This document shows positions 1-64,000 of a stretch of 64,000 bases of DNA, piece by piece. Position numbers and translations under genes: made by a program. The notes under the pieces are model-generated. The model had not been told where the DNA came from. It saw only the letters and a list, made by a program, of their open reading frames with translations, and ran no database searches. Origin of the DNA: Escherichia coli. GTDB taxonomy: Bacteria > Pseudomonadota > Gammaproteobacteria > Enterobacterales > Enterobacteriaceae. Location of the stretch: NCBI RefSeq assembly GCF_046105845.1, contig NZ_CP151004.1; one strand, given 5' to 3'. How positions within the stretch are numbered: the stretch's first letter is position 1; the number at the start of each line of letters is the position of its first letter.

Positions 1-1
1 C

Positions 2-862
2 CCTCGTGCCTTCGAACGTATTGGCGGTACGGTGTTGGGGTCGATTTTAGGTCTTATCGCTCTGCAACTGGAGTTAATCTCGTTACCGCTGATGTTAGTC
101 TGGTGCGCGGCGGCGATGTTTCTTTGCGGTTGGCTGGCGCTGGGCAAGAAACCGTATCAAGGTTTATTGATTGGGGTGACGCTGGCAATTGTTGTTGGTT
201 CCCCGACAGGTGAAATTGATACGGCGTTATGGCGAAGCGGCGATGTGATCCTCGGCTCTTTACTGGCAATGTTGTTTACCGGTATCTGGCCACAACGAGC
301 GTTCATCCACTGGCGCATTCAACTGGCAAAAAGTCTGACCGAGTATAATCGGGTCTATCAATCTGCATTCTCACCGAACTTACTCGAACGCCCACGTCTG
401 GAAAGCCATCTACAAAAACTCCTGACCGATGCCGTGAAAATGCGTGGGCTGATTGCGCCCGCCAGCAAAGAAACCCGTATTCCAAAATCGATATATGAAG
501 GTATCCAGACCATTAACCGCAATCTGGTTTGTATGCTGGAGTTGCAAATCAATGCGTACTGGGCCACGCGCCCCAGCCATTTCGTGTTATTGAACGCGCA
601 AAAACTTCGTGATACCCAGCACATGATGCAGCAAATACTGCTGAGCCTTGTTCATGCGTTGTATGAAGGTAATCCGCAGCCGGTTTTTGCCAATACGGAA
701 AAATTGAACGATGCTGTGGAAGAGCTGCGTCAGTTGCTCAATAACCACCATGACCTGAAGGTTGTGGAAACACCAATCTATGGTTATGTGTGGCTGAACA
801 TGGAAACGGCACATCAGCTTGAGTTGCTATCGAATCTGATTTGCCGGGCCTTGCGCAAATAA
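2..862 (+). CDS. yeeA: YeeA-like inner membrane protein, C-terminal part (5' end lies outside the window)
   Basis: Open frame runs from window edge to stop at 862; hydrophobic N-terminal segment; position immediately upstream of yeeX matches backbone gene order. Sequence identity not recalled, call is by synteny. Confidence 0.65.
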   Translation, partial: PRAFERIGGTVLGSILGLIALQLELISLPLMLVWCAAAMFLCGWLALGKKPYQGLLIGVTLAIVVGSPTGEIDTALWRSGDVILGSLLAMLFTGIWPQRAFIHWRIQLAKSLTEYNRVYQSAFSPNLLERPRLESHLQKLLTDAVKMRGLIAPASKETRIPKSIYEGIQTINRNLVCMLELQINAYWATRPSHFVLLNAQKLRDTQHMMQQILLSLVHALYEGNPQPVFANTEKLNDAVEELRQLLNNHHDLKVVETPIYGYVWLNMETAHQLELLSNLICRALRK

Positions 863-1033
863 TTCCTGAACTTCAGAATCATCTTGCTGCTGCTTCGATT
901 CAGCAAGGATAAAGGGTATGATAGTGAAAAGGGATAAAAGCATTGTCATCTGCGGCAGCTATGAGTAATGTTGGCCCTAACGAATAGCGGTTGCTTAAAC
1001 GAATCCGACTCTCACATTATCAGGGGTATAAAA

Positions 1034-1363
1034 ATGGAAACTACCAAGCCTTCATTCCAGGACGTACTGGAATTTGTTCGTCTGTTCCGTCGTAAGAACA
1101 AACTGCAACGTGAAATTCAGGACGTTGAGAAAAAGATCCGTGACAACCAGAAGCGCGTCCTGCTGCTGGACAACCTGAGCGATTACATCAAGCCGGGGAT
1201 GAGCGTTGAAGCAATCCAGGGCATCATCGCCAGCATGAAAGGTGACTATGAAGATCGCGTTGACGATTACATCATCAAAAATGCCGAGCTCTCCAAAGAA
1301 CGCCGCGATATCTCCAAAAAGCTGAAAGCTATGGGCGAAATGAAAAACGGCGAAGCGAAGTAA
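1034..1363 (+). CDS. yeeX: YeeX (DUF496 family) protein, 109 aa
   Basis: Translation from internal ATG begins [29 protein letters not shown], matching remembered YeeX; the supplied ORF has an upstream in-frame extension that is probably not used. Confidence 0.9.
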
Positions 1364-1376
1364 TTCCTGTTTTATT

Positions 1377-1405
1377 CAATGAGGGTTGCCCGGCAACCCT
1401 CATTG
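1377..1405. terminator. Hairpin terminator between convergent yeeX and pduV
   Basis: Inverted repeat aatgagggttgc...gcaaccctcatt directly after the yeeX stop, followed by a T-rich tract on the plus strand. Confidence 0.6.
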
Positions 1406-1463
1406 CTCATTGATTCTTTTCTGTGCATCACCGTCATCATTCTCATCTGAGAACCTGTCGAAA

Positions 1464-1907
1464 TTAGCGACAGCCTTCTTCTGTATGCAGCAAGGCTAAA
1501 AGTTCTGCAACTCCATTGTTATTAACCACACTGGTTACTAACACGTTGTGCGCTCCAGCTTCCCGTAACCAACATTTCACCAAAGATAGTTGTTCCATGT
1601 TGGCTAAATCTGCTTTGGTTACTACTCCAATGACCGGGCGATTCATTGACGAGGTAAAGCCTGGCGAAAAAGGTGACCACGGTGCGTCCGCATTAAGCAC
1701 CAGCGCGATAATGTCCGCTTCGCAGGCACTGACCAACAGTGCACTGTAGAGGCTGCGGTTTTCGAGGTATTCGCCTGGTGTATCAATGGTGGTCGGGGAC
1801 CAGACGATTGCCTGCGTTTTCTGATAATGAATATTTTCGCCACGCAGACATTGCGTGAGTGACGTTTTTCCGCACTGGCTGGGGCCGATGAGCATCATAC
1901 GTTGCAT
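1464..1907 (-). CDS. pduV: PduV, EutP/PduV family GTPase
   Basis: 147 aa; P-loop [10 protein letters not shown] near the N-terminus; last gene of the pdu array. Confidence 0.9.
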
Positions 1908-1911
1908 AACG

Positions 1912-2262
1912 TCAGGTTCGCGTAATGGGGCAGGCGGTAAAGCGCATCATTTCACCCAGCGTACGGGTAACCTGGCTAAGTGCATATTCGATCGCAGAAA
2001 CATCACCAGTCAGCACTACGGCACCGGTAAAACGATCAAGAAAACCGATCTCTACAGAGCCTGATTTTGTGGCGATATCACATGCGATGATAGATGCTTC
2101 GCTGGGGGTAATTGTAAGAATACCAATAGCGGAAATGGTGTCTGGTAAACCCAATTTCTTAAACAGATCCTTCCCTGGATTGGCGATGACATGTGCCAGC
2201 GTGACCTGCTTACCAGGGACATATTCCTGAATCATCCGTTCAGTTGTGTGCTGAGTTGTCAT
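1912..2262 (-). CDS. pduU: PduU microcompartment shell protein (circularly permuted BMC domain)
   Basis: Internal start gives about 116 aa beginning [33 protein letters not shown], matching PduU; the supplied ORF has a short upstream extension. Confidence 0.85.
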
Positions 2263-2816
2263 TATCCCTCCACCATCTGACGCCACATGGCTCCATGTGG
2301 ACGGGCAATCACTGACCGATAGACCAACAAACCTTTTTCCCCCGCACGCTCGCTGGCGACAGAGACCGCGTTATTAACATCTGAAATATCGCCAGCAACC
2401 ACCATGTAGCATTTACCACCAATGCCAAAAGCCATATGTACGCGAACGAGAATGACATTCGCAGCTTTGACAGCACAATCGGCAGCGTCAATGCAGGCGG
2501 CGACACCCCAGGTTTCGACTACGCCGACAGCCCGGTGCTGTTCAACATGGTTAAGTCCGCTGATTGCAGAAAGGAGGCTGGGATGAATATTCGGCAGGAC
2601 AAGACTGTCGACCAGCATTTCACCAGCAAGGGACGCTCCGCTGTTGATGGCCTGTTGCACCGCGCCCACATCGCCACCGAGCATCAGCAGAAATTTTCCG
2701 GGGCATAGCGTTTTGCTGACCAGTAACTCAACGTTGGCGCTTTTCAGCATGGCGTCGCCGGTTTCCATCCCTTTCGCGATACTGCTAAGTTCTAAAATAC
2801 CTACCGCTTTCGACAT
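2262..2816 (-). CDS. pduT: PduT microcompartment shell protein (tandem BMC domains)
   Basis: 184 aa beginning [32 protein letters not shown] and ending [13 protein letters not shown]; two BMC-like halves. Confidence 0.9.
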
Positions 2817-2818
2817 CG

Positions 2819-4162
2819 TTAACCTCTCACAAGCGTAATCGCGTTTTCTGTCACATCGCTGACCATGCCATCAATACTGGCATGAATGGGGGCACCTAAT
2901 GTGCCGTGTGGAATTTGACCTACATATTGCCCATGAACGACGCGATCGCCTTTTTGTACACACGCAATTGCGCTGGCACCGATGTGCTGGCGTAACAATA
3001 ACGTCACTTTTTCGGGTTGAGGCACCTGTTCAGACAATGGCGCATCCTGATACCACGGGATTAGGCCCAGTCTGGTTACCAGCCGTTTTACGGGAATCAG
3101 TCGATAATTTGCCATGGGATCAGCAGGATTTAAGGCACCTTCGTAGCGGAGATTTTGTGCGCGTAATTCCTGCTTAAGCAGACGGTTTATGCGCATTGGT
3201 GAAATTCCTACCGGACAGGCGACGCTGGCGCAGACGTTGCACTCCGAACAGGTGAGCGCCGTCAGTAACAGTTGTGGCGTAGCGAGCTGTTGGTAGTTAA
3301 CCGCACGTACTAATAAATGGGGGGCCAGTTCGTGACCGACTAAATGACGTGGGCAGAGATCGGTACACAAGCGGCATTGCTCACAAACAGTTTTCGCGAC
3401 GGCAAGTACGCTGCGGTCATTCTGCATTCGACGTTGGATCAGTGAATGAGAGTTGGGTAAAACCAGCAAGCCGCCAGTGGTTTTGCTGACTGGTGTGTCG
3501 AGCGATGTGATCAAACTTCCCATCATCGGCCCGCCATTGATAAAACCAGGAGCATCCACTGTTGCGCCGCCCGCCAGCGCCAGGACTTCACGTAAAGACA
3601 TGCCGATGGGGACGGTTACCGTTATTGGTTTCGCCACTGCACCATTAACGGTGAGTGTGCGGCGCGTCACTGGATACTGTTGCTCGACGGCTCTGGCAAT
3701 ATTAAGTACGGTTTGAACATTATTGACCACCACACCGACGCTAACGGGTAATGCAGCGGGTGGAACGCGGCGACCAGTTGCCATCCAGATGGTCAGCACT
3801 TCGTCTCCTGCGGGGTAAACATCGGGAAAAATATGCAGGCGGATATCCGGTGGTAATAGGGGTGTGAGTGCGTTTATTGCCAGTTGATATTTCTCTTTCA
3901 GCGCGATGATTCCGCTACTGGCCCCGGTGGCTTTCATCGCATAGTGAACACCGCGAAGCAGGCGGCTGGCTTGCTGCGCCATTAACTGTTGATCCACTTT
4001 CAACATGGGTTCGCATTCCGCCGCATTCACCAGGAACGTGTCAACACGCGCTTGTAGCTTAATATGGGTTGGGAAACCTGCGCCGCCAGCACCCACGACA
4101 CCTGCTGCCTGTACTCGCTCGCGGATGGTCTGGTCGTCGCAGGAGGTTAACTCGACGTTCAT
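2819..4162 (-). CDS. pduS: PduS cobalamin reductase (Fe-S flavoprotein)
   Basis: 447 aa; glycine-rich [13 protein letters not shown] motif and cysteine clusters [12 protein letters not shown] / [13 protein letters not shown] typical of the RnfC-like PduS. Confidence 0.9.
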
Positions 4163-5271
4163 AACAACTCCTCGAGCAGTTCTGCAATAGCGGTGGCATC
4201 AGCCGCACGCGGGTTGGTACGCAACGTTGCATCCGCCAGTGCCGCCTGAACCATATCTGGTATGCGTATTGACCATTCTGCTTTTTTTTCTTTCAGCACA
4301 TTGGTAAGAGTCGGTAGCTTACAGGTTGTTTTAAGCTGTTCAATATGTTGAATAAGTGCATTCAGGCTGGCGGTGTCATTGGCGTTGTCCGGGCATAAAT
4401 GGCACGTTTTCGCCAGCCGGGCGTAGCGTTTGGCAGCGCGCGGATCGCCAGCATTAAAGCGGATAACTGCCGTGAGCAGGAGCGCATTCGCCAGGCCGTG
4501 TGGCAGATGAAACTGTCCGCCGAGTTGATGAGCAATTGCATGGTTTAAACCGAGTCCGGCCTGGCTAAAGGCCATTCCTGCAAGCGTCGATGCATTATGC
4601 ATTTTGCCACGGGTGGCAAGACAATTGCCTTTTTTCACTGCAGTGGGCAGGTATTGAAAAACAATTTGCACGGCTTTTTCGACCAGTGCATCCGTGAAGT
4701 CGCTGGCGCGAGGAGAAACATAAGCTTCAAGCGCATGGGTTAAAACATCCATCCCGGTATTGGCCGTTATCGCCGGTGGCACGCTGACGATCAGAGATGG
4801 ATCAAGGATCGCGATATCCGGATAAAGTGCATTATCGAAAAGGGGATATTTAATCCCTTTCTCAGGATCGCTGATGACACAAGCACTGGTCACTTCGGAA
4901 CCGGTACCGCTGGTGGTAGGAATGGCTACGCAGGTTTCAATTTCAATGCCACACTGGCGACCGAACCAGACAATCGCTTTTGCGGCGTCCAGGGCAGAAC
5001 CGCCGCCAAAACCGATAACCACATCCGGGCGTAAAGTCTGCATTTGCGCAATGCCTTTCACCACGGTCTGGATAGTTGGGTCGGGCGTTATTTCGCTAAA
5101 AATACTAAGACGATTACTGTCGGGCAGCGCCTGATGCAACGTGTCAATAAGTGGTGAGCGTGCCAGAAAGGCATCGCAAATAATCCAGATGTGTCTATGA
5201 GAGAAACGGCTAAGTACCTTGAGACTTCCTGGTCCGCTGTATAAACGCGTCTGCAGTGAAAAAGTATTCAT
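4159..5271 (-). CDS. pduQ: PduQ 1-propanol dehydrogenase (iron-containing alcohol dehydrogenase family)
   Basis: 370 aa; GGGS motif and histidine-rich metal site typical of Fe-ADH; position between pduP and pduS. Confidence 0.9.
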   Translation of the reverse strand: MNTFSLQTRLYSGPGSLKVLSRFSHRHIWIICDAFLARSPLIDTLHQALPDSNRLSIFSEITPDPTIQTVVKGIAQMQTLRPDVVIGFGGGSALDAAKAIVWFGRQCGIEIETCVAIPTTSGTGSEVTSACVISDPEKGIKYPLFDNALYPDIAILDPSLIVSVPPAITANTGMDVLTHALEAYVSPRASDFTDALVEKAVQIVFQYLPTAVKKGNCLATRGKMHNASTLAGMAFSQAGLGLNHAIAHQLGGQFHLPHGLANALLLTAVIRFNAGDPRAAKRYARLAKTCHLCPDNANDTASLNALIQHIEQLKTTCKLPTLTNVLKEKKAEWSIRIPDMVQAALADATLRTNPRAADATAIAELLEELL

Positions 5272-5281
5272 TTCCGTTTCT

Positions 5282-6667
5282 CTAGCGAATTGAAAAGCCG
5301 CTGGTTAACACGCAGCGTCGTGAGCGGGCAAAAGTCCGTGCTGACGTTGTCCCTTCTCCGGTCGGTGTTGCAATGGTAAAGGTCGTAAAGCCTTCGCCGC
5401 CGACGCCAATACCCGCCCAGGAGGGGCCGTTTTTGACAAAGATTGAGGTTTGCATAACGCGTGCGGCAAGGTTGAGCCGTGAGACGTTCTGCGAGTGCAT
5501 AATTGCCGTGTGGTGCAAGCCGTCTTCCACTTTCAGCGCCAGGGTGAGAGCGCTATCAAAATCGTTGACCTTCACAATGGGCAGCATTGGCATCAGTTGT
5601 TCACAAGTAACCCAACTATCATTGGCGTCGACAACAGCAATCAGTAGGCGCGGCGCTTTTGCGGGCAAAGGGAGGCCTGCCGCTTCCAGCAAGGCTGATG
5701 GGCTTTTCCCAACCAGTTTTTTGTTGGCGCTACCGTCTGGCAGGCAAATTGCACGCAATTTCTCCGTTTGCTCATAGTTAAGAAGAAGCGCGCCAAAACT
5801 TTGCATCTGCTGAATTAAATACTCTGCCACTGATGCTACGACAATCAGGCTTTTTTCAGCGATACACGGCAGGTTGTAATCAAATGAAGCGCCGTTGATG
5901 ATATCTTCGGCGGCTTTCACAATATCCGCCGTTTCATCGACGATACACGGAGGGTTACCCGCTCCGGCACCAATCACTTTCTTGCCACTTTTCATTCCCA
6001 TGGCGACGATCCCCGGACCGCCGGTAATCGCCAGAACGCTGATTTTAGGGTGCGCCATCATCTGTTCGGTAGCAGCAAAGGTCGGTTCAGATACGGTAAC
6101 GATCAGGTTATGAATGCCACTACAGCGAAACGCGATGTCTTCGATTATGGTAATCAGTTTTAACGAAACGTTTTTGGCTCCCGGGTGTGGACTGAAGTAG
6201 ACGCTATTACCTGCTGCCAGCATGCTGATGCTGTTGTTAATGATGGTTTCCGTGGGGTTGGTGCTTGGCGTGACCGAGCCAATCACCCCAAACGGAGAGT
6301 ATTCAAACAAAACCATGCCACCATCACCGGTCAGTGCTGTGGTGGTTAAATCTTCAATTCCAGGCGTGTTATCAAGTGCCGCTTTGTTTTTTAGGTACTT
6401 ATCTTCTTTATTTCCCATCCCCGTTTCTTTGGCGCTTTCTTCTGCCAGTTCGGTCAGGCGGGGCATTAATTCTTCGCGAATGGCGCTGATAATGGCGCTA
6501 CGGGTTTTAAGCGGGCACTGTTGAAAGCGTAAAAAGGCCTGGTGTGCTGCGCAGACCGCTTCATCAACAGTCTGGAAAATAGCGTTTCTTTGCGCTCGTT
6601 GCGTAGCGGGGGCAAGCTGCTCACGCAGAATATTGCGGATCAGTGTTTCTAATTCAGAGTTATTCAT
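5282..6667 (-). CDS. pduP: PduP CoA-acylating propionaldehyde dehydrogenase
   Basis: 461 aa; begins MNNSELETLIRNILREQL and ends SARTFARSRRCVLTSGFSIR, matching the aldehyde dehydrogenase PduP family. Confidence 0.9.
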   Translation of the reverse strand: MNNSELETLIRNILREQLAPATQRAQRNAIFQTVDEAVCAAHQAFLRFQQCPLKTRSAIISAIREELMPRLTELAEESAKETGMGNKEDKYLKNKAALDNTPGIEDLTTTALTGDGGMVLFEYSPFGVIGSVTPSTNPTETIINNSISMLAAGNSVYFSPHPGAKNVSLKLITIIEDIAFRCSGIHNLIVTVSEPTFAATEQMMAHPKISVLAITGGPGIVAMGMKSGKKVIGAGAGNPPCIVDETADIVKAAEDIINGASFDYNLPCIAEKSLIVVASVAEYLIQQMQSFGALLLNYEQTEKLRAICLPDGSANKKLVGKSPSALLEAAGLPLPAKAPRLLIAVVDANDSWVTCEQLMPMLPIVKVNDFDSALTLALKVEDGLHHTAIMHSQNVSRLNLAARVMQTSIFVKNGPSWAGIGVGGEGFTTFTIATPTGEGTTSARTFARSRRCVLTSGFSIR

Positions 6668-7671
6668 TGGTTTACTCCCACGTTAATTGCCGCCATTGCG
6701 CTTTGGGCAATATCCATGTCTTGTTCAACGCTACCACCGCTGATGCCAAGCCCCCCGAGCAATATTCCGTCACGCCAGAGGGGGAAGCCGCCACCAAAGG
6801 TGACGACTTTGCCTTGCATATGGCTTTCGAGCCCATAAAGCGGCGCGCCGGGTTGCACGGTATCAGCAAGCTTGTGGGTTGCTGTTTTCATCGCCACGGC
6901 GGTCCAGGCTTTTTTCGGTGCCAGTTCACTGCTGACCAACAGGGCATCAGGCATCCGCCAGGTAACACTTTCTGTTCCGTTGGCATCAACAATGCTGATG
7001 ACAACGGGAATATGCAGTTCATCCGCGCGCATTGCCGCACTACGAATGAGCTGGTGAAGATCCTGAAATGTGAGCGGCATTGTGCGTTCCTTCAATGCTG
7101 GTGTGTGGTTGGCTTCGTGATAACGTTTTGTGATTTCCTGAATCATCAGGTTTTGATGAGCAACGTTGTCTTCCACTCGGGCGAGGGCATACAGGCAATC
7201 GGAAAGTCGGTTGATATAGTGCAGCAAAACATTCCGGACGTTGGTTTCCGTTGTCAGTTCAACCAGACGTCTTTCAGCCCGTCGAGCCACTGTGCGGGCG
7301 AAATGCATGTGGCTTGCGGCTTCAGATCGACCAGGCAGAATGAAGCTGTGAACTGGGGGGACGGCGTTCATTGCGCTATCGATCGCGTTTTCCAGCGCAG
7401 CAATTTCTTCCGTACTGATGTAACGCTGCTTCGCTGACGGCTGTTCGCTTTCACTCGCGAGTTCGGCGCTAAACCAAAATATCTGTTGTTGAATGGCTTC
7501 CAGTAAGATGCGATGGCTTTCGATGGCGGTGGCGCAATAACACAGACTGAGTGTCGCGTTCAGTTCATCCAGCGTGCCATAGGTTTCGACACGTAGATGA
7601 GTTTTGCTGACGCGCTGTCCGGTAAATAAAGACGTACTTCCTGAATCACCTGTTCGGGTATAAATTGCCAT
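6664..7671 (-). CDS. pduO: PduO ATP:cob(I)alamin adenosyltransferase (with C-terminal DUF336-like domain)
   Basis: 335 aa beginning MAIYTRTGDSGSTSLFTGQRVSK, the characteristic PduO-type adenosyltransferase N-terminus. Confidence 0.9.
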   Translation of the reverse strand: MAIYTRTGDSGSTSLFTGQRVSKTHLRVETYGTLDELNATLSLCYCATAIESHRILLEAIQQQIFWFSAELASESEQPSAKQRYISTEEIAALENAIDSAMNAVPPVHSFILPGRSEAASHMHFARTVARRAERRLVELTTETNVRNVLLHYINRLSDCLYALARVEDNVAHQNLMIQEITKRYHEANHTPALKERTMPLTFQDLHQLIRSAAMRADELHIPVVISIVDANGTESVTWRMPDALLVSSELAPKKAWTAVAMKTATHKLADTVQPGAPLYGLESHMQGKVVTFGGGFPLWRDGILLGGLGISGGSVEQDMDIAQSAMAAINVGVNQ

Positions 7672-7682
7672 CTTTCAGCTCC

Positions 7683-7958
7683 TTAGCGCGAAAGCGTATC
7701 GACAATGCCGACCACTGCCAGGTCGATGGCTTCGTTAGGGCCGGAAAACACATGTCTGGCGCTGGAACCACTGCTGAGGAGTACCAACTCACCAACGCCT
7801 GCGCCGACGGAATCAACGGCAACTTCGTCGCCAGTTAATGGCGTGAGAGGCAGTTCGCCGTCAGCACTGACCCGGCGAACCAGCAGCAGTTTTTTCCCGA
7901 TCAGAGAAGGTGATTTTTGCGTGGATACTACCGCGCCAGTGACTCGAGCCAGATGCAT
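7683..7958 (-). CDS. pduN: PduN microcompartment vertex protein (EutN/CcmL family)
   Basis: 91 aa; [17 protein letters not shown] start typical of EutN/PduN pentamer proteins. Confidence 0.85.
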
Positions 7959-7961
7959 AGG

Positions 7962-8453
7962 TTACTCCTGCCTGATTAACTGAATATTTCGGGTAATTGC
8001 CGCTTCACGAGCCAGTGCGGTCACACAACATTTCCGCTGTAACACCAATATTCCCGAGCTTAACTGTGCGATATCGACATAACTTAAAAGTCGATCATGA
8101 TGTAGGTAGATCGGTTGCCCTTGTTCGTCGCACCAGCTTAGCGGTAGACGGGCGAGAGTCTTCAATTCAATGGCGTTCAGGAAATGACGCTGCAACGCCA
8201 ATTGAATGTGCATTCCCCAGGCTAACGCTTCGTGTATCTGGATTGCTGCTCGATCTGACGTTTCGTTCTCCGCAAGTTGTCGCAGCAGCGGCAGATCGAC
8301 ATATCGGATTTGTAATGACGCATACTGATGAACGCTCTCTTGAACGCTGGCGTCTCGCAGTTGAAAAACAGTCAGCACGAGTGTTTTTCCCGCACGTTGT
8401 TTAAGGCGAAAAACCACTTCGTCAACAATACGTTGCATCAGTATGTTATTCAT
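7962..8453 (-). CDS. pduM: PduM microcompartment-associated protein
   Basis: 163 aa ORF in the conserved pduL-pduM-pduN position; no enzymatic motifs. Confidence 0.8.
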   Translation of the reverse strand: MNNILMQRIVDEVVFRLKQRAGKTLVLTVFQLRDASVQESVHQYASLQIRYVDLPLLRQLAENETSDRAAIQIHEALAWGMHIQLALQRHFLNAIELKTLARLPLSWCDEQGQPIYLHHDRLLSYVDIAQLSSGILVLQRKCCVTALAREAAITRNIQLIRQE

Positions 8454-9082
8454 GGCATTGACACCAGTGTGGCAAAAACGTCAGGGCTATCAGCCCCTGC
8501 GGCGTTGGCCTCATCGGTATCAATATGCATTTCAAGACGCATATCCGGAGAGACGCGAACAGCGACGTTTTCGAATATCAGTCGTCGCTCATCACCTTCA
8601 ATGGCAACCGCCACTTTTTCGCCATGCGTAACGCCATAAATCAGGGCATCCAGCGGAGACATATGAATATGCCGTTGCGCGACAATGACGCCAGATGTGA
8701 TCTCCAGTTCCGCAAATGGACTTATCAAACGAATCCCCGGAGTGCCGCTGAGATCGCCTGACATGCGTAGCGGGGCGGTGATCCCTAACGTTCTGGCGTC
8801 CGTCCGGGAAATTTCCACCTGACTTGCATTGCGTAGCGGCCCCAACAAGCGAACGTTGTGCAATTTACCTTTTGGTCCCTCCAGCGTAACAACCTGTTCA
8901 GCAGCGAATTGGCCAGGTTGCATTAACGGCTTTTTCTCGCTAATCGGTTGTTCAGGAAAAAGACGCAAATAATCCGCTGTTGAAAGATGAATATGACGAC
9001 TGGAAACACCCAGAGGGATAGGGCGCTCACGCATCTCATCCAGAATCTGGCTCACTGTTTCCTGCAAGGTTTGTTTATCCAC
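8450..9082 (-). CDS. pduL: PduL phosphate propanoyltransferase
   Basis: 210 aa; position and size match PduL; 4-nt overlap with pduM. Confidence 0.85.
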   Translation of the reverse strand: MDKQTLQETVSQILDEMRERPIPLGVSSRHIHLSTADYLRLFPEQPISEKKPLMQPGQFAAEQVVTLEGPKGKLHNVRLLGPLRNASQVEISRTDARTLGITAPLRMSGDLSGTPGIRLISPFAELEITSGVIVAQRHIHMSPLDALIYGVTHGEKVAVAIEGDERRLIFENVAVRVSPDMRLEMHIDTDEANAAGADSPDVFATLVSMP

Positions 9083-9084
9083 TG

Positions 9085-9507
9085 CTACTCCCCTCGCTTA
9101 TTGGTGTGCAGGCAAAGTGAGCGGGGCTCACCTTTTTGCCGCTGACATGCCGGGTCAAGACACAAATTACAACTGATAATCTCTGAGGTGACGGTTGTTG
9201 CTGGTGTTTCGCTTGTTTCAACCGTCCCAGTCAATGCTTCAGTTGTGTGGGGCAGAATGCCGTCTCCCGGGCGGGCAATTACTTTGTGTGCGACAAGGCT
9301 ATTTCGCTGTCCGGCGAAACTGGCTCCCGTCGCGATCGCCGCATTAACCGAGGCGACGTCACCGGTGATTTTGATGAGCGTCCAGCCTGAGCCATTGGTC
9401 TTCTCAAGGCCAACCAGCATGATAGACGCGGCTTTTGCCATAGCGTCTGCGCAACTGATGGCGAGAGCCAGACCACTGACTTCAAGTAATCCCAGTGATT
9501 GCTTCAC
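9085..9507 (-). CDS. pduK: PduK microcompartment shell protein with C-terminal cysteine motif
   Basis: 140 aa; N-terminal BMC domain (LGLLEVSGLALAISCADAMAKAA) and C-terminal CNLCLDPAC motif. Confidence 0.85.
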   Translation of the reverse strand: MKQSLGLLEVSGLALAISCADAMAKAASIMLVGLEKTNGSGWTLIKITGDVASVNAAIATGASFAGQRNSLVAHKVIARPGDGILPHTTEALTGTVETSETPATTVTSEIISCNLCLDPACQRQKGEPRSLCLHTNKRGE

Positions 9508-9530
9508 GCTGTGCTCCTTAGCAAATGGGG

Positions 9531-9806
9531 TTATGCCGATTTAGGTAAAATAGCCTCAACATCACTGTGTGGGCGCGGGATGACATGGCAGGATTTCACT
9601 TCGCCAACTGCGCTTGCCGCAGCGCTCCCCGCATCCACGGCGGCCTTTACTGCACCAACATCACCGCGGACCATCACCGTAATCAGACCCGAACCAATCT
9701 TTTCATAGCCAACCAGTTGCACGTTGGCGGATTTAACCATGGCATCTGCAGCTTCAATTGCGCCAACTAACCCTTTTGTTTCAACCAGTCCTAGTGCGTT
9801 GTTCAT
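9531..9806 (-). CDS. pduJ: PduJ microcompartment shell protein (BMC domain)
   Basis: 91 aa; [41 protein letters not shown] is a canonical BMC hexamer sequence. Confidence 0.9.
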
Positions 9807-9825
9807 ACTGCTTTTCTCCTGTGGA

Positions 9826-10176
9826 TTATGAGTGGAGTTCCCGGAAGGGAATCCCTTTTACCAGGCGGGCAGCGTTAGAGCCAATGCTGCGCCGGGCATG
9901 GTTATCTTGTTGATACATCAGCGTAAACAGTGGCGCTGATGCCGGTAAGTTTTTGTAATGCACAATCAGTTTTTCCTGATCGCAGGCAATGCCAACCAAC
10001 AGGGGAGATTGACGAGCAGCCAGCCAGGCGCTATCGATAACTTCACCTGACGGAATGTGTTGAATGCGAAAGGGAATACCTTCCTCTTCAATGCCAAGAA
10101 GCACCTCATCCCATATAGTGATGCAGTTACCGATCTCCATGACGACGATGGCTGGTGCTCGCTCTTTACTTTCCAT
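9826..10176 (-). CDS. pduH: PduH diol dehydratase reactivase small subunit
   Basis: 116 aa following pduG with 11-nt overlap; conserved position and size. Confidence 0.85.
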
Positions 10177-11998
10177 GAATCGACTCCTTGTGCCAGGCGA
10201 TGAGTAGCCCAGTAGCTACCGCGTTGCGCGGACCTTCGCTACCACGGATATTCCCCCGTCCGGCGACCAATCGATAATGCGCCAATGCATCGGTGACTAA
10301 CTGCGGTACTTCGAAATCCAGCGAAGAACCGCCCACCAGAACGACGAACGGAATATCGCGAATATTTCCTGCAGGGCTTACCTGACGTAGCGCGCGCAGG
10401 GCATTGGTTACGAAGACACGCTCTTTCGCACTGCGACGGACAGCGCGTACTTTTTCCAGCGTCAAATCACCGGGAATAGGCACCAGTTCGTCGGGTTTCA
10501 CTACACAGACGCGGGCAAATACATGGGGGGATAGGGGAGTAGGGAAGAACTGAACGCTGCCATCTTCATGGCGTAAGTGGAACAGGCTTTCTACTTTTGC
10601 CAACGGGTACTTTTTGATTTCTTCTGCCAGATAACGATCATTTAAGCCCAGCTCACGAACGATAATCATCGTTACCATGTCGCCCGCACCCGCAAGGTGA
10701 GTGGCAACAATTTCCCCTTTCTGATTGATGATGGAGGCATCGGTAGAGCCTGCACCTAAGTCCAGAATTGCCAGTGGACGTGTGGTTCCAGGGGTAGTCA
10801 AGGCCCCCTGAATGGCGGCTTCTGCTTCTGCGCCTCCTACCTGAACATCAACATGCAGTTTTTGCTTAATTTCACTGGCGATCATTGCCATTTGCAGACG
10901 GTCGGATTTCACCATAGAGGCAATACCCACAGCCTGTTCCAGTGAAAATTCACCTGCCAGACCGCCGGTTACGCTGACGGGGACAGAGGTATCTATCGCC
11001 AGCAAATCCTGAATAAAAATTTCGTTGCTGGGTTTGTTGGTCAGTTCCGCCATGGTCTGGCGAACATGTTCCAGCATTCCGCCGATGTTGGTGCCTGGTT
11101 CTCCCGTCACGTTTTCCAGTTTTGGGCACTCACCGACCGCTTTCATAATGGCATCGGCACCAGCAGCTACATCAACGCGCGTTGTGCGCCCGGCAGAAAG
11201 CAGTTCGATATTTCCGGCGGGTATCGAACGGGCTTTAACGTCGCCAGAAGGCGTTTTCACTACCACTGCTGAACGGTTGCCGATTAGCGCCCGCGCGACA
11301 GGAACAATATTTTTAGTCTCTTCAGCATTGAGGGCGAAAACGGTGGCAATCCCATACGGGTTAGATAGGGTTTCGATAACTTTCCCGGGAACGGCAACTT
11401 CAATTGCAGCCAGCATGCCGAGCGGAATACGATCGATGTAGAGGACTTCATCAACAATAGGTAGAGGAATTTCCAGGCGGTTATTGACCAGTACGCCATC
11501 GTCGCGTTGCAGAATAACGCCAGTCAGCTGATATCCGGCGCGTACGGAGGCGTTTATCATCGTCGCGATATCGGCAAAATCAAATGCCGATGACACCACC
11601 AGGATGTAAGGTGTGTCCGCCGGGCGTGTTAATAACTCTTGCGGAGTGATGGTGAGCCCTACGCCCAGCCCCACTCCGCCCGGAGTTTTCGGGTTGTGAC
11701 CGATCATGGTTGATTCGGTGATGATGGTTTCAGTGATGGTTTCCATCGCCACATCACCAATGACCGGAGTTGCTTCGTTGATACGAATAAGCGAAATATC
11801 GCTAACATTGATGCCGACTTTTTTCGTTGCCTGTGCGAGCGCCTCCTGAATACCATGGACGTTACGCAACGTACCTTTAATTCCGGTGGTTTCCGCCAGG
11901 GCGCTACTTACGAACGACAACTCTCCAGTTGCACTGAGCGTTGCCAGCGCAATCTCTGTTGATGAGTTACCGATATCAATGCCTGCTATATATCGCAT
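10166..11998 (-). CDS. pduG: PduG diol dehydratase reactivase large subunit
   Basis: 610 aa beginning MRYIAGIDIGNSSTEIALA, the actin-like ATPase fold of DhaF/PduG reactivases. Confidence 0.9.
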   Translation of the reverse strand: MRYIAGIDIGNSSTEIALATLSATGELSFVSSALAETTGIKGTLRNVHGIQEALAQATKKVGINVSDISLIRINEATPVIGDVAMETITETIITESTMIGHNPKTPGGVGLGVGLTITPQELLTRPADTPYILVVSSAFDFADIATMINASVRAGYQLTGVILQRDDGVLVNNRLEIPLPIVDEVLYIDRIPLGMLAAIEVAVPGKVIETLSNPYGIATVFALNAEETKNIVPVARALIGNRSAVVVKTPSGDVKARSIPAGNIELLSAGRTTRVDVAAGADAIMKAVGECPKLENVTGEPGTNIGGMLEHVRQTMAELTNKPSNEIFIQDLLAIDTSVPVSVTGGLAGEFSLEQAVGIASMVKSDRLQMAMIASEIKQKLHVDVQVGGAEAEAAIQGALTTPGTTRPLAILDLGAGSTDASIINQKGEIVATHLAGAGDMVTMIIVRELGLNDRYLAEEIKKYPLAKVESLFHLRHEDGSVQFFPTPLSPHVFARVCVVKPDELVPIPGDLTLEKVRAVRRSAKERVFVTNALRALRQVSPAGNIRDIPFVVLVGGSSLDFEVPQLVTDALAHYRLVAGRGNIRGSEGPRNAVATGLLIAWHKESIHGK

Positions 11999-12007
11999 AG
12001 TTCGTCC

Positions 12008-12526
12008 TTAATCGTCGCCTTTCAGTTTTTTGCGCTCGACATAAAGCTCCGCAGCTTCACGGACAAATGCAGCACAAATTTTGGCCTGATAACGCCGTTC
12101 AAGATCGTCAGCAATGGCAATGAGTTCTTGCTTAGTCGAACGATAAGGGCGTAACGCATTGTAGATTTCGAGGATACGATCATCCGGTACTGAGGTAAGC
12201 TCAGCGGCGCGTTCAAAATTCATCGCCAGACGATCGCGACCAGCATCTCTGGCAATCGCAGCCTGAATACGCAATGTTTCAGGGGTAATGCGCATATCCT
12301 GGGCGGTGACGTTATCGCTTAGCACATTTTCCAGAGTGAAATCGTCGAGCGTTTTATTGGTTGCTGTTTTAACCCATTCCGGATGTTTATTTGCCAGCGG
12401 ATAATCCGTCACTTTGGCGCTCTGTATTGACGCGCTGGGGACCGCAGAAACAGGAGCTGCATCCTGTAAACTGTTCATGCGATTCAACACGTCCCTGACC
12501 ATCGACTCAATTGCATCGGTATTCAT
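12008..12526 (-). CDS. pduE: PduE diol dehydratase small (gamma) subunit
   Basis: 172 aa; position after pduD. Confidence 0.9.
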   Translation of the reverse strand: MNTDAIESMVRDVLNRMNSLQDAAPVSAVPSASIQSAKVTDYPLANKHPEWVKTATNKTLDDFTLENVLSDNVTAQDMRITPETLRIQAAIARDAGRDRLAMNFERAAELTSVPDDRILEIYNALRPYRSTKQELIAIADDLERRYQAKICAAFVREAAELYVERKKLKGDD

Positions 12527-12540
12527 GAAGATTTCCTTTG

Positions 12541-13209
12541 TTAAAACGTCACGCGCAGTTCTTGCGGTTTTTTGCCAGTGACCACGTACTTCGTCTCTTT
12601 GATATGCAAAATGGCAGATTTAGCCTGGTATTTCGGCCGCGCCATTTGATCGTTGAGGGTCGGCACCGGTTGTGGAGACTCACGCTTTGCATAACGCGCG
12701 GCGTTTTTGCCAATCTGACGATAAGTTTCCAGCGTCAACAAAGGCGCTTGTGGGAATAGTTCCAGGTTAGACAAGGGAGGAAGACCCTGCTGGTGGATAA
12801 CCGTTGTGCCTTTCGACTGAATACCGATAGCAATACCTGAACCACTAAGACGATCGCCTTCGACTGCTACGAATGCGACATCGGACGATTTAAAGCAGCG
12901 AATCACACGGGCTTTAATGCCTTCTTCTTCAATACCAGCAATCACTTCGCGCAAGATGTTTTTATGCGGAATACCGATGATATTGACGGTTTGCGCCAGG
13001 CCGAACGCCGGGCCTACAGCAATAATGACTTCATCTTGCTGAGTGCCTTGTTGGGCTTCGCCAATTTCGGTCAGAAAATTTCCGGTATCTGGCGCGGAAG
13101 AGGCAGTTGCAGAGACAGGTGCGCGAAATGAAACGGGCTTGTCGCTGGTTTGCATTTCTGCCAGCACGTCTTCGATAATCTGACGCAGTAATTTTTCGTT
13201 AATTTCCAT
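12541..13209 (-). CDS. pduD: PduD diol dehydratase medium (beta) subunit
   Basis: 222 aa; position between pduC and pduE. Confidence 0.9.
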
Positions 13210-13218
13210 GTCTCACCC

Positions 13219-14883
13219 TTAGTCAATTTCGTTGGGATCAAGTGCACCGGGAATATTTTTGATCTCTTCCCAGCGTTCCCCTTGCAGGCGGTAACCTGTA
13301 GCCGGTCCGGCGTAATCATTGACGTCATTGACCGCAGAGAGCACTTGTCCGTCATCGACGATGATGGCTGAGGTATGGAGATAATCGCCGGTCAGTTTTG
13401 CTTTTTGCATGTTGAGCATGTCCTGGGCGACATCGGTAAAACCGCCTTGCGCCAGGGCTTTCACCACTTCCAGGCTGTTCCGGTTTTTATTGATAATCTC
13501 CTGGGCGAACTTGATGTCTTCCACAATATTGCGCTCAGGCATATCTTTTGAACCGTGGGCATAGGTTGCCGCTTCGACTTCTTCATCGGTAATAGGCGGT
13601 AGTCCCATACCGGCAAAGACAGCCTGTAAAGCGCGAGCGGCTTTATTGCGGATAGCGATAACATCTTCTTCGCGTACTGGTCGCAGGCCGCCATCAACCT
13701 TCAGGTCACGCTGAATGACGTTGTAATCATCGAAGTCTTCAGCATCTTCGTTTGAACCAGCAAACATGTTGTCATAGTTCGGCACAGCGGAAAAACCGGA
13801 AGAGATAAAGTCGGTACCTGGCAGAAACTGCATCAGGAAACGTGCGGTACGGCGCATATCCGAGTGGGTAAAGGTCTGGTCATTACTGGAGGCGCATTCC
13901 AGATCCAGCGATGAGCAAATTAAGTTTTCCGCTAATACTGCGCGGATGCCTGATGGCACAGCTGATGGAACACCGATGCAGCTTACCGAACCATTCTGCA
14001 GGCCCTGAACGCCTGCGGCTTTGGTGATGTAAATGCAACGAGCCTCGAGATAAAGCATTGATTTGCCTTCCGCGTAACCCATCTGTACTTCAGAGCCGGA
14101 GCCGGAAGTAAAGCGCATTTTTAAGCCGCGAGACGCATAGGATGACGCGAGAAATCCTTTTGACCACGGGGTGTCATCGCCATCGGTGAAAACAGGTTCT
14201 GTACCATAGACAGAAATTGTTTCGGCGTAACAGGTGTGGCCTAACATACCGAGTTTCAGTTCGGTGGCTTCTTCCAGTGAACACTGGGTCAAGACGCCCG
14301 GACGTCCCACCTGTGAGCCGACCAGCAGGGCGATGGCGTTGAACGGGGCATAGCGAGCAACGGCAACGGTGGTTTCCTGTTCATCAAACCCGCGCCATGC
14401 GCCTTCAGCTGCGTCGGCGGCAATTTGTACCGGGTTATCTTTGACGTTGGTGACGTGAGCCTGTTGTGATGGTGTTCGACGGGCGCGCATTTTCTGCATC
14501 GCCATCATCATCTCTACCACGTTCATCAGCGAAACAACTTCGACGATTTTTGCAGGCGTCATTGCTGTGGTAAGGGGAACGATATTGCTACGTTTGACAT
14601 TTGGATCGCACAACATATTGGCAAGTTTTACCGAATCCATCGCGATGACTTCTTCTGCGCGCGCGAGATTGATGCCGTAGCGGGCGATAAAGTGGTCGAT
14701 CAGGTCAAACTGGCTGGCGGGTTTTCCATCCAGTTCGGTAACGACGCCGTTAACAATTTTGATTGATGGTTTAGGATCGTTCGGGCTTTCCATCGCAATG
14801 AAGCCTTCTTCAATCCACTCTTTAACGAAACCGTCCTGGTTGACCGGGCGTTTTGCCAGTGCTTCAAATCTTTTCGATCTCAT
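13219..14883 (-). CDS. pduC: PduC B12-dependent diol dehydratase large (alpha) subunit
   Basis: 554 aa beginning MRSKRFEALAKRPVNQDGFVKEWIEEGFIAMESPNDPKPSIKIVNG, matching the diol/glycerol dehydratase alpha family. Confidence 0.92.
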   Translation of the reverse strand: MRSKRFEALAKRPVNQDGFVKEWIEEGFIAMESPNDPKPSIKIVNGVVTELDGKPASQFDLIDHFIARYGINLARAEEVIAMDSVKLANMLCDPNVKRSNIVPLTTAMTPAKIVEVVSLMNVVEMMMAMQKMRARRTPSQQAHVTNVKDNPVQIAADAAEGAWRGFDEQETTVAVARYAPFNAIALLVGSQVGRPGVLTQCSLEEATELKLGMLGHTCYAETISVYGTEPVFTDGDDTPWSKGFLASSYASRGLKMRFTSGSGSEVQMGYAEGKSMLYLEARCIYITKAAGVQGLQNGSVSCIGVPSAVPSGIRAVLAENLICSSLDLECASSNDQTFTHSDMRRTARFLMQFLPGTDFISSGFSAVPNYDNMFAGSNEDAEDFDDYNVIQRDLKVDGGLRPVREEDVIAIRNKAARALQAVFAGMGLPPITDEEVEAATYAHGSKDMPERNIVEDIKFAQEIINKNRNSLEVVKALAQGGFTDVAQDMLNMQKAKLTGDYLHTSAIIVDDGQVLSAVNDVNDYAGPATGYRLQGERWEEIKNIPGALDPNEID

Positions 14884-14901
14884 AAATCTGCCTCAGAGAA
14901 T

Positions 14902-15714
14902 TCAGATGTAGGAAGGGCGATCGTTTTTCGGTGTATCGCCGAGAGTCGAAAGCACGGTTTTACCGATTTCGCGTGCAGAGATGACCGCCTGGCGGACTGC
15001 GCCGGAGTCACCCGAGATAATCAGAATGACTTCATTGCTGTAGCTGGTGCCTTGAGCGGGGGAGCTGTATGCCACAACATCCACATTGGCGGACTTCAGC
15101 GCGGTGTCGGCCATCAGAACACCCACAGCAGCCGGAGCGCCGACAATAACGCCGCAAGCCCGTCCCAATGGTGCACCAAACGCTTTTTCCAGTGCATAGC
15201 TGGCGCGGGCGGTATATTGCAGCTCAAGATGTCCGGCTTCGTTGGCATAGACATCGCCAAAGGTCCGATCGAGTTCTTTCAGGGCGACTTCAATACCGCG
15301 TTTCACGTCGGAAACATCGTTGCCACCTAAGAGGATCAATGAGCCATGTCCGGCACCGCCTTTAGTATCCCGAGGAAGTTCAATGCTAATAACTTCAGTG
15401 TTGGTGGCTTTTACCGCTTCATCAGCGGCCATAATGTGTGGCCCTGCGCCAATACGCGCACCCAGAATGCCAATGGAACGATAGCGTTTTTCAAGTTTCA
15501 TTGCGTCCAACAGGGCGCTATCAACGTTCGCAATGACCAGACCTACAGTGTCGCCAATAGCGGTGCCAACAAATTCTGTTAACGTGCAGCTTTTTTCTGC
15601 CATAGCCGTCTCTCGTATTTGATGAGTGGTTTTCGGGAGAACCTCATGCTCTGGCGTCGCTACGCGAGCGATGACCTGCGCCATGATCTGTTTGACCAGT
15701 TCATTGCTGCTCAT
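14902..15714 (-). CDS. pduB: PduB microcompartment shell protein (tandem BMC, trimer type)
   Basis: 270 aa; position between pduA and pduC. Confidence 0.9.
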
Positions 15715-15995
15715 GGGTTAATTCCCTTTGGTAAGATTTTTTCGACATCGGTATGTGGGCGGGGAATAATGTGCACGGCTTTTACTTCGCCGACGTTACG
15801 CGCAGCTGCGGCACCTGCGTCTGTTGCCGCTTTTACCGCCCCGACATCACCACGAACGATGACGGTCACCAGCCCGGAACCTATTTTTTCGTAGCCGACC
15901 AGCAAAACATTTGCCGACTTCACCATGGCGTCTGCGGCCTCTATGGCGGCAGTTAAGCCTTTGGTTTCTACCATTCCTAACGCTTCTTGTTGCAT
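15711..15995 (-). CDS. pduA: PduA major microcompartment shell protein
   Basis: 94 aa; [57 protein letters not shown] is a canonical BMC domain; first gene of the minus-strand operon. Confidence 0.92.
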
Positions 15996-16506
15996 AAAGA
16001 CCTCGCCTGGATTTTTTTGACGATATGACTATAAAAAAAAACGAGGAAAAAGAATGGCTGACTTAATCGGCTAATCAGAAAAATTAATAGAGAACAAATA
16101 TTATAAAATTGCTTTTATGAACTATATGTTGTTAATTTATTAGTTGTTTTGTGGATATTTCAATGTGAATTAATTGCGTTGGCTAGTGAGTTTAATCGCG
16201 AGTAATATTTCGTTGAGTTTGGTTCGAGGAAGGAACTGTGATATTTGTTTCAATTTTATTATGTCATGATGGCAATTTTTTACTGTAAAAGTTTGGTGGA
16301 AATTATTACTTTCAACACTGATTAACGCTGTGTTGCATGATTCGGCAATGACAATAATTTGTTATGTTAGCACGATTTTTACACGAGTCTGTCATGCATG
16401 TTAGCAATATTTTCTGCAGAGCAATTTTTTATAGTTGCGCTCGATATACACAACAATCAGCGCATAGTTGGCTGATAAAGAAAAACTCCGTAAAGAAGGT
16501 GTCACT
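15996..16506. promoter_or_regulatory. Divergent AT-rich control region between pduA (minus) and pduF-pocR (plus)
   Basis: About 510 bp without coding potential, strongly AT-rich, between two divergently oriented gene starts; corresponds to the PocR-controlled pdu promoter region in Salmonella. Confidence 0.6.
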
Positions 16507-17316
16507 ATGAATGATTCACTCAAGGCGCAATGCGTTGCCGAGTTTTTGGGCACCGGACTGTTCCTCTTTTTTGGCATTGGTTGTTTGTGCGCCCTGAAAC
16601 TTGCCGGGGCAAGTCTGGGACTGTGGGAAATTTGTATCATTTGGGGGTTAGGGATTTCGCTTGCTGTTTACCTTACGGCAGGTATTTCCGGCGCTCATCT
16701 CAACCCGGCTGTTACCATTGCTCTGTGGCTGTTTGCCTCTTTCCCTGCCCGTAAAGTGCTGCCATTTTGTGTGGCGCAATTAGCGGGTGCCTTTGGTGGT
16801 GCGGTTCTGGCATATTTTCTCTACAGCAGTTTGTTTACCGATTTTGAATCTGCTCACAATATGGTGCGTGGTAGTGCAGAAAGTTTACAACTCGCCAGTA
16901 TCTTCAGTACTTATCCGGCAGCGGCGATTAATGTATGGCAAGCTGCGTTGGTCGAAGTGGTCATAACGTCCATGTTAATGGGGTTGATTATGGCGTTGAC
17001 CGATGACGGTAATGGCGTACCCAAAGGACCGCTTGCGCCTTTACTTATTGGTATTCTGGTTGCTGTTATTGGTGCTTCTACCGGACCATTAACCGGTTTT
17101 GCCATGAATCCAGCGCGTGATTTTGGACCTAAAATTTTCACCTGGCTTGCGGGTTGGGGGGAAATTGCGATGACTGGTGGACGCAATATTCCTTATTTCA
17201 TTGTACCCATTATTGCACCGATCATTGGCGCATGTGTTGGTGCGGCGATTTATCGCTATCTCATTGCAAAGAATTTACCTGTCAATAGTGTAACGCCTAA
17301 AGAAATTAGCGAATAA
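16507..17316 (+). CDS. pduF: PduF propanediol diffusion facilitator (MIP/aquaglyceroporin family)
   Basis: Internal ATG gives MNDSLKAQCVAEFLGTGLFLFFG; NPA motifs (HLNPAV and MNPARD) present; the supplied ORF carries an upstream extension. Confidence 0.9.
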   Translation: MNDSLKAQCVAEFLGTGLFLFFGIGCLCALKLAGASLGLWEICIIWGLGISLAVYLTAGISGAHLNPAVTIALWLFASFPARKVLPFCVAQLAGAFGGAVLAYFLYSSLFTDFESAHNMVRGSAESLQLASIFSTYPAAAINVWQAALVEVVITSMLMGLIMALTDDGNGVPKGPLAPLLIGILVAVIGASTGPLTGFAMNPARDFGPKIFTWLAGWGEIAMTGGRNIPYFIVPIIAPIIGACVGAAIYRYLIAKNLPVNSVTPKEISE

Positions 17317-17518
17317 CGAAATAATCTGGCAGTTATAAACGTTTATTTTTTTACTGTTTGTGATCTGCTTTCCGAACTTATTAAAAAGTCTCCCGCTTCA
17401 CGGAGGCTTTTGTTATTGTCCTTTGTGCTTCTCGTCAGTAAATCATCAGGGATGATGTGAAGATTAAATGTAAAACAATTGTTTTGCTATAACAATAAAT
17501 TAACTGGGAGGTTTTATC

Positions 17519-18433
17519 ATGATTTCTGCGGCGACACTTAATTCAGAACTCATTAATAAAATCGCGCAGGATTTTGCGCAGGCGACCAGCCTTGCGGTTG
17601 TCGTGGTCAATATTCACGGCGATGAAATTTCCGAGCTGTTTAACTTCACTCCATTTTGTCAGATGATGCGGCAACACCCTCAGCTAAGCACTCGATGTCG
17701 CATGAGCGATCGTTGTGGGGGCTTGGAAGCCTCTAAATCCGATCAGCCTTGTATTTATCGCTGTCATGCCGGATTAACCGATTTCTCTATTCCACTGGTA
17801 ATCGCCGGGCATTTAGTCGGTTTTGTATTGTGCGGGCAAGTTCGTCTGCGTAATGATGATGTCGATTTGGTCGATATTCTGAATGTCGATGATTGCTGGC
17901 AGGCAGATCCCGAATTACTTAATGAATTCCGCAAAGTTCCTGAGATGGATTACTCAAGAGTTATGGCCTCTGCTGATTTGTTGAAGTTGATTGTGGAAAA
18001 TTGCCTCAAAAAACAACTCAATTTTGTGGTTATTAAAGAGAACAAATCTCAGTCAGATTCGGTGCGCCAGACTCGTGCGCCTAATCCCCACGACAATAAA
18101 ATGAAAAAAGCTTTACGCTATATTGATGCGCATTTATCAGACGATTTGCGTCTGGAAGATGTCGCCTCACACGTTTATCTAAGCCCTTATTATTTCAGTA
18201 AGTTATTTAAGAAATACCATGGAATCGGGTTTAATGCGTGGGTAAACCAACAACGGATGGCCAGCGCTCGTGAGTTACTGTGCCATAGTGACTGGAGCAT
18301 CGCCAGCATTGCGCGTAATTTAGGTTTTTCACAAACAAGTTATTTTTGCAAAGTTTTCCGTCAGACTTATCAGGTTACGCCGCAGGTGTATCGACAGCAA
18401 GTGAGTGATAATGCGGCGATGGAAACGGTATAG
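17519..18433 (+). CDS. pocR: PocR, AraC-family activator of pdu/cob genes
   Basis: 304 aa; C-terminal AraC-type HTH region (LRYIDAHLSDDLRLEDVASHVYLSPYYFSKLFK); position after pduF. Confidence 0.9.
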   Translation: MISAATLNSELINKIAQDFAQATSLAVVVVNIHGDEISELFNFTPFCQMMRQHPQLSTRCRMSDRCGGLEASKSDQPCIYRCHAGLTDFSIPLVIAGHLVGFVLCGQVRLRNDDVDLVDILNVDDCWQADPELLNEFRKVPEMDYSRVMASADLLKLIVENCLKKQLNFVVIKENKSQSDSVRQTRAPNPHDNKMKKALRYIDAHLSDDLRLEDVASHVYLSPYYFSKLFKKYHGIGFNAWVNQQRMASARELLCHSDWSIASIARNLGFSQTSYFCKVFRQTYQVTPQVYRQQVSDNAAMETV

Positions 18434-18534
18434 AGTAAATGCCCCAAAAAAAGAGGACGGTTTAAATAAACTCTGCAATGAATAATTAACGTTATTTACC
18501 TGTTATGGGAAAAGTGAAATCAGCTCATAACATA

Positions 18535-18790
18535 CGCTGACAGGTGTGGCACATTTGTGCCTGGGAAGAGGGTGAAAATCCCTCGCAGCCCCCGCTGCTG
18601 TAATGCTGACAAACCCGAAAATGCCACTGATCGCGAGATTGGGAAGGTCGGGAGAGGATGACGCTAAGCCAGAAGACCAGCCAGTCAGTCAATACCAACA
18701 ACTTCGGTGGGAAGTGGGTTGCCCGGAAGCGTCCGGTAGAGTACCGGCGCGTCTTTATACCCCTACCACCCTGAAAGGATCAGGGTATGG
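18535..18790 (+). promoter_or_regulatory. Cobalamin (AdoCbl) riboswitch, leader of the former cbi operon
   Basis: Conserved aptamer core ggtgtggc...gcctgggaagagggtgaaaatccctcgcagcccccgctgctgtaatg...gccactg and B12-box-like taagccagaagaccagcc at 18666-18683; downstream stem accctga/tcagggt can sequester the aagga ribosome-binding site before the ATG at 18787. Confidence 0.8.
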
Positions 18791-18921
18791 CGGCATCATT
18801 TAGTTCTTTCATCGCAGTGCCGACAGGCACCAGGGCTGCACTTAAGGTGTGGCAATCTTGTTTCATGGCTCATCAACCAGACCGCCATTACAGGAAACTA
18901 AGTGGAGGGCGAGAGGCATGA
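18787..18921 (+). pseudogene. 44-codon mini-ORF, possible decayed 5' end of cbiA
   Basis: Starts MAA directly after the riboswitch, as cbiA does in Salmonella, but diverges after a few residues; stop TGA overlaps the next ATG (ATGA). Confidence 0.3.
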
Positions 18922-19355
18922 AAACGATAAAACCCGAATCGATAGCTCTTTTTTGCCTCTTATCTGGAGATGTGGATCTGGCGAAATATCTGGCTGAAAT
19001 ATTGCCAATAACCTGTTTTGTTGGTGAGGACTGGCAGCAAGATTTCCAGCCTCTTGATGGTGGGTCTGTGCAATCGTTATCAGATGTGTATGGCGATTAT
19101 TCAGTGCTGCTATTGATAGCAGCTGAAAGCGAGATATCCGTACCAGAATGGCTCGCTCATTCTGAAGGAACGACGGTAATTGTGATTGCAGAACACAATG
19201 CCCGTTTGCTGACTGGTCCGGCTGGTGGGGCTGTAGCATTGATCCATTATCTGAATGAAATCTGTCATTCCAGAGAAACCGCTGTCAATGACGCATTTTG
19301 TCGTACGTTAACACGAGGAAGTCTGGCTATTCCGCAATGCCATCTTCTTTCGTAA
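18918..19355 (+). CDS. Hypothetical protein, 145 aa, no family recognised
   Basis: ORF with ggaggg ribosome-binding site 8 nt upstream of ATG 18918; start overlaps the stop of the preceding mini-ORF; lies between the riboswitch and cobU. Confidence 0.4.
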   Translation: MKTIKPESIALFCLLSGDVDLAKYLAEILPITCFVGEDWQQDFQPLDGGSVQSLSDVYGDYSVLLLIAAESEISVPEWLAHSEGTTVIVIAEHNARLLTGPAGGAVALIHYLNEICHSRETAVNDAFCRTLTRGSLAIPQCHLLS

Positions 19356-19488
19356 TGGATTGAGAATGCTGGATTTTTAATTATATTACGCGCAGTATTA
19401 ATCGCGTAAATGTTTTGCGGTCAGCAACGGTGGGGGATCCATTGTTCTGTTCAATGAATACCATCATACAATTGAATCAGGAGTCGGT

Positions 19489-20034
19489 ATGATGATTTTG
19501 GTGACAGGTGGAGCACGGAGCGGGAAGAGTCGCCATGCAGAGGCGCTTATTGGGGACTCTTCACAGGTTCTGTATATCGCCACCTCGCAAATCCTTGATG
19601 ATGAGATGGCTGCACGGATAGAACATCATCGGAAAGGCCGCCCGGCGCACTGGCGCACGGTGGAGCGTTGGCAACATCTTGATGAATTAATTCATGCAGA
19701 CATTAACCCGCATGAAGCTGTGTTGCTGGAATGCGTTACCACAATGGTGACTAATCTGTTGTTTGATTATGGCGGAGATAAAGACCCTGATGAATGGGAT
19801 TATCAGGCGATGGAACAGGCAATTAATGCTGAGATTCAGTCGTTGATTGCTGCCTGCCAACGTTGCCCCGCGAAGATTGTATTAGTGACTAACGAAGTGG
19901 GAATGGGGATTGTGCCGGAGAGTCGTCTGGCACGACATTTTCGTGATATTGCCGGGCGGGTAAATCAGCAACTGGCCGCTGCGGCAAATGAAGTGTGGCT
20001 GGTGGTTTCGGGTATTGGAGTAAAAATCAAATGA
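19489..20034 (+). CDS. cobU: CobU adenosylcobinamide kinase / adenosylcobinamide-phosphate guanylyltransferase
   Basis: 181 aa beginning [22 protein letters not shown] (P-loop) and ending [10 protein letters not shown]. Confidence 0.95.
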
Positions 20035-20774
20035 GTAAATTATTTTGGGCGATGCTCTCTTTTATTACGCGTCTGCCTGTGCCGCGTCGCTGGTCCCAGG
20101 GACTGGATTTCGAGCATTATTCTCGCGGTATTATTACTTTTCCTTTAATTGGTTTATTGCTTGGCGCGATTAGCGGGCTGGTCTTCATGGCGTTGCAGGC
20201 ATGGTTTGGCGTACCACTGGCGGCACTGTTTAGCGTGCTGGTGCTGGCGCTGATGACCGGGGGATTCCACCTGGACGGCCTCGCCGATACCTGTGATGGC
20301 GTATTTTCTGCACGTAGCCGCGATCGCATGTTGGAAATCATGCGTGATAGTCGTTTAGGCACCCACGGCGGTCTGGCATTGATTTTTGTTGTACTGGCAA
20401 AGATTCTGGTGTTAAGCGAATTGGCTCTGCGTGGCGAACCGATCCTTGCATCGCTGGCGGCAGCATGCGCGGTTAGCCGCGGGACTGCCGCATTATTGAT
20501 GTATCGTCATCGTTATGCCCGGGAAGAAGGGCTTGGCAATGTGTTCATTGGCAAAATTGATGGGCGACAAACCTGCGTCACACTCGGCTTAGCCGCTATT
20601 TTTGCTGCCGTATTATTGCCGGGTATGCATGGTGTGGCTGCTATGGTGGTGACGATGGTGGCGATTTTCATCCTCGGTCAGCTTCTCAAACGTACGCTGG
20701 GCGGGCAAACCGGCGATACGCTGGGAGCAGCCATAGAGCTTGGTGAACTGGTCTTCCTGCTGGCACTGCTATAA
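20031..20774 (+). CDS. cobS: CobS adenosylcobinamide-GDP ribazoletransferase (cobalamin synthase)
   Basis: Internal start [18 protein letters not shown] overlaps the cobU stop (ATGA); polytopic membrane protein of 247 aa. Confidence 0.95.
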
Positions 20775-20785
20775 AGAGACGTGAC

Positions 20786-21865
20786 ATGCAAACACTTGCC
20801 AATTTACTGAATACGATCCCTGCCATCGATCCTGCCACTATGTCGCGTGCACAACGGCATATTGACGGGTTACTCAAACCTGTTGGTAGCCTGGGAAGGC
20901 TGGAGGCGCTTGGCGTACAACTGGCGGGAATGCCGGGGTTGAATGGCATACCGCATGTGGGCAAAAAAGCGGTACTGGTTATGTGTGCCGATCACGGCGT
21001 CTGGGAGGAAGGGGTCGCTATTTCCCCAAAAGAAGTCACAGCCATTCAGGCTGAAAATATGACCCGCGGAACAACCGGCGTGTGTGTGCTGGCAGCACAA
21101 GCGGGCGCTAACGTCCACGTAATTGATGTTGGTATTGATACTGCTGAGCCTATCCCCGGGCTTATCAACATGCGTGTCGCACGAGGTAGCGGCAATATTG
21201 CTTCAGCTCCGGCAATGAGTCGCCGTCAGGCTGAAACGTTGCTTTTGGACGTCATATGCTATACGCGGGAGCTGGCAAAAAACGGTGTCACGCTGTTTGG
21301 TGTAGGTGAACTGGGGATGGCAAACACGACACCGGCAGCGGCGATAGTGAGCACAATCACTGGCCTGGATCCTGAAGAAGTGGTTGGGATTGGCGCAAAC
21401 CTGCCGACAGATAAACTGGCTAATAAAATTGATGTTGTGCGACGGGCGATTACGTTGAATCAACCAAATCCGCAGGATGGCGTTGATGTCCTGGCAAAAG
21501 TGGGTGGATTTGATTTGGTCGGAATGGCTGGCGTGATGTTAGGCGCTGCGTCCTGCGGTTTACCGGTGTTGCTGGATGGATTTCTTTCTTATGCTGCCGC
21601 GCTCGCAGCCTGCCAGATGTCTCCTGCAATCAAACCGTATCTCATTCCTTCTCACCTGTCGGCAGAAAAAGGGGCGCGTATAGCGCTGTCGCATTTGGGG
21701 CTGGAGCCTTATCTCAATATGGATATGCGTTTAGGTGAGGGAAGTGGCGCAGCTCTGGCGATGCCCATCATCGAAGCTGCCTGTGCGATATACAACAGCA
21801 TGGGCGAACTTGCTGCCAGTAATATTGTTCTACCGGGGAATACGACTTCTGATTTGAACAGTTAA
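20786..21865 (+). CDS. cobT: CobT nicotinate-nucleotide:dimethylbenzimidazole phosphoribosyltransferase
   Basis: 359 aa beginning [40 protein letters not shown]. Confidence 0.95.
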
Positions 21866-21926
21866 AAACGAAAAGTCTGATAAAAGCTATACTTAACTGA
21901 TAGCTTTCGCGACTTAGGAAAGGGAC

Positions 21927-22853
21927 ATGATGCGTCGTGTAAATATTTTTTGGTCATTTGCTCTACTTTTTGCCAGCCATAATAGCCTGGCGGTAACTTA
22001 TCCATTACCTCCAGAGGGTAGCCGTTTAGTGGGACAGTCGCTTACTGTAACTGTTCCTGATCACAATACCCAGCCGCTGGAGACTTTTGCCGCACAATAC
22101 GGGCAAGGGTTAAGTAACATGCTGGAAGCGAATCCGGGCGCTGATGTTTTCTTGCCGAAGTCAGGCTCGCAACTCACCATTCCGCAGCAACTGATTTTGC
22201 CCGCCACTGTTCGTAAAGGGATTGTGATTAACGTCGCTGAGATGCGTCTTTATTACTACCCACCAGACAGTAATACTGTGGAGGTTTTTCCTATTGGTAT
22301 CGGCCAGGCTGGGCGAGAAACCCCGCGTAACTGGGTGACTACCGTTGAACGTAAACAAGAAGCACCAACCTGGACGCCAACGCCGAACACCCGGCGCGAA
22401 TATGCGAAACGAGGGGAGAGTTTGCCCGCATTTGTTCCTGCGGGGCCCGATAATCCCATGGGGCTGTACGCGATTTATATTGGCAGGCTATATGCCATCC
22501 ACGGTACCAATGCCAATTTTGGTATTGGGCTCCGGGTAAGTCAGGGCTGTATTCGTCTGCGCAATGACGATATCAAATATCTGTTTGATAATGTTCCTGT
22601 AGGTACTCGTGTTCAAATTATTGATCAGCCAGTGAAATACACAATGGAACCGGATGGTTCAAAGTGGCTGGAAGTTCATGAGCCGCTGTCGCGCAATCGT
22701 GCAGAATATGATTCTGACCGAAAAGTGCCATTGCCGGTAACCCCATCTTTGCGGGCGTTTATCAACGGGCAAGAAGTTGATGTAAATCGCGCAAATGTTG
22801 CGTTGCAACGTCGATCGGGAATGCCTGTGAATATCAACCGTAACGGATTTTGA
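21927..22853 (+). CDS. ldtA: L,D-transpeptidase LdtA (ErfK)
   Basis: 308 aa with signal peptide; YkuD-type catalytic motif [20 protein letters not shown]. Confidence 0.92.
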
Positions 22854-23014
22854 CATTCAAAACGTCTGGTTTGTCGGTCTGTGTAAGCATTCCGTCATGC
22901 AGAACAGGTTGTTTCGAATCATACAAATGATAATTTTCTTCTCATATGCGCATCTCTTATGAGCATAAACGTTATACTCTTCTGATTTATACATGTTTGC
23001 GGATGACATGATCA

Positions 23015-23992
23015 ATGGAAAAGAGAATGACGAAACAGAATAAAAACAGCCGTTGGCAGGGTTACGATCCTCGTTACATATACTCGCTCGTGGTCAGACG
23101 CTATTTTGCGGATATGAAAACCAAGATTGAGATTGCTGAGGAGCTTGGCGTTTCCCGCTTTAAAGTTGCCAGATTGATCGATGAGGCGATCGAACAGGAT
23201 TACGTGAGGTTTATCTTCCCTAAGCAGCAAGCGATGGATGAAGAAATCGCCAATAATCTACGGAAAAAATTTCATCTGGAAGATGCAATTGTTCTTTCAG
23301 TTGCTGAATCATGGACGACGCAAGAAGAACTCAATCACAAATTGGGTGAAGTCACCGCTGAATATCTTACGCAATCTCTTCATGAAGGTATGAAAGTGGG
23401 GATCGCCTGGGGACGTGTATTATCAAGTACGGTCAGTAAGTTGAGCAAGCTGCCTCCTTTAGACGTTGTGCAGTTATCTGGCGTACATCCGGGGATTGAG
23501 TTTAGTCAAGGGCCAATAGATCTTATTCATAAGATCGCTGCCATTTCGCAGGGAAAAGCGCACCCAATGTACGTGCCGATGTGGGTCGATGACGAAGAGC
23601 TTGCTGCCAGACTGGCAGGTGATCCTGCGGTATTAGATACACAGCAATATTACTCACAGTTGGATGTGGTTATCACCGGGATAGGTGACTGGAAATCAGG
23701 TTCTTCAAGCTTGTGTAAAATATTTCCGGATACCTGGTGCGAAGCTTTGTTTCAACAAGATATCGCTGCGGATGTGTGTATCTCGTTGGTCAGCAGGGAA
23801 GGGAAGATTCTTCATAGTCCTATTGAACGTCTGGGATTTGGCATTTCGACGGATCAACTACAAAAAGCCAAAAAAGTGATTGGTGTCGCCGGAGGGGAAG
23901 AGAAATATGAAGGCATTCTTGCTTCGCTGAAATCTGGACTTTTGAATGTCTTAATTACTGATTTTGATACGGCCATTAAACTTCTGGATTAA
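23015..23992 (+). CDS. SorC/DeoR-type sugar-binding transcriptional regulator
   Basis: 325 aa; N-terminal HTH (KIEIAEELGVSRFKVARLIDEA) and C-terminal sugar-phosphate-binding domain (VGIAWGRVL...VIGVAGGEEK). Confidence 0.8.
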   Translation: MEKRMTKQNKNSRWQGYDPRYIYSLVVRRYFADMKTKIEIAEELGVSRFKVARLIDEAIEQDYVRFIFPKQQAMDEEIANNLRKKFHLEDAIVLSVAESWTTQEELNHKLGEVTAEYLTQSLHEGMKVGIAWGRVLSSTVSKLSKLPPLDVVQLSGVHPGIEFSQGPIDLIHKIAAISQGKAHPMYVPMWVDDEELAARLAGDPAVLDTQQYYSQLDVVITGIGDWKSGSSSLCKIFPDTWCEALFQQDIAADVCISLVSREGKILHSPIERLGFGISTDQLQKAKKVIGVAGGEEKYEGILASLKSGLLNVLITDFDTAIKLLD

Positions 23993-24009
23993 TAGCCGTA
24001 TCTGTGAAG

Positions 24010-24038
24010 AAAGGGCAGTACCGCTGATTCTGCCCTTT
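24010..24038. terminator. Bidirectional hairpin between convergent regulator and PTS IIA gene
   Basis: Inverted repeat aagggcag...ctgccctt followed by tttaattt. Confidence 0.55.
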
Positions 24039-24043
24039 TAATT

Positions 24044-24502
24044 TCAGGATGCTGCGAGCGTATCCTCTACATATTTAGCCACGCGCGTTGCAGGTAAATT
24101 GCGGCAAGTCTCAACAAAGGCGTTATCCTGAAACAGTGTGAATAAACGACGCAATATCGACATATGTTGATCACTGGTGGCAAATGCCAGGTTAAACATA
24201 ATGCTACAATCAACTGTTAAAGCAGCATCTTCCATCTGTCCGAAAGTGACATCATTGGAGAAACGAACAATACTGATGCTGTTTACATTTACCAGCGTGT
24301 AATCGGCATGGGGAATGGCGATACCCTGACCGTTTGCCATCATTAATCCTGTCGGATAGCTTTTTTCACGTTCCAGACAGGCGTCAATGTATTCTGCAGT
24401 GATGTAGCCTTTTTCCAATAATTGCGTACCAGCAAAGGTGATCGCCGTTTGATAGTCGTTGATGCTGTTATCAACATCATTTACCAGAATTTCAAATTTC
24501 AT
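24044..24502 (-). CDS. PTS EIIA component (fructose/mannitol/galactitol type 2 family)
   Basis: 152 aa; conserved histidine context GQGIAIPHADYT typical of EIIA-2 domains. Confidence 0.8.
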   Translation of the reverse strand: MKFEILVNDVDNSINDYQTAITFAGTQLLEKGYITAEYIDACLEREKSYPTGLMMANGQGIAIPHADYTLVNVNSISIVRFSNDVTFGQMEDAALTVDCSIMFNLAFATSDQHMSILRRLFTLFQDNAFVETCRNLPATRVAKYVEDTLAAS

Positions 24503-24512
24503 TGCACACCTG

Positions 24513-24797
24513 TTATTTCAGTATCTCTTCTTTAACTGCAGCGAAAATCTCATCTTCGCCCAGACCAGTCAGTAATCCAGCGCCAACGATGACACGAGTA
24601 GTAATGGCCGGGTTATCGAGTTTGGTCGATGAAACCACCAGGTCATAGCTGTTGAAGGTATCGCTGGTGCATGCCATTAACGAAGATTTATCGACTTGCG
24701 CTTCAATTTTCTCTTCTTTCAGTAAGTCCTGCAGTACAGAGACCATGATGGAAGATGAGGCAATTCCGTTTCCGCAAACTACTAAGATTTTTTTCAT
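24513..24797 (-). CDS. PTS EIIB component (galactitol/lactose-type)
   Basis: 94 aa; N-terminal MKKILVVCGNGIASSS with phosphorylatable cysteine. Confidence 0.8.
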   Translation of the reverse strand: MKKILVVCGNGIASSSIMVSVLQDLLKEEKIEAQVDKSSLMACTSDTFNSYDLVVSSTKLDNPAITTRVIVGAGLLTGLGEDEIFAAVKEEILK

Positions 24798-24820
24798 TTG
24801 ATTATTCCTCTGTAAAAGAT

Positions 24821-26191
24821 TTAAAGCGCTTTTTCTAAATCCGTTTCAATCTGGCGACGTGATTTTTGTTTAATTAAGTATCCAATAGATAACAAAAGGA
24901 TACCTGCCATCACATAGCCAATGATTCCAACATGGCTCAGGGCGGCAAACAGACCAGTAAATGGATTCGCAGACGGGTTAAGCGAAGAGTACATCACGCT
25001 GGCATCCGGGTTTGTACCAAACTTCTGGAAGACTTCGTTGGTAGCCGGTGCCATCCACGATGCAATATACAGACCACCACCGAACAAAATGATCGAGGTC
25101 ACCCAGGTGCGAATAATGTTGCCATTGAAAACAGGCACCATGCAGGCAATGAAAAACACAAACTGAGAGAGGTCACCCAGTGGCATAACGCGGTTGCCGG
25201 GCAAGATCACTGCGAGGATCACAATCACCGGGATCAGTAATAATGCCGGGGCGATAACTGACGGATGACCCACAATCAGGGCAGTGTCCATTCCAACAGT
25301 GATTTGACGATCCGGGAAACGTTTGACCAGTTTTTTGCGTGCCACGTTGGAAAGCGGAACAAGCCCTTCCATCATGATAGAGGTCATACGTGGCAACAGA
25401 AGCATGACTGCAGCCAGATACATCCCTAACTGTAGGCTGGCAATTATGGTGTGGTAGGGGGATTTCCAGCCATAACCACAAAAGCCCAACAAAATACCAA
25501 TAATAAAACCAACCATAGTTGGATCGCCCAGAATGCCAAACCGTTTTTGAATAGTTTCGGCGGTCACATTCAGATTACGGAAGCCTGGGATGCGATCATA
25601 AATCCAGTTGAATGGATAAGCGAAAAGTAAGTAGGTATTGGCAACCGGGTGAGAGATCGCAACACCTTTTGGCAGGTTAAAGAATTTTTCGTTATTTTTA
25701 GCACCGAGATCGGCAGCGATCAGCGCCCAGACATGGAATAGCGCGGCGGTCAATGCGCCATACAGGAAGCTACCAGAATAGACGCCAACAATTGCCCCCA
25801 TTGACGCATTTTGATGAAGGTTGAAAACATCAACGTTAACACAGTCAGTCAGGCGGGCGACCAGCATTGCAATATTTACCGCAACACAGAGGGGAATAAT
25901 GATAGCGCCCATGCTGGAGCCAAATCCCATCACTGCAGTCGCTGCGCCACCAACATCGATGGCACTGAGCGAGGAACCTGTTGCTTCTGCTAATCCGGTG
26001 ACTGCCGGTTGCATTTTTTCCAGCATCAGTTTGATGGTCATGGTTAGCGCAATGAAACCAATGCCGACTTTGATGGCGGAGGAGATACATTCTGAAAGAG
26101 GACGGCCAAGTATCTTCATCAGTACCAGAAAGATGACCGGGATAAATATAAAATTTCCCAGATCGTTTATAAATTGCGTGATCAGTTCCAT
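24821..26191 (-). CDS. PTS EIIC permease, galactitol (GatC) family
   Basis: 456 aa polytopic membrane protein; resembles GatC/SgcC-type EIIC. Confidence 0.8.
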   Translation of the reverse strand: MELITQFINDLGNFIFIPVIFLVLMKILGRPLSECISSAIKVGIGFIALTMTIKLMLEKMQPAVTGLAEATGSSLSAIDVGGAATAVMGFGSSMGAIIIPLCVAVNIAMLVARLTDCVNVDVFNLHQNASMGAIVGVYSGSFLYGALTAALFHVWALIAADLGAKNNEKFFNLPKGVAISHPVANTYLLFAYPFNWIYDRIPGFRNLNVTAETIQKRFGILGDPTMVGFIIGILLGFCGYGWKSPYHTIIASLQLGMYLAAVMLLLPRMTSIMMEGLVPLSNVARKKLVKRFPDRQITVGMDTALIVGHPSVIAPALLLIPVIVILAVILPGNRVMPLGDLSQFVFFIACMVPVFNGNIIRTWVTSIILFGGGLYIASWMAPATNEVFQKFGTNPDASVMYSSLNPSANPFTGLFAALSHVGIIGYVMAGILLLSIGYLIKQKSRRQIETDLEKAL

Positions 26192-26194
26192 ACA

Positions 26195-26731
26195 TTAACC
26201 CTCAGATTTTTCATCATCTGGTCGGAAACCCATATTCCAGCGTACATCAGCGGGCTTAACCAGCAATGCATTATCGTTACGTTCAGCTTCTAGTAAGTTC
26301 TTTTTAGAATTTTCTCTGGCGGTGGTGAAGTCGAATGGGTTATCCAACCATGCATCGACAATCATTTTGCTGTATTCGAGATCGTTGACCCGGCAACCCA
26401 GTCCAATAACTTGTGCGTTATTGCTGAGTCGCGCCCGCTTTGCGGAGTAGGGGTTAGTAACCGCAACGGCTCTTATGCCCCAGTGTTTGTTGATCTGACA
26501 AGTAAAGCCAATGCCAGTCCCACAAATGTAAATTCCCAGACGGCACTCATCGCGTTGAATAATGCCTGCCATTTCGTCGGCTAGACGCGCGAAGTTATTG
26601 ACACCTTGTTCCTTACATGTGACGGGATCGTACACGATCTCCATGTTTTTCTCTTCTATGAGGTATTTTTTTATCTCCTCTTTACGTGCAAAACCTACAT
26701 CATCGCTTGCGATAGCAATCTTCGTTTTCAT
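26195..26731 (-). CDS. RpiB/LacAB-family sugar-phosphate isomerase with C-terminal extension
   Basis: 178 aa; motif GIYICGTGIGFTCQINKHWGIRAVAV resembles the RpiB active-site region; first gene of the minus-strand PTS operon. Confidence 0.75.
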   Translation of the reverse strand: MKTKIAIASDDVGFARKEEIKKYLIEEKNMEIVYDPVTCKEQGVNNFARLADEMAGIIQRDECRLGIYICGTGIGFTCQINKHWGIRAVAVTNPYSAKRARLSNNAQVIGLGCRVNDLEYSKMIVDAWLDNPFDFTTARENSKKNLLEAERNDNALLVKPADVRWNMGFRPDDEKSEG

Positions 26732-27079
26732 TTCATTTTGCCTGTCGTTAAGTAACTAAAGCCAAGTATGCTGTTGGTAAATATTGGTTGTCAATTGAGA
26801 TCTAAATCACAAAATTTATAACTGATTGATTTTTATGATAAAAAAAACCAATAAAAACAAATAAAAAATAAATTAAGCCAATTGAGACAAATTGGGATTG
26901 TACAGTGGCGTTGTAATGAATAATAAAAACTCATTTATTATCAATCGGATATATGGTTTTTGAACTATTGTCTTTATTGGGTTTATTTGTACTTTCCACT
27001 GTTAGTGTTTGTTTTTGTTTGCATCATCTGTGCTATGCTTGGCGTTTTCTAAGATGGGTAATAGATTTCAGGAGGAAGG
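26732..27079. promoter_or_regulatory. AT-rich divergent control region between the minus-strand PTS operon and the DeoR-family regulator gene
   Basis: About 350 bp, very AT-rich, no coding potential, flanked by divergent gene starts. Confidence 0.5.
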
Positions 27080-27835
27080 ATGTATCTGGTTGATGAAAGG
27101 CGAAAGTTAATACTTGAAGACTTAATGTCGGCAGGTACGGTCTATGTCAGTGATCTTGCACGAAAGTATGAAGTAACGTATGAGACCATCAGGAAAGATT
27201 TGACCCATCTTGAACAAAAAGGGCTGCTGATCAAAAGCCATGGTGGGGCGACTTTAAAGCAAAGGGCCATAGAGCATCCCTTTCAGGTCAGGGAAAAAGA
27301 AAATAACTCTTATAAGAAGGCGATAGCTCGTAAAGCGCTTGATTTCATTCCGCCTAATAGTTCGATGATTATCGGTACGGGCAGTACCACTTTTGAGCTG
27401 GCTAACCTGTTATGTATGAAGTCTGGGTTTAAAATCTTCACAGATTCGCTCCCCGTTGCCAGTGTGTTGATTGAATCTGACAATCAGGTTTTTCTCTTTG
27501 GCGGCGAACTGCGTAGAAAGAGTTCCTCAGTGTTTGGGGGGTGGGCGGTATCTATGATCAACGATATACATGTTGATCTCTGTTTCATTGGAACCGACGG
27601 TTTTAGTAACATGACTGGTCCATCGACGCCTTCTTCTTCTGATGCGTTTTTGGATCGCACGATAATTTCGCACTCAGACAAAAAATATATCCTCGGTGAT
27701 TACACCAAGTTTGAGCGCAGCAGTTTGTTTAAGATCTGCGACTGGTCGGAGATCACCGCCCTTATTACCAACGATCATGCCGACAAAGAGGGGATTGCCG
27801 AAGTCGCAAAATACACGTCAGTAATAACCTGTTAG
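27080..27835 (+). CDS. DeoR-family transcriptional regulator
   Basis: 251 aa; N-terminal HTH (VYVSDLARKYEVTYETIRKDLTHLEQKGLL) and C-terminal DeoR sugar-binding domain. Confidence 0.85.
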   Translation: MYLVDERRKLILEDLMSAGTVYVSDLARKYEVTYETIRKDLTHLEQKGLLIKSHGGATLKQRAIEHPFQVREKENNSYKKAIARKALDFIPPNSSMIIGTGSTTFELANLLCMKSGFKIFTDSLPVASVLIESDNQVFLFGGELRRKSSSVFGGWAVSMINDIHVDLCFIGTDGFSNMTGPSTPSSSDAFLDRTIISHSDKKYILGDYTKFERSSLFKICDWSEITALITNDHADKEGIAEVAKYTSVITC

Positions 27836-28010
27836 AACTCACTACGACACGCCTTCTCTCTTCGAATCAGCTTTGCCAAATGTAATCATTTCATAATTAT
27901 CAAGTGAGCATCCATGGCGATGCTTGCTTAGCGCCCTCTATTGAATACATCCTCTACATATTGCCAGTTTCACTTCATTTTTAGCGACGAAATCATTTTT
28001 TGAATCACGA

Positions 28011-28152
28011 TTTGCTCATATGAGCGTAAATAGTGTCGCCATTATGTGATTTTTTGTGATCTGGATTTAATTTCTCAGATCTCGTCATTTGTCCACAGGA
28101 TCGTTGTGCTATAACTGCTCATATGAAGGTTGTTCAATGCTCATGTGAGCAT
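28011..28152. promoter_or_regulatory. Three palindromic operator-like sites upstream of the plus-strand PTS operon
   Basis: tgctcatatgagcg (28013-28026), gctcatatga (28117-28126) and aatgctcatgtgagcatt (28137-28152) share the inverted-repeat core GCTCAT-ATGAGC. Confidence 0.5.
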
Positions 28153-28172
28153 TGGGGGTGAGGGGGAAGGAT

Positions 28173-28616
28173 ATGATATCGATCAGTGTTGCCGATGGTG
28201 CGGGACTACAGAACTACGATGCCGTGCTTGAACATATTTATAACACGCATCGTGAAACGAATACGGTGAAAGAGAGCTGGCTCAATGCTATGCGTAAACG
28301 CGAAGCGGAATATCCGACAGGAATAGAACTGGAAGGTTATTCTATCGCTATACCACACTGTGATAGTGAACATGCGAATCAACCGGCTATTTACATCATC
28401 CGTCTGCCAGACGCAATACCTGTGAACAGGGCTGATGAAGATGGAATATTGTGGGTCAGACTGGTCGTTAATATCATTGTTACGGATCCTGCTGACCAGC
28501 TTCGATTGTTAAAGTCATTATTTAACCATCTCCAAAATGAAGAATTCTACCAAAACTTACTGACACTTCCCGTCGAGGATGCAAAAGCACTTTTTGTATC
28601 CAGGATAATCCAATAG
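28173..28616 (+). CDS. PTS EIIA component (type 2 family)
   Basis: Probable start at second ATG (ggaagga ribosome-binding site); conserved histidine context YSIAIPHCDSE. Confidence 0.8.
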   Translation: MISISVADGAGLQNYDAVLEHIYNTHRETNTVKESWLNAMRKREAEYPTGIELEGYSIAIPHCDSEHANQPAIYIIRLPDAIPVNRADEDGILWVRLVVNIIVTDPADQLRLLKSLFNHLQNEEFYQNLLTLPVEDAKALFVSRIIQ

Positions 28617-28634
28617 TAAAAACTGGAGTTTATT

Positions 28635-28928
28635 ATGATTAATATTCTTGTTGCTTGTGGTAGCGGTGTCGCTACATCTACGCTTGCTGCTGATGAAGTG
28701 AAGTCAGTATGTGCTGAATATGGTATTACGGCATTTAAAATCAACAAATGCAGTATGGCTGAACTTTCTTCTGAGATGGCTCATGCAGATATTGTACTCA
28801 CAACTAATAATTATAAAGGTGATATTGGGAAACCACATATGAGCGTTGCAGGTTTTGTAACGGGTATTAATGAAGGAGCATTACGCAAGAAATTAGGAGA
28901 GTTATTAACTGAATTAGCAAATAGCTAA
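28635..28928 (+). CDS. PTS EIIB component (galactitol-type)
   Basis: 97 aa; MINILVACGSGVATST with phosphorylatable cysteine. Confidence 0.8.
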   Translation: MINILVACGSGVATSTLAADEVKSVCAEYGITAFKINKCSMAELSSEMAHADIVLTTNNYKGDIGKPHMSVAGFVTGINEGALRKKLGELLTELANS

Positions 28929-28948
28929 ACCTGACAGGAATAATAAAA

Positions 28949-30202
28949 ATGGAAATGTTGAAAAATTTAATGGAAACAATCACCGGAATGGGGGCGACTG
29001 CAATACTGCCGCTGGTGATATTTATTTTAGGTCTGGTGTTCAGAATGAAACCAGGTGCCGCGATCAAGTCGGGCATCACCGTCGGTATTGGTTTTATTGG
29101 TTTAGGTTTAGTTGTTGGTTTATTAAATAGTTCATTACAGCCAGCTATCGAGTATTACTCAAAAGTAGGCAGTGGTTTTACGGTTGCAGATATTGGTTGG
29201 CCAGCAGTCGGTGCGGCTGCATGGGTAGCACCTTTTGCCGCATTAGTGATACCAGTTGGCATCGTACTTAACCTGATTCTGGTGCGCCTGAAATTAACCA
29301 AAACGTTAAATGTTGATATCTGGAACTATATGCATTTTTTAGTTCCGGGCGCTCTGGCATATTTTGTGTTCGACAGTTTTATCATCGGCTTCTCTGTCGC
29401 GGTGGCTTTGAGTATTGCGGCCCTGTTTATTGGCGATTTGATTGCGCCCAGATGGCAAAAATATTATGGACTCGAGGGAACAACCTGTACCACGATGATT
29501 CATATCGGCTGGACTCTACCGTTCGCCTGGGTAGTAAATAAAATCATTGATTACATCCCTGGGTTAAATAAGTTAGATGTTGACTTAAACAGTGTGCAAA
29601 AACGCCTGGGTGTCTTTGGTGAACCTGCAATTATCGGTGTTATCGTTGGCGCATTACTCGGAGTTTTAACGAAACAGGCAATTACCACAATTGTTCCCAT
29701 GGCGATGGGGGTTGCTGGTGTAATGGTATTGTTACCTAAAGTGGTCGGTGTGCTGATGGAAGGTCTTAACCCGATTGGGAAAAGTGCCAAAGAAATCATG
29801 CAAAAACAGATGGGTAAAGATGCTGAATTAAACATCGGTATGGATTGTGCACTGGCGTTGGGGGATCCGGCGACGGTCACCGTGACAGTCATTACCATTC
29901 CTTTAACTATGCTATGTGCTCTGGTATTGCCTGATATTAAGATCTTCCCAATTGGCGTATTGATGTCAATTATTTATATGACCACCATGACCGTAATGGC
30001 GAGCAACGGTAACGTGATTCGTTCGATTATCTCGACCTTGTTATTCTGCGTTGTAGTGATGTATTTAGGCGGTTATGTCGCACCAGGGGCAACGCAATTT
30101 TTAGCTGGAGCCGGTGTAGGCTTGCAAGGACAAGGTACTGATTTTGTATTAACCGGCCCGTGGGAAATTTTAACCTATTGGTTGAGCACCGTATTACATT
30201 GA
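28949..30202 (+). CDS. PTS EIIC permease, galactitol (GatC) family
   Basis: 417 aa polytopic membrane protein of GatC/SgcC type. Confidence 0.8.
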   Translation: MEMLKNLMETITGMGATAILPLVIFILGLVFRMKPGAAIKSGITVGIGFIGLGLVVGLLNSSLQPAIEYYSKVGSGFTVADIGWPAVGAAAWVAPFAALVIPVGIVLNLILVRLKLTKTLNVDIWNYMHFLVPGALAYFVFDSFIIGFSVAVALSIAALFIGDLIAPRWQKYYGLEGTTCTTMIHIGWTLPFAWVVNKIIDYIPGLNKLDVDLNSVQKRLGVFGEPAIIGVIVGALLGVLTKQAITTIVPMAMGVAGVMVLLPKVVGVLMEGLNPIGKSAKEIMQKQMGKDAELNIGMDCALALGDPATVTVTVITIPLTMLCALVLPDIKIFPIGVLMSIIYMTTMTVMASNGNVIRSIISTLLFCVVVMYLGGYVAPGATQFLAGAGVGLQGQGTDFVLTGPWEILTYWLSTVLH

Positions 30203-30224
30203 TTTAATAATCTGGAGTTTTAAC

Positions 30225-30869
30225 ATGGCAAAAATATTACCTTCTATATTTGGCGCGGATATTTTACGCCTGAAAGATGAAATTCATTTTCTGGAAGAGG
30301 AACAAACCGAAATATTGCACGTTGATTTAATGGATGGCACTTACGTCAGTAATATTGCCTTTGGCCCAAATCAAATTGCAGCAATGAAAAAAGCCAGTTC
30401 GATGATCTTTGACGTGCATATGATGCTGGCAAATCCTGAGCGACATATTGATGATGTAATCAATACCGGGGCGGAGATGATTTCTGTACATTATGAGTCG
30501 ACGCCACATGTGCATTATATTATTCAAAAAATCAAAAAAGCGGGGCGCAAAGCAGGTGTTGTGCTTAATCCTGGGACACCTGAATCTGTCATCGAGTATT
30601 TATTAGATGATATTGATTATATATTGTTAATGACAATTAATCCGGGGCAACTAGGCCAGACATTTATTCATAAAAGCCTGGAGAAAATCCGTAACACCAA
30701 AAAATTGATATCTGGCAGAGATATTCAAATTGAAGTGGATGGTGGCGTTAATCTTGATAATGTGAAACAAGTTAAAGAAGCGGGGGCTGACCTTATTGTT
30801 GTTGGCGGTGCATTATTTAACAAACAGCCTCATGAAAGTTATCAGGCATTAAAAATCGCTGTTCAGTGA
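30225..30869 (+). CDS. Ribulose-phosphate 3-epimerase family protein (ketose-phosphate 3-epimerase)
   Basis: 214 aa; N-terminal LPSIFGADILRLKDE matches the RPE SILSAD signature region; metal-binding His/Asp residues present. Confidence 0.8.
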   Translation: MAKILPSIFGADILRLKDEIHFLEEEQTEILHVDLMDGTYVSNIAFGPNQIAAMKKASSMIFDVHMMLANPERHIDDVINTGAEMISVHYESTPHVHYIIQKIKKAGRKAGVVLNPGTPESVIEYLLDDIDYILLMTINPGQLGQTFIHKSLEKIRNTKKLISGRDIQIEVDGGVNLDNVKQVKEAGADLIVVGGALFNKQPHESYQALKIAVQ

Positions 30870-30964
30870 TCATAATCTAAAAATTTTACATCCAGCTAAG
30901 TGAGGTTTTCGATTTCATATCGGGAGGAAAACCCCAACTAAAAAGTCTTTAATGGAGAAAAGTA

Positions 30965-31717
30965 ATGAGTAATTTTGCAGGTAAAGTGGTTTTAGTTACC
31001 GGAGGTGCTCACGGTATTGGCAAAGGGATAGCTAAACAATTTGCTGATCGTGGTGCACATACTGTTATTGTTGACTATAACGAAGAGAACGGCAAGGCCA
31101 CTGCAGCAGAGTTAACTTTTGGCGATGTTAAATCGCTGTTTGTTAAAACAGATGTCTCCGATCCACAGGCATTAGTGGATGTACGGGAAAAAGTATTTGC
31201 TACCTTTGGTCGTATTGATGTGTTGATATTAAATGCCGGTGTGGCATTTGCCAATAAAGTTAACAATATTTCTTTTGAGGAATGGAATAAGACTATCGCA
31301 ATTAACTTATCGGGATTATTTAATACCGTTAAGGCATTTTATGATGATTTCCTGACAAATAAGGGATCTATTGTTTATATCTCATCGGGATCAGCGCTTT
31401 CGGGGACTGGGGGCGGCGTGAGCTATCCTGCCAGTAAAGCGGGAGGCGAAGGATTGATTCGTGGTCTGGCAAAAGAGTTAGGACCAAAAGGCGTAAATGT
31501 TAATGCGATTGCTCCCCGCTTAATAGACACCGGAGATATGATGCGGGTCAACTATCCAACACAAGCCGATTTAGACGCTGTCCTGGAAAAAATACCCGTC
31601 CGTCGTCTGGGGACTATCGATGATGTGGCTAACCTGGCAATATTTTTGGCAGATAAAGATAACTCTTATATTCAGGGACAAACCATTTTAATGGATGGTG
31701 GCCGGACTATTGCTTAA
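30965..31717 (+). CDS. Short-chain dehydrogenase/reductase (SDR) family oxidoreductase
   Basis: 250 aa; Rossmann motif VTGGAHGIGKG and catalytic YPASK. Confidence 0.85.
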   Translation: MSNFAGKVVLVTGGAHGIGKGIAKQFADRGAHTVIVDYNEENGKATAAELTFGDVKSLFVKTDVSDPQALVDVREKVFATFGRIDVLILNAGVAFANKVNNISFEEWNKTIAINLSGLFNTVKAFYDDFLTNKGSIVYISSGSALSGTGGGVSYPASKAGGEGLIRGLAKELGPKGVNVNAIAPRLIDTGDMMRVNYPTQADLDAVLEKIPVRRLGTIDDVANLAIFLADKDNSYIQGQTILMDGGRTIA

Positions 31718-31732
31718 AAAGGGAGAGGAAAA

Positions 31733-32293
31733 ATGAGTGTTCAGGAAAATACTCTTAATATTCTGCATGAATTAGAGAGTAATGCACTGAAGATTGACGA
31801 TGCTCAGGCTGCACAGTTTATTTCGCAAATCAGAAATGCCCGGCATATTTTTTTGCAGGGAGCTGGGCGCAGTGGCATTGCTATTCGCGCTTTTGCTAAT
31901 CGCTTGCTGCATTTAGGTTTTTCAGTAAGCGTTGTGGGAGAAATATCATCACCGCATACCCAACCTGGAGATCTATTAATTATTGGGTCAGGCAGTGGTG
32001 AAACTACCAGTTTAAAAAGTCTGGCACAAAAAGCAGTTGATAGCGGAGTAAACGTAGCTCTGGTAACTATGAAAGCAGATTCGACGATCGGTAAATTAGC
32101 TCAATCTGTGTTGGTACTACCAGGAAGTGTGAAAGACGATAACAATCGTGTTGCAGGCGCTTTCGCACAACCAATGGGATCGGCTTTTGAGCAGCTCTGC
32201 TTTATTACTTATGATGCAATTGTTCTGGAGTTGATGTCTGAACTGGGTGAAAGCAGTGCCACAATGTTTACCCGACACGCTGATCTGGAATGA
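31733..32293 (+). CDS. SIS-domain sugar-phosphate isomerase (6-phospho-3-hexuloisomerase-like)
   Basis: 186 aa; SIS-domain features (FLQGAGRSG ... LLIIGSGSGETT) and size typical of PHI-type isomerases. Confidence 0.7.
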   Translation: MSVQENTLNILHELESNALKIDDAQAAQFISQIRNARHIFLQGAGRSGIAIRAFANRLLHLGFSVSVVGEISSPHTQPGDLLIIGSGSGETTSLKSLAQKAVDSGVNVALVTMKADSTIGKLAQSVLVLPGSVKDDNNRVAGAFAQPMGSAFEQLCFITYDAIVLELMSELGESSATMFTRHADLE

Positions 32294-32317
32294 CCAAAGA
32301 GTTGGTAATTAGAAAGT

Positions 32318-32346
32318 AAAAAGCCTGCTTGAAAGCAGGCTTTTTT
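32318..32346. terminator. Bidirectional rho-independent terminator between the SIS gene and tRNA-Asn
   Basis: aaaagcctgcttgaaagcaggctttttt: perfect hairpin flanked by A-run and T-run. Confidence 0.8.
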
Positions 32347-32351
32347 GAATT

Positions 32352-32427
32352 TGGCTCCTCTGACTGGACTCGAACCAGTGACATACGGATTAACAGTCCG
32401 CCGTTCTACCGACTGAACTACAGAGGA
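32352..32427 (-). tRNA. asnV: tRNA-Asn (anticodon GUU)
   Basis: Reverse complement is the 76-nt E. coli tRNA-Asn TCCTCTGTAGTTCAGTCGGTAGAACGGCGGACTGTTAATCCG...GAGGAGCCA. Confidence 0.95.
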
Positions 32428-32752
32428 ATCGTGTGAACGGGGCGCATATTAATGGCAGTGCATGGTGATGTCAAAGGGTGAAATGCATTTTTTTGTTTGT
32501 TTGCTGTCAATTTCAACAAAGTGGTGAGCTTTCAATCTTATTGGTAATGAACCATCGTGGTGCATACCCTCCTTTTATGGGGCAGGGGAACGCGACAGCT
32601 GATAAAAAGAGCCAATGACGAACCTATCATAATCTCTTATTTGACAGTTGGTTAGCTTGTACATCAACGCCAAAATAAAACTGGCAAGCATCTTGCAATC
32701 TGGTTGTAAGTAATGGCGGCACTTGGGCCGATTCTTAAAAACCGGAGGCAAC

Positions 32753-33670
32753 ATGAACTTCAGACGCCTGAAATACTTCGTAAAAATTGTAGATATTGGT
32801 AGCCTGACCCAGGCTGCTGAAGTATTGCATATCGCACAACCAGCGCTCAGTCAGCAGGTTGCCACACTGGAAGGTGAGTTAAATCAACAACTTTTGATTC
32901 GCACAAAACGGGGCGTTACGCCAACTGACGCCGGAAAAATTCTCTATACCCATGCGCGGGCCATTTTACGTCAGTGTGAGCAGGCCCAACTGGCGGTGCA
33001 TAACGTTGGTCAGGCATTATCGGGGCAAGTCTCGATTGGCTTTGCGCCAGGAACCGCTGCGTCATCCATCACCATGCCCTTATTACAGGCGGTTCGCGCT
33101 GAATTCCCGGAGGTCGTTATCTATCTTCATGAAAATAGCGGTGCAGTACTTAACGAAAAACTGATAAATCATCAACTCGATATGGCGGTGATTTATGAGC
33201 ATTCCCCTGTGGCTGGTGTATCCAGCCAGGCTTTGCTGAAAGAAGATCTTTTCCTGGTAGGAACTCAAGATTGCCCGGGGCAAAGCGTTGATGTTAATGC
33301 TATTGCGCAAATGAACCTCTTTCTCCCCAGTGATTACAGTGCTATTAGACTTCGTGTTGATGAGGCTTTTTCCCTACGGCGACTCACGGCAAAAGTCATT
33401 GGTGAAATTGAGTCTATTGCCACGCTTACCGCAGCGATTGCTAGCGGCATGGGCGTTGCAGTATTACCCGAATCGGCCGCGCGTTCGTTATGTGGCGCAG
33501 TAAATGGTTGGATGTCACGCATTACCACTCCTTCCATGAGTCTCTCTTTGTCATTAAATTTACCCGCCAGAGCGAACTTATCGCCACAGGCACAGGCAGT
33601 GAAAGAGTTGTTAATGTCAGTGATGAGTTCTCCAGTGATGGAAAAAAGGCAGTGGCAATTGGTGAGCTAA
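32753..33670 (+). CDS. nac: Nitrogen assimilation control protein Nac (LysR family)
   Basis: Internal start MNFRRLKYFVKIVDIGSLTQAAEVLHIAQPALSQQV (LysR HTH); 305 aa. Confidence 0.92.
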   Translation: MNFRRLKYFVKIVDIGSLTQAAEVLHIAQPALSQQVATLEGELNQQLLIRTKRGVTPTDAGKILYTHARAILRQCEQAQLAVHNVGQALSGQVSIGFAPGTAASSITMPLLQAVRAEFPEVVIYLHENSGAVLNEKLINHQLDMAVIYEHSPVAGVSSQALLKEDLFLVGTQDCPGQSVDVNAIAQMNLFLPSDYSAIRLRVDEAFSLRRLTAKVIGEIESIATLTAAIASGMGVAVLPESAARSLCGAVNGWMSRITTPSMSLSLSLNLPARANLSPQAQAVKELLMSVMSSPVMEKRQWQLVS

Positions 33671-33771
33671 GCGTTATATCGGGATGGAATAAGATGCGGG
33701 TTTTTATTATTTGTTATGCCGGGCATTAGACTTTAACAATAACGGGAAATCTGAACTGCCCGGAGTTTACC

Positions 33772-34722
33772 GTGAATTTCCAACAAATAAAGATAATCCG
33801 CGAGGCTGCACGTCAGGATTACAACCTGACAGAGGTTGCGAATATGCTTTTTACCTCACAGTCCGGCGTCAGCCGTCATATTCGGGAACTGGAGGATGAA
33901 CTTGGCATCGAAATATTTGTTCGACGAGGTAAGCGACTGCTGGGCATGACTGAACCGGGCAAAGCATTACTGGTCATTGCAGAACGTATTCTGAATGAAG
34001 CCAGTAATGTTCGTCGGCTTGCAGACCTGTTTACCAACGATACGTCTGGCGTTCTCACTATTGCAACGACGCATACTCAGGCACGTTATAGCTTGCCAGA
34101 GGTCATTAAAGCTTTTCGCGAACTTTTCCCGGAGGTTCGGCTGGAGCTAATCCAGGGTACGCCACAGGAAATTGCGACGTTGTTGCAAAATGGCGAAGCT
34201 GATATTGGTATCGCCAGCGAGCGTTTGAGTAATGACCCGCAGCTCGTCGCCTTCCCGTGGTTTCGTTGGCACCATAGTTTGCTTGTTCCACTCGATCATC
34301 CCTTGACGCAAATTACACCGTTGACGCTGGAATCAATAGCGAAGTGGCCGTTAATTACTTACCGACAGGGGATTACGGGGCGCTCACGTATTGATGACGC
34401 ATTTGTCCGCAAAGGTTTGCTGGTAGATATTGTATTAAGTGCGCAGGATTCTGATGTCATTAAAACCTATGTTGCTCTTGGGTTGGGGATTGGATTAGTT
34501 GCCGAACAATCCAGCGGCGAACAAGAGGAAGAGAATTTAATCCGTCTTGATACGCGGCATCTTTTCGATGCCAATACTGTATGGTTGGGACTGAAGCGAG
34601 GGCAACTTCAACGTAACTATGTCTGGCGCTTTCTGGAACTTTGTAATGCAGGACTGTCAGTTGAGGATATCAAGCGCCAGGTGATGGAGAACAGTGAAGA
34701 GGAAATTGATTATCAGATATAG
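33772..34722 (+). CDS. cbl: Cbl, LysR-family regulator of sulfonate-sulfur utilisation
   Basis: 316 aa beginning MNFQQIKIIREAARQDYNLTEVANMLFTSQSGVSRHIRELE. Confidence 0.92.
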   Translation: MNFQQIKIIREAARQDYNLTEVANMLFTSQSGVSRHIRELEDELGIEIFVRRGKRLLGMTEPGKALLVIAERILNEASNVRRLADLFTNDTSGVLTIATTHTQARYSLPEVIKAFRELFPEVRLELIQGTPQEIATLLQNGEADIGIASERLSNDPQLVAFPWFRWHHSLLVPLDHPLTQITPLTLESIAKWPLITYRQGITGRSRIDDAFVRKGLLVDIVLSAQDSDVIKTYVALGLGIGLVAEQSSGEQEEENLIRLDTRHLFDANTVWLGLKRGQLQRNYVWRFLELCNAGLSVEDIKRQVMENSEEEIDYQI

Positions 34723-34723
34723 C

Positions 34724-34752
34724 AAAAAGCCCGCTATAAAAGCGGGCTTTTC
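34724..34752. terminator. Bidirectional rho-independent terminator between cbl and tRNA-Asn
   Basis: aaaagcccgctataaaagcgggcttttc hairpin. Confidence 0.75.
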
Positions 34753-34759
34753 AGAAATT

Positions 34760-34835
34760 TGGCTCCTCTGACTGGACTCGAACCAGTGACATACGGATTA
34801 ACAGTCCGCCGTTCTACCGACTGAACTACAGAGGA
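34760..34835 (-). tRNA. asnU: tRNA-Asn (anticodon GUU)
   Basis: Identical 76-nt tRNA-Asn sequence on the minus strand. Confidence 0.95.
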
Positions 34836-34995
34836 ATCGCTGTTGAGGCACATCTTAACGGCGAAAAATCTTTTGTCAAACCCGATTTTTAAATTTCCCA
34901 ACTGTTTGCCGTTTCTATCAACAGTTTGTTGCATTTGCAGACAATTTGTTGGCGAAAATCTTTGCAGCTTTGCTGATTCTCCCTCATTATTTGAA

Positions 34996-36483
34996 ATGTG
35001 GTTTCACTTTCTGCAATTAAGGTCGGCTTTGAATATCTCCTCTGCTTTACGCCAGGTTGTTCACGGCACTCGCTGGCACGCTAAACGCAAGAGCTACAAA
35101 GTGTTGTTCTGGCGCGAGATAACCCCGCTTGCTGTTCCTATCTTCATGGAGAACGCCTGTGTCCTGTTGATGGGTGTTCTGAGCACTTTTCTGGTCAGCT
35201 GGCTGGGAAAAGATGCGATGGCCGGCGTGGGATTGGCCGACAGCTTCAATATGGTCATTATGGCTTTTTTTGCAGCTATCGATCTTGGTACCACTGTCGT
35301 TGTGGCATTTAGTCTCGGTAAGCGGGATCGACGACGAGCGAGGGTGGCGACGCGGCAGTCATTGGTGATCATGACGTTGTTTGCCGTACTGTTGGCAACG
35401 CTTATTCATCATTTTGGCGAACAAATTATTGATTTCGTCGCGGGTGATGCCACGACAGAAGTTAAAGCACTGGCGTTGACTTATCTGGAGCTGACGGTAC
35501 TCAGTTATCCAGCAGCTGCCATCACTTTGATTGGTAGTGGGGCACTTCGTGGTGCAGGGAATACGAAAATACCGCTACTGATTAACGGTAGCCTGAATAT
35601 TCTTAATATTATTATTAGCGGCATATTGATTTACGGCCTTTTCTCCTGGCCGGGACTGGGATTTGTCGGGGCTGGGTTGGGTTTAACCATTTCTCGTTAT
35701 ATTGGCGCAGTGGCAATTTTGTGGGTGCTGGCGATTGGTTTTAATCCTGCGCTAAGGATTTCGTTAAAGAGCTATTTTAAACCGCTGAATTTTAGCATTA
35801 TCTGGGAAGTCATGGGGATTGGTATTCCAGCAAGTGTCGAATCAGTATTATTTACCAGTGGTCGGTTATTAACCCAAATGTTCGTTGCCGGGATGGGGAC
35901 CAGTGTTATTGCCGGAAATTTTATCGCGTTTTCAATTGCGGCTCTTATCAACTTACCCGGAAGTGCGCTCGGCTCTGCTTCTACGATCATTACAGGCCGA
36001 AGGTTGGGAGTAGGGCAGATAGCGCAAGCAGAGATTCAGTTGCGGCATGTGTTCTGGCTGTCCACTCTTGGATTAACGGCCATCGCCTGGCTAACGGCTC
36101 CCTTTGCCGGGGTTATGGCATCGTTTTACACCCAGGATCCACAGGTTAAACATGTCGTTGTGATTCTGATTTGGCTAAATGCTTTATTTATGCCTATTTG
36201 GTCTGCCTCATGGGTGCTACCCGCTGGATTTAAGGGTGCTCGCGATGCACGTTACGCCATGTGGGTTTCTATGTTGAGCATGTGGGGTTGCCGGGTTGTA
36301 GTCGGTTATGTGCTGGGAATCATGCTTGGCTGGGGGGTGGTTGGTGTCTGGATGGGAATGTTTGCCGACTGGGCTGTGCGGGCCGTGCTGTTTTACTGGC
36401 GAATGGTTACTGGACGTTGGCTGTGGAAATATCCTCGATCTGAGCCGCAAAAGTGTGAAAAAAAGCCAGTTGTGTCGGAATAA
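34996..36483 (+). CDS. yeeO: YeeO MATE-family efflux transporter
   Basis: Internal start MWFHFLQLRSALNISSALRQ gives 495 aa; 12-TM MATE-like protein; the supplied ORF has a 51-codon upstream extension. Confidence 0.88.
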   Translation: MWFHFLQLRSALNISSALRQVVHGTRWHAKRKSYKVLFWREITPLAVPIFMENACVLLMGVLSTFLVSWLGKDAMAGVGLADSFNMVIMAFFAAIDLGTTVVVAFSLGKRDRRRARVATRQSLVIMTLFAVLLATLIHHFGEQIIDFVAGDATTEVKALALTYLELTVLSYPAAAITLIGSGALRGAGNTKIPLLINGSLNILNIIISGILIYGLFSWPGLGFVGAGLGLTISRYIGAVAILWVLAIGFNPALRISLKSYFKPLNFSIIWEVMGIGIPASVESVLFTSGRLLTQMFVAGMGTSVIAGNFIAFSIAALINLPGSALGSASTIITGRRLGVGQIAQAEIQLRHVFWLSTLGLTAIAWLTAPFAGVMASFYTQDPQVKHVVVILIWLNALFMPIWSASWVLPAGFKGARDARYAMWVSMLSMWGCRVVVGYVLGIMLGWGVVGVWMGMFADWAVRAVLFYWRMVTGRWLWKYPRSEPQKCEKKPVVSE

Positions 36484-36583
36484 ACGACAAAGTGCAGATT
36501 ATTTCAGCAAACGATTTCAAATTTAAAAAACAGGCTTTGACATTGTGGATGGGCATCGCTAATATTCGCCTCGTTCTCACGAT

Positions 36584-36659
36584 TCCTCTGTAGTTCAGTC
36601 GGTAGAACGGCGGACTGTTAATCCGTATGTCACTGGTTCGAGTCCAGTCAGAGGAGCCA
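36584..36659 (+). tRNA. asnW: tRNA-Asn (anticodon GUU)
   Basis: Plus-strand copy of the same 76-nt tRNA-Asn sequence. Confidence 0.95.
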
Positions 36660-36720
36660 AATTTTAGTTTTGAGACATCTCTATAAGTCTCAAAACAGTT
36701 AAAAAATAAAAATTATTTTT

Positions 36721-36757
36721 ACCCGGTTACTTGTAAAAAAGTTACCGGGTTTTTTGA
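36721..36757 (+). terminator. Rho-independent terminator after tRNA-Asn
   Basis: acccggttacttgtaaaaaagttaccgggtttttt hairpin plus T-run; preceded by a second hairpin at 36667-36694. Confidence 0.75.
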
Positions 36758-37112
36758 TTTCTGTGTTTCGTGCGCTTAATCGAGTCTCACGCTTCAGTGA
36801 GCAAATTGCCCCTCCCCAACAGACATCACGATTCGCAAGGTCAAAAACTCTGTTCCATGAAGTACCGTACAAAGATAAAGAGAAAAATGCCTTATGCGGG
36901 ATGTCGCTATCGCGTCTTTATCGGGAAACTATGCGTAATTGCCACTTTGCCTTCTGTAATCAGAAAAAGAAGAACTGGAATTTTAATAAATATTATTTCT
37001 CTGGGAATGGGTTTTTTTTATAATCAATATGACGAGTTGAACATTATATTTTTATAATGATTATATGAGATTAAAGAAATCTGCCATAAAGACAGATTTC
37101 TTTAAAATATAA

Positions 37113-37829
37113 TTAGAGATTTGCGACGTTATGATAAACTTTTTGTACATCGTCGTCATCTTCAAGGGCATCAACAAGCCCTTCAAAGATTTCTAAATCT
37201 TCTGGGGAAAGCTCAACTTCAGATTGAGCAATCATTTCTAATTCTGTTGTTGAGAACTCAGTGATTCCAGCTGCTTTTAGAGCCGCGATTCCTTTATGAA
37301 GGTCAGTAGGTTCGGTATAAATAACAATGTTACCTTCTTCTTCAGTCACATCACGAACATCAACTTCAGCTTCAAGTAAAATTTCAAAAATATGGTCAGG
37401 GTCTGTTCCTTTAAATACAATCACACCCGTATTGTCAAACATATAGCTGACAGAACCTGCCGCTCCGATATTGCCGCCTTTTTTATTGAAAATTGTGCGA
37501 ACGTTAGCAATCGTACGGTTAACATTGGAAGTCAAGGTTTCAGCGATAATCATTGAGCCATTAGGACCAAAGCCTTCATAACGGCCCTGCACGAACGTTT
37601 CATCTCCGCCGCCTTTGGCTTTATCAATTGCTTTATCAATAACATGCTTTGGAACTTGTGCCTGCTTTGCTCGTTCAATAACGAATTTTAAAGATGTGTT
37701 TAATTCTGGATCGGGTTCACCTTGTTTGGCAGCGGCATAGATTTCTACACCGAATTTTGCATAAATTTTAGACGTCGCACCGTCTTTAGCCGTTTTTTTA
37801 GCAACAATATTGGCCCATTTACGTCCCAC
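37113..37829 (-). CDS. yeeN: YeeN, YebC/PmpR-family transcriptional regulator
   Basis: 238 aa beginning [27 protein letters not shown]. Confidence 0.92.
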
Positions 37830-38171
37830 TGGAATGATCTCCTCGAAAATTTATTTACATTACTGGTAAATCGTTAACATGTGTTAGTTCGGCATATTAT
37901 ATCATAACAGGAAAAATCTCGTCTATTAGAAATAAAAATATTCTAAAGCCATAATATTATATTTAATCTCATAAAAACTAATGTTGTTGGCGGATTTTTT
38001 TATAATTCTTTTTTGAAAGCATACTTGCTTTTAATATGTGGAAATCATTAAGACGATAATAAAACTCGTATCCGCCCAAGGAAGCAAACAGCCCGCGTTT
38101 ATTGCGGGCTATTTGCCAGATGTCTTACTTAATCCTTCACATCTATTTTTGATAAGAAGGTTCAGAACTTA

Positions 38172-39626
38172 TTATCGGAACGGCGGCTCATTAAAGGTTC
38201 GTAATTTACGTGAATGCAGTCGGTCGCCTTCTGCGCGCAGCAAATCGATCGCCCGAATGCCAATTTGCAGGTGTTCGGAAATAGCGCCTTCATAAAAACG
38301 GTTAGCCTGACCGGGAAGTTTAATCTCACCATGCAACGGTTTATCTGAAACACACAGTAGTGTCCCGTATGGCACGCGGAAACGATATCCTTGCGCAGCG
38401 ATGGTTGCACTTTCCATATCAATTGCTACGGCCCGGCTTAAGTTAAAACGAAGTGCAGAAGCTGAGTAACGTAATTCCCAATTCCTGTCATCTGTGGTTA
38501 CCACAGTGCCAGTACGTAGCCGCTGTTTAACTTCCTCACCGGGCCTGCCGCTGACTAACTTGGTAGCGTCATAAAGCGCACGTTGCACTTCAGCAATGCT
38601 CGGAATAGGAATATCGGGCGGCAGTACCGCATCAAGAACGTGGTCATCGCGTAAATAAGCGTGTGCAAGTACATAATCTCCAATGGCCTGGCTTTCACGT
38701 AAGCCACCACAGTGACCAATCATCAACCAGACATCCGGGCGTAGCACCGCCAGATGATCGCAGATGGTTTTTGCATTTGACGGTCCCACGCCAATATTCA
38801 CCAGAGTAATACCCTGACCATCGACGGTAATTAAATGCCATGCTGGCATCTGGTGTTTTTTCCATGCAAGGTCGGAAATGGCTTCTTCTGGCGCTTCGGT
38901 TTCGGCGGTGATCCAGTTCCCGCCAGCACAAGAAAGGGCAATGTAGGGACTATCAGGGTCGAGGATCTGGCTGCATCCCCAACGAACGAATTCATCCACA
39001 TAACGTGTGTAGTTGGTAAACAAGACGAACGGCTGAAAATGTTCAACTGGCGTACCGGTATAATGGCGCAACCGCGCGAGGGAAAAATCGACGCGGCGCG
39101 CATCAAAATGCGATAGCGGGGAGAATTCCGTTGGATGATAAATGCCGTCTGCAGTTTCATCGCCAATTTGCGCCAGTTCTGTTGTCGGGAAGTAGCGAGT
39201 TAGCCCAGCGCTCATTGAGCGATCAAGTGTCAATTCAGAGCCATCGATGACATAAGGATAAGGGATTTCATGCTGCGAGGGTTGCATCGAGATATGCGCA
39301 CCATAATCCTGATACAGCAACGTAAGTTGTTCATTGAGATACGAACGAAAGAGAGTAGGGCGAGTAATCGTGGTGGTGTAGCTGCCTGCGTGGGTAAAAC
39401 GACCAAATGCGCGCGTTTTGGGGGGATTGGTTGTGCTACCGTCCCAGGTTACGGTCAGTGATGGATAGACAAAAAGACCTTGTTTGCGGGCGTTTTCATC
39501 AGGTAATTCGCCACTTGTAATATATTTGCCAATGGCGTTGCGTAAAGCGACTACAGATTGCTCATACAGCGCGTCGAGTTTATCCAGTGCCTGAGCTGGG
39601 GTCAGACCGGAGCCCTTATTATTCAT
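38172..39626 (-). CDS. amn: AMP nucleosidase
   Basis: Internal start MNNKGSGLTPAQALDKLDALYEQ gives 484 aa; the supplied ORF has an upstream extension. Confidence 0.92.
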   Translation of the reverse strand: MNNKGSGLTPAQALDKLDALYEQSVVALRNAIGKYITSGELPDENARKQGLFVYPSLTVTWDGSTTNPPKTRAFGRFTHAGSYTTTITRPTLFRSYLNEQLTLLYQDYGAHISMQPSQHEIPYPYVIDGSELTLDRSMSAGLTRYFPTTELAQIGDETADGIYHPTEFSPLSHFDARRVDFSLARLRHYTGTPVEHFQPFVLFTNYTRYVDEFVRWGCSQILDPDSPYIALSCAGGNWITAETEAPEEAISDLAWKKHQMPAWHLITVDGQGITLVNIGVGPSNAKTICDHLAVLRPDVWLMIGHCGGLRESQAIGDYVLAHAYLRDDHVLDAVLPPDIPIPSIAEVQRALYDATKLVSGRPGEEVKQRLRTGTVVTTDDRNWELRYSASALRFNLSRAVAIDMESATIAAQGYRFRVPYGTLLCVSDKPLHGEIKLPGQANRFYEGAISEHLQIGIRAIDLLRAEGDRLHSRKLRTFNEPPFR

Positions 39627-39727
39627 GTGTGTCTCCTGTTCCATACAATTACCGCACATCCGATAGTATGTCACAGAAATGTGAAACAAAAGTGTAAGGC
39701 GAAGATCGGATGATCTTCGCCAGACTA

Positions 39728-41044
39728 TCAAGCGCGTTGATTATCTTTCATCAACAAAGCGGTCATTGCGGAAATCAGGCATCCAGCCAGCAAATAAATG
39801 GCGACGCTATGCCAGTTCCCGGCAAAGTAAGTGATGAGTGCAGCGGCAATAAAAGGTGTAAATCCACCGCCAACCACACTGGCAACCTGATAACCGACTC
39901 CAGCGCCACTATAGCGATAACTGGCACCAAACATTTCGGTAAACATCGGTTGTTGCACACACACCACCATGTCATGCGCAATGTTTGCCAGCATTATGGA
40001 GAAGAAAACTATCCAGAAAATAGATTGTGCTTCAAGCGCCATAAAGAAAGGAAATGCGCTCAACGTTCCGATTAACGCACCTGTGATATAAACCCTGCGG
40101 CGACCAAAACGATCGGCAAGCCAGGCAAAACAGGGAATTGTCAGGCAGCTTAATCCACCTACCAGCAAACCAATATTGAGGAAAAGTTCGCGCGGTAACC
40201 CCATATTCTGGGTTGAATAATTAAGTGCGAAGGCGGTAACGATGTACATCGTCAGCAACTCGCACAGTCGTAGCGCAATAATCTTCAGGAAAGCACCAGG
40301 ATGCCGTAATAGTGCTTCGATAACCGGAATGCGTTTTTTCGCGGCCGCTTGATTATGTTGCTGTTGTTCGAATTCCGCGGACTCCTCCATGCCATTGCGC
40401 ACCCACAATGCTCCCAGTACCAGTACGATGCTAAACAGGAAAGGAATGCGCCAGCCCCAGCTTAAAAACTGTTCGTCAGTCGTCATCATACTGATCAATG
40501 AAACCAGTCCGGTTGAAAGCAGTAAACCTACACCGTAGCCAACTTGTACACCGCTACTATAAAAGGCTTTTTTATTTTTCGGCGCACTTTCAACGGAAAG
40601 TAACGCCGCGCCTCCCCATTCGCCGCCGACGGCAAATCCCTGTATGGCACGCAGCGTCACCAGTAAAATGGGGGCCCACCACCCAATGGTCGAGAAGGAA
40701 GGAAGAATACCAATCAAGGCTGTCGCGATGCCCATCATCCAGACGGTCAGCATTAACATGCGTTTACGTCCCAGTCGGTCGCCAAAGTGACCGAAAATGA
40801 CACCGCCGAGCGGACGGAACAGGAATCCGACACCAAAGGTGGCAAATGCGGCGAGCGTTCCCATAGCCGGGCTTACTTGCGGGAAAAACTCGCGATTAAA
40901 CACCAGTGCGGCGGTAATGCCATAGAGTAAAAAATCATACCAGTCGACGACGGCACCGGCAAAACTGCCTAACGCAGCTCGTCGGGCGCGACTTAACGAA
41001 AGCGTCCCTTCATCGGGACGAGTGGAGATGAGCGTGGAGTCCAT
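39728..41044 (-). CDS. shiA: Shikimate:H+ symporter ShiA (MFS)
   Basis: 438 aa MFS transporter in the conserved position next to amn. Confidence 0.9.
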   Translation of the reverse strand: MDSTLISTRPDEGTLSLSRARRAALGSFAGAVVDWYDFLLYGITAALVFNREFFPQVSPAMGTLAAFATFGVGFLFRPLGGVIFGHFGDRLGRKRMLMLTVWMMGIATALIGILPSFSTIGWWAPILLVTLRAIQGFAVGGEWGGAALLSVESAPKNKKAFYSSGVQVGYGVGLLLSTGLVSLISMMTTDEQFLSWGWRIPFLFSIVLVLGALWVRNGMEESAEFEQQQHNQAAAKKRIPVIEALLRHPGAFLKIIALRLCELLTMYIVTAFALNYSTQNMGLPRELFLNIGLLVGGLSCLTIPCFAWLADRFGRRRVYITGALIGTLSAFPFFMALEAQSIFWIVFFSIMLANIAHDMVVCVQQPMFTEMFGASYRYSGAGVGYQVASVVGGGFTPFIAAALITYFAGNWHSVAIYLLAGCLISAMTALLMKDNQRA

Positions 41045-41358
41045 AATGATCCTGTTTGTACTGTCTTTTTATAATTAGTATGGAAAAGGTAACTCACATT
41101 GCCGTCGATCTATAAACGAACCTTATGAGACTACCTCGACAGAGCGCATCTGCAAATGATTTTATGGCTGATGAGCAACAACACGAAAAATTCGCTGGAA
41201 GATGAAAGCGCAGGAGTTGCTGGTGTTGTTTAAGGATTAAGCAGAGGCCCCACAGGTTCGAGATATGAAACATAAAAGTCCGCATATGTACAAAATAGCA
41301 CCCTGATGAGTCTGATAGACTGCATTGCATTATAACCAGTAGGGAGGCGAGGTTAGGT

Positions 41359-42411
41359 ATGTTTTTAGCATCATTGTTGAGACGTATTGCATTTAGTTAC
41401 TACGATTATAAAGCTAATAATTTCAATATTGGAAAAACAGACTTTGTTGTCATCCATATTCCCGATCAAATTGGCGATGCTATGGCCATCTTTCCAGTTA
41501 TTCGGGCGATTGAAATGCATAAAATAAAGCATCTTTTAATTGTTACTTCGACTATTAATTTAGAAGTCTTTAATGCGCTCAAACTTGAACAGACTAAATT
41601 AACATTAGTCACAATGACTATGCAGGATCACGCAACATTAAAAGAAATAAAAGATTTAGCGAAGAACATAACACAGCAATACGGTACGCCGGATCTTTGT
41701 ATAGAGGCGATGCGTAAAAAGAACCTGAAAACGATGTTATTTATCAGTCAGTTGAAAGCAAAAACGAATTTTCAGGTTGTCGGTTTAACCATGAAGTGCT
41801 ATTCCCCTTTGTGTAAGAACGCGTCCCGGATGGATCAGAATCTCAGGGCTCCCGTACCCATGACATGGGCGTTTATGATGCGTGAAGCGGGTTTTCCTGC
41901 AGTCAGGCCAATATATGAATTGCCATTAAGCGAGGATGTACTCGATGAGGTGCGCGAGGAAATGCGATCGTTAGGATCTTACATTGCGCTTAATTTAGAA
42001 GGTAGCTCGCAGGAGCGTACATTTTCATTATCGATTGCAGAAAATCTAATAGCAAAAATTCAAAGTGAAACAGATATACCAATAGTGATCGTTCATGGAC
42101 CCAAAGGGGAAGATAAAGCCAGGGAACTAGTGAATAGTTATAATAATGTCTACCGTTTATCCTTGTCACCCTCGATTAAACGTTCAGCAGCAATCATAAA
42201 AGATGCTTATATCGCAATAACACCTGACACCTCAATATTACATATGGCAAGTGCCTATAATACCCCCGTTGTTGCAATTTATGCTGATTACAAAACGCGA
42301 TGGCCCGCAATGGCCGATGTCTCGGAGTCAGTCGTCGTTGGGCAAAAAATTGACAATATAAGTCTGGATGAATTCGCAAAGGCATTAAAAAGTGTTTTGG
42401 CGAGAATTTGA
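41359..42411 (+). CDS. yeeL: YeeL, glycosyltransferase family 9 (heptosyltransferase-like) protein, intact
   Basis: 350 aa uninterrupted ORF in the shiA-yeeJ interval. Confidence 0.75.
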   Translation: MFLASLLRRIAFSYYDYKANNFNIGKTDFVVIHIPDQIGDAMAIFPVIRAIEMHKIKHLLIVTSTINLEVFNALKLEQTKLTLVTMTMQDHATLKEIKDLAKNITQQYGTPDLCIEAMRKKNLKTMLFISQLKAKTNFQVVGLTMKCYSPLCKNASRMDQNLRAPVPMTWAFMMREAGFPAVRPIYELPLSEDVLDEVREEMRSLGSYIALNLEGSSQERTFSLSIAENLIAKIQSETDIPIVIVHGPKGEDKARELVNSYNNVYRLSLSPSIKRSAAIIKDAYIAITPDTSILHMASAYNTPVVAIYADYKTRWPAMADVSESVVVGQKIDNISLDEFAKALKSVLARI

Positions 42412-42982
42412 GGCAGTACTTATGCATAGTAATGCCGATCTGTTATGAACGGTAGTGTCATCAATGCTCTGAGGCTGGTCAATCATCACAGAAAACCAGC
42501 CTTTGGATCAAAGCAGTACTCACCGAAAATGCTCATAGTCACACCGAACGCGATTCAGGTGGAACTAAAACATTCACCATCATAAATAAGACAGCCTGAA
42601 CTTAAATCCCCGTTAACAGGCATACATTATAATGAGTGGTACTGATGTAATTTGTAATATTGAAATATGAACTGATATTGTTTGTTCGTCCTGACATATC
42701 TTCCTCCTTGATGTAATTAGCTAAACATTAACGTAATTTGACTGCATAGCAACAATGATAGCTATCAATAATAGCTCATGTACTTCGTTTCCCGCTGGCG
42801 TGGAACAGGTGGTTATACCATGTGTGAAAGCGTTTATTAAAAAAGAAAGGAGGCTCGACTATCTTCAGACTAACAGGGATGTATGGGAAAATGCAGGTAT
42901 ATTAATGGAGCGTTTGACAGCAAACGAATGTAAAAGTAGAGCGCCCCGAATGGAGCACTCTGTAAGAAAATATAGCGAAAAA

Positions 42983-51595
<8,613 letters not shown>

Positions 51596-51907
51596 GCTTA
51601 CCTTCCCTGAACGAGCTAACATAAATGCGCCCTTTCTAGCACAGCGAAAAAATGTAAATCCTGATAGCAATATGATTGAAAATTAATAAATTTTCGTTAA
51701 GCAGTTTTGGGTGTGGGTTGCAAGAGGGGAGACTACTGAATTACTCAAGTTTTGTAATCGAGGGGAAAATGGTGATGGCGTTCATAGCAAAACGCCCTCA
51801 ACCATAAAGGTCGAGGGCGCTTAAGATGTCAAAAACCCGCTATCCGTTAAAAAGCAATGCTCAACTAAGGTCAGTGACATTGCGCTAAAAAGCGAATTTT
51901 TAGAATT

Positions 51908-51983
51908 TGGCTCCTCTGACTGGACTCGAACCAGTGACATACGGATTAACAGTCCGCCGTTCTACCGACTGAACTACAGAGGA
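51908..51983 (-). tRNA. asnT: tRNA-Asn (anticodon GUU)
   Basis: Fourth copy of the same 76-nt tRNA-Asn sequence, minus strand, between yeeJ and mtfA. Confidence 0.95.
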
Positions 51984-52083
51984 ATCGTGTGAACGGGGCG
52001 CATATTACTTAGCGGTACCTTGTCTGTCAACACTAAATTTCATAAGTCATTTCAATTGGTTAATTAATCCGCAAAGTTGTTAA

Positions 52084-52881
52084 TTAATGAACATTCGTCG
52101 CCGAAAACGAGTCTGTATCATTAGCGTGATGCAGTCTCTGCAAAGGATCTTGTTGATAAAATTGGCAGAAACGTTGCCACAATGAAGGGAAACGAGGAGC
52201 AAAAAGTTCTGGGGCGCTAAAGAAATATTCAGAAAGTACGGCAAAACATTCAGCAGGATCACTGGCAGCATAAGCATCGATGCTCGCCGCATTCTCGCCA
52301 ACTAATTCGATTTCTTCCTGAATATTGTTCATTGCAGCATGAAGATCGTGTTCCCAGCCAGCAACCTCACGCAACGGAATAAAGGGAACTCCGCTGGCGC
52401 GATCGCCATTACGGGTGTCCAGCTTATGAGCGACTTCATGAATAATCAGGTTAAAACCAGAAGCATCAAAAGAATCTTGTATATCCAACCAGTTCAAAAC
52501 GATAGGCCCTTGCTGCCAGCTCTGACCTGACTGAACAATACGTTGGTTATGCACCAAACCGATATCGTCTTCCCATTCGTCATCGACCACAAATGGCGCA
52601 GGATAAATTAAGACTTCATGAAAACCATCCAGCCATTCCAGTCCTAACTCCAGAACGGGAAGGCAAAATAGAAGTGCTATCCGGCAGCTTCTTAATGAAT
52701 CCAGTTCAAAGCCCTGTAAAGGAACAAGCCGCTTTTGCTGTAAAAAACGTTCGGCAAGAGTGACTAATTTGCTTTGTTCCTGTTCCGTCAGACACGTTAA
52801 AAGGGGGATCGATAGTGCTTCCTGCCAGGGCAGGGCAGTTTGATGTGCTGATTCTTGTACTTTCCAGGGCCACTTAATCAT
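52084..52881 (-). CDS. mtfA: MtfA, Mlc titration factor A (zinc peptidase-like)
   Basis: Internal start [23 protein letters not shown] gives 265 aa; HEVAH metalloprotease motif. Confidence 0.92.
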
Positions 52882-52974
52882 CGTTTTGCTCGCAAACTCG
52901 TCACTTGAACAAAATTGCACGGACAGGGACTGTTAAAATGCCAAATTTCCTGGCATCATGGCAACCATCTGAAC

Positions 52975-53064
52975 GGAGAGATGCCGGAGCGGCTGAACGG
53001 ACCGGTCTCGAAAACCGGAGTAGGGGCAACTCTACCGGGGGTTCAAATCCCCCTCTCTCCGCCA
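52975..53064 (+). tRNA. serU: tRNA-Ser (anticodon CGA), long variable arm
   Basis: GGAGAGATGCCGGAGCGGCTGAACGGACCGGTCTCGAAAACCGG...CCCCCTCTCTCCGCCA: class II tRNA with CGA anticodon and encoded CCA. Confidence 0.9.
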
Positions 53065-53611
53065 CTTTATCAATGACTTATCTCCCGACTTCCCGCCTTG
53101 CTTTTCCTAAACAGAACAATCGTAGAATATTCTTGAAGGGTTAGATCGTCACTGTTTTCTGTTCGATACTGTGACATTCAGCACTTGATTCGCTATGGAT
53201 CTGACAGGAAGGTTTCGAGCGAAAATGTGCAGTTATTCAGTCGTTTTCTTATCGGTCACCATTATTCTTTTAGACATTGATCCTACAAAGCTGCCGCAAA
53301 GTTGGTGGTGGGAACTGAAGTTGCGTAGAGAAGGGGTCAATAATTGAGCAAAAAAAGGAACGCGGCCGTCAGATTAAAGCCGCGGGACAAAGTCCATAAT
53401 TTCCAAGAGTTGTTGAATTTCCCAGCTTTTTTGAAAGCCTTTGTATCATACTAACAAGTAAAAAAGGTTTAAATACCAAAATTAACCTATATTTCTGGTT
53501 AGCTTTACCATGACAGATGACTTGCTCCTGGAGACATTGGCGCAGCCAGTCTGTATTGGTGAGTTGTGTATTTATTGTTCGCCGTTTTCTCAGTTTTTTC
53601 TACAGACATAA

Positions 53612-53645
53612 TAAAAAAGACACGTCTCAAGCATGAGCGTGTCTG
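53612..53645 (-). terminator. Rho-independent terminator downstream of zinT
   Basis: On the minus strand, hairpin agacacgctcatgcttgagacgtgtct followed by a T-run. Confidence 0.7.
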
Positions 53646-53732
53646 AGTTTGTCTTATTTATTTGTCTTGGTAAATTATTGTCGTTACTACCAGGCACTGT
53701 TCTGTTAAATAATTGAAGTCAGCGCAAAAAAA

Positions 53733-54383
53733 TCAATGAGACATCATCTCCTCGACCACTTCTTCGCTACTCAACTGATATGGATAATACGTTGGCCAGT
53801 TTTCCATTTCATTTAATAAAGATTGCTGTGAATCATTACCCATAAAAATGTGAAAATGAGATGATTTTCGTGGTGCAATTATATGATCGCTAAATTGAAT
53901 ATATTTAGGGGCTTTGCTTTCAGGATCTTTACATTCGAATAAGTAACGAACGCCTTTCTTGCCTGATTTATAGGTGAGTATTTTGTATCCATCGTAATCA
54001 TATTTACAGGATGTTGTTTCATTATTTCTATGGAATTCAACAATGCCGTCCTCAATGCCAATCATCTCGATATCTGTCACATAACCTTTGCGATAATAAT
54101 CTTTAATTTCAGCAAATGTTTTGGTTTTATCTGCATCCGCTTTCTTCTGAAAGACGGGGTCAAGTTTGCCACTTTGCAGTAAAGGATAAACGGATTGCCA
54201 GACTCCATCCCAGTCACTGAGCGTTCGGTTTTGTACATTGGCATCATCAAAAACACCATTAGCAGCTTTTTGTTCGACCTCTGTTAAGGGTTTGCCGTGT
54301 GAGTGATGACCATGCGAAAAGGCAGGAGCGCTAACAATAAAGACACCTAAAGCAACAGCCAGTTTATGAAGACGAATCGCCAA
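53733..54383 (-). CDS. zinT: ZinT (YodA) periplasmic zinc/cadmium-binding protein
   Basis: 216 aa with signal peptide and His-rich SHGHHSHGK segment. Confidence 0.93.
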
Positions 54384-54570
54384 AACAGTTTCCTCCAGAG
54401 TTAATGTATATGATGTGTAATGTTATATTGTAACATATAACAAAATGCAACAACTCTTAGGAGACAAGAGAATAGTTCTCTCAGGTGTGCTTATCTATCT
54501 TATTGAAATAAAATAAATTATGTCGATGATTTGAGGTTGATGACAAACGAAACATAACTTGATGTGATCT

Positions 54571-54609
54571 GCGTAGGCCGGATAGGGCGCTCGCGCCGCA
54601 TCCGGCAGG
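54571..54609. repeat. REP (repetitive extragenic palindromic) element
   Basis: gcgtaggccggatagggcgctcgcgccgcatccggcagg matches the enterobacterial REP consensus (CGTAGGCCGGATAAGGCG...GCCGCATCCGGCA). Confidence 0.75.
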
Positions 54610-54639
54610 GATAACGCGTACTTTGTCGGCAATATGAAG

Positions 54640-55275
54640 TTATACAGATAATTTGTTGTGAACCTGCTTGCGTAACCGGTTAAAAAGGGAACGCAACTTC
54701 TTATACCGTAAGGCTAAAAGCAGTACAGCCAGCCCAGCGTAGATGAGCGGCTGCGGTGAAATAATCTTCACTGACCACAGATAATGTATTGGGGCCAGGA
54801 TCGCGACAAGATAGACGAAATTATGCAACTGTTGCCAGTGCTTGCCGAGTTTTCGCTGCATCGCCTGGGTTGAAGTAAACGCTAAAGCAAGCAAAATAAC
54901 CCAGCTGATAATTCCTAACGTTAAATAAGGCCGGGTAATTAACTCCTTGCCTAATAACGCCAGATTATTCACGCCCAGCTCCAGTAATGCGTAACTGGTT
55001 AAATGCAGTGTCGCCCAGGCAAAGCACCATAAGCCTAACAGGCGGCGAGTGCGTATCAATAACGGCTGTTTTGCGTAGCGTGCCAGAGGTGTGATTAACA
55101 AGGTCGCCAGCAAAAATTTCAGTGCAGTGCGGCCAGTAAAATGCTGAATATCTTTCACCGGATCGGCACCCAATCCACCGTGATTAATCGCCCAGACCAG
55201 CCAGAGAAACGGCAACAATCCGGCAAGATGCAGGCAAACTTTCAGCCATGTCACCTGTTTTGCTGTCAGACGCAT
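54640..55275 (-). CDS. msrQ: MsrQ (YedZ) heme-binding membrane subunit of the periplasmic methionine sulfoxide reductase system
   Basis: 211 aa polytopic membrane protein immediately downstream of msrP. Confidence 0.9.
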
Positions 55276-56286
<1,011 letters not shown>

Positions 56287-56388
56287 TCACACTTTTTTGT
56301 CGTTAGCCAGCAAGAGCCGTTTACTGTTAATCTGTCAGGGAGTGTCCTCCCTAACAGTAGCAGAGATCTGCTTTTACATATTTATGCA

Positions 56389-56802
56389 TTAACTGCCACG
56401 ATAGGTTGAATACCCATATTGGCTAAGTAATAAAGGCACATGATAATGCTCGTTCACTTTATTAATATGAAATTCAACGGGGATCTCAGGGAAGAAACTT
56501 TCAAGATTTTGTTTCTTGAAATAGTCCCCGGTTTTAAATACGACACGGTAATCGCCAGTAGTAGCAGTTTGCTCGGGCCACAGTGCCTTAATTCGTCCAT
56601 CCTTATCTGTTTTGGCGGTATTAAGTTGTAACCAGCCGTTGTCCGCTTTCTTTTCAAGAGTGACTGTCACGTCGGCAGCGGGTTTTCCTGTTTGCTGGTT
56701 CAAAATGTGCACGCTAAGAATGTTTTGTTGTGCAGCATAGACCAAAGAAGGTAATGAAAATGCAGCCGTTACTACGGAGAGAACTAAATAACGCTTTAAC
56801 AT
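56389..56802 (-). CDS. hiuH: HiuH (YedX) 5-hydroxyisourate hydrolase, transthyretin-like
   Basis: 137 aa with signal peptide and C-terminal YRGS signature. Confidence 0.9.
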
Positions 56803-56934
56803 GTTTATATCCTTGTCATGTGAATGAGTTTTGAGGATAGCGAAAAAACGTCCAGGGTAACCTTACAGCAGCATTACAATTTTGTAATGAACCAGGCTGT
56901 TTCTATAACATATGATTTATGGCATATTATTTTC

Positions 56935-57606
56935 ATGAAGATTCTACTTATTGAAGATAATCAAAGGACCCAGGAATGGGTAACGCAGGGGCTTTCCGAA
57001 GCGGGTTATGTCATTGATGCCGTTTCTGATGGCAGAGATGGGCTTTATCTTGCGCTGAAGGATGATTATGCATTGATCATTCTGGATATTATGCTTCCGG
57101 GTATGGATGGCTGGCAGATCTTACAAACGTTAAGAACAGCAAAGCAAACCCCTGTTATTTGCCTTACTGCAAGAGATTCTGTCGATGACAGAGTCAGAGG
57201 GCTGGACAGTGGAGCAAATGATTATCTGGTAAAACCTTTTTCATTTTCTGAGTTGCTGGCAAGGGTTCGGGCACAATTAAGGCAACATCACGCTTTGAAT
57301 TCAACATTAGAAATCAGCGGCTTAAGAATGGACTCTGTTAGTCAAAGTGTGAGCAGGGACAATATCAATATTACACTGACGCGCAAGGAGTTTCAGTTAC
57401 TTTGGCTACTGGCCTCCAGAGCTGGCGAAATTATACCCAGAACGGTTATTGCGAGTGAAATTTGGGGAATCAACTTTGATAGTGATACCAATACGGTGGA
57501 TGTCGCCATTCGCAGGCTCCGCGCAAAAGTTGATGATCCTTTTCCTGAAAAGCTAATCGCCACAATCCGGGGGATGGGCTATTCATTCGTAGCGGTAAAA
57601 AAATAA
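56935..57606 (+). CDS. hprR: HprR (YedW) two-component response regulator, OmpR family
   Basis: Internal start MKILLIEDNQRTQEWVTQGL; receiver domain plus winged-helix output domain; 223 aa. Confidence 0.9.
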   Translation: MKILLIEDNQRTQEWVTQGLSEAGYVIDAVSDGRDGLYLALKDDYALIILDIMLPGMDGWQILQTLRTAKQTPVICLTARDSVDDRVRGLDSGANDYLVKPFSFSELLARVRAQLRQHHALNSTLEISGLRMDSVSQSVSRDNINITLTRKEFQLLWLLASRAGEIIPRTVIASEIWGINFDSDTNTVDVAIRRLRAKVDDPFPEKLIATIRGMGYSFVAVKK

Positions 57607-58964
57607 TGAAAAGATTATCTATAACCGTCCGTTTAACCTTGCTTTTTATATTGCTGCTGTCTGTTGCTGGCGCTGGAATTGTATGGACTCTCTATAATGG
57701 CCTGGCAAGTGAGTTGAAATGGCGCGATGATACAACACTCATTAACCGGACAGCGCAGATCAAGCAGTTGTTAATTGATGGGGTAAATCCAGATACGTTA
57801 CCTGTGTACTTTAACCGGATGATGGATGTTAGTCAGGATATCTTGATCATTCATGGTGATAGCATCAACAAGATTGTTAACCGGACGAATGTCAGTGATG
57901 ACATGTTAAATAACATACCTGCTACTGAGACAATCAGCGCAGCTGGCATTTACAGAAGCATTATTAATGACACAGAGATAGATGCTTTACGAATTAATAT
58001 TGATGAAGTTTCGCCATCATTAACGGTTACTGTGGCTAAATTGGCTTCAGCCAGATATAACATGCTTGAACAGTATAAAATTAATAGCATTATAATTTGC
58101 ATTGTCGCCATTATACTGTGCTCAGTATTAAGTCCGTTGTTAATCAGAACGGGGTTACGAGAGATCAAAAAGTTGAGTGGTGTAACGGAAGCGCTGAATT
58201 ATAACGATAGCCGAGAACCTGTTGAGATTAGTGCATTACCGAGAGAACTAAAACCTCTTGGGCAGGCGTTGAATAAAATGCACCAAGCCTTAGTCAAAGA
58301 TTTTGAACGCCTAAGTCAATTTGCTGACGATCTCGCTCATGAACTTAGAACGCCAATTAATGCATTACTGGGTCAGAATCAGGTTACGCTCAGTCAAACC
58401 AGAAGTATCGCTGAATATCAAAAAACAATTGCCGGAAACATTGAAGAGCTGGAAAATATTTCGCGGTTAACAGAGAACATACTGTTTCTTGCCAGGGCAG
58501 ATAAAAACAATGTTTTGGTGAAATTGGATTCGCTTTCTCTCAATAAGGAAGTTGAAAATCTTTTGGACTATCTTGAATATCTTTCAGACGAGAAAGAGAT
58601 TCGTTTTAAGGTGGAGTGCAATCAGCAAATTTTTGCGGATAAAATTTTACTGCAACGAATGTTATCGAATCTTATTGTTAACGCCATTCGATATTCGCCA
58701 GAAAAATCGCGTATTCATATAACCAGTTTTCTTGATACCAACGGCTCTCTTAATATTGATATCGCCAGCCCTGGAACGAAAATTCATGAGCCTGAAAAAC
58801 TCTTCCGGAGATTTTGGCGGGGAGATAATTCGCGTCATTCCGTAGGTCAGGGACTTGGTCTTTCTTTAGTCAAAGCGATTGCCGAATTGCATGGGGGAAG
58901 TGCTACGTATCACTATCTCAATAAGCATAATGTATTCCGGATTACGTTACCGCAAAGAAATTAA
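57606..58964 (+). CDS. hprS: HprS (YedV) sensor histidine kinase
   Basis: 452 aa; two TM segments, H-box LAHELRTPINALLG, ATPase G-box GQGLGLSLVKAI; start overlaps the hprR stop. Confidence 0.9.
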   Translation: MKRLSITVRLTLLFILLLSVAGAGIVWTLYNGLASELKWRDDTTLINRTAQIKQLLIDGVNPDTLPVYFNRMMDVSQDILIIHGDSINKIVNRTNVSDDMLNNIPATETISAAGIYRSIINDTEIDALRINIDEVSPSLTVTVAKLASARYNMLEQYKINSIIICIVAIILCSVLSPLLIRTGLREIKKLSGVTEALNYNDSREPVEISALPRELKPLGQALNKMHQALVKDFERLSQFADDLAHELRTPINALLGQNQVTLSQTRSIAEYQKTIAGNIEELENISRLTENILFLARADKNNVLVKLDSLSLNKEVENLLDYLEYLSDEKEIRFKVECNQQIFADKILLQRMLSNLIVNAIRYSPEKSRIHITSFLDTNGSLNIDIASPGTKIHEPEKLFRRFWRGDNSRHSVGQGLGLSLVKAIAELHGGSATYHYLNKHNVFRITLPQRN

Positions 58965-59071
58965 CATAGGGCTTCAGTACGCCATAAATTAACCGTGAAA
59001 ACACGCAGCCACGTCGTGAGTACTAACGCGGCTGCGATTGATTATGCGCTTACATTCAAACGTAACAGGGA

Positions 59072-59923
59072 TTAACCCGCGTAAGCTGCCAGCATTTCCT
59101 GCGCCGCCAGTTTACCCAACGCATTCGCTGCGAAAGGACTGTCGCCGGTGAGAACTTTACGGTCCTTATGTACTCGCCCGGTGATGTCGTCATTAATGAT
59201 GTTCATGCCCATTTTCTTCAGCTCTTCGCCGAAGTACCAGGTGAGATGACCCGGCATATAGCCTATCTCTGGCGTTTGTTTGTCTGCGGCGTCTGGGAAT
59301 GCGCAAATGGAATAACCATTCAGTGGGTTATCGCCGTGGCGAAGCGCCAGAAATGCCGCCGGGCCGTGGCAAAGGGAGATAACAAAACGGTCATTTTTGA
59401 TTGCCCACTGTAAAGCGGCAGCCACGTCCTGGCTTTCTGGTAAACCAATAAGTGCGCCATGACCACCAGGAACAAAGATTGCTGCATATTCGCTGTCAGC
59501 GTTGAGGCTGGCGACAACATCCGCGAGTTTCTTCGGATTGCGGAACAACGATTTATGCTGCTCAAAGAATGGCATTACTTTTTCATCTTTGTGTGGCATA
59601 GCCCAGTATTCAAACTTGGTCATCAGACCGGAAATGGTCGCCACTTCGAATTCGAAACCTGCAGCATGGAGATGATACAACGGCAGCAACGTTTCAATCG
59701 GATGGTTACCGGTCGAGAACAGTTTCCCGTTATCGGTCGGCAAATAACGTTCGTCCGCGGCGATCACCAGAATTTTATGTTTACCGCGATACGGTTTTGG
59801 ATAGTCCACGCCATCAAGATCAGAGACAGGACTGGTATATTGGCTAAGCGAATATTCTGAAGGGAAGAATGCATTATCTTCAGCAATATCGACCTGCGGA
59901 TTTTTACTTGTTTGAACAGTCAT
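59072..59923 (-). CDS. hchA: HchA (Hsp31) glyoxalase/chaperone, DJ-1/PfpI family
   Basis: 283 aa beginning MTVQTSKNPQVDIAEDNAFFPSEYSLSQYTSP. Confidence 0.92.
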   Translation of the reverse strand: MTVQTSKNPQVDIAEDNAFFPSEYSLSQYTSPVSDLDGVDYPKPYRGKHKILVIAADERYLPTDNGKLFSTGNHPIETLLPLYHLHAAGFEFEVATISGLMTKFEYWAMPHKDEKVMPFFEQHKSLFRNPKKLADVVASLNADSEYAAIFVPGGHGALIGLPESQDVAAALQWAIKNDRFVISLCHGPAAFLALRHGDNPLNGYSICAFPDAADKQTPEIGYMPGHLTWYFGEELKKMGMNIINDDITGRVHKDRKVLTGDSPFAANALGKLAAQEMLAAYAG

Positions 59924-60432
59924 AGTGTATTCCTTATTGTTGCTTAGTTAGGGTAGTCACTATATTTGCGACTGAGCTGGTCGCTATTTTTAACCAGTCT
60001 GGAAAATTGAGTCAATATATCGAAAGCGGTAGTCGGCGGGTGTAAGTATGTAATGATGATGCTGCACTGGTGTTGAATATTATTCACGCCAAATTTTCCT
60101 TATTGAACAACGTCGTCGCAAGTGGCCTCAATGATTTTAGACCATTATCAGAGGTCCGGGGCGGCAGGGAGAGATTTAGTGCTGTGGAATATTGTGGTGC
60201 TGATGAATATTTATATCGCGGATTGGTAGAGAAAAAGCTTTTTTCATGCACTATTTTTGCAAATATTCCTATATGGACGGCGGTTTTGTTGCGGATTAAT
60301 TCATAAAGAAATGCATTTGGGTGTTGGCTGGAAGAGACGCTGGTAGATTTTATTGAGCCAGGGGGGCGGGGTAAGGTGCTGTATCGATATGCTTTGGCAA
60401 TTGCGTGTGCCGCAGATGGAGATGAAATGCCA

Positions 60433-60471
60433 ATAAAAAAGCCTGAGTTCGATGAGGGACGAACTCAGGCT
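60433..60471 (-). terminator. Rho-independent terminator downstream of the porin gene
   Basis: Minus-strand hairpin (cctgagttcg / cgaactcagg) followed by a T-run. Confidence 0.7.
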
Positions 60472-60513
60472 GGTGTTAAGTTTTACAGTAACACGCCGCG
60501 GCGCGTTGGCTGA

Positions 60514-61707
60514 TTAGAACTGGTAGACTAAGCCCACAGCAACGATATCATCGGTAGCGATGCCGTTAGCTTCGTAGAAGTCGTCGTCGTTGTCCAGCAG
60601 GTTGATTTTGTAATCAACATAGGTGGACATATTTTTGTTGAAGTAGTAGGTCGCACCGACTTCAACGTATTTAACCAGATCTTTATTGGTGTAACGCGGA
60701 TCGCCATTACCGTCATGAGCCCAACCGCCTAAATCCTTCCCTTTAGATTGCAGGTAAGCGATGGACGGGCGCAGGCCGAAGTCGAACTGATACTGAGCAA
60801 CAACTTCAAAGTTTTGGGTTTTGTTCGCAATACCACCTCTGTCAATGTCGTTATTGTCTTTTCCGCTGCCATATGCAGTCATATTACGTGTTTCTGCATA
60901 CATTGCCGCTAAATAGACATTATTCGCATCATATTTAGCACCGACTGTCCATGCTTCAGCTGTTTCACCACCAGCATATTTATTCGAGCGTTGCTCACCT
61001 AAACCAGTAGCACGTTGGTTATCAGTACGGTCAGAGTTTGAATATGCAGCCCCGAGGCTTAACCCGAAGTCAAAGTCATAGGAAGTGGACATACCGAAAC
61101 CGTCACCATTTTCTTTAGACAGTTTACGATTATTACCATTACCAGAACCTTCTTGATCCCAAAGCCCACCCGATCCTTCATTATTACCCTGATATTGCAG
61201 AGCAAAGTTCAGGCCATCGACCTGACCAAAGAAGCCATTGTTACGGTAGGTTGCAACACCATTAGCACGACCGTTCAGGAAGTTGTCGGCACCAGCATAG
61301 GTATCGCCACCAAATTCTGGCAGCATATCGGTCCATGCTTCGATGTCATATACGACACCGTAGTTACGACCATAGTCGAAAGTACCATTCTGACCAAAGC
61401 CTAAACCTGCAAATGCCAGACGCGTTGCGGTATTACCTTTGTCGCTTTCAGGACCGTTTGCGCCAATGTTAAATTCCCACTGACCATAACCAGTGAATTG
61501 GTCAGCGATCTGAGTTTCACCTTTGAAACCGATACGGGCATATGACATGTCGCCATCGCTGCCAGCATCATCAGAGAAGTAGTGCAGGCCCGCTACTTTT
61601 CCGTACAAATCCAGTTTATTACCATCTTTATTATAGACTTCAGCCGCATTTGCTGCGCCAGCAACTAATAACGCCGGGACCAGCATTGCCAGAACTTTTC
61701 TTTTCAT
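60514..61707 (-). CDS. yedS: YedS, OmpC/OmpF-family general porin, intact
   Basis: Start placed at [21 protein letters not shown] (porin-type signal peptide); ends with the C-terminal LVYQF beta-barrel signature. Confidence 0.85.
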
Positions 61708-61965
61708 TATGTATTCCCTTGTGATTATAATCTTCATGAATATATCAATAAGTGCCGTTATCCAAAAAAAAGCACATTTGGATACTATTCTATGAAGTTC
61801 ATTTTATTTTAAAGATTACATGTAACAAATGTATTTAAAAGATTTCAAAATGTTTCTAATCTATTTAATATAATTCAAAATTATGAATTCTAAATATAAA
61901 TATTCATGAAAATTATAAATGTATATCAATATGTTATGAGTTGAGCGGAAACATAGGAGGTATCA

Positions 61966-62055
61966 ATGATTGTTGCGCCAAACGGCTGGTGTGATCACGC
62001 GCACATTAATGAAGACATAAAAAAAGCCGGCATCATGCCGGCCCAAAAAATATAA
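61966..62055 (+). CDS. Candidate 29-codon small ORF with strong Shine-Dalgarno
   Basis: aggagg at 61955-61960, 5-nt spacer, ATG at 61966; encodes MIVAPNGWCDHAHINEDIKKAGIMPAQKI; contains hairpin gccggcatcatgccggc at 62027-62043. Confidence 0.3.
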   Translation: MIVAPNGWCDHAHINEDIKKAGIMPAQKI

Positions 62056-62254
62056 ACAAGACGATAAAAGGCTAATAACGGAGGCATCATGACACAGAAT
62101 AATAAAAAGGTATAATTGTAATCAGTGCTAATATATTGATTGAATGAATTAATAAAGCCGATATCAAAGATAAATAAAATCGCTCAAAACGATTTATCCT
62201 GTACTCACTGCCGTTGCGCAAAAATTATCTATTTGTTCAAAAAATGATTGAGTC

Positions 62255-62638
62255 TTGACTGGCTCATCCAATGTGGAAAAATGTGACTTTTATCACATAA
62301 TAGTACTAAGTCTGAATTTTCCGGGTTATCTCAAAATGGAATACGGTTCGACAAAGATGGAAGAGAGACTCTCTCGCAGCCCTGGTGGCAAATTGGCTTT
62401 GTGGGCTTTCTATACATGGTGTGGCTATTTCGTCTGGGCAATGGCGCGTTACATCTGGGTGATGAGCCGGATCCCCGATGCCCCCGTGTCGGGATTTGAA
62501 AGCGATTTAGGCTCTACCGCGGGAAAGTGGTTAGGGGCACTGGTCGGCTTTTTATTTATGGCTCTGGTCGGGGCATTGTTAGGCAGCATTGCCTGGTACA
62601 CCCGACCTCGTCCCGCACGTAGCAGACGCTATGAATAA
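62255..62638 (+). CDS. yedR: YedR-like small inner membrane protein
   Basis: 127-aa ORF with two hydrophobic segments, upstream of yedJ; exact start uncertain. Confidence 0.6.
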   Translation: MTGSSNVEKCDFYHIIVLSLNFPGYLKMEYGSTKMEERLSRSPGGKLALWAFYTWCGYFVWAMARYIWVMSRIPDAPVSGFESDLGSTAGKWLGALVGFLFMALVGALLGSIAWYTRPRPARSRRYE

Positions 62639-62677
62639 AAACTGCTAAGGTTGCGACTCTTTGGCAACGGAGCGCGT

Positions 62678-63373
62678 ATGGACTTACAACACTGGCAGGC
62701 ACAGTTCGAAAACTGGTTGAAAAACCATCATCAGCATCAGGACGCGGCCCATGACGTATGTCATTTTCGCCGCGTCTGGGCTACGGCACAGAAGCTGGCG
62801 GCAGATGACGATGTCGATATGCTGGTGATTTTAACCGCCTGTTATTTTCACGATATTGTGAGCCTGGCGAAAAATCATCCGCAACGGCAGCGTTCTTCAA
62901 TCCTGGCGGCAGAAGAGACGCGTCGCCTGCTCCGTGAAGAGTTCGTGCAATTTCCGGCGGAGAAAATTGAGGCCGTTTGTCATGCCATTGCCGCGCACAG
63001 TTTCAGCGCGCAAATCGCCCCCTTAACAACGGAAGCTAAAATCGTCCAGGATGCGGATCGGCTGGAAGCCCTGGGGGCGATTGGCCTGGCGCGCGTGTTT
63101 GCCGTTTCAGGGGCATTGGGCGTGGCGCTGTTTGATGGTGAAGATCCGTTCGCACAGCATCGCCCGCTTGATGATAAACGCTACGCGCTGGATCATTTCC
63201 AGACTAAGTTGCTGAAGCTACCGCAAACCATGCAAACCGCAAGAGGCAAGCAGCTGGCGCAGCACAACGCGCAATTTTTAGTCGAGTTTATGGCGAAGCT
63301 CAGTGCCGAACTGGCGGGGGAGAATGAAGGTGTCGATCACAAGGTGATAGATGCGTTTTCACCCGCGGGCTGA
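62678..63373 (+). CDS. yedJ: YedJ HD-domain phosphohydrolase
   Basis: Internal start [35 protein letters not shown] motif (YFHDIV); 231 aa. Confidence 0.9.
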
Positions 63374-63439
63374 GCGCGTGGCCCTAAATGGCTGTAATTA
63401 TGTTAACCTGTCGGCCATCTCAGATGGCCGGTTAAATCT

Positions 63440-64000
63440 ATGCAGGAAAATATATCAGTAACCGATTCATACAGCACCGGGAATGCCGCACAGGCAATGC
63501 TGGAGAAACTGCTGCAAATTTATGATGTTAAAACGCTGGTGGCGCAGCTTAATGGTGTGGGTGAGAATCACTGGAGCGCGGCAATTTTAAAACGTGCGCT
63601 GGCGAATGACTCGGCATGGCACCGTTTAAGTGAGAAAGAGTTCGCCCATCTGCAAACGTTGTTACCCAAACCACCGGCACATCATCCGCATTATGCGTTT
63701 CGCTTTATCGATCTATTTGCCGGAATTGGCGGCATCCGTCGCGGTTTTGAATCGATTGGCGGACAGTGCGTCTTTACCAGCGAATGGAACAAACATGCGG
63801 TACGCACTTATAAAGCCAACCATTATTGCGATCCGGCGACGCATCATTTTAATGAAGATATCCGCGACATCACCCTCAGCCATAAAGACGGCGTGAGTGA
63901 TGAGGCGGCAGCGGAACATATTCGTCAACACATTCCTGAACACGATGTATTACTGGCGGGTTTTCCTTGTCAGCCATTTTCGCTGGCTGGCGTATCGAAA
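63440..64000 (+). CDS. dcm: Dcm DNA-cytosine methyltransferase, N-terminal 187 codons (3' end outside window)
   Basis: Translation MQENISVTDSYSTGNAAQAMLEKLLQIYDVKTLVAQLNGVGENHWS...FIDLFAGIGGIRRGFE...GFPCQPFSLAG contains C5-MTase motifs I (FAGIGG) and IV (PCQ); open to the window edge. Confidence 0.93.
   Translation, partial: MQENISVTDSYSTGNAAQAMLEKLLQIYDVKTLVAQLNGVGENHWSAAILKRALANDSAWHRLSEKEFAHLQTLLPKPPAHHPHYAFRFIDLFAGIGGIRRGFESIGGQCVFTSEWNKHAVRTYKANHYCDPATHHFNEDIRDITLSHKDGVSDEAAAEHIRQHIPEHDVLLAGFPCQPFSLAGVSK

Follow-up and report, generated by a model that had tools for sequence, protein, structure and literature searches.

Does a block of foreign-looking sugar genes that lies beside a tRNA-Asn gene owe its place to that tRNA, or did it reach the locus by another route? 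The question was raised by the sequence of Escherichia coli NZ_CP151004.1 (GCF_046105845.1), of which a stretch of 64,000 nucleotides, hereafter the window, was analyzed. An earlier note on this DNA had placed an insertion at positions 22854-32351, abutting the tRNA and ending 5 bp from its 3' end, and had offered two explanations: either the mobility functions of an integrated island had been erased, or the block had arrived by homologous replacement.

Comparison across genomes, proposed there as a check, defined the empty site. Alignments to empty-site E. coli genomes showed that homology stops at 22829, inside ldtA, and picks up again at 32297, thus the island-specific DNA (22830-32296) comprises 9,467 bp and takes the place of 31 bp in the empty allele. 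Using window positions 32100-32500 as query, the match in empty-site genomes started at query position 199-202, which corresponds to window 32298-32301. The left border lies within the last codons of ldtA and the right border 3 nt past the hxlB stop codon; the 55 bp separating the island from the tRNA-Asn gene (asnV) are native backbone and not part of the island, which consequently ends 55 nt away from the tRNA and does not abut it. The GC content of the island is 42.8% against ~49% in the left flank, about 6 points lower than the flanks, and its non-coding DNA totals only 1,085 nt, the largest gap being 348 nt. The features of the locus are collected in Table 1.

Table 1. Features of the PTS island and its borders (positions counted from the first letter of the window).
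Feature	Position	Strand	Evidence or remark
ldtA (L,D-transpeptidase)	21927..22853	+	last 7 codons and stop (22830-22853) are the island-linked allele
Island-specific segment	22830..32296		alignments to empty-site E. coli; BLAST with the island alone as query
Intergenic leader of first regulator gene	22854..23014	+	cross-genus alignment
SorC/DeoR-type sugar-binding transcriptional regulator	23015..23992	+	Pfam Sugar-bind PF04198, E=1.3e-49
PTS transporter 1, EIIA (24044-24502) and EIIB (24513-24797)	24044..24797	-	PF00359, PF02302
PTS transporter 1, EIIC, galactitol (Gat) family	24821..26191	-	PF03611, E=9e-64; TIGR00827, E=1e-104, under subfamily cut-off
RpiB/LacA/LacB-family sugar-phosphate isomerase	26195..26731	-	TIGR00689, 99.7 bits vs cut-off 88.3; PF02502
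DeoR/GlpR-family repressor, divergent from transporter-1 operon	27080..27835	+	PF00455, PF08220
PTS transporter 2, Gat family: EIIA (28152-28616), EIIB (28635-28928), EIIC (28949-30202)	28152..30202	+	Pfam/NCBIfam
Ribulose-phosphate 3-epimerase (Rpe) paralogue	30225..30869	+	TIGR01163, 232.8 bits vs cut-off 212.6
SDR-family NAD(P)-dependent oxidoreductase, presumed polyol-phosphate dehydrogenase	30965..31717	+	PF13561, PF00106
SIS-domain 6-phospho-3-hexuloisomerase (HxlB-like)	31733..32293	+	PF01380
Native backbone: spacer and bidirectional intrinsic terminator	32297..32351		comparison with empty sites and E. albertii; terminator scan
tRNA-Asn(GTT), asnV	32352..32427	-	3' end at 32352

The distribution of the block was surveyed in 5,426 complete E. 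coli genomes, using the island alone as BLAST query. The full island was found in 225 of them and partial copies in 56, so that carriers amount to 225-281 (~4-5%), while at least 4,704 genomes have the empty site; the block is real and absent from most E. coli, but its borders and its relation to the tRNA needed correction. All 281 positive genomes match from query position 1, that is, they share the same left end, and the deletions in the 56 partial copies, all on the right-hand side, form a nested series; because of both observations the sequences point to a single origin of the island. The four partial copies examined were bounded by IS1 or IS3. IS1, IS3 and IS5 have been active at the locus in several E. 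coli strains.

Diversity and linkage were studied in 13 island or remnant loci and 6-7 empty loci. Island copies diverge by up to 2.7% and the flanks by up to 3.6% and 2.9%, and flanking SNPs displayed no association with presence or absence of the island, even within 350 bp. In this sample the island has the properties of an accessory block flanked by core DNA (same junctions, diversity comparable to the flanks, unlinked SNPs); since its diversity is like that of the flanks and flanking SNPs are not linked to its presence, it is taken to be an old polymorphism that homologous recombination has reshuffled. The HPI, likewise located in the asn-tRNA region of E. coli, spreads by homologous recombination of its flanks (PMC2606025), and the PTS island would have spread within the species in the same manner. 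The homologous replacement suggested earlier is supported as a route of exchange within E. coli, by the left end common to 281/281 copies and the homology of the ldtA tail as well as by the diversity and SNP data. Non-mobile "metabolic islands" or accessory gene blocks occur at E. coli integration hotspots, and the PTS island resembles them in being a catabolic cassette between core genes, joined to them at the same points in every carrier, without mobility genes, polymorphic in presence and exchanged by homologous recombination; unlike such islands in general, its left breakpoint sits on a dimorphism of the ldtA tail. No description of this block was found in the searchable literature.

We consider it probable that the island is a non-mobile catabolic cassette which entered by one old, non-site-specific insertion and has since been exchanged by homologous recombination. 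The cassette would have been inserted once, long ago, into an Escherichia chromosome, behind the ldtA stop codon but ahead of the native ldtA/asnV terminator and outside the tRNA-Asn gene and its integrase att core, a mechanism deduced from the absence of a target-site duplication, IS and att site. It would then have been kept in E. coli as a presence/absence polymorphism, inherited vertically and passed from lineage to lineage via RecA-type homologous recombination between flanking core sequences, with IS1- or IS3-bounded deletions eroding it in some strains. Read in this way, the locus offers a clean case of how homologous recombination maintains and redistributes an old accessory cassette in the asn-tRNA region of E. 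coli, which is rich in recombination.

At the left border, the ldtA residues up to ...SGMPV are common to all E. coli; the island-linked tail that follows is NINRNGF*, which matches the tail NINRTAF* of E. fergusonii at 19/24 nt, while empty-site E. coli carry QISSGSRQ(M/I)F*, resembling QINSESGKML* of E. albertii. The NINRNGF* tail was never paired with an empty site among the 5,426 genomes. The left breakpoint falls where two alleles of the ldtA 3' tail diverge, a dimorphism shared with other Escherichia species; it lies in true ldtA coding sequence, the island-linked tail being homologous to that of E. fergusonii. The island haplotype is old, and the island-linked and the empty allele each have counterparts in other species.

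The same dimorphism gives some weight to an unlikely but still arguable alternative, in which the cluster was already present in the ancestor of E. coli or of Escherichia, and the "empty" allele was derived by deletion or by an E. albertii-like ldtA-terminator replacement that rose to high frequency. NIN(R)-type tails matching NINRNGF* are present in E. fergusonii, K. aerogenes and some Citrobacter, empty alleles have a Q-I-type tail that was seen in E. coli and E. albertii only, the island is as diverse as the core, and its loss by deletion is under way in 56 genomes. However, the site is empty in E. albertii too, where tail, spacer and terminator are all homologous, and in C. farmeri ldtA is followed directly by a homologous terminator. 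Moreover, the 31 bp specific to the empty allele have no counterpart in the island, therefore a simple deletion cannot yield the empty allele; HxlB patterns found no match in representative genomes of other Escherichia species, and the low GC of the island also argues against ancestry. The earlier note had named evidence of a cluster ancestral to the species backbone as grounds for refuting its view; such evidence was obtained in part, as the haplotype is old and both alleles are shared with other species, although E. albertii shares the empty arrangement.

As regards the tRNA, the asnV gene is located as previously described. Its 3'-terminal 16 nt (32352-32367, TGGCTCCTCTGACTGG) are the core duplicated by true integrase islands, and in the window this core occurs only inside the four tRNA-Asn genes; searches with a 25-mer and with the 16-mer core, allowing up to 3 mismatches each, found no copy of the tRNA 3' end outside these genes, in agreement with the lack of a direct repeat already reported for 22854-23014. 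The backbone at 32297-32351 has a nearly identical counterpart in E. albertii as well as in empty-site E. coli and contains a terminator hairpin (32318-32345) that the scan scores on both strands, serving asnV on one side and ldtA or hxlB on the other; a similar terminator directly follows ldtA in C. farmeri. The island is close to the tRNA because the ldtA-asnV spacer is only 55 bp long, and the att core of the tRNA is untouched. Nearness to the tRNA is not evidence for tRNA-targeted integration, and in this respect the reading first given to the locus was wrong.

Strains with a genuine integrase island at asnV provide an internal control. One of them, 22AR0118, carries next to asnV an 11-kb island that contains an integrase pseudogene and is bounded on its other side by a 16-bp copy of the tRNA 3' end; the intact PTS island comes first, then the terminator and then this repeat, which was read directly in the sequence. 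DEF10 carries the pks/clb island in the same position, i.e. between asnV and its terminator, and EC28 and ATCC 8739 have other DNA there, a second island beside the PTS island. The contiguous hxlB-terminator-asnV arrangement is missing in 83/225 full-island genomes, so that true integrase islands (Rhs/integrase, pks) act as a built-in control in about one third of carriers; the PTS island sits outside their integration site.

The asn-tRNA integrase islands compared (HPI at asnT, pks/clb at asnW or asnV, and the ICE-type HPI of ECOR31 at asnV) share with the PTS island the neighbourhood, low GC and variable presence. Those islands insert in the tRNA 3' end, encode a P4-like tyrosine integrase beside the tRNA and leave a 16-17-bp direct repeat; the PTS island, located past the tRNA terminator, displays none of these features. 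Its junction (32296/32297) is beyond the terminator rather than in the tRNA 3' end, no distal direct repeat is present in the window (22AR0118, the positive control, has it), and no tyrosine recombinase or remnant was detected beside the tRNA; of the hallmarks of such islands it has the atypical base composition and the variable presence among strains. The reported absence of mobility genes was confirmed: neither integrase nor transposase was found among the 12 ORFs (Pfam, NCBIfam) or in the RefSeq annotation of homologous loci, and a tblastx comparison of a real asnV integrase island with the whole window gave no match.

That the block is a decayed tRNA-Asn-targeted island, with integrase and att repeat erased, we hold to be very improbable. 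It lies near a proven integration hotspot, where 83/225 carriers have a second island, its GC is low, and the cassette is found 3' of tRNAs in two other genera. Nevertheless the geometry largely refutes this idea, as the native terminator is still between tRNA and island and integration into the core would have shifted it to the ldtA side, as observed in 22AR0118. No core copy or integrase-like sequence was retrieved by the searches described, the little non-coding DNA leaves no room for an integrase remnant, and the left breakpoint lies in true ldtA coding sequence. A low-GC block beside a tRNA need not be a targeted island; the positions of the tRNA's own terminator and att core discriminate targeted islands from merely adjacent ones.

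Traceless insertion via an IS element, composite transposon or other transposition is scarcely credible: an ISNCY transposase directly after hxlB on a K. pneumoniae plasmid and the IS activity at the E. coli locus are in its favor, but no IS, inverted terminal repeats or target-site duplication were found at either border in the window and 9 full-island loci, and 31 bp of target were replaced rather than duplicated, observations by which an IS-bounded composite transposon was rejected.

The cassette itself consists of 12 genes, which encode two galactitol-family PTS transporters, two regulators, RpiB, Rpe, an SDR dehydrogenase and HxlB. Two full sets of Gat-family components were identified, each with EIIA (PTS_EIIA_2), EIIB (PTS_IIB) and EIIC (EIIC-GAT). 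Every PTS component scored below the NCBIfam galactitol equivalog or subfamily cut-offs (e.g. EIIC, 350.7 and 322.5 vs 542.2 bits; the EIIA of transporter 1 matches galactitol IIA, also under cut-off), therefore the substrate is probably not galactitol; since, moreover, no GatD, GatY or GatZ homologue was found by NCBIfam search of the 12 ORFs, a galactitol-specific system was discarded. The RuMP formaldehyde pathway was also rejected, because the HxlB-like protein is present in the island and HxlA is absent, the Rpe paralogue giving a weak 33 bits on the HxlA model vs a cut-off of 200. Against solved structures the SDR protein gave generic FabG-like matches only, and the HxlB-like protein matched B. 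subtilis YckF/HxlB (1m3s, E=9e-44).

The gat operon of E. coli K-12 combines a GatABC PTS with GatD/GatYZ, and Listeria monocytogenes has a Gat-family pentitol PTS operon with polyol-phosphate dehydrogenases, Rpe and RpiB. Like these, the island has separate Gat-family EIIA, EIIB and EIIC, a DeoR-type repressor, a dehydrogenase, and Rpe or RpiB enzymes feeding the pentose-phosphate pathway; unlike them, its dehydrogenase is an SDR instead of a zinc-dependent MDR enzyme, it has an HxlB-type 6-phospho-3-hexuloisomerase but no HxlA, and there are two PTS sets and two regulators. In the island, the PTS would take up and phosphorylate one or more polyols, the SDR would oxidise the product to a keto-sugar phosphate, and HxlB, Rpe and RpiB would turn this into fructose-6-P or pentose phosphates. 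A bolder proposal, which we put forward as rather doubtful, is that the locus is an ancient species-spanning polymorphism (NINR tail shared with E. fergusonii, QI tail and empty site with E. albertii) under balancing or niche-dependent selection in E. coli, coupled to an undescribed PTS route in which a rare hexitol phosphate would be oxidised by the SDR to 3-hexulose-6-phosphate, from which an HxlB borrowed from the RuMP pathway would form fructose-6-P. In E. coli clades linked with necrotizing enterocolitis hxlB is reported to be enriched (PMC4819403), thus a growth phenotype of the cassette could be of ecological interest.

The same cassette was found in at least 11 other Enterobacterales in unrelated chromosomal contexts, each protein being 74-96% identical in amino acids, with flanks different in every genus and GC below the flanks in every case, and also on IncFIB/IncFII plasmids of Klebsiella and Enterobacter. 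Gene order is identical; a form of 12/13 genes occurs in Enterobacter wuhouensis, Citrobacter sp. Cu233, K. oxytoca, Entomohabitans, Providencia vermicola and the Klebsiella and Enterobacter plasmids, and a 7-gene form in Pantoea, Erwinia, Brenneria and Pseudocitrobacter. Nucleotide identity of the E. coli cassette to these chromosomal and plasmid copies is only about 75%, with 58-96% identity for the single proteins, and no donor closer than ~75-80% nucleotide identity was found; the E. coli cassette may be of foreign origin, with an IncF plasmid as possible vector. In Enterobacter wuhouensis it lies 3' of a tRNA-Gly and in Brenneria 3' of the tRNA-Thr by proA, no repeats being found at either; this tRNA-side location in two genera hints at some link with tRNA-proximal hotspots. 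Both these cassettes carry a hairpin terminator of their own behind hxlB, whereas in E. coli the cassette relies on that of the backbone.

Alignment with 6 other genera showed that homology of the cassette begins at ~22905-22925, within the leader of the first regulator gene, where a conserved motif ATCTnATGAGC...TATACTCTTTTGA (~22950-22995) probably represents a promoter or operator. The RefSeq start of this first regulator is equivalent to position 23027.

The PTS island, the low-GC segment of 12 genes between ldtA and the tRNA-Asn(GTT) gene asnV, is an old, non-mobile catabolic cassette lying in the 55-bp ldtA-asnV gap and is not inserted at the tRNA, making it a feature of a kind already known; it is exchanged among E. 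coli strains by homologous recombination and occasionally eroded by IS-mediated deletion. The window is E. coli; four island-region proteins are identical in sequence to E. coli records. The region reads cobU-cobS-cobT-ldtA, block, asnV, nac, cbl, asnU, yeeO, asnW; asnV is on the minus strand and therefore its 3' end faces the block, whose GC content is 42.8% against about 49% in the left flank. The 12 genes are, in the order listed, a SorC-type sugar-binding regulator, a leftward operon of Gat-family EIIA, EIIB and EIIC (transporter 1) with RpiB/LacAB, a DeoR/GlpR regulator, and a rightward operon of Gat-family EIIA, EIIB and EIIC (transporter 2) with Rpe, an SDR oxidoreductase and a SIS-domain HxlB-like isomerase, the latter matching B. 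subtilis YckF/HxlB at E=9e-44. As the earlier note had proposed, this is a real block without mobility genes: neither an integrase nor a transposase is present among these metabolic and regulatory genes, which leave only 1,085 nt of non-coding DNA (longest gap 348 nt).

Features of the window and of comparison loci (L-numbers, loci fetched from other genomes)
Feature	Location	Strand	Remarks
pduF	16468-17316
STnc230 sRNA	17375-17458	-	Rfam, above gathering score
pocR	17519-18433
Cobalamin riboswitch	18525-18699
ldtA 3' tail dimorphism	22830-22853; L002 2431-2463; L024 6904-6927; L039 about 5904-5936
Spacer and hairpin	32297-32351 (hairpin 32318-32345)		55 bp, native backbone, non-island
asnV, tRNA-Asn(GTT)	32352-32427	-	ARAGORN and Rfam
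Fourth tRNA-Asn	51908-51983
rseX sRNA	62019-62108	-	Rfam, above gathering score
Second islands at asnV adjoining the PTS island	L023 29445-40646; L030 from about 17470; L027; L029
Remnants examined	L019-L022		E. coli CP61_Sichuan, ES3, Ec1120, DAX4
Loci with cassette forms	L003-L015; L041; L042
tRNA-Gly(CCC), Enterobacter wuhouensis	L004 245-318
tRNA-Thr(CGT), Brenneria roseae	L011 10896-10971

Among the 5,426 complete E. coli genomes, the empty site, with ldtA, the terminator and asnV and no island, was found in at least 4,704 and the whole block in 225. When the window was aligned to the empty site of strain AMSCJX04, homology on the left ended at 22829, within ldtA after the ...SGMPV codons, and restarted on the right at 32297; therefore the island-specific DNA is 22830-32296 (9,467 bp), taking the place of 31 bp in the empty allele. 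In the empty genomes the match to window 32100-32500 opens at query position 199-202. The comparison across genomes suggested by the earlier note thus defined the empty site, while the borders it had given (22854 and 32351, the right one 55 nt beyond the true junction) are replaced by these. The right end of the island falls 3 nt past the hxlB stop codon and 55 nt short of the tRNA; the intervening sequence, with its native terminator, is not island DNA, thus the island does not abut the tRNA-Asn as had been claimed. The hairpin in this spacer scored as an intrinsic terminator on either strand in a terminator scan, and both E. albertii and empty-site E. coli have the 55-bp spacer-terminator sequence 3' of ldtA. 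A homologous hairpin lies downstream of ldtA in Citrobacter farmeri, and the asnU terminator is similar to the one beside asnV.

Searching the ldtA border and the whole window with the 25-nt and 16-nt 3' ends of tRNA-Asn, allowing up to 3 mismatches, returned only the four tRNA-Asn genes, in agreement with the earlier observation of no att duplication at that border; a generic search of 22500-32700 for direct and inverted repeats found none bracketing the island. A positive control is supplied by the locus itself in strain 22AR0118, where the order is ldtA, intact PTS island, terminator, TGGCTCCTCTGACTGG (repeating the 16 nt at the tRNA-Asn 3' end), an 11-kb element and intact asnV. That element carries IS5, an Rhs element, an 'integrase domain' gene and a pseudogene for a tyrosine recombinase. 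The arrangement is the classical one: the insertion lies between the tRNA and the terminator that formerly followed it, with the repeat left behind. The same asnV-terminator position is occupied by the pks/clb colibactin island in DEF10 and by other DNA in EC28 and ATCC 8739, while hxlB, terminator and asnV are contiguous as in the window in 142 of the 225 full-island genomes and not so in the other 83. The PTS island and the asnV-integrated elements lie on opposite sides of the terminator, and no remnant of the 11-kb integrase island was detected in the whole window by tblastx and blastn. Since the terminator is on the wrong side for integration at asnV and tblastx revealed no integrase remnant, the suggestion that mobility functions had been erased is not supported.

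The two alleles also differ in the ldtA tail, which, up to the stop codon, reads ...PV-NINRNGF in the island allele and ...PV-QISSGSRQ(M/I)F in the empty one. The island-linked tail shares 19 of 24 nt with that of E. fergusonii ldtA (NINRTAF) and is genuine ldtA sequence, not random island DNA; Citrobacter, Klebsiella and Kluyvera generally have tails of the NIN or NIS type. In E. albertii the homologue of the empty-type tail is QINSESGKML, with the same spacer, terminator and tRNA-Asn after it, and the sequence past SGMPV is hypervariable across Enterobacteriaceae. Each allele thus has its counterpart in a sister species, and the left breakpoint falls in real ldtA, as expected if exchange uses ldtA homology and not an att site. 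A synthetic junction query for an intermediate with the NINRNGF tail and an empty site found none in the 5,426 genomes, the best matches (93%) being ordinary empty sites, which means that the linkage between tail type and island is complete. Simple deletion deriving one allele from the other was rejected: the 31-bp empty-allele tail had no match inside the island or at other loci, so the alleles are not interconverted in this way. The empty arrangement of E. albertii and C. farmeri favours insertion as the derived state, and the NINR tail of E. fergusonii still allows for an island haplotype that is old or introgressed. LdtA database matches P0009-P0021, with a different N-terminus (MNMKLKTLF...) on an E. 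coli-like C-terminus, were taken as chimeric metagenome assemblies and set aside.

An island-only query matched 281 genomes, as a rule with one copy each, and all matches were chromosomal, with none on plasmids of that genome collection. In 56 genomes the copies are partial, sharing the left end with varied stops (query 1-5682, 1-3452, 1-2425, 1-2055, 1-1158, 1-456, 1-244, 1-61); the endpoint of these nested right-hand deletions was IS1 or IS3 in four of four remnants examined, and there the same deletions also took part of the neighbouring asnV integrase island. The block is of single origin and is now eroding in some lineages. Pairwise divergence, calculated on nine full-island loci, four remnants and six to seven empty loci, was at most 2.7% in the island, 3.6% in the left flank (cobU to ldtA) and 2.9% in the right flank (tRNA to cbl). 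Island-positive strains did not cluster in either flank, the mean allele-frequency difference between carriers and non-carriers was 0.07-0.14 in the 350 bp beside the left junction, and fixed differences were limited to one cobU site (19718) and a single-base indel at the right junction. Island diversity near flank levels and the lack of SNP association therefore indicate that the presence/absence polymorphism is old and uncoupled from neighbouring SNPs by recombination. Homologous replacement, the other alternative of the earlier note, is supported as the mode of exchange within E. coli. The pattern resembles that of the HPI at asnT, for which passage between E. coli strains with flanking DNA by RecA-dependent recombination has been established experimentally and phylogenetically (PMC2606025).

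Left of cobU, pdu or a PduV pseudogene was present in all 13 island or remnant loci sampled, and IS4 with cobalamin-biosynthesis pseudogenes in 6/6 empty-site loci having enough left flank; SNPs between the two structural variants were unlinked to island presence.

The members read of island-protein clusters at ≥90% identity were from E. coli, plus one Shigella flexneri and one 'Enterobacteriaceae bacterium'. An HxlB peptide-pattern scan, with one genome per species, found the cassette in no other Escherichia; it was present in Pseudocitrobacter, Enterobacter wuhouensis, Citrobacter sp., K. oxytoca, Entomohabitans, Providencia, Erwinia, Brenneria, Pantoea and an uncultured enterobacterium, with identities to the E. 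coli copy of 74-84% for HxlB and up to 96% for EIIC. A 7-gene form consists of the SorC-type regulator and the transporter-2 operon; in the 12/13-gene form a 5-gene module (EIIA, EIIB, EIIC, RpiB, DeoR) is nested between that regulator and the second PTS operon, and an extra hxlB paralogue occurs in Klebsiella, Citrobacter and plasmid versions. Counted from the ldtA stop, homology between genera sets in after about 50-70 bp, where a conserved promoter/operator-like motif precedes the regulator; the Enterobacter wuhouensis and Brenneria copies, the two examined, have their own hairpin after hxlB, which is absent from the E. coli copy.

The GC content of the cassette is lower than that of its flanks everywhere, and the flanking genes, different in each genus, are ordinary chromosomal ones; among the nearest flanking ORFs in nine other genera no integrase or transposase was found, only housekeeping or transport genes. 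The cassette lies on the 3' side of a tRNA in two genera, about 850 bp from the tRNA-Gly(CCC) 3' end in Enterobacter wuhouensis and 340 bp from that of tRNA-Thr(CGT) in Brenneria roseae, where the adjoining ORFs, judged by their location and a single weak Pfam match, are taken for proA and proB; no att-like repeats were found at either tRNA. IncFIB/IncFII plasmids of Klebsiella and Enterobacter bear a 13-gene version, with 75% nucleotide identity across 96% of the query, and could plausibly have served to spread the cassette from genus to genus; plasmid records matching the query came from Klebsiella (32), Enterobacter (9) and Pantoea (16). Plasmid carriage in E. coli F17EC0245 was rejected: the 393-kb record pF17EC0245-1 (CP088875.1, locus L043) has no typed replicon and holds chromosomal DNA (pduF-cobUST-ldtA-island-nac-cbl-yeeO-amn-shiA); it is probably either misassembled or a piece of the chromosome.

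Regarding function, neither Gat-family PTS set reaches the galactitol equivalog cut-offs and the block has no GatD, GatY or GatZ, so galactitol is probably not the substrate. A polyol phosphate delivered by the PTS would be oxidised by the SDR to a keto-sugar phosphate, which HxlB, Rpe and RpiB would turn into pentose phosphates or fructose-6-P. The block lacks HxlA, so the RuMP formaldehyde pathway was ruled out, and the solved structures that the SDR matches are all generic FabG-like ones, which point to no particular substrate. Literature searches on an asnV/ldtA/erfK island or on hxlB/PTS/galactitol/pentitol returned no description of the island, only work on the HPI and pks and a single table entry, in which hxlB shows enrichment in the clades of E. 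coli linked to necrotizing enterocolitis (PMC4819403).

Elsewhere in the window, 2262-19355 includes a pdu (propanediol) operon on the minus strand, after which come pduF, pocR and the cobalamin riboswitch. A 168-aa ORF, called 'cobalamin biosynthesis protein' in one related record, lies between the riboswitch and cobUST, and there are no cbi genes. A 2,895-aa ORF at 42983-51670 on the minus strand adjoins the fourth tRNA-Asn and, from its position, is probably a yeeJ-type giant adhesin.

Follow-up and report, generated by a model that had tools for sequence, protein, structure and literature searches.

The question raised by this locus is which regulator controls which of two PTS gene sets. 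In a 64,000-nucleotide stretch of Escherichia coli DNA (referred to here as the window), a DeoR-type regulator gene (deoR) stands between a minus-strand cluster (cluster 1), from which it diverges, and a second, co-oriented cluster (cluster 2). An earlier note had described the very AT-rich interval of about 350 bp between cluster 1 and deoR, with genes starting back to back on either side, as a single divergent control region shared by both clusters. The size and composition given there are correct, the gap between the start of the first gene of cluster 1 (an rpiB-like gene, 26731) and that of deoR (27080) measuring exactly 348 bp (26732-27079) with a GC content of 29.6%. Just 0.66% of 348-bp windows are as AT-rich, and the start codons of both genes agree with alignments of their homologs. 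Back-to-back genes some 350 bp apart are unremarkable per se; it is the motif content of the gap that exceeds chance. From this content and its distribution in other genomes, it is quite likely that the gap is an ordinary bipartite divergent control region of deoR and cluster 1, with cluster 2 having its own promoter and a SorC-type regulator.

The computed results are gene order, conservation at the sequence level and where motifs occur and co-occur, whereas the pairing of protein and motif, the direction of control, the start sites of transcription and the inducers are inferred by us. About a dozen genomic contexts were inspected and order conservation was taken from a scan of one genome per species. 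Two loci were left out as uninformative, namely that of Proteus (L005), which is cut 47 bp upstream of deoR, and that of Rosenbergiella (L010), where a deoR homolog is reduced to its C-terminal 112 codons (10001-10336) and no PTS genes are near. The gap alignment (A1) comprises eight loci, seven from Enterobacterales and one from Coriobacteriia.

The window is approximately 98% identical to E. coli chromosomes. The best match of any of its regions to the listed E. coli genomes is approximately 98.6% identity, which suggests a somewhat divergent lineage. Both clusters are located on an accessory island of approximately 9.5 kb between ldtA (erfK) and a tRNA-Asn gene, which was found in 233 of 5426 complete E. 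coli genomes (4.3%). The GC content of the island is 42.7%, compared to 47.2% for the window, 50.2% for the left flank and 46.3% for the right flank. The island adjoins the 3′ side of the tRNA-Asn gene (32355-32427, minus strand). No integrase gene is present among its annotated genes, and at the edges examined (22854-23014 and 32281-32440) no repeat of at least 9 nt joins its left edge to the tRNA-Asn side as an integration scar. Between hxlB, the last gene of cluster 2, and the tRNA-Asn gene (32289-32351) there is a GC-rich hairpin (AAAAAGCCTGCTTGAAAGCAGGCTTTTTT) flanked by T and A runs, which resembles a bidirectional terminator and has a sub-threshold Rfam match to STnc370 (33.6 bits versus 54). 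With an Rfam scan of 22000-33000 (E ≤1), this match and the tRNA-Asn gene were the sole hits, both outside the gap, in which no known RNA element was identified. Upstream of the island (1-22853), the annotation of the matching strain A42 gives pdu/pocR and cobUST genes and a cobalamin riboswitch. The features of the island are given in Table 1.

Table 1. Genes and predicted control elements of the island (positions are those of the window, except in the last row).
Feature	Position	Strand	Basis or remark
Degenerate palindrome copies upstream of SorC gene	22940-22951, 22953-22964		2 mismatches each
SorC-family regulator gene	23015-23992	+	Convergent with cluster 1 end
Cluster 1 operon	24044-26731	-	ORFs, Pfam, NCBIfam
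EIIA gene, cluster 1	24044-24502	-	
EIIB gene, cluster 1	24513-24797	-	
Gat-family EIIC gene, cluster 1	24821-26191	-	
RpiB/LacAB-family isomerase gene	26195-26731	-	First of cluster 1; Pfam LacAB_rpiB 1.3e-33
Predicted leftward sigma-70 promoter	26765-26794	-	-35 TTGACA 26794-26789, 18-nt spacer, -10 CATACT 26770-26765; best consensus match in region, 10/12
O1, tandem repeat ACCAAT-ATTT-ACCAAC	26773-26788	-	Fills promoter spacer; predicted main DeoR-type operator
CRP-like site TGAGATCTAAATCACA	26796-26811	.	Abuts -35; one mismatch to TGTGAN6TCACA
O2 and phased pair	26847-26892	+	O2 ACCAATAAAAACAAAT 26847-26862, pair GCCAATTGAGACAAAT 26877-26892; opposite orientation to O1
AT-rich spacer	26893-27002	.	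No conserved columns between genera; alignment A1
O3-like degenerate pair GCAAAC-AAAA-ACAAAC (GTTTGTTTTTGTTTGC on other strand)	27007-27022	-	Over deoR -35 region; 10-bp phase as O1/O2
Predicted extended -10 of deoR promoter, TGcTATGCT within TGTGCTATGCT	27031-27039	+	Read from sequence
DeoR/GlpR-family regulator gene	27080-27835	+	Shine-Dalgarno AGGAGG 27070-27075
Cluster 2 control region	27836-28172	+	All elements conserved in six to seven genera
Palindromes GCTCAYRTGAGC	28014-28025, 28117-28128 (2 mismatches), 28139-28150		Degenerate copy 27898-27909
CRP-like site, cluster 2 region	28055-28070		
Extended -10 TGcTATAAC, cluster 2 region	28107-28115	+	
Cluster 2 operon	28173-32293	+	EIIA, EIIB, Gat-family EIIC, Rpe-family epimerase, SDR dehydrogenase, HxlB-type SIS isomerase
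SIS/HxlB-like gene in compared loci	L003 6363-6890; L007 5251-5778; L022 4732-5253		

Cluster 1 was placed correctly by the earlier note as a minus-strand operon starting at the gap, but its first gene encodes a sugar-phosphate isomerase and not a PTS component. Homologs of the cluster (72-96% identity) have the same gene order in 11 other loci. In Citrobacter, K. oxytoca, a Klebsiella plasmid, E. faecalis, S. suis, Paenibacillus and Thermophilibacter, and hence in most of the other loci, cluster 1 terminates with an SIS/HxlB-like isomerase gene. This gene is absent from the E. coli cluster (23993-24043), where the SorC-like and EIIA genes are just 51 bp apart, and the E. coli cluster 1 may therefore use the hxlB of cluster 2 in place of an SIS gene of its own.

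The gene divergent from cluster 1 encodes a member of the DeoR/GlpR family by its domain content, with HTH_DeoR (PF08220, 1.5e-13) and DeoRC (PF00455, 9.1e-42) domains both above their gathering scores. AgaR is its nearest NCBIfam family, but the score of 170.7 bits is below the cutoff of 260 and the other equivalogs score lower, so that it corresponds to no named equivalog (AgaR, SrlR, GlpR). The recognition-helix segment V-x-YETIRKDL is kept in seven homologs of three phyla, x being T in six and S in one.

With alignment A1, two conserved blocks are apparent in the gap, one on the rpiB side and one on the deoR side, while the middle is unconserved and variable in length. On the rpiB side, the -35 TTGACA of the predicted leftward promoter together with ATACTTGGCTT is unchanged in all seven Enterobacterales copies, whereas the predicted -10 is weak. 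The tandem repeat O1 is the sole exact ACCAAYN4ACCAAY in the window. Its equivalent is found with no or one mismatch at the same place by TTGAC[A/T] in six Enterobacterales genera, Gilliamella, Paenibacillus, E. faecalis and S. suis, and altogether 11 loci have an ACCAAY-N4-ACCAAY pair between their -35 and -10. The second pair, O2, lies at a start-to-start distance of 74 bp from O1 in E. coli, Entomohabitans, Citrobacter, E. wuhouensis, K. oxytoca and Gilliamella and of 75 bp in Paenibacillus, and in Providencia a pair with three mismatches was read by eye 74 bp from O1. The CRP-like site retains TGAGA-N6-TCACA in every Enterobacterales copy, is a perfect TGTGATCAAGATCACA at the same place in Gilliamella and is missing in Firmicutes, which is the distribution expected of a CRP site. 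It lies approximately 12 bp from the centre of the -35, which corresponds to neither the classical class I nor the class II position, the start site being only a predicted one.

The ACCAAY pairs of the gap are more numerous than its base composition would provide. In dinucleotide-preserving shuffles of the gap, 0.23 matches to ACCAAYN4ACCAAY with up to two mismatches are expected against three observed (three being reached in 0.35% of shuffles), and 0.016 with up to one mismatch against two observed. The fraction of shuffles reaching the observed count is 0.0035 or lower, for a hexamer of little information content in AT-rich DNA and with the further pairs O2′ and O3 having two to four mismatches. 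It is very unlikely that the gap has no specific operators and that its repeats are a side effect of AT-rich DNA that was acquired horizontally and is silenced by nucleoid proteins (H-NS, for instance): the low GC of the gap relative to the island and both flanks and the rarity of the island in E. coli would fit such an origin, but the repeat pairs hold their position, orientation and 74-bp spacing across phyla beside a spacer that is not conserved, and local shuffles seldom reproduce them. H-NS could bind here on top of specific control. The small ORFs of the gap (up to 46 aa) are sited in the unconserved spacer or overlap the promoters.

The deoR-side block contains a predicted extended -10, with TGTGCTATGMT conserved in alignment A1. 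At the degenerate O3-like pair, the block GTTTGTTTTAGTTTGC is conserved in Enterobacterales, with ACCAATAAAAGCAAAT at this place in Providencia, and S. suis has an ACCAAY-type pair with two mismatches immediately upstream of its deoR. The O3-like pair suggests autoregulation of deoR, the evidence for it being weaker than that for O1 and O2. The distance from O2 to O3 varies from 160 to 194 bp across genera without helical phasing, and the two halves of the gap therefore look like independent promoter modules. The gap has the features of a repressor-type divergent region, with conserved repeats overlapping the predicted core promoter and a regulator that diverges from its predicted target in distant genomes, and the description of the gap in the earlier note as a divergent control region was sound.

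The assignment of deoR to cluster 2, as made previously, does not hold up in the comparison. The gene is divergent from rpiB-PTS in all 12 loci with a visible upstream side, which belong to three phyla. In five distant genomes, those of Enterococcus faecalis, Gilliamella, Streptococcus suis, Paenibacillus and Thermophilibacter, a DeoR homolog of 62-74% identity is encoded divergently from rpiB-IIC-IIB-IIA-SIS, the gap being 218-288 bp in the first four (DeoR 66-74% identity). No cluster-2 genes were found in the stretch examined of three of these (S. suis, Paenibacillus and Thermophilibacter). Thermophilibacter provencensis (Coriobacteriia), whose DeoR is 62% identical, is also without the SorC gene, and its gap contains three exact ACCAAY pairs. 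The layout TTGAC[A/T]-[ACCAAY-N4-ACCAAY]-(-10) on the rpiB-coding strand is common to Enterobacterales, Gilliamella and the three Firmicutes, and most of the distant gaps have a second ACCAAY pair upstream. The DeoR gene appears to belong to cluster 1, because its pairing with rpiB-PTS and the repeats both occur in genomes without cluster-2 genes nearby. Most likely, the ACCAAY repeats are the target of the DeoR-type protein and cluster 1 is under its control, as its own gene probably is.

Cluster 2 does not directly follow deoR, as 337 bp of non-coding DNA (27836-28172) lie between. In this region are an extended -10, a CRP-like site and four copies of the palindrome GCTCAYRTGAGC. Two of the copies are exact, against an expectation of 0.000, a number never reached in 2000 local shuffles. 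The palindrome appears to be connected with the SorC-family gene on the other side of cluster 1, approximately 4 kb away. The product of this gene has both features of the SorC family, namely PF04198 (Sugar-bind), as recorded for a near-identical database protein, and an N-terminal HTH whose residues are conserved. Its best NCBIfam scores are 131 against a cutoff of 420 for the B. subtilis-type DeoR and 77 against 486 for LsrR, with the alignment spanning residues 28-324. Upstream of the gene, the half-site TGATGAGC beside TATACT is conserved in other genera (alignment A3). SorC homologs of 61-62% identity in Glaesserella and Rouxiella lie beside cluster-2-like operons (EIIA-EIIB-EIIC-rpe-dehydrogenase-SIS) without a DeoR gene or cluster 1, while a homolog of 45% identity has SIS, kinase, ABC transporter and rpe genes as neighbours. 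The palindrome is found immediately upstream of the operon in all three loci, and in Glaesserella and Rouxiella it occurs as a pair 22 bp apart, as do the copies at 28117 and 28139 in E. coli. Binding of two half-operators as tetramers is an established mode of SorC-family repressors (PMC11229326). The palindrome most likely belongs to the SorC-type regulator, which would be the cognate regulator of cluster 2, because it tracks SorC homologs in genomes without DeoR, is paired at 22 bp and fits this two-half-operator mode (PMC11229326).

The two motifs are cleanly partitioned, which is the main argument against one shared control region. At up to two mismatches, ACCAAY pairs were found in six genera solely between rpiB and deoR, with none in the region corresponding to 27836-28172. 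The palindromes were found at the same threshold upstream of cluster 2 in all six genera, with none between rpiB and deoR in any of them; E. coli alone also has them upstream of the SorC gene. It is improbable, then, that a single divergent region co-regulates both PTS clusters through DeoR, with cluster 2 carried on the deoR transcript or bound by the same repressor. Such a design does exist in nature, since Gilliamella has the genes of both clusters combined in one operon that diverges from deoR. In Enterobacterales, the clusters are without exception neighbours, and deoR and cluster 2 are co-oriented with no intrinsic-terminator-like site between. Downstream of deoR, a consensus scan found no terminator and an 11-bp hairpin (27902-27929) has no U-tract (fold z-score 0.04), so that read-through into cluster 2 is possible and may couple the clusters. 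Against this design in E. coli stand the conserved promoter of cluster 2 with its different operator type and no ACCAAY pairs, palindromes that go with SorC homologs where DeoR is absent, and DeoR homologs that accompany cluster 1 where cluster-2 genes are absent nearby. The claim that both clusters share the gap was not supported.

We also consider it doubtful that DeoR and SorC cross-regulate the clusters as one regulon with separate promoters, whether through sites too degenerate to detect in both regions or by sensing the same or successive pathway intermediates. Strict co-inheritance in Enterobacterales and on plasmids, the possible reliance of the E. coli cluster 1 on the hxlB of cluster 2 and the CRP-like sites at both promoters would be consistent with this. 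However, there are no cross-type sites at up to two mismatches in six genera, and each regulator-operon pair is found alone in other genomes.

With separate control of the two clusters as the preferred reading, the following mechanism is proposed. The predicted sigma-70 promoter (TTGACA, 18 nt, CATACT) would drive cluster 1 leftward, with the DeoR-type protein binding the 10-bp-phased ACCAAY-N4-ACCAAY pairs, O1 in the promoter spacer and O2 74 bp upstream in the opposite orientation. At approximately seven helical turns, this distance would permit the protein to bind cooperatively or to form a loop. The bound protein would block RNA polymerase until its C-terminal sensor domain is occupied by a sugar phosphate that the PTS has produced, and catabolite control would be added through the CRP-like site located between O1 and O2. 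Members of the DeoR family are also capable of activating transcription, and the sign of control at cluster 1 therefore stays a prediction. The extended -10 promoter would drive deoR rightward, with the degenerate pair over its -35 region giving autorepression, and the approximately 110 bp between the two promoter modules would be an unconserved spacer. Cluster 2 would be driven from 27836-28172, where two GCTCAYRTGAGC palindromes 22 bp apart, spanning the predicted transcript start, would be bound by the SorC-family regulator encoded at 23015-23992.

Separate promoters do not make the clusters unrelated, and the view that they are not independent insertions was upheld. The order SorC-like gene, cluster 1, deoR, cluster 2 is complete in Entomohabitans, Citrobacter, Enterobacter wuhouensis, Klebsiella oxytoca and Providencia and also on a Klebsiella IncF plasmid, and the gene sets are fused into one operon in Gilliamella. 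A functional link between the clusters is likely, because both are inherited together as a module of approximately 9.5 kb, and partial co-expression is plausible, though not by way of a shared divergent promoter region. Shared regulation may come from the predicted CRP sites at both promoters and from read-through of deoR. A wider reading of the island can be offered only tentatively. It would be a two-regulator, two-transporter catabolic module for a pair of rare sugars or polyols, in which a DeoR/rpiB-PTS unit, apparently exchanged between Firmicutes and Proteobacteria, is nested between a SorC-type regulator and its target operon. In E. coli, cluster 1, its SIS gene lost, may depend metabolically on cluster 2, the coupling being by pathway and not by a shared promoter, and ACCAAY-N4-ACCAAY and GCTCAYRTGAGC would define the regulons of two uncharacterised regulator subfamilies.

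The E. coli K-12 sgc and gat loci have a DeoR-type regulator and a Gat-family PTS, with sgc also having an Rpe-like epimerase. The general gene content is similar here (Gat-family EIIA/B/C, DeoR-family regulator, Rpe-family epimerase), but unlike sgc and gat the present genes form an accessory island that encodes two sets of PTS components, two regulators from different families and enzymes of the RpiB, SDR and HxlB types. Like AgaR, SrlR and GatR of E. coli and FruR of Bacillota, the DeoR-type protein has the HTH_DeoR and DeoRC layout and is encoded beside a PTS catabolic operon. AgaR is the closest family, yet at 171 bits versus the cutoff of 260 the protein is not its equivalog. FruR of Bacillota, also of the DeoR family, binds 10-bp repeats arrayed across the -35 (PMC11906611); phasing and position are alike here, whereas the repeat unit is ACCAAY and not TGAWWGWTTT as with FruR (PMC11906611). 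With regard to the second regulator, PF04198 is common to SorC-family repressors such as B. subtilis DeoR, CggR, E. coli LsrR and K. pneumoniae SorC, and the 22-bp palindrome pair fits a tetramer on two half-operators (PMC11229326). The scores are far under the equivalog cutoffs, GCTCAYRTGAGC is unlike the operator of B. subtilis DeoR (PMC11229326) and, in a difference from other SorC-family systems, another regulator-operon module lies between the gene and the operon that it is predicted to control.

Literature searches by gene content and motif strings returned no functional study of the island and no account of its regulation, and neither the two ACCAAY-pair test sequences nor the palindrome were reported as operators in the literature searched. 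One paper merely lists the island genes, which STEC O156:H25 and O182:H25 possess and O156:H8 lacks. The new content of the present analysis appears limited to a pair of predicted operator motifs and a corrected regulator-operon assignment, and is otherwise routine bacterial gene regulation. The correction concerns the wiring of an accessory sugar-utilisation island that occurs in approximately 4% of complete E. coli genomes, several other Enterobacterales and conjugative Klebsiella plasmids. Of its two regulators, the one encoded between the transport operons most likely controls the operon behind it and not that ahead, for which control most likely comes from the regulator 4 kb away. For substrate identification, the analysis provides two candidate operator motifs and the predicted promoter positions.

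A number of further features were noted in the compared loci. The conjugative IncF plasmid of K. pneumoniae NZ_CP054998.1 (L022) has the complete SorC-cluster 1-DeoR-cluster 2 module beside a copy of ISKpn26. It is the one plasmid inspected among 38 Klebsiella or Enterobacter plasmids that match the rpiB-side gap block. In Gilliamella (L019, 1367-7712), the fused operon of cluster 1 and cluster 2 genes (EIIB, EIIC, rpe, SDR, SIS) has nine genes, with no SorC gene and no palindrome at the locus. In E. faecalis (L018, 1-14724), Gat-family PTS operons with rpe or SIS genes, under PRD/Mga-type regulators, lie to either side of the deoR/cluster-1 module, and one EIIC of a flanking operon is 74% identical to the cluster 2 EIIC of E. 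coli. Providencia vermicola (L006, 10757-11253) is without the cluster 2 EIIA gene; its deoR-EIIB gap is 497 bp and the palindromes are kept. The copy in Enterobacter sp. EA-1 (L009) has many broken reading frames, due to either assembly errors or decay.

Within the gap of the window itself, a repeat which we take to resemble AgaR-type sites (TTTCATTTCATTTT, 26726-26739, recurring at 27968) was considered and dropped, as it overlaps the rpiB start codon and is unconserved in other genera. The gap of E. coli strain VTB97074v contains an IS5 insertion (L023, 1800-3005) at a duplicated CTAA target corresponding to 26755-26758, that is between the predicted -10 and the rpiB-like start codon, and cluster 1 is thereby severed from its predicted promoter, O1 and the CRP-like site.

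What the first reader, a model, noticed from the sequence alone, without database searches (positions are those of the whole stretch)
27080..32293. Accessory cluster 2: DeoR regulator, PTS IIA-IIB-IIC, ketose-phosphate 3-epimerase, SDR dehydrogenase and SIS isomerase — candidate uncharacterised catabolic route
The gene order suggests a complete route: PTS uptake and phosphorylation, SDR oxidation, 3-epimerisation, then SIS-type isomerisation, which could deliver a hexitol or ketose phosphate to fructose-6-phosphate. It resembles the sgc operon but carries SDR and PHI-like genes instead of sgcQ and sgcX. The segment is visibly AT-richer than the flanking backbone, consistent with horizontal acquisition.
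Basis: inference. Interest (0 to 1): 0.6.

Follow-up and report, generated by a model that had tools for sequence, protein, structure and literature searches.

The report
Uncharacterised PTS sugar-alcohol breakdown cassette
The seven genes are real and intact, and six of them form a horizontally spread cassette (a galactitol-type sugar transporter plus a dehydrogenase, an epimerase and a hexulose isomerase) kept together in four bacterial phyla; its substrate has never been determined, and it probably feeds an unusual sugar alcohol into fructose-6-phosphate by an undescribed route.

Summary
Seven intact + strand genes occupy 27080-32293: DeoR regulator, Gat-family PTS IIA/IIB/IIC, Rpe-family epimerase, classical SDR and HxlB-type 6-phospho-3-hexuloisomerase (PHI). 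They are the right half of a 9.4-kb, 42.8% GC island between ldtA and tRNA-Asn (asnV). About 4% of complete E. coli genomes carry it.

New here: IIA-IIB-IIC-epimerase-SDR-PHI is a conserved cassette. In 37 species-level loci from Enterobacterales, Firmicutes, Selenomonadales and Actinobacteria these six genes are the only constant neighbours. Gene order is shuffled and the regulator is replaced. The cassette also sits on conjugative Klebsiella plasmids and onion-pathogen plasmids. Catalytic motifs are intact and the genes are under purifying selection. Every cassette epimerase lacks the Phe of the canonical Rpe loop NPGFGGQ. The DeoR gene probably belongs to the neighbouring PTS/RpiB module; the SorC-family gene at 23015-23992 is the likelier regulator.

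Ten literature searches found no characterisation. It is not an orthologue of sgc, gat, als or hxlAB.

Best model (inferred, about 0.4): a polyol phosphate, most likely a hexitol phosphate, is oxidised by the SDR. PHI and the epimerase then invert C4 through a 3-hexulose-6-phosphate intermediate, yielding fructose-6-phosphate. The substrate is unresolved.

The parts
22939..22965 (+). Two weak copies (2 and 3 mismatches) of the palindrome TGCTCATATGAGCA, just upstream of the SorC-family gene; possible autoregulatory operator
   Evidence: Weak on its own: 6 matches in the window against 2.9 expected by chance.
23015..23992 (+). SorC-family sugar-binding regulator; likely cognate regulator of the cassette in Enterobacterales, although it lies 4 kb upstream of it here
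   Evidence: NCBIfam gives only sub-threshold matches to B. subtilis DeoR and LsrR models; PGAP names it 'sugar-binding transcriptional regulator' and homologues carry Pfam Sugar-bind. In 7 cassette-only Enterobacterales loci a 75-81% identical homologue sits directly upstream of IIA, co-directional with it.
24044..26731 (-). Neighbouring module 1: a second Gat-family IIA/IIB/IIC plus an RpiB-like isomerase. It is a separate unit that often travels with the cassette
   Evidence: It lies next to the cassette in 10 of 37 loci. It stands alone with DeoR and a second hxlB on IncF plasmids.
27080..27835 (+). DeoR/GlpR-family regulator, nearest to the AgaR/GatR-type models; probably the regulator of module 1 rather than of the cassette
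   Evidence: AgaR model 170.7 bits, below cut-off. It lies adjacent and divergent to the RpiB-like gene in an E. hormaechei plasmid, Enterococcus and Gilliamella. It is absent from cassette-only loci, except for a 36-codon 3' remnant in Brenneria.
28013..28151 (+). Promoter/operator region with three copies of TGCTCAT(A/G)TGAGC, at 28013, 28116 and 28138
   Evidence: The same motif, with the same spacing of about 103 and 22 bp, lies upstream of IIA in all 13 Enterobacterales loci checked. It is absent from the DeoR-RpiB intergenic region.
28173..28616 (+). PTS enzyme IIA, Gat family
   Evidence: (GatA model 134.3 against cut-off 139). It is 38% identical to K-12 GatA.
28635..28928 (+). PTS enzyme IIB, Gat family
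   Evidence: 34-35% identical to GatB and SgcB
28949..30202 (+). PTS enzyme IIC, Gat family permease
   Evidence: EIIC-GAT 322.5 bits, below cut-off 542; 31-34% identical to SgcC and GatC
30225..30869 (+). Rpe-family ketose-phosphate epimerase with a non-canonical capping loop (NPGQLGQ in place of NPGFGGQ)
   Evidence: H32, D34, H65 and D172 and the Met cushions are conserved. It is 37% identical to E. coli Rpe, 32% to AlsE and 29% to SgcE.
30965..31717 (+). Classical NAD-type short-chain dehydrogenase; presumed polyol-phosphate dehydrogenase and the most conserved protein of the cassette
   Evidence: TGxxxGxG, D37, NAG, S141, Y154 and K158 are conserved. The clade is tight: the next relative in a 1.8-billion-protein library is 48% identical.
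31733..32293 (+). 6-phospho-3-hexuloisomerase (HxlB/PHI)-type SIS isomerase
   Evidence: The best PDB match is B. subtilis YckF (E = 9e-44, about half the residues identical by eye). The motifs GAGRSG, GSGSGET, QPMGSAFEQ and HADLE are shared with four solved PHI-family proteins.
32318..32345 (.). Bidirectional hairpin terminator. It is backbone sequence (the native ldtA/asnV terminator) that now ends the operon; the island's right edge is at about 32296
32352..32427 (-). tRNA-Asn (asnV), the right-hand landmark of the insertion site

Best explanation
The finding is the enzyme-bearing half of a horizontally acquired carbohydrate island. Its core is an autonomous six-gene cassette.

Proposed pathway:
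1. A galactitol-family PTS (IIA, IIB, IIC) takes up and phosphorylates a polyol, most probably a hexitol.
2. The NAD-dependent SDR oxidises the polyol phosphate to a keto-sugar phosphate.
3. The Rpe-family epimerase and the HxlB-type isomerase together convert that product to fructose-6-phosphate through a 3-hexulose-6-phosphate intermediate.

The most economical version is a C4 inversion by carbonyl migration. A D-ketohexose-6-phosphate with the 'wrong' C4 configuration, such as tagatose-6-phosphate from galactitol-1-phosphate, is isomerised by PHI running backwards to D-lyxo-3-hexulose-6-P. The epimerase then inverts the carbon between the carbonyl and the phosphate (C4), the positional analogue of C3 in xylulose-5-P/ribulose-5-P. 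This gives D-arabino-3-hexulose-6-P, which PHI converts to F6P. If the SDR instead oxidises C3 of D-talitol-6-P or D-iditol-6-P, the same intermediates are reached directly.

Expression is probably repressed through three or four TGCTCATATGAGCA palindromes upstream of IIA. The likely repressor is the SorC-family regulator at 23015-23992.

Shown: gene content, family membership, intact catalytic motifs, conserved linkage, mobility, purifying selection and the conserved operator-like motif.
Inferred: the substrate class, the regiochemistry of the SDR, the C4-epimerase role, the order of steps and the regulator assignment.
For: 1. The linkage is conserved. A scan of one genome per species found 37 loci with an SDR at least 61% identical. 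These include Enterobacter, Citrobacter, Klebsiella, Brenneria, Rahnella, Providencia, Pantoea, Erwinia, Gilliamella, Enterococcus, Streptococcus, Lactobacillus, Paenibacillus, Enterocloster, Anaerostipes, Catenisphaera, Selenomonadales and Austwickia. ORF clustering shows only SDR (37 loci), PHI (35), epimerase (34), IIC (33), IIB (32) and IIA (28 or more) as constant neighbours. Gene order is shuffled in several lineages. Regulators are swapped: SorC in 12 loci, DeoR in 11, Mga/PRD type in 15 (also 12, 13, 19-21).

2. The cassette stands alone with only a regulator in Pantoea, Paenibacillus and Petromonas. The three enzymes plus the PTS therefore appear sufficient.

3. PHI is present throughout and is a true HxlB-type protein, even in the lineages where it is only about 37% identical. 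Scores are 209.7 and 207.2 against a cut-off of 160, and the motifs are shared with YckF, AF1796, an HPS-PHI fusion and MJ1247. Its only known reaction is the 3-hexulose-6-P to fructose-6-P isomerisation (established knowledge of the RuMP pathway). This argues for a 3-ulose intermediate and F6P as the product.

4. The epimerase keeps the Rpe catalytic set and Rpe-type phosphate motifs. All 36 cassette epimerases replace the Phe of NPGFGGQ with Q, T, R, E or H. E. coli Rpe, five solved Rpe structures and AlsE all keep that Phe. This is consistent with an Rpe-like reaction on a non-canonical substrate.

5. The context points to hexitols. The PTS is Gat family, with IIA nearly reaching the GatA cut-off; PGAP calls the Klebsiella homologue gatA. 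The tagatose-6-P genes lacABCD lie directly upstream in two Enterococcus species. In Anaerostipes the cassette is embedded with a GatD-like dehydrogenase, a PfkB kinase and a GatY-type aldolase.

6. The genes are functional. Between the window and E. coli A42 there are 68 synonymous and 10 non-synonymous codon differences.

7. The operator-like palindromes are conserved in number and spacing in 13 Enterobacterales loci.

8. An analogous operon occurs in Streptococcus uberis (mannitol-type PTS, mannitol-1-P dehydrogenase homologue, Rpe, PHI; PMC2657157). The polyol-P dehydrogenase / Rpe / PHI trio therefore recurs with non-homologous parts.
Against: - No experiment or phenotype links the cassette to any substrate.
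- The C4-epimerase role and the reverse PHI step have no biochemical precedent that I know of.
- PHI equilibrium strongly favours F6P (established knowledge), so the 3-ulose pool would be small.
- E. coli normally already has gatYZABCD for galactitol, so a second galactitol route gives no obvious gain.
- In Anaerostipes a GatD-like enzyme, a kinase and an aldolase would by themselves suffice for galactitol. The SDR trio there presumably serves another substrate.
- Module 1 (PTS + RpiB-like + PHI) occurs without any Rpe-like gene on plasmids. The model does not explain this unless host enzymes complete the pathway.
- The epimerase passes NCBI's rpe equivalog cut-off, so it may simply be a ribulose-5-P epimerase.
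- The Phe replacement has not been interpreted structurally here.
Confidence: 0.4

Rival explanations
1. Pentitol operon. The PTS takes up D-arabitol, xylitol or ribitol. The SDR oxidises the pentitol phosphate to xylulose-5-P or ribulose-5-P. The epimerase is an ordinary ribulose-5-P 3-epimerase. The SIS protein, with the RpiB-like enzyme next door, boosts pentose-phosphate interconversion. This would parallel the Listeria and Lactobacillus casei pentitol PTS operons, which carry their own rpe and rpiB.
For: The epimerase scores above the rpe equivalog cut-off, and its best structural relatives are true Rpe enzymes. Its phosphate motifs are Rpe-type. An RpiB-like gene lies in the adjacent module. 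Gat-family PTSs are known to take pentitols in Listeria (my own knowledge: Kentache et al. 2016; not retrieved here). The E. raffinosus locus lies in a polyol-rich region with a second Rpe and a mannitol-dehydrogenase-family gene.
Against: PHI has no role. By stereochemical analogy it would make arabinose-5-P from ribulose-5-P, not ribose-5-P. That is a dead end, and useless in the Gram-positive hosts. Yet PHI is kept in 35 of 37 loci and scores as genuine HxlB. All cassette epimerases depart from the canonical NPGFGGQ loop. The cassette works without an RpiB-like gene in most loci (27 of 37). Neighbouring genes in Enterococcus and Anaerostipes belong to hexitol/tagatose metabolism, not pentose metabolism.
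Confidence: 0.2
2. Tetritol route analogous to the Brucella erythritol pathway. Erythritol or threitol is phosphorylated by the PTS and oxidised by the SDR to a 3-tetrulose-4-P. This is racemised by the epimerase, shifted to erythrulose-4-P by the PHI-type isomerase, and converted to erythrose-4-P by an RpiB-type isomerase from module 1 or the host.
For: The reaction types match the Brucella pathway one to one: dehydrogenase, racemase, 3-to-2 keto isomerase, RpiB (my own knowledge: Barbier et al. 2014; not retrieved here). This model would also explain module 1 standing alone (PTS + PHI + RpiB-like acting on erythrulose-1-P) and the frequent pairing of the two modules. The RpiB-like protein hits the D-erythrulose-4-P isomerase model about as well as the RpiB models, all below cut-off.
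Against: In a 3-tetrulose-4-P the carbonyl is next to the phosphorylated carbon and the chiral centre lies on the far side. That does not fit the geometry of either Rpe or PHI, and both keep their canonical catalytic and phosphate motifs. The Brucella enzymes belong to other folds. No tetritol-related gene accompanies the cassette in any locus.
Confidence: 0.1
3. A hexitol such as allitol is oxidised at C2 to D-allulose-6-P, which the epimerase (AlsE-like) converts to F6P. The SIS protein is an accessory aldose-ketose isomerase.
For: SDRs are typically polyol 2-dehydrogenases (established knowledge). The epimerase has a sub-threshold AlsE match (177.7 bits).
Against: The AlsE cut-off of 271 is not reached. 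The DGG and G-G-A motifs are Rpe-type, whereas AlsE has DGS and an extra residue. The model leaves the invariably conserved, genuinely HxlB-type PHI with nothing to do.
Confidence: 0.08
4. The cluster is a cryptic or decaying passenger in E. coli, with no present function in this strain.
For: It is present in only about 4% of complete genomes. E. coli has lost the second hxlB of the ancestral two-module island. The window's epimerase has Leu instead of the usual Pro in the capping loop.
Against: All seven ORFs are intact. Synonymous codon differences outnumber non-synonymous ones 68 to 10 against strain A42. The operator motifs are conserved.
Confidence: 0.04

Closest known systems
E. coli K-12 sgc operon (sgcREAQCBX)
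   Same: It has a DeoR-type regulator, Gat-family IIA/IIB/IIC and an Rpe-family epimerase. It is also functionally uncharacterised.
   Different: Proteins are only 29-35% identical. There are no sgcQ or sgcX homologues. sgc has no SDR and no PHI. SgcE has yet another loop (EPDGQGQ).
Galactitol (gatYZABCD) and tagatose-6-phosphate pathways
   Same: The PTS family is the same, with IIA almost at the GatA cut-off. The logic is polyol to polyol-phosphate to NAD-dependent oxidation. In some genomes the cassette lies next to lacABCD or GatD/PfkB/GatY genes.
   Different: The window has no GatD (Zn-dependent MDR), no kinase and no GatY/GatZ aldolase. An SDR, an Rpe-like enzyme and PHI take their place, implying entry at F6P rather than cleavage of tagatose-1,6-bisphosphate.
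Ribulose monophosphate pathway genes hxlA-hxlB (Bacillus subtilis; methylotrophs)
   Same: The SIS protein is an HxlB-type PHI. It passes the equivalog cut-off, about half its residues match YckF by eye, and all motifs are shared. Rpe is also a RuMP-cycle enzyme.
   Different: There is no hexulose-phosphate synthase in the window or in 36 of 37 loci. The context is a PTS operon in non-methylotrophs, so the 3-hexulose-6-P must come from a sugar, not from formaldehyde.
D-allose pathway (AlsE, RpiB/AlsI) of E. coli K-12
   Same: It combines an RpiB-type isomerase with an Rpe-family 3-epimerase acting on hexulose-6-phosphates to give F6P.
   Different: The epimerase is 32% identical to AlsE and below the AlsE cut-off. 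Uptake is by PTS, not by an ABC transporter plus kinase. The SDR and PHI are extra.
Pentitol PTS operons of Listeria monocytogenes (lmo2659-2668) and Lactobacillus casei (my own knowledge)
   Same: They combine a Gat- or Man-family PTS, a polyol-phosphate dehydrogenase and an operon-borne rpe/rpiB. Firmicute copies have MtlR/LicR-type regulators.
   Different: Those operons use MDR dehydrogenases, carry transketolase, transaldolase or phosphoketolase, and have no PHI.
Streptococcus uberis SUB0285-0289 operon (PMC2657157)
   Same: It has a polyol-type PTS, a polyol-phosphate dehydrogenase, Rpe and PHI. The enzyme trio is the same by function.
   Different: The PTS is of the mannitol family and the dehydrogenase of the mannitol-dehydrogenase family, so both are non-homologous to the ones here. 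It is also uncharacterised. I did not retrieve its sequences.

Membership tests
PTS Gat (galactitol) family, TC 4.A.5 | Separate IIA (PTS_EIIA_2), IIB (PTS_IIB) and IIC (EIIC-GAT) proteins | tested here: met
   NCBIfam gives EIIC-GAT E=3.7e-96, GatA model E=2.7e-39 and GatB model E=1.9e-13. Homologues carry Pfam PF03611, PF02302 and PF00359.
Galactitol-specific PTS (GatABC equivalogs) | Score at or above the curated equivalog cut-offs | tested here: not met
   IIA scores 134.3 against 139, IIB 50.7 against 95 and IIC 322.5 against 542. Identity to K-12 GatA/B/C is 34-38%.
gat operon (galactitol catabolism) | GatD Zn-dependent dehydrogenase and GatY/GatZ tagatose-bisphosphate aldolase in the operon | tested here: not met
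   The island contains no such ORFs.
sgc operon | Orthologues of sgcE, sgcA, sgcB, sgcC, sgcQ and sgcX | tested here: not met
   Identities are 29-35% only. sgcQ and sgcX are absent.
Ribulose-phosphate 3-epimerase (Rpe, TIGR01163) | HMM score above cut-off, plus metal ligands and acid/base pair (His, Asp, His, Asp) and the Met cushion | tested here: met
   Score is 232.8 against a cut-off of 212.6. H32, D34, H65, D172, M36, M67 and M136 are invariant in alignment A1.
Ribulose-phosphate 3-epimerase (canonical Ru5P enzyme) | Conserved beta6 capping loop NPGFGGQ | tested here: not met
   The window has NPGQLGQ. All 36 cassette epimerases have Q, T, R, E or H in place of Phe. E. coli Rpe and five solved Rpe structures have NPGFGGQ; AlsE keeps the Phe in DPGFAGQ.
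Ribulose-phosphate 3-epimerase | Catalytic activity on ribulose-5-P/xylulose-5-P | not testable with these tools
   This needs an enzyme assay.
D-allulose-6-phosphate 3-epimerase (AlsE) | Equivalog score, and the AlsE-type phosphate loops (DGS; an extra residue after beta8) | tested here: not met
   Score is 177.7 against a cut-off of 271. The motifs are DGG and VGGA-LF as in Rpe.
6-phospho-3-hexuloisomerase (HxlB/PHI, TIGR03127) | HMM score above cut-off and the SIS/PHI motifs shared by solved PHI-family proteins | tested here: met
   Score is 209.7 against a cut-off of 160. The match to B. subtilis YckF has E=9e-44. GAGRSG, FANRLxHLG, VGE, GSGSGET, QPMGSAFE and HADLE align with YckF, AF1796, 9LJ9 and MJ1247.
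RuMP formaldehyde-fixation module (hxlAB) | A 3-hexulose-6-phosphate synthase (HxlA) partner gene | tested here: not met
   There is no HxlA in the window. Only 1 of 37 related loci (L053) has an HxlA nearby.
Classical short-chain dehydrogenase/reductase | TGxxxGxG, NAG, and the catalytic N-S-Y-K tetrad | tested here: met
   T12-G13...G19, N90-A91-G92, N114, S141, Y154 and K158 are invariant in alignment A4. D37 suggests NAD preference.
Known polyol-phosphate dehydrogenases (SrlD, GatD, MtlD, pentitol-P dehydrogenases) | Equivalog-level similarity to a characterised enzyme | tested here: not met
   The best NCBIfam and PDB matches are generic (FabG, glucose 1-dehydrogenase, BudC), all below cut-off. 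The next relative in the 50%-clustered library is 48% identical, in an unrelated context. SrlD was not compared pairwise.
Genomic island at a tRNA gene | Integrase, direct repeats of the tRNA 3' end | tested here: not met
   The island has no integrase ORF. The junction alignment shows clean replacement between the ldtA 3' end and the native terminator, with no duplicated tRNA segment.

The most novel reading that the evidence does not exclude
The HxlB-type isomerase and the modified Rpe-type epimerase together form a cofactor-independent 'carbonyl-walking' C4 epimerase system for ketohexose-6-phosphates: 2-ulose to 3-ulose, inversion at C4, then back to F6P. This would give bacteria an aldolase-independent, kinase-independent route from galactitol/tagatose-6-phosphate, or from rare hexitols such as D-talitol or D-iditol, to fructose-6-phosphate. 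It would be a new physiological role for a RuMP enzyme outside C1 metabolism, spread by plasmids across four phyla.
Probability: 0.25. Interest if true: 0.75.

Novelty: new variant of a known kind. Interest (0 to 1): 0.55.

Why it matters
PTS-linked polyol operons are a familiar kind of system. This enzyme trio (SDR, modified Rpe, genuine PHI without a hexulose-phosphate synthase) matches no characterised pathway, yet it is conserved as a unit from E. coli and Klebsiella plasmids to Enterococcus, bee-gut Lactobacillus and Gilliamella, gut Clostridia and an actinobacterium.

Identifying its substrate would do three things:
- It would assign a function to genes now auto-annotated 'rpe', 'hxlB' and 'FabG/SDR' in thousands of genomes.
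- It would probably reveal a new route into glycolysis and a non-methylotrophic role for PHI.
- It could explain a niche trait of gut and plant-associated strains. The cassette sits on conjugative IncF plasmids in K. pneumoniae and in the onion-virulence-associated plasmid region of Pantoea.

A tagatose-6-P to F6P conversion by two small cofactor-free enzymes would also interest rare-sugar biotechnology.

Tried and rejected
- Orthology to a characterised pathway was rejected for sgc, gat, als, hxlAB and pentitol operons.

- More distant SDR relatives were examined for informative contexts. The 1.8-billion-protein representative search shows a tight clade, with the next relative at 48% identity. 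The contexts of P0122 and P0132 were unrelated or too short.

- All ten permitted literature searches were run. None found a characterisation. One search was poorly designed, because its polyol terms swamped 'hxlB'. Hits in E. coli BEN2908, L. casei Zhang and L. pentosus concerned other hxlB loci.

- I looked for mobile-element hallmarks at the island borders and found none.

- I first considered that module 1 had been inserted into an ancestral SorC-cassette unit. The DeoR 3' remnant in Brenneria shows that at least there the two-module form came first and module 1 was deleted. The direction of events elsewhere is open.

- I considered that module 1 depends on the cassette's epimerase. This was weakened when module 1 turned out to stand alone on about 20 plasmids.

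- The HxlA gene near the SDR in locus L053 could indicate that 3-hexulose-6-P is the pathway node. The genes there are not a clear operon and HxlR-type regulators are nearby, so I treat it as weak evidence.

- Sigma-70 promoter scanning gave no more sites than chance.

- Structure prediction and fold search were not run. Without ligand modelling they would not separate the hypotheses.

Full report
WHAT IS THERE. The window is E. coli-type backbone: pdu, cobUST, ldtA, then an island, then asnV, nac, cbl, asnU and yeeO. NCBIfam assigns them as follows:
- a DeoR/GlpR regulator, nearest the AgaR model at 170.7 bits, below cut-off;
- galactitol-family PTS IIA (134.3 against a GatA cut-off of 139), IIB, and IIC (322.5 against 542);
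- ribulose-phosphate 3-epimerase (232.8, above the cut-off of 212.6; the AlsE model reaches only 177.7 against 271);
- a classical SDR with only generic matches;
- 6-phospho-3-hexuloisomerase (209.7, above the cut-off of 160).

The SIS protein aligns end to end with B. subtilis YckF/HxlB (E = 9e-44, about half the residues identical by eye). It shares the GAGRSG, GSGSGET, QPMGSAFEQ and HADLE motifs with four solved PHI-family proteins. The epimerase keeps His32, Asp34, His65, Asp172 and the methionine cushion. The SDR keeps TGxxxGxG, Asp37, NAG, Ser141, Tyr154 and Lys158.

THE ISLAND. In K-12 only 55 bp separate ldtA from asnV. In the window about 9.4 kb (roughly 22854-32295) are inserted there. 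The right junction lies a few bases after the SIS stop codon. The hairpin at 32318-32345 that now ends the operon is the native backbone terminator. There is no integrase and no duplicated tRNA end. GC is 42.0% for the cluster and 42.8% for the island, against 48-51% in the flanks.

The island has two modules. Module 1 is a SorC-family regulator (23015-23992, + strand) followed, on the - strand, by IIA, IIB, IIC and an RpiB-like isomerase (24044-26731). Module 2 is the finding. Of 5426 complete E. coli genomes, 240 carry module 1 and 226 carry module 2, with best DNA identities of 98.7% and 97.9%. Against strain A42 the seven genes differ at 68 synonymous and 10 non-synonymous codons. They are maintained by selection.

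A CONSERVED, MOBILE CASSETTE. The SDR has 80-93% identical homologues in other Enterobacterales. Unusually, it also has 78-84% identical homologues in Enterococcus, Paenibacillus and other Firmicutes. In a library of 1.84 billion 50%-identity representatives the clade is isolated, with the next relative at 48% identity.

A scan of one genome per species returned 37 loci with an SDR at least 61% identical:
- Enterobacterales: Enterobacter, Citrobacter, Pseudocitrobacter, Klebsiella oxytoca, Brenneria, Rahnella, Providencia, Pantoea, Erwinia, Izhakiella, Entomohabitans, Gilliamella;
- Firmicutes: Enterococcus, Streptococcus cuniculi, Lactobacillus helsingborgensis and relatives, Paenibacillus, Hespellia, Enterocloster, Anaerostipes, Breznakia, Catenisphaera, Peptoniphilaceae, Petromonas;
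- Selenomonadales, and an Austwickia (Actinobacteria).

I mapped the twelve island proteins onto these loci and clustered all ORFs. The only genes that always accompany the SDR are PHI (35 loci), the epimerase (34), IIC (33), IIB (32) and IIA (28 or more). Most gaps are contig ends. The order is IIA-IIB-IIC-Rpe-SDR-PHI in E. coli. It is Rpe-SDR-IIC-IIA-PHI-IIB in Enterocloster, IIA-IIB-IIC-Rpe-PHI-SDR in Lactobacillus, IIB-IIC-IIA-Rpe-PHI-SDR in Austwickia, and SDR-IIC-IIA-Rpe-PHI-IIB in Catenisphaera.

The regulator is SorC-type in 12 loci, DeoR-type in 11 and Mga/PRD (MtlR/LicR)-type in 15. In Pantoea, Paenibacillus and Petromonas the six genes plus a regulator stand alone, in Petromonas between transposase genes. 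Content conserved through rearrangement, regulator replacement and inter-phylum transfer is strong evidence that the six genes form one functional unit and are sufficient for it.

The cassette is also on 36 plasmids. These comprise 15 from Klebsiella, 15 from Pantoea, 3 from Enterobacter ludwigii (including pEcWSU1), and one each from Erwinia persicina, Duffyella and E. coli; ten are conjugative. A K. pneumoniae IncFIB/IncFII plasmid carries the whole two-module island. DNA identity between the E. coli island and other Enterobacterales is only 70-75%. The high protein identity therefore reflects constraint, not very recent transfer.

REGULATOR REASSIGNMENT. Where module 1 occurs alone (IncF plasmids of E. 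hormaechei and K. pneumoniae), it consists of the DeoR gene divergent from RpiB-IIC-IIB-IIA-hxlB. The same DeoR-RpiB pairing is seen in Enterococcus and Gilliamella. Where the cassette occurs without module 1 in Enterobacterales, the SorC-family gene lies directly upstream of IIA. This holds in 7 loci, and Brenneria still carries a 36-codon 3' remnant of DeoR between them.

Upstream of IIA the window has three copies of TGCTCAT(A/G)TGAGC, at 28013, 28116 and 28138. The same motif, with the same spacing, occurs in all 13 Enterobacterales loci examined. It is absent from the DeoR-RpiB intergenic region. Two weaker copies precede the SorC gene. I therefore think SorC (23015-23992), not the DeoR gene included in the finding, is the cassette's cognate regulator. 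This is inference.

IS IT KNOWN? Ten full-text searches found no functional study. The only paper that lists the cassette is the Pantoea ananatis pan-genome study. There it is part of the plasmid-borne 'onion virulence region A', with automatic names and no experiment. A 2009 genome paper notes an analogous, also unstudied, operon in Streptococcus uberis: mannitol-type PTS, mannitol-1-P dehydrogenase homologue, Rpe and PHI.

The cassette is not an orthologue of sgc (29-35% identity; sgcQ and sgcX absent). It is not gat (no GatD or GatYZ), not als and not hxlAB (no HxlA).

HOW IT PROBABLY WORKS. Any model must give each of the three enzymes an essential role, because all three are retained everywhere. 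PHI's only known reaction is D-arabino-3-hexulose-6-P to fructose-6-P, and the cassette proteins are genuine PHIs even at about 37% identity to the window protein. This points to a 3-ulose intermediate and to F6P as the exit.

The epimerase has Rpe-type phosphate loops (DGG; G-G-A without AlsE's extra residue). It should therefore act on the carbon two positions from the phosphorylated carbon, next to a carbonyl three positions away. In a 3-hexulose-6-P that carbon is C4. All 36 cassette epimerases replace the phenylalanine of the otherwise invariant NPGFGGQ capping loop with Gln, Thr, Arg, Glu or His. I read this as adaptation to a substrate larger or different at the C1 end, although I could not test that structurally.

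Putting these together gives the following sequence. The PTS makes a polyol phosphate and the SDR oxidises it. The product has the D configuration at C5 but the wrong configuration at C4. PHI and the epimerase correct C4 via D-lyxo-3-hexulose-6-P and then D-arabino-3-hexulose-6-P, and PHI delivers F6P.

The stereochemistry is self-consistent for tagatose-6-P, which has the same C3 configuration as F6P. Tagatose-6-P would arise from galactitol-1-P or D-talitol-6-P by C2 oxidation. It is equally consistent for direct C3 oxidation of D-talitol-6-P or D-iditol-6-P.

Hexitol context supports this:
- the PTS is Gat family, with IIA almost at the GatA cut-off;
- lacABCD lies directly upstream in two Enterococcus species;
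- a GatD-like dehydrogenase, a psicose-epimerase-like protein, a PfkB kinase and a GatY-type aldolase share the operon in Anaerostipes.

I put this model at about 0.4. The general statement that this is a PTS-coupled sugar or polyol catabolic operon I would put near 0.9.

RIVALS AND WEAKNESSES.
- Pentitol operon (0.2). It fits the rpe score and the neighbouring RpiB-like gene. It leaves PHI without a sensible role, because by analogy PHI would form arabinose-5-P.
- Tetritol route mirroring the Brucella erythritol pathway (0.1). It matches the reaction types and would explain module 1 standing alone. It does not fit the substrate geometry of either Rpe or PHI.
It makes PHI superfluous, and the epimerase is not AlsE-like.
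- Cryptic passenger (0.04). This is contradicted by the purifying selection.

Points that my preferred model does not explain:
- E. coli already has a galactitol pathway.
- The Anaerostipes operon would not need the trio for galactitol.
- Module 1 (PTS + RpiB-like + PHI) exists without any epimerase.
- The SDR is far more conserved (71-80%) than its partners (35-52%) in distant lineages.

VERDICT. It needs correction on the sgc analogy, the AlsE analogy and the regulator. The cassette is a new variant of a known kind of system. Its wide, tightly conserved distribution and the out-of-place PHI make it a worthwhile target for simple growth and enzyme experiments.

Noticed in passing
window 23015-26731: Module 1 is a second Gat-family PTS (IIA, IIB, IIC) with an RpiB-like isomerase and a SorC-family regulator. 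In Klebsiella, Citrobacter and Enterococcus it also carries its own hxlB. E. coli lacks that gene: only 51 bp separate the SorC stop (23992) from the IIA stop (24044). With the DeoR gene it stands alone on about 20 IncF plasmids of K. pneumoniae and E. hormaechei. It is unclear which substrate needs only an aldose-ketose isomerase and a PHI.
   Followed up: partly
window 30651-30653 (codon 143 of the epimerase): The window's epimerase has Leu in the loop NPGQ-L-GQ. E. coli A42, Klebsiella and most close relatives have Pro at this position. It is one of only four amino-acid differences from A42 and lies in the active-site capping loop.
   Followed up: partly
L038/L039 (Anaerostipes), about 3776-14088: An extended operon holds an Mga/PRD regulator, IIC, IIA, IIB, a GatD-like MDR dehydrogenase, the epimerase, the SDR, PHI, a D-psicose-3-epimerase-like TIM barrel, a PfkB hexose kinase and a GatY-type tagatose-bisphosphate aldolase. 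It is a larger hexitol/ketohexose locus built around the same trio.
   Followed up: partly
L053 (Erysipelotrichaceae MAG) 7120-10753: A 61% identical SDR lies beside a divergently transcribed cassette-type epimerase. A genuine 3-hexulose-6-phosphate synthase (HxlA, 237 bits against a cut-off of 200) and an aldo-keto reductase are nearby, but there is no PHI and no Gat PTS. This may hint that 3-hexulose-6-P is the pathway node, or it may be coincidence.
   Followed up: partly
L020 (Brenneria roseae) 6712-6819: A 36-codon remnant of the DeoR gene's 3' end lies between the SorC gene and IIA. It shows that module 1 and DeoR were deleted from a two-module ancestor in this lineage.
   Followed up: yes
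plasmids NC_016515.1 (E. ludwigii pEcWSU1), CP020945 (P. ananatis), CP022726 (Erwinia persicina), CP134727 (P. agglomerans): The cassette recurs on plasmids of bacteria isolated from diseased onion. In P. ananatis it lies in 'onion virulence region A'. It also occurs in bee-gut and other insect-gut bacteria (Gilliamella, Lactobacillus helsingborgensis, Breznakia, Entomohabitans). This ecological pattern suggests a plant-derived substrate.
   Followed up: no
L025/L007 (Providencia vermicola), about 7176-7677: No IIA gene is detectable in the roughly 500-bp gap between DeoR and IIB of the cassette, so the IIA gene may be lost or degraded there.
   Followed up: no
window 13219-22853 and 32352-36659: The backbone context carries a pdu (propanediol) operon, pocR and cobUST upstream of ldtA, where K-12 has IS5 and the CP4-44 prophage remnant beyond cobU. 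Three tRNA-Asn genes (32352, 34760, 36584) bracket nac, cbl and yeeO. This is the tRNA-Asn-rich region where other E. coli strains carry islands; strain A42 has fyuA of the yersiniabactin island nearby.
   Followed up: no
window 28040-28065: A TGTGA-containing element (TTATGTGATTTTTTGTGATCTGG) lies between the first and second palindromes. It is also present at the equivalent place in Brenneria and may be a CRP site. This was seen by eye only.
   Followed up: no

Follow-up and report, generated by a model that had tools for sequence, protein, structure and literature searches.

In SorC-family repressors, each dimer of DNA-binding domains reads one half-operator (PMC11229326). The tetramers of Bacillus subtilis DeoR and CggR bind an operator of 39-45 bp that consists of a pair of half-operators, of which one can be degenerate, and no binding of B. 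subtilis DeoR to single half-operators could be measured (PMC11229326). We analysed a stretch of 64,000 nucleotides of Escherichia coli DNA (hereafter the window), in which copies of a GCTCAT-ATGAGC palindrome precede a PTS operon (cluster 2). Comparison of related loci indicates that these palindromes are likely the operator array of a SorC-family repressor encoded in the same island, through which cluster 2 would be controlled.

The window is of E. coli chromosomal type, its cobUST showing 98.8% identity to E. coli. The locus is an accessory island located beside cobUST-ldtA and is carried by 233 of 5426 complete E. coli genomes (~4%), including ATCC 8739. It is also present in Klebsiella, Enterobacter, Citrobacter, Pectobacterium and Providencia, and in the onion-virulence region OVR-A of Pantoea ananatis. 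The features of the window are listed in the table; PWM denotes the weight matrix described below.

Table. Genes, palindromes and predicted promoter elements in the 64-kb window
Feature	Position	Strand	Sequence	Remarks
Motif copy, putative sorC promoter	22940-22951		TCTCATATGCGC	PWM 12.2
Motif copy, putative sorC promoter	22953-22964		TCTCTTATGAGC	PWM 12.8
Motif copy, putative sorC promoter	22973-		TATACTCTTCTGA	PWM 7.0; holds TATACT -10 candidate
SorC-family regulator gene	23027-23992	+
Cluster 1: EIIA, EIIB, EIIC (Gat family), RpiB/LacAB isomerase	24044-26731	-
TTGGT-N5-TTGGT tandem	26774-26788		TTGGTAAATATTGGT	rpiB/deoR divergent region, next to rpiB promoter
DeoR/GlpR-family regulator gene	27080-27835	+
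O0	27895-27912		AATTATCAAGTGAGCATC	degenerate fourth copy; E. coli keeps right half-site only
O1	28013-28025 (footprint 28011-28028)		TGCTCATATGAGC	core GCTCATATGAGC, 28014-28025; perfect 12-bp palindrome
CRP-like site	28055-28070		TGTGATCTGGATTTAA	between O1 and O2; centre ~-60 from predicted start
Predicted extended -10 box	28107-28115	+	TGcTATAAC	with upstream G: GTGcTATAAC, 28106-28115; from cross-genus invariance
O2	28116-28128 (footprint 28114-28131)		TGCTCATATGAAG	core GCTCATATGAAG, 28117-28128
O3	28138-28151 (footprint 28136-28153)		TGCTCATGTGAGCA	core GCTCATGTGAGC, 28139-28150; near-perfect palindrome
EIIA start	28173	+	ATG	behind Shine-Dalgarno GGGGGAAGGA; matches PGAP start in E. 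coli relatives
Cluster 2, whole operon	28173-32293	+		Pfam, NCBIfam; PGAP of E. coli EC28 orthologues
Cluster 2 EIIA	28173-28616	+
Cluster 2 EIIB	28635-28928	+
Cluster 2 EIIC (Gat family)	28949-30202	+
Cluster 2 Rpe-family epimerase	30225-30869	+
Cluster 2 SDR dehydrogenase	30965-31717	+
Cluster 2 HxlB-like SIS isomerase	31733-32293	+

A reading of the sequence alone (the sequence-only reading) had reported three palindrome copies upstream of the cluster-2 PTS genes, and all three are found where it placed them, within 28011-28152. On inspection, the left half of O2 is intact and its right half degenerate; O3 with its flanks reads AATGCTCATGTGAGCATT. The sites are spaced, start to start, by 103 bp (O1-O2) and 22 bp (O2-O3). 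The position of O0 is occupied in other genera by a full palindrome, for example TGCTCATAAGAGCA. A search with the GCTCAT-ATGAGC 12-mer, allowing at most two mismatches, returned six matches in 64 kb against 2.26 expected, a number reached by none of 100 shuffles. In addition, we scored the window with a weight matrix trained on sites from other genera only and on no E. coli site, the scores being independent for the window alone since the other loci supplied the training sites. O1 (24.2) and O3 (23.8) exceed the top score across 200 simulated 64-kb sequences (20.9); O2 and O0 score 11.4 and 10.8. The consensus assigned to the motif is ATTGCTCATATGAGCAAT. The sequence-only reading had singled out 26732-27079 as a place where the palindrome might recur, and no copy was found there, either with at most two mismatches or with a weight-matrix score of at least 9.

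We assessed the conservation of the sites within E. coli and between genera. The 337-bp intergenic region 27836-28172 shows 82-95% identity between E. coli strains, against ~98% for the flanking genes, and falls into several allele classes, one difference being a 12-bp indel in ATCC 8739 located in the flank adjoining O1. In an alignment of eight E. coli alleles, O1, O2 and the arms of O3 are unchanged, and substitutions occur in the flanks. The variation of O3, both within E. coli and between genera, affects the two central bases only, the arms being invariant; in some E. coli strains the central TG is replaced by TA, which makes the palindrome perfect. In the intergenic alignment across what we count as nine genera (E. 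coli, Entomohabitans, Citrobacter, Enterobacter twice, Klebsiella, Acerihabitans, Pantoea and Providencia), mean column identity is 55%, and the invariant columns cluster in O1, TGTGA, GTGnTATAA, O2, O3 and the Shine-Dalgarno sequence; in O2 it is the left half, GCTC..TG, that does not vary. The site spacing is likewise kept, at ~103 bp and 20-23 bp. Among the related loci described below, the O2-O3 distance is 20-23 bp in 14 of the 14 with an array, and ten loci place O1 and O2 100-104 bp apart, a Vibrio-like contig (L040) 94 bp. O0 lies 116-122 bp upstream of O1 in seven loci, namely the window and six others in which O0 is complete (L008, L009, L010, L022, L024 and L038), and 183 bp from it in Providencia (L020). 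Conservation in orthologous loci, the absence of which the sequence-only reading had named, together with a lack of regulator binding, as grounds for giving up its proposal, is thus observed both among E. coli alleles and across the nine genera. Its term 'operator array' is supported by palindromes that stay invariant amid fast-evolving DNA and keep their distances from the conserved extended -10 box which they flank. Judged by these alignments, the palindromes are under selection and probably serve as conserved binding sites for a protein ahead of an operon for sugar transport.

The position of the sites relative to the promoter was then considered. A scan with the sigma-70 consensus did not call the cluster-2 promoter, because its -35 element is poor; the conserved extended -10 box therefore served to predict a transcription start at ~28122. 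With respect to this predicted start, O2, which abuts the -10 box, would cover the start itself, while O3 is centred at ~+23, in the predicted leader, O1 at ~-103 and O0 at ~-219. The CRP consensus is TGTGA-N6-TCACA, and class I CRP sites are typically centred near -61.5. The CRP-like site between O1 and O2 matches 7 of 10 consensus positions, with a good left half, whose TGTGA is invariant in the nine genera, and a poor right half; its distance is counted from the predicted start. The upstream ATG that O3 had been said to overlap does fall within it (28137-28139), but it is not the start of EIIA. It opens a frame of three codons, ATG CTC ATG TGA (28137-28148); this mini-ORF lies inside O3, 25 bp upstream of the EIIA start, and may be a by-product of the palindrome.

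A motif-like sequence, AAACCACATATGAGCGTT, is also found inside the EIIB gene (28830-28847; weight-matrix score 12.8), with counterparts at the equivalent position of L008, L020 and L038; L022 and L024 have a similar one at the start codon of HxlB. We set these aside as operators, coding sequence being the simplest explanation (..CAT ATG AGC GTT encodes His-Met-Ser-Val, or Met-Ser-Val at the start codon). They probably reflect coding constraint, the other reading being a downstream auxiliary operator.

To assign a regulator to the palindromes, we compared 35 related loci, 25 of which came from a scan of a genome collection with the DeoR-family protein of the window, contigs carrying SorC orthologues being fetched afterwards. 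The gene content of the 25 DeoR loci was established by tblastn with all island proteins, SorC orthologues were counted from 58% identity upwards, and the motif was scored as present when a site differed by at most two mismatches from the window's own O1 14-mer, TGCTCATATGAGCA. Firstly, of the 15 loci with a SorC orthologue 14 carry the motif, compared with 1 of the 20 that lack such an orthologue (Fisher p = 9e-8, uncorrected for phylogeny; the loci are related, so that this value overstates their independence and is indicative only). Among the 25 loci of the DeoR scan, cluster 2 and SorC occur in six only, and the array is restricted to the same six. Secondly, the SorC-family protein is the only regulator whose gene co-occurs with the palindrome, which is also found upstream of that gene. 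Thirdly, the array accompanies sorC where the gene order differs. In P. ananatis (L039; O1, O2 and O3) and Acerihabitans (L038; O0 to O3), sorC lies directly upstream of cluster 2 and the retrieved DNA contains no DeoR gene. The DeoR gene is likewise missing in Rouxiella (L033), where sorC lies within the operon, in Glaesserella (L034) and in a metagenome contig (L042), each of which has an O2+O3 pair, 22 bp apart in the first two and 21 bp in the third. The Vibrio-like contig L040 carries both modules separately: sorC, O1, O2, O3 and cluster 2 form one block, the three sites lying between sorC and cluster 2, and deoR, the TTGGT motif and cluster 1 form another, 5.6 kb away; the TTGGT tandems, between deoR and rpiB, are at a distance of 6 kb. 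Among the loci compared, L040 is the cleanest natural experiment for assigning the regulator. Against SorC, only weak motif-like sequences are found in one locus with a SorC orthologue of 58% identity (L037), and in the window a second regulon separates sorC from the array, which is 4 kb away.

Comparison of the window (23992-28011) with L038, L039 and L040 gives the island a mosaic appearance. In Pantoea and Acerihabitans sorC immediately precedes the operator array and cluster 2; the deoR-cluster 1 module occurs by itself in Gilliamella, Enterococcus and others, and lies exactly between sorC and O0 in E. coli, Klebsiella, Citrobacter, Enterobacter and Pectobacterium; and in the Vibrio-like contig the two modules are side by side in a different order. 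The sorC-cluster 2 unit of L039 corresponds, by gene and gene length, to the set sorC-PTS-rpe-fabG-hxlB of OVR-A, and its flanking rbsA, LacI and 285-bp hypothetical genes match this region as well; the OVR-A study gives a list of genes, with no function for the set (PMC5817063).

Some loci depart from this picture in their own ways. In a Gilliamella-type contig (L035, 5675-5710), a SorC homologue of 46% identity lies beside an operon for a mannose-family PTS, a Zn-ADH and a SIS protein; outward half-sites TACTCATTTG...CAAATGAGCA span 31 bp there, as a pair of sites spaced by 21 bp would, and surround a CRP-like TGTGATCGAAGTCAACA, the left half overlapping the EIIA start codon. In Enterobacter sp. 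EA-1 (L024, 1428-11216), most island genes give split tblastn matches, and the locus is therefore probably pseudogenised or from a low-quality assembly; a (CAAAACG)n-like heptamer tandem lies between the deoR stop and O0 (6800-6848), and O1-O2 is 100 bp, not 103. In Proteus vulgaris (L011), an O0-like remnant, TATGCTCATTAGAGGGAA (878-895), follows a deoR gene of 88% identity and gives way to unrelated sequence. The next 6 kb downstream yielded no cluster-2 gene, and cluster 2 thus seems lost or replaced.

The SorC-family regulator is a protein of 321 residues of the sugar-binding SorC/DeoR-Bsu subfamily. The C-terminal sugar-binding domain PF04198 (Sugar-bind) was identified on a 99%-identical protein (P0121) and on all homologues listed. 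Matches in the PDB, over residues 16-320, are Klebsiella SorC (2w48, E = 1.8e-22, the alignment beginning at residue 16), B. subtilis DeoR (8r7y, residues 23-319) and LsrR (4l5i), and the effector domain matches 3efb, 2gnp and 4oqp. At the N-terminus, we found a helix-turn-helix domain of the SorC/DeoR(Bsu) subclass, which resembles sigma-70 region 4: residues 22-57 give a weak match to a SigB/F/G region, the segment KTK-EIAEELG-SRFKVARLI is conserved, and its helix-turn-helix SRFKVARLI is invariant among SorC orthologues. The best NCBIfam match is B. subtilis DeoR (NF053881), at 131 bits against a cut-off of 420, and the protein falls far under the equivalog cut-offs for B. subtilis DeoR and LsrR alike. 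By these domain and profile matches, it has the features of the SorC family and is not an orthologue of B. subtilis DeoR.

Weaker copies of the motif (22937-22990) overlap the putative sorC promoter. Their scores are to be read against a chance level at which values of 12-13 arise about 3 times per 64 kb, and the E. coli copies are weak. Upstream of sorC, the loci L008, L009, L010, L020, L022, L024, L038 and L039 share a conserved block of the form ATGAGC(A/G)-N7-9-(T)ATACTCTTTTGA(G/T), which holds two motif-like sites 23-24 bp apart over the conserved TATACT box (12.8 and 7.0 in the window); a stronger pair, scoring 10.8 and 17.4 and 24 bp apart, is found in L040. Such pairs over the TATACT box suggest autoregulation: the copies are candidate autoregulatory sites through which the regulator probably represses its own promoter.

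It is conceivable that the palindromes are bound by a factor encoded outside the island, such as a global regulator of the host, and that their co-occurrence with sorC reflects co-inheritance. As a rule sorC is inherited along with cluster 2, and co-occurrence alone therefore cannot fully separate a SorC site from an element of the cluster-2 promoter. However, the motif is also found with a SorC orthologue of 61% identity at a different operon, an FGGY kinase / rpe-SIS-MFS locus without a DeoR gene (L036), which has two sites 21 bp apart and a third, and it is found upstream of sorC itself. Moreover, SorC is the sole regulator common to the loci from Enterobacteriaceae, Erwiniaceae, Yersiniaceae, Morganellaceae and Pasteurellaceae and the Vibrio-like contig, and we know of no E. 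coli global regulator whose consensus the motif matches. Since the motif accompanies SorC both to a non-PTS operon and to sorC promoters, in at least six bacterial families, we regard a host factor as unlikely.

The sequence-only reading had named the adjacent DeoR-family regulator as the probable binder of the array; on this view the regulator would repress cluster 2, immediately downstream of its own gene. The DeoR gene is indeed adjacent to the array and in the same orientation in the window and in L008, L009, L010, L020, L022, L024 and L041, and looping between multiple palindromic operators is known for some DeoR-family regulators, for instance E. coli DeoR. Against this, the motif is found in 9 of 27 loci with DeoR and in 6 of 8 without it, an association that is, if anything, negative (odds ratio 0.17), and across genomes it does not go together with the DeoR-family gene. 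Six loci whose retrieved DNA contains no DeoR gene have an intact array (L033, L034, L036, L038, L039 and L042), upstream of a cluster-2-type EIIA in five of them and at the non-PTS operon in L036; in L040 DeoR is elsewhere. Conversely, no array is found in the 18 loci that have DeoR but lack SorC, which include Gilliamella, Enterococcus, Paenibacillus, Lactobacillus and Thermophilibacter and yield a single isolated match with two mismatches (L015). The comparative loci thus largely refute DeoR as the protein that binds the palindromes, and we consider this assignment very improbable.

The conserved partner of the DeoR orthologue is a different one. Its gene and the rpiB-EIIC-EIIB-EIIA cluster 1 are divergently oriented in every one of the 25 scanned loci, and the rpiB/deoR divergent region contains a TTGGT-N5-TTGGT tandem in 22 of 27 DeoR loci, including L040 and L041. 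The taxa concerned are Thermophilibacter (Coriobacteriia), Enterococcus, Paenibacillus, Lactobacillus, Gilliamella and enterobacteria. The tandem occurs once in the 64-kb window, is absent from 27836-28172, and is absent from loci that have SorC and no DeoR. The protein itself carries the Pfam domains HTH_DeoR and DeoRC, its AgaR-like NCBIfam match (171 bits) being below the cut-off. This distribution makes TTGGTAAATATTGGT a likely operator of the DeoR-family regulator, which very probably regulates the Gat-family PTS cluster 1 and would do so through this tandem instead of the palindromes. The rpiB/deoR divergent region also contains CCAAT-type repeats at ~26846-26890 and ~26966-26990, and a strong CRP-type site, TGAGATCTAAATCACA (26796-26811), which matches 9 of 10 consensus positions; at the equivalent place, Gilliamella has a perfect TGTGATCTGGATCACA.

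A role at the RNA level, with O3 as a leader hairpin affecting mRNA stability or translation, is the least credible reading and was rejected: RNA of 28120-28180 does pair the O3 arms when folded (-13.5 kcal/mol, z = -1.9), by a narrow margin over shuffled sequences, 7 of 200 of which fold as well, but every DNA palindrome folds as RNA by construction, the arms show no compensatory changes while the centre alone varies, O2 is unable to form a hairpin, O1 and O0, left unexplained, share the sequence upstream of the predicted promoter, which argues for sequence-specific recognition of duplex DNA, and an Rfam search of 26600-28300 gave no match at E values up to 1.

From the sites, their conservation, their spacing and their co-occurrence with sorC, all of which were computed, we infer how the SorC-family regulator might bind and loop the DNA, where transcription would start, and what CRP and an inducer might do. 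Half-operators ~20-22 bp apart, at or just downstream of the promoter, as described for the family (PMC11229326), are what O2+O3 presents. This fit with the half-operator geometry of the SorC family leads us to propose a tetramer on O2+O3, auxiliary roles for O1 and O0, and induction by a sugar phosphate. As long as inducer is absent, a tetramer of the SorC type, built from two dimers of DNA-binding domains, would sit on the composite operator O2+O3, whose half-operators, 22 bp apart and directly behind the -10 box, would span ~-6 to +32, and would there block open-complex formation or promoter escape. O1, as a distal high-affinity operator, and O0, a full site in other genera ~120 bp further up, would be auxiliary sites that either raise the local concentration of the repressor or close a repression loop enclosing the CRP-like activator site. 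Binding of a phosphorylated sugar produced by the pathway to the PF04198 domain would relieve repression. As a more tentative extension, which we hold to be possible and rather doubtful, the four operators may form a phase-conserved array that closes a lac- or deo-like loop around the CRP site, the regulator having been uncoupled from it by the inserted DeoR-cluster 1 regulon.

In the literature searched, queries with the motif string and the operon returned unrelated sequence strings only, and the pairing of this motif with this regulator is unreported. The main value of the present analysis is a corrected regulator assignment: the motif and its target operon, previously read as belonging to the neighbouring DeoR, now go, on balance, to an uncharacterised SorC-family protein, and the neighbouring DeoR becomes a separate module with a motif of its own. 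Adjacency is therefore a poor guide to the pairing of regulators and targets in mosaic islands, and two PTS operons are each provided with a testable motif-regulator pair and regulon. No new regulatory principle is involved, the proposed device being an ordinary repressor-operator switch; what is mildly unusual is the multi-operator layout and a regulator parted from its operators by the inserted DeoR/cluster-1 module.

Among known systems, B. subtilis DeoR, acting at the dra-nupC-pdp operator, belongs to the same family and the same subclass of DNA-binding domain, and its half-operators also lie ~20 bp apart, one good and one degenerate, at or beside the promoter (PMC11229326). It differs in the sequence recognised, ATTGAA-N6-TTCAAT instead of GCTCAT-ATGAGC, and in lacking the one or two extra solitary palindromes that stand here 100-220 bp upstream. 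The structural work on the SorC family describes a single compact operator of 39-45 bp, whereas here a composite O2+O3 is combined with solitary sites, and O1 and O0 do not fit the published model of two adjacent half-operators. SorC of the Klebsiella pneumoniae sor operon and E. coli LsrR are similar to the regulator over their full length, though distantly; both respond to sugar phosphates and are encoded beside the PTS or sugar operons that they target, which we count as a likeness, the comparison covering proteins and operons. Unlike the sorbose system, with its mannose-family PTS, the operon described here encodes a Gat-family PTS together with Rpe, SDR and HxlB-like enzymes. The E. coli DeoR/GlpR-family PTS repressors AgaR, GatR, SrlR and UlaR represent the family of the neighbouring regulator, but the conserved cis-element of that neighbour is a TTGGT-N5-TTGGT direct repeat and not the palindrome. 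Finally, the repressor families of the lac, gal and E. coli deo loops (LacI/GalR and E. coli DeoR) are unrelated to SorC, and looping at the present locus is suggested by the spacing; the layout nevertheless resembles theirs, with a primary operator at the start, an auxiliary operator ~90-100 bp upstream and a CRP-type site between the two.

Follow-up and report, generated by a model that had tools for sequence, protein, structure and literature searches.

In all probability, the four tRNA-Asn(GUU) genes found in a 64,000-nt stretch of Escherichia coli DNA (the window, from contig NZ_CP151004.1) are, as read from their sequence, the standard family of the species. They would represent four empty attB sites with no inversion between them, and the sugar cassette that lies beside asnV would not have been integrated at the tRNA gene. 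The literature has already established the four tRNA-Asn genes, the role that they play as attB sites for HPI and pks, and the inversion of the asnV-asnW segment. For the present genome, the analysis means that neither yersiniabactin nor colibactin is carried at the usual sites, and it corrects the idea of the block adjacent to asnV as a tRNA-borne island. As a by-product, 5426 complete E. coli genomes were surveyed for occupancy and rearrangement at the four asn sites.

The GTT anticodon and the cloverleaf were recognized in all four copies by ARAGORN and by Rfam (RF00005, 72.6 bits each), and the mature sequences are 100% identical over 76 nt. With these calls and the identical sequences, the preliminary description, which had placed four identical 76-nt copies on both strands at 32352, 34760, 36584 and 51908, is correct in position, identity and strand, exactly to the nucleotide. 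Its names are also borne out, since the flanking genes make the first copy asnV and the second asnU. The four copies span 19.6 kb. Three of them lie on the minus strand and asnW alone on the plus strand, so asnW forms an inverted repeat relative to asnV, asnU and asnT. A tRNA-Ser(CGA) gene was called by ARAGORN in the same stretch, at 52975-53064. Four Asn tRNA loci are known in K-12 (PMC3378859), and the asn tRNA genes are given as 100% identical in PMC8209727.

The gene order along the window is cobU-cobS-cobT-ldtA, a block of 9.5 kb, asnV, nac, cbl, asnU, yeeO and asnW, continuing with yeeN, amn, shiA, a yeeL-type glycosyltransferase gene, yeeJ, asnT, mtfA and serU. Without the 9.5-kb block, this is the order of K-12 MG1655 in the reverse reading direction. 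The K-12 locus (NC_000913.3, 2.044-2.066 Mb) has the same four genes in the same order and orientations, with empty flanks, at 97% identity. Its flanking synteny was found at the mtfA/yeeJ, yeeN/yeeO, yeeO/cbl and nac/ldtA sides, and the sole difference there is the cassette between asnV and ldtA: in K-12, 55 nt separate ldtA from asnV and the PTS cassette is absent. Farther out, the window also differs from K-12 in having a pdu operon upstream of cobUST. The coordinates of the tRNA genes and of their surroundings are collected in the table.

Table. Coordinates of the four tRNA-Asn genes, their putative signals, the neighbouring spacers and the cassette in the window.
Feature	Position	Strand	Remarks
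Accessory 12-gene PTS sugar cassette, 9.5 kb	22830..32297	.	between ldtA and the asnV terminator
asnV terminator hairpin	32318..32345	-	12-bp stem and U run; -17.2 kcal/mol, z -6.7
asnV, tRNA-Asn(GTT), 76 nt	32352..32427	-	ARAGORN, Rfam; nac on the 5' side as in K-12
asnV promoter-like site	32446..32474	-	TTGACA-17-TAATAT, then GC-rich discriminator gcgccccg
asnU terminator hairpin	34724..34752	-	-19.5 kcal/mol, z -5.7
asnU, tRNA-Asn(GTT), identical copy	34760..34835	-	3' end 37 nt from the cbl stop
asnU promoter-like site	34852..34879	-	TTGACA-16-TAAGAT
asnW promoter-like site	36537..36565	+	TTGACA-17-TAATAT
asnW, tRNA-Asn(GTT), identical copy	36584..36659	+	ARAGORN, Rfam, K-12 synteny
asnW/yeeN convergent intergenic spacer, 453 nt	36660..37112	.	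unoccupied attB flank
asnW hairpins	36667-36696 and 36721-36750		terminator-like stems; U run after the second
yeeN terminator hairpin	37071-37105	-	-19 kcal/mol, z -8.6
asnT-yeeJ spacer, intact	51671..51907 (to 51539 with the K-12-equivalent yeeJ start)	-	hairpins 51830-51902 and 51790-51822
asnT, tRNA-Asn(GTT), identical copy	51908..51983	-	ARAGORN, Rfam, K-12 synteny
asnT promoter-like site	52002..52030	-	TTGACA-17-TAATAT; read from sequence

Besides a promoter-like site upstream of each copy, predicted intrinsic terminators, formed by a hairpin and a U run, are found 3' of asnV, asnU and asnW (fold z from -5.6 to -6.7). Two hairpins lie downstream of asnT, of which the second is followed by UUUU and is a predicted terminator. 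Taken with what is known of K-12, these elements suggest four monocistronic units, each with its own strong sigma-70-type promoter and terminator, that would supply a single Asn isoacceptor. Outside the tRNA itself, the copies remain exactly identical for 4-24 nt on the 5' side and for 4-5 nt on the 3' side, and any two copies have in common an identical tract of 84-105 nt. The longest tract belongs to the asnV/asnT pair, whose identity takes in the 24 nt immediately 5' of the tRNA; the sequence upstream of asnU bears no relation to that of the other three copies.

In this reading, the last 16 nt of each tRNA-Asn gene (32352-32367 in asnV) would act as the attB core for P4-type tyrosine integrases, such as those of HPI, pks and related islands. 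By comparison with K-12 and other strains, the four sites of this genome are probably competent as attB. The 3' flanks of asnW and asnT would then be intact core-genome spacers, mostly made of terminators. The repeat searches are consistent with empty sites. The last 24 nt of the tRNA were found at no place beyond the four genes in the 64-kb window, allowing up to 3 mismatches (0.00 expected from shuffles), and the last 16 nt gave no extra copy with up to 2 mismatches (0.01 expected). The pks and HPI integrases compared with the whole window by tblastn gave noise only (best E 1.4-2), and in blastn searches the island ends of pks, HPI and strain NRZ14408 matched the window only at the tRNA end and the native flanks. 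These repeat searches, together with tblastn, Pfam and the colinearity with K-12, agree with the earlier remark that asnT and asnW carry no island, and they show no att repeat or integrase relic there.

The asnW flank had been described as about 450 bp of non-coding sequence with hairpins, which holds well: it measures 453 nt and has three strong hairpins. Aligned with K-12, it shows 96.9% identity over 583 nt, and it has neither a Pfam or Rfam match above threshold nor an annotated feature in curated K-12. Between the hairpins, an AT-rich stretch of about 300 nt (36761-37059) might be thought to hide a functional element, for instance a small RNA, a small protein or the relic of an integrase. 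We think that this is highly improbable. Nearly every E. coli genome does retain the sequence, with 95-99% identity, but this conservation is not above that of the neighbouring sequence. As for a small RNA, the manA-II match in this flank reaches 35 bits, the cut-off being 100 bits; in the Rfam scan of 22-54 kb the tRNAs alone reached the threshold, with the manA-II and plastid matches well under their cut-offs. The stretch contains two ORFs that overlap each other (89 and 95 aa), but no Pfam integrase domain was found in either of them, the sole Pfam match is below its cut-off, and the curated K-12 annotation has nothing at this place. A weak match, colinear with the integrase N-terminus, was obtained by tblastn when the 453-nt flank was the only search space (E 0.17, 18 bits, 27% identity over 48 columns); it would at most be an extremely old relic. 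With neither tblastn using real integrases nor Pfam was an integrase relic found in the flank.

Strains that carry islands at these genes provide the most direct comparison. In NRZ14408, asnW is occupied by an island that carries an Rhs gene and a frameshifted integrase. The far end of this island consists of the 16-nt repeat CCAGTCAGAGGAGCCA, and the sequence that comes next is 96% identical over 470 nt to the asnW flank of the window. As nothing separates this flank from the tRNA in the window, the site is empty, and this arrangement, together with the island-end repeat of NRZ14408, identifies the sequence as an unoccupied attB flank. The pks-positive strain ST95-32 is arranged as clb genes, integrase, asnW(-), yeeO(-), asnU(+), cbl(-), nac(-), asnV(+) and yeeN, and the far end of its pks island has the 16-nt repeat and an asnV-type flank of 54 nt, followed by ldtA. 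This placement of pks at asnW with an inverted asnV-asnU-asnW region of 4.3 kb corresponds to configuration 1A (Auvray 2021) and class Ic (Wami 2021). The pks system shares the 16-nt attB core, and the end points of the inversion are the asnV and asnW copies that are present in the window. Unlike the pks lineages, the window is non-inverted and has no clb genes or integrase.

The same strain, ST95-32, is also HPI-positive, with the integrase and ybt genes directly after asnT, that is, with the insertion at the asnT 3' end. The window shares with it the tRNA and the mtfA-side flank, without integrase or ybt genes. Moreover, the window keeps the yeeJ 5' end and the entire asnT-yeeJ spacer, whose sequence (51321-51900) was not found in the examined stretches of ST95-32. 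This absence fits a deleted right end in the HPI of E. coli, whose right repeat is reported as deleted in PMC8209727. The integrases beside asnW (pks) and asnT (HPI) in ST95-32 agree with the earlier statement that the tRNA-Asn copies are known integration sites of these islands in other E. coli, for which support is also found in PMC8209727 and PMC8461471. Compared with these pks- and HPI-positive strains, the asnW and asnT sites of the window are empty.

In the asnT region, 2002 nt align with K-12 at 97.5% identity. The preliminary description had asnT abutting yeeJ directly; it is right in that no gene intervenes, but a spacer of 237-369 nt with two hairpins separates them. The gap amounts to 237 nt from the start of the longest ORF (TTG, 51670), 285 nt from the ATG at 51622 and 369 nt from the ATG at 51538; the last of these corresponds to the annotated yeeJ start of K-12, where the gap is 370 nt. 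The asnT site is intact and unoccupied here.

The block beside asnV is of a different kind. On the minus strand, it encodes a SorC-type regulator, EIIA, EIIB, EIIC(GAT) and RpiB, and on the plus strand a DeoR regulator and then EIIA, EIIB, EIIC, Rpe, an SDR oxidoreductase and HxlB, with two PTS systems of the galactitol/ascorbate family in all. In Pfam, 10 of the 12 proteins are PTS components, regulators or sugar-phosphate enzymes and nothing else; the other two are the SDR oxidoreductase and HxlB according to the annotation of strain A42. At least 80% of the cassette is present in 225 of the 5426 complete E. coli genomes (about 4%), and 52 further genomes have a part of it. It is a single-copy chromosomal element throughout, with 97.4-98.5% identity between strains. 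In A42, the one cassette-bearing genome whose annotation was read, it is located between ldtA and asnV.

When compared with an empty-site genome, the right edge of the cassette lies 54 nt past asnV, outside the terminator, which sits between the tRNA and this edge and is kept in cassette-free genomes. The left edge replaces the final codons of ldtA, so the 3' end of this gene differs between the cassette-bearing and the empty state. The cassette has no transposase and no tRNA-derived direct repeat at its boundary, and no similarity to the pks and HPI integrases was found in it by tblastn (E >= 0.34). Of the features of a tRNA-integrated island, it shows a strain-variable presence and an atypical composition (GC content 0.39-0.49), whereas an integrase beside the tRNA, a distal repeat and an insertion inside the tRNA 3' end are all lacking. 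The same 12 genes in the same order are found in Enterobacter wuhouensis, a Citrobacter species, Klebsiella oxytoca, Entomohabitans and Providencia vermicola, and a version with a core of 7 genes in Pseudocitrobacter, Erwinia, Brenneria and Pantoea. In other genera, tRNA-Asn, ldtA and nac do not lie near the cassette (15 loci compared, of which 13 carry the 12- or 7-gene form, one of these 13 being cut by a contig end), which argues for an accessory cassette and against a tRNA-integrated island.

The block could in principle be the decayed remnant of a true island integrated at tRNA-Asn that has lost its integrase and att repeats. Its place 3' of asnV is that of an integrating island, its GC content is lower than the average for E. 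coli, just about 4% of the genomes have it, and integrase-bearing islands are known at asnV in other strains. We nevertheless find such an origin quite unlikely, as one edge is 54 nt past the tRNA, outside a terminator common to empty-site genomes, the other is within the ldtA 3' end, the window has neither a repeat of the tRNA end nor integrase similarity, and the 13 cassette loci of other genera have no tRNA-Asn nearby. The claim that an island occupies the flank of the first copy is therefore valid insofar as there is a strain-variable block of 9.5 kb 3' of asnV, and not in the sense of tRNA integration, in view of its edges and the lack of integrase and repeat. The cassette is an island only in a loose sense and not a tRNA island of the HPI/pks type. 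It would be a horizontally distributed element that was gained or lost in some other way than by site-specific integration at the tRNA.

Concerning loss rather than gain, it is conceivable, although on balance we consider it unlikely, that the cassette has long been present in E. coli, as an ancestral trait of part of the species, and was deleted in most lineages instead of recently inserted here. Its divergence between strains resembles that of the neighbouring core genes, which favours long residence, and it is always chromosomal and single-copy, with the ldtA-asnV location in A42. Partial versions exist, and the difference at the ldtA 3' end is as expected from deletion or replacement. Acquisition is favoured by the absence of a close relative from representative genomes of other Escherichia species in a single scan, of a kind that detects close relatives only; the nearest relatives are 74-84% identical and occur in other genera at unrelated loci.

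The identical tracts of 84-105 nt are also short substrates of homologous recombination, which in other strains has inverted the asnV-asnW segment (in pks lineages) or yeeO alone. The complete genomes were searched with junction queries of 876 nt, each consisting of the tRNA with 400 nt of flank on either side, and a junction was counted if one place covered at least 80% of the query. The native junctions were found in 5177/5426 genomes for asnU (cbl-asnU-yeeO), 4980/5426 for asnW (yeeO-asnW-flank) and 2669/5426 for asnT (mtfA-asnT-yeeJ), and the K-12-type junction of asnV (ldtA-asnV-nac) in 4665/5426. The junction of the asnV/asnW inversion is present in 265 of the 5426 genomes, including a derivative of Nissle 1917; this inversion has been published and linked to pks (Auvray 2021, PMC8209727; Wami 2021, PMC8461471). 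The asnU/asnW inversion junction, in which only yeeO is inverted, was detected in 32 of the 5426. Neither an asnW/asnT inversion nor an asnU/asnT deletion junction occurs in any of them (0/5426 each). A query design of 530 nt for the asnV/asnU deletion was set aside because one parent alone would span more than 80% of it.

Inversions by way of asnW, the lone plus-strand copy, therefore occur in the population, and the window has the non-inverted, ancestral arrangement. The inversion of yeeO alone was confirmed in the annotation of strain LD27-1 (positions 4401-6300 of its locus), and full-text literature searches, including the matching passages of the two colibactin papers, yielded no published description of it. 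The 32 genomes show several identity levels (99.0, 98.1, 97.1, 96.5 and 96.3%), which suggests independent events. It is thus possible, and we put it forward tentatively, that, in addition to the published inversion linked to pks, the tRNA-Asn copies repeatedly and independently drive inversions over short ranges in natural E. coli. Frequent flips of this kind would make the locus a small natural shuffling module, altering which flank each attB faces. The identical copies had been proposed as substrates for inversion or deletion, and the first part of this proposal is well supported by the asnV/asnW and asnU/asnW junctions, while a simple deletion between direct copies was not found.

A deletion of nac-cbl between asnV and asnU was considered as a candidate and rejected. 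The junction from ldtA through a tRNA to the yeeO start was found in 35/5426 genomes, yet nac-cbl is still present in the one inspected, 2016C-3878, where it has been relocated behind an integrase-flanked Rhs island, which indicates a complex rearrangement and not a deletion. The order in 2016C-3878 is ldtA, tRNA(-), yeeO, tRNA(+), an integrase pseudogene and an Rhs island, continuing with integrase(-), tRNA(-), nac and cbl, after which there is no tRNA but a T6SS/Rhs island. Two integrase-bearing islands thereby face each other between tRNA-Asn copies in this strain.

Several observations were made on the genes around the tRNA copies. The maximal yeeJ ORF (42983-51670) encodes 2895 aa, compared with 2339 aa in K-12, and its part at 46521-48647 consists of tandem units of 609 nt (203 aa) that are 81-94% identical. 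The extra units are presumably Ig-like domains. These repeats were missed by TRF because their 609-nt period is above its 500-nt limit, and they were detected by another repeat search. The yeeL-type glycosyltransferase of family 9 (41359-42411) is an intact ORF of 350 aa here and a pseudogene in K-12.

In the regions compared with the 5426 complete E. coli genomes, the window reaches at most about 98-99% identity, and the best-matching strain changes by segment among A42, VCSW7, WG5, NRZ14408 and EC28. The source lineage is either poorly represented among complete genomes or mosaic in this stretch. At the other end of the window, a complete operon for propanediol utilisation (pdu), with pduF and pocR, extends over 1464-19355 and is directly followed by cobUST. 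The position of the Salmonella cbi genes is occupied solely by an ORF of 168 aa (18849-19355). The same pdu-cobUST layout is found in NRZ14408 and 2016C-3878, in which a cobalamin riboswitch is annotated upstream of the 168-aa ORF.

Follow-up and report, generated by a model that had tools for sequence, protein, structure and literature searches.

An Escherichia coli serU-zinT interval without yodB: one of two common alleles and probably the ancestral form of the site

Introduction

In Escherichia coli K-12 MG1655 (NC_000913.3), zinT (2041375-2042025) and the serine tRNA gene serU (2043468-2043557) are separated by a spacer of 1,442 bp that contains yodB (2042368-2042898; 531 bp), annotated as "putative cytochrome b561 YodB". 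Prophages are known at the serU gene, where yodB forms the flank, and serU carries islands in other strains (PMC9729726); the phage record KU052038 also gives a serU prophage site with a yodB flank. Our literature search on the function or distribution of yodB yielded nothing beyond this use as a flank of serU prophages. Temperate phages carry independently transcribed cargo genes, known as morons, between their modules, and relatives of YodB are found among such cargo (see below).

Here we analyse the serU-zinT interval in a 64,000-nt stretch (the window) of an E. coli genome (GCF_046105845.1, contig NZ_CP151004.1). A preliminary description of the window had placed yodB between zinT and serU in K-12, which is correct by the gene order of NC_000913.3, and had suggested that the gene may be deleted or replaced in this strain. 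We compared the interval with K-12, with other complete E. coli genomes and with outgroups, and we considered where the yodB of K-12-type strains could have come from.

Results

Gene order and breakpoints relative to K-12

The gene order around the interval is that of K-12 read in reverse: yeeJ, asnT, mtfA and serU, followed by zinT, msrQ, msrP, hiuH and hprR. The coordinates of the interval and its borders are listed in Table 1. The 216-aa product of zinT contains PF09223 and shares 98-99% identity with entries labelled "metal-binding protein ZinT [Escherichia coli]". The serU stretch shows no difference from K-12 in 52902-53201 (100% identity).

Table 1. Features of the serU-zinT interval and its borders, in window coordinates.
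Feature	Position	Strand	Remarks
serU, tRNA-Ser(CGA)	52975..53064	+	ARAGORN; Rfam tRNA, 57 bits
serU-zinT spacer	53065..53732		668 bp, exactly between the end of serU and the zinT stop codon
serU-proximal spacer, non-coding, common to both alleles	53065..53511	no strand	447 bp, 96.4% identical to K-12 2043467-2043021
Allele-specific 221 bp in place of the K-12 995-bp yodB segment	53512..53732	no strand	Breakpoints from blastn
zinT intrinsic terminator	53607..53644	-	Hairpin 53618-53644 and U-run 53607-53617
zinT, periplasmic metal-binding protein, right-hand anchor of the interval	53733..54383	-	216-aa ORF

The preliminary description had proposed aligning the interval with K-12, and this alignment gave sharp breakpoints, with yodB in the K-12 segment only. 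By blastn, window 52002-53511 corresponds to K-12 2044530-2043021 at 98.2% identity and window 53733-55300 to K-12 2042025-2040458 at 97.4%. Between these matching blocks there are 221 bp in the window (38% G+C) as against 995 bp in K-12 (2042026-2043020), which contain yodB. The 447 bp beside serU and the zinT terminator hairpin are common to the two sequences, and the 221 bp are otherwise unrelated to K-12. The zinT flank is only ~1% diverged from K-12, at one difference per 100 bp, as far as the stop codon itself; the boundary is therefore discrete and does not reflect gradual decay.

Two further differences from K-12 were observed outside the interval. The spacer between zinT and msrQ (window 54433-54641) is locally hypervariable, with 13 differences in 54433-54532 compared with 0-5 differences per 100 bp elsewhere, and it contains a REP-like palindrome (sub-threshold naRNA4 match at 54576-54641, 35.8 bits against a gathering score of 59.5). 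The frame of yeeJ (inverse autotransporter adhesin; window 42983-51670, minus strand) is up to 2,895 aa long, whereas the K-12 coordinates imply a shorter protein of ~2,339 aa; several near-identical internal repeat blocks in the window translation suggest an expansion in repeat number.

The interval contains neither yodB nor a relic of it

A tblastn search with K-12 YodB gave a best E value of 0.29 against the whole 64-kb window and of 1.9, over 14 aa, inside the interval. When the interval was compared with the K-12 995-bp segment by blastn at word size 7, the only match was a 30-nt hairpin match located outside the yodB coding sequence. The preliminary description had named a frame-shifted yodB relic as a finding that would speak against it; by blastn and tblastn, no pseudogene or relic of yodB was found in 53065-53732 at the nucleotide or the frame-shifted protein level. 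K-12 YodB matches PF01292 (prokaryotic cytochrome b561) at 3e-22, and the interval has no ORF of ~175-190 aa that matches this profile or K-12 YodB. Its nine short ORFs, all of 50 aa or less, have no Pfam match at E <= 0.1. The longest of them (50 aa, 53195-53347) stays open in K-12 and in another strain, but its amino-acid identity (88-90%) falls below the nucleotide identity of the same stretch (96%), and nothing in E. albertii corresponds to it. Judged by this pattern of conservation, the frame does not behave like a gene, and the short ORFs are not under protein-level constraint.

The annotation and RNA searches gave the same picture. PGAP places no gene between tRNA-Ser and zinT in the finished genomes of strains MEW (NZ_CM192120.1) and WP3-W18-ESBL-07, which have the yodB-free allele, and in a search of the interval with Rfam 15 only the tRNA passed a gathering score (a match to sX4, at 25.6 bits against a gathering score of 70, overlaps the tRNA). 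The earlier view that the 668 bp hold no yodB-like ORF, only a terminator and short frames, is thus borne out by tblastn, blastn and Pfam. We concluded that the interval is an ordinary non-coding spacer that comprises the sequence flanking serU downstream together with the zinT intrinsic terminator.

The zinT terminator in the two alleles

The terminator noted in the preliminary description proved by RNA folding to be a canonical intrinsic terminator. On the zinT strand, the hairpin is followed by UUUUUUAUUAU; its folding energy is -21.9 kcal/mol (z = -4.5), and none of 200 shuffled sequences was as stable. The features of a Rho-independent terminator are present, namely a G+C-rich stem-loop that passes directly into a U-run, lying past the zinT stop codon on the zinT strand. 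A scan for consensus promoter and terminator patterns was uninformative and missed this terminator, probably owing to a one-base bulge in the stem.

The hairpin lies ~87-88 nt past the zinT stop codon in the window and 92 nt past it in K-12 (window 53618-53645 against K-12 2042118-2042145, 83% identity over 30 nt), and it is also conserved in E. albertii. Unlike the window copy, the K-12 copy has no U-run (…GACGUGUCUGUAUAUUAAUAAG; K-12 2042099-2042189), and zinT transcription might, on this reading of the sequence, continue into yodB in K-12-type strains.

Two mutually exclusive alleles in the E. coli population

To place the window among other strains we searched 5,426 complete E. coli genomes at megablast sensitivity. 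The yodB gene was found in 3,114 of them (57%), including K-12, O157:H7, O111 and O145 strains, and the 221 bp of the window in 2,301 (42%), including ST131, Nissle 1917, MEW and WP3-W18-ESBL-07. A query joining yodB and the 221 bp matched 5,415 genomes, exactly the sum of 3,114 and 2,301; the two sets are therefore disjoint and the alleles mutually exclusive. It follows that genomes with the 221-bp allele have no yodB anywhere at this sensitivity. A search for yodB elsewhere in the genome had been suggested at the outset, and this union search answers it at population scale: none of the 2,301 carriers of the allele has a megablast-detectable yodB.

In 1,405 genomes the 221 bp are only 90-95% identical to the window. 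By its sequence divergence, the yodB-free allele is old and internally diverse. We concluded that the serU-zinT locus is a common and old two-allele polymorphism in gene content, already known in kind. The statement that yodB was "deleted or replaced in this strain" holds insofar as 221 bp stand in place of the 995 bp of K-12; it does not hold as a property of this strain, given the 2,301 genomes with the same allele, and the direction of change that it implies is addressed next.

Outgroups and the direction of change

A single scan of species-representative genomes with ZinT gave 80 loci, a set in which E. fergusonii, E. marmotae and E. ruysiae were absent; clustering of ZinT proteins at 90% placed all Escherichia ZinT in the E. 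coli cluster and gave no further outgroups. The type strain of E. albertii has the order hiuH-msrP-msrQ-zinT-[564 bp]-serU-mtfA, without yodB, and its spacer is colinear with that of the window from serU to zinT. The first ~220 bp beside serU are 75% identical to E. albertii, and the 221 bp of the window align locally with its spacer over positions 2-213 with a score of 35, compared with 10.1 +/- 1.4 for shuffled sequences (z = 17.6). Nothing in E. albertii corresponds significantly to the part of the K-12 segment that holds yodB (z = 2.9). Since the 221 bp are colinear with E. albertii, they are inherited sequence and not a deletion scar, and it is the K-12 form that lost them. The second outgroup, Escherichia sp. 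MOD1-EC7003, also has no yodB; it carries a larger deletion and an integrase island here and is uninformative on the former presence of the gene. No YodB homologue was present at 6 kb or less from zinT in any of 78 loci from other genera.

The E. albertii spacer, ~60-75% identical to that of the window overall, has no counterpart of window 53350-53461. These 112 bp occur in both E. coli alleles and contain a G+C-rich hairpin (GCGGCC…GCCGCG; -22.2 kcal/mol, z = -2.3); they may have entered E. coli as a small insertion or have been deleted from E. albertii. The arrangement zinT-yodB-serU-mtfA, at 99-100% protein identity to K-12, was also seen in metagenome-assembled contigs labelled "Bacillota bacterium" and "uncultured Bacteroides sp."; these look like E. 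coli contamination of the bins.

With these comparisons in hand, we consider it probable that the window represents an ancestral, never-occupied site and that K-12-type lineages gained a yodB cassette. In the K-12-type allele, the 995-bp segment would have replaced the zinT-proximal 221 bp and brought in yodB, a member of the cytochrome b561 family, together with its own upstream region. That the change was a gain in K-12-type lineages and that the cassette was of mobile origin are both inferred, the polarity being taken from one clean outgroup, E. albertii. The direction proposed in the preliminary description, loss in this strain, is accordingly the less likely one given the colinearity with E. 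albertii.

The suggestion made there can be taken to mean that yodB was ancestral and was then deleted, with the surrounding spacer replaced, in the lineage of this strain. The presence of yodB here in K-12 and in more than half of the complete genomes fits such a loss, as does the zinT terminator hairpin in both alleles, which are thus related by descent at least at that point. Against it, no relic of yodB is present, and the 221 bp are no scar but are colinear with the E. albertii spacer, so that E. albertii and several E. coli lineages would need to have lost the gene independently or to have exchanged the loss by transfer. The deep divergence of the empty allele within E. coli and the absence of a zinT-yodB link in the 78 loci of other genera also speak against it, and we regard ancestral presence followed by loss as unlikely.

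Relocation of yodB to another part of this genome is far less probable still. The direct reading covers 64 kb of the genome, and YodB-like genes do occupy other chromosomal or prophage sites in some enterobacteria, including a 61%-identical copy in an E. coli. But neither the tblastn search of the window nor the union search of the allele carriers found yodB, 17 of 17 sampled yodB-free rows had a single matching place, and a distant paralogue (<85% nucleotide identity) outside the window would count as a gene other than yodB. We can practically dismiss an artefact of assembly or sequencing, such as a collapsed region, as the same arrangement is present in thousands of independently finished genomes and in nearly identical form in strain MEW.

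serU as an integration site

In this strain serU is intact, with no attached island or integrase. No integrase ORF or island was found directly 3' of the tRNA gene, which is not the picture of a tRNA-borne island; serU adjoins at once the spacer that is common to K-12 and E. albertii. Many other E. coli genomes match the window here only from 53003 (tRNA nt 29, in the anticodon stem) or from 53051 (tRNA nt 77, in the T arm) onwards; the two break points indicate two classes of elements integrated into serU. A tyrosine integrase is present on the zinT-facing side of serU in Nissle 1917 and in Escherichia sp. MOD1-EC7003, a site that is unoccupied in the window.

We also considered whether yodB could be a remnant of a prophage integrated into serU. 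This origin was rejected: the K-12-specific segment is separated from serU by 447 bp of ancestral spacer, which puts the K-12 yodB ~570 bp from serU and away from its attachment site.

A possible source of yodB

Apart from partial entries, we found no relatives of YodB between 99% identity (E. coli) and 77%. The nearest full-length relatives outside E. coli are 72-77% identical and occur in Citrobacter, Hafnia and some Salmonella. In prophages, two types of relative (76% identity) occupy the space that separates the lysis cassette from the HNH/terminase genes, each as a lone gene on the opposite strand, and the 61%-identical relative found in an E. coli has phage lysis remnants next to it. Genes in such prophage cargo slots (61-77% identity overall) were seen in Citrobacter and in metagenome contigs. 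A chromosomal copy in Citrobacter lies near a Bor-like gene, and a Salmonella copy has yet another context.

In one prophage type, the homology to the K-12 segment at the nucleotide level continues past the yodB start codon for 88 bp upstream; with this exception, the homology to the Citrobacter and Salmonella loci is confined to the coding sequence. The moved unit thus seems to include the upstream region of yodB itself. The gene is AT-rich, with 42% G+C compared with 47% for the window. Since cytochrome b561-family genes travel as temperate-phage cargo in enterobacteria, lateral acquisition of yodB is likely, and the prophage context, the upstream homology and the G+C content support this origin without proving it.

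The mode of entry is a separate matter. In K-12 the hairpin was kept at a similar distance from zinT, yet ~90 nt on either side of it cannot be aligned with the window. A hairpin kept amid unalignable sequence is not explained by plain insertion of the K-12 segment. It hints that the donor of the segment could have been a diverged relative with the order zinT-terminator-yodB already in place, the import being by homologous recombination. No donor with adjacent zinT and yodB was present among the 78 non-Escherichia loci.

Discussion

The serU-zinT interval described here differs from K-12 in a discrete segment, and the difference divides the species. With 57% of complete genomes carrying it, yodB is an accessory gene of E. 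coli, and therefore the K-12 gene order should not be assumed as the species default at serU-zinT. This variation in gene content is of an ordinary sort that thousands of public annotations show, and it matters little. The 2,301 yodB-free genomes are nevertheless natural knock-outs for the study of YodB, an uncharacterised cytochrome b561 paralogue, and lineages could be marked by the clean two-allele junction.

A fuller account of the locus can be offered tentatively. It is possible that the window is the empty ancestral site, that K-12-type E. coli captured a phage-derived yodB cassette behind zinT, that the U-run of the terminator was lost there, and that yodB came, perhaps, partly under Zur/zinc control. 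If capture from a phage and loss of the U-run took place in this way, strains like this one would be natural controls for YodB function in which yodB is null and the terminator is intact.

Among the systems described so far, the prophage relatives of YodB occupy the classic moron slot, between the lysis and HNH/terminase genes. The yodB of K-12 has no flanking phage genes and does not lie at the serU attachment site, and the window contains nothing of the moron kind. A close chromosomal counterpart is zinT-yodB-serU of MG1655 (b1973-b1975), whose flanking genes, order and orientation are those of the window (hiuH, msrP, msrQ and zinT on one side; serU, mtfA, asnT and yeeJ on the other). Nissle 1917 shares the yodB-free allele with the window but differs from it in having an integrase-bearing island on the serU side. 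The arrangement of the window itself, zinT, the same spacer and serU with no annotated gene between, is found in the yodB-free E. coli strains (Nissle 1917, ST131, MEW and WP3-W18-ESBL-07) and in E. albertii NBRC 107761. Over the 221 bp the B2 strains are 93-94% identical to the window, whereas strain MEW has the 221 bp at 100% identity and agrees with the window at 99.7% across 901 bp.
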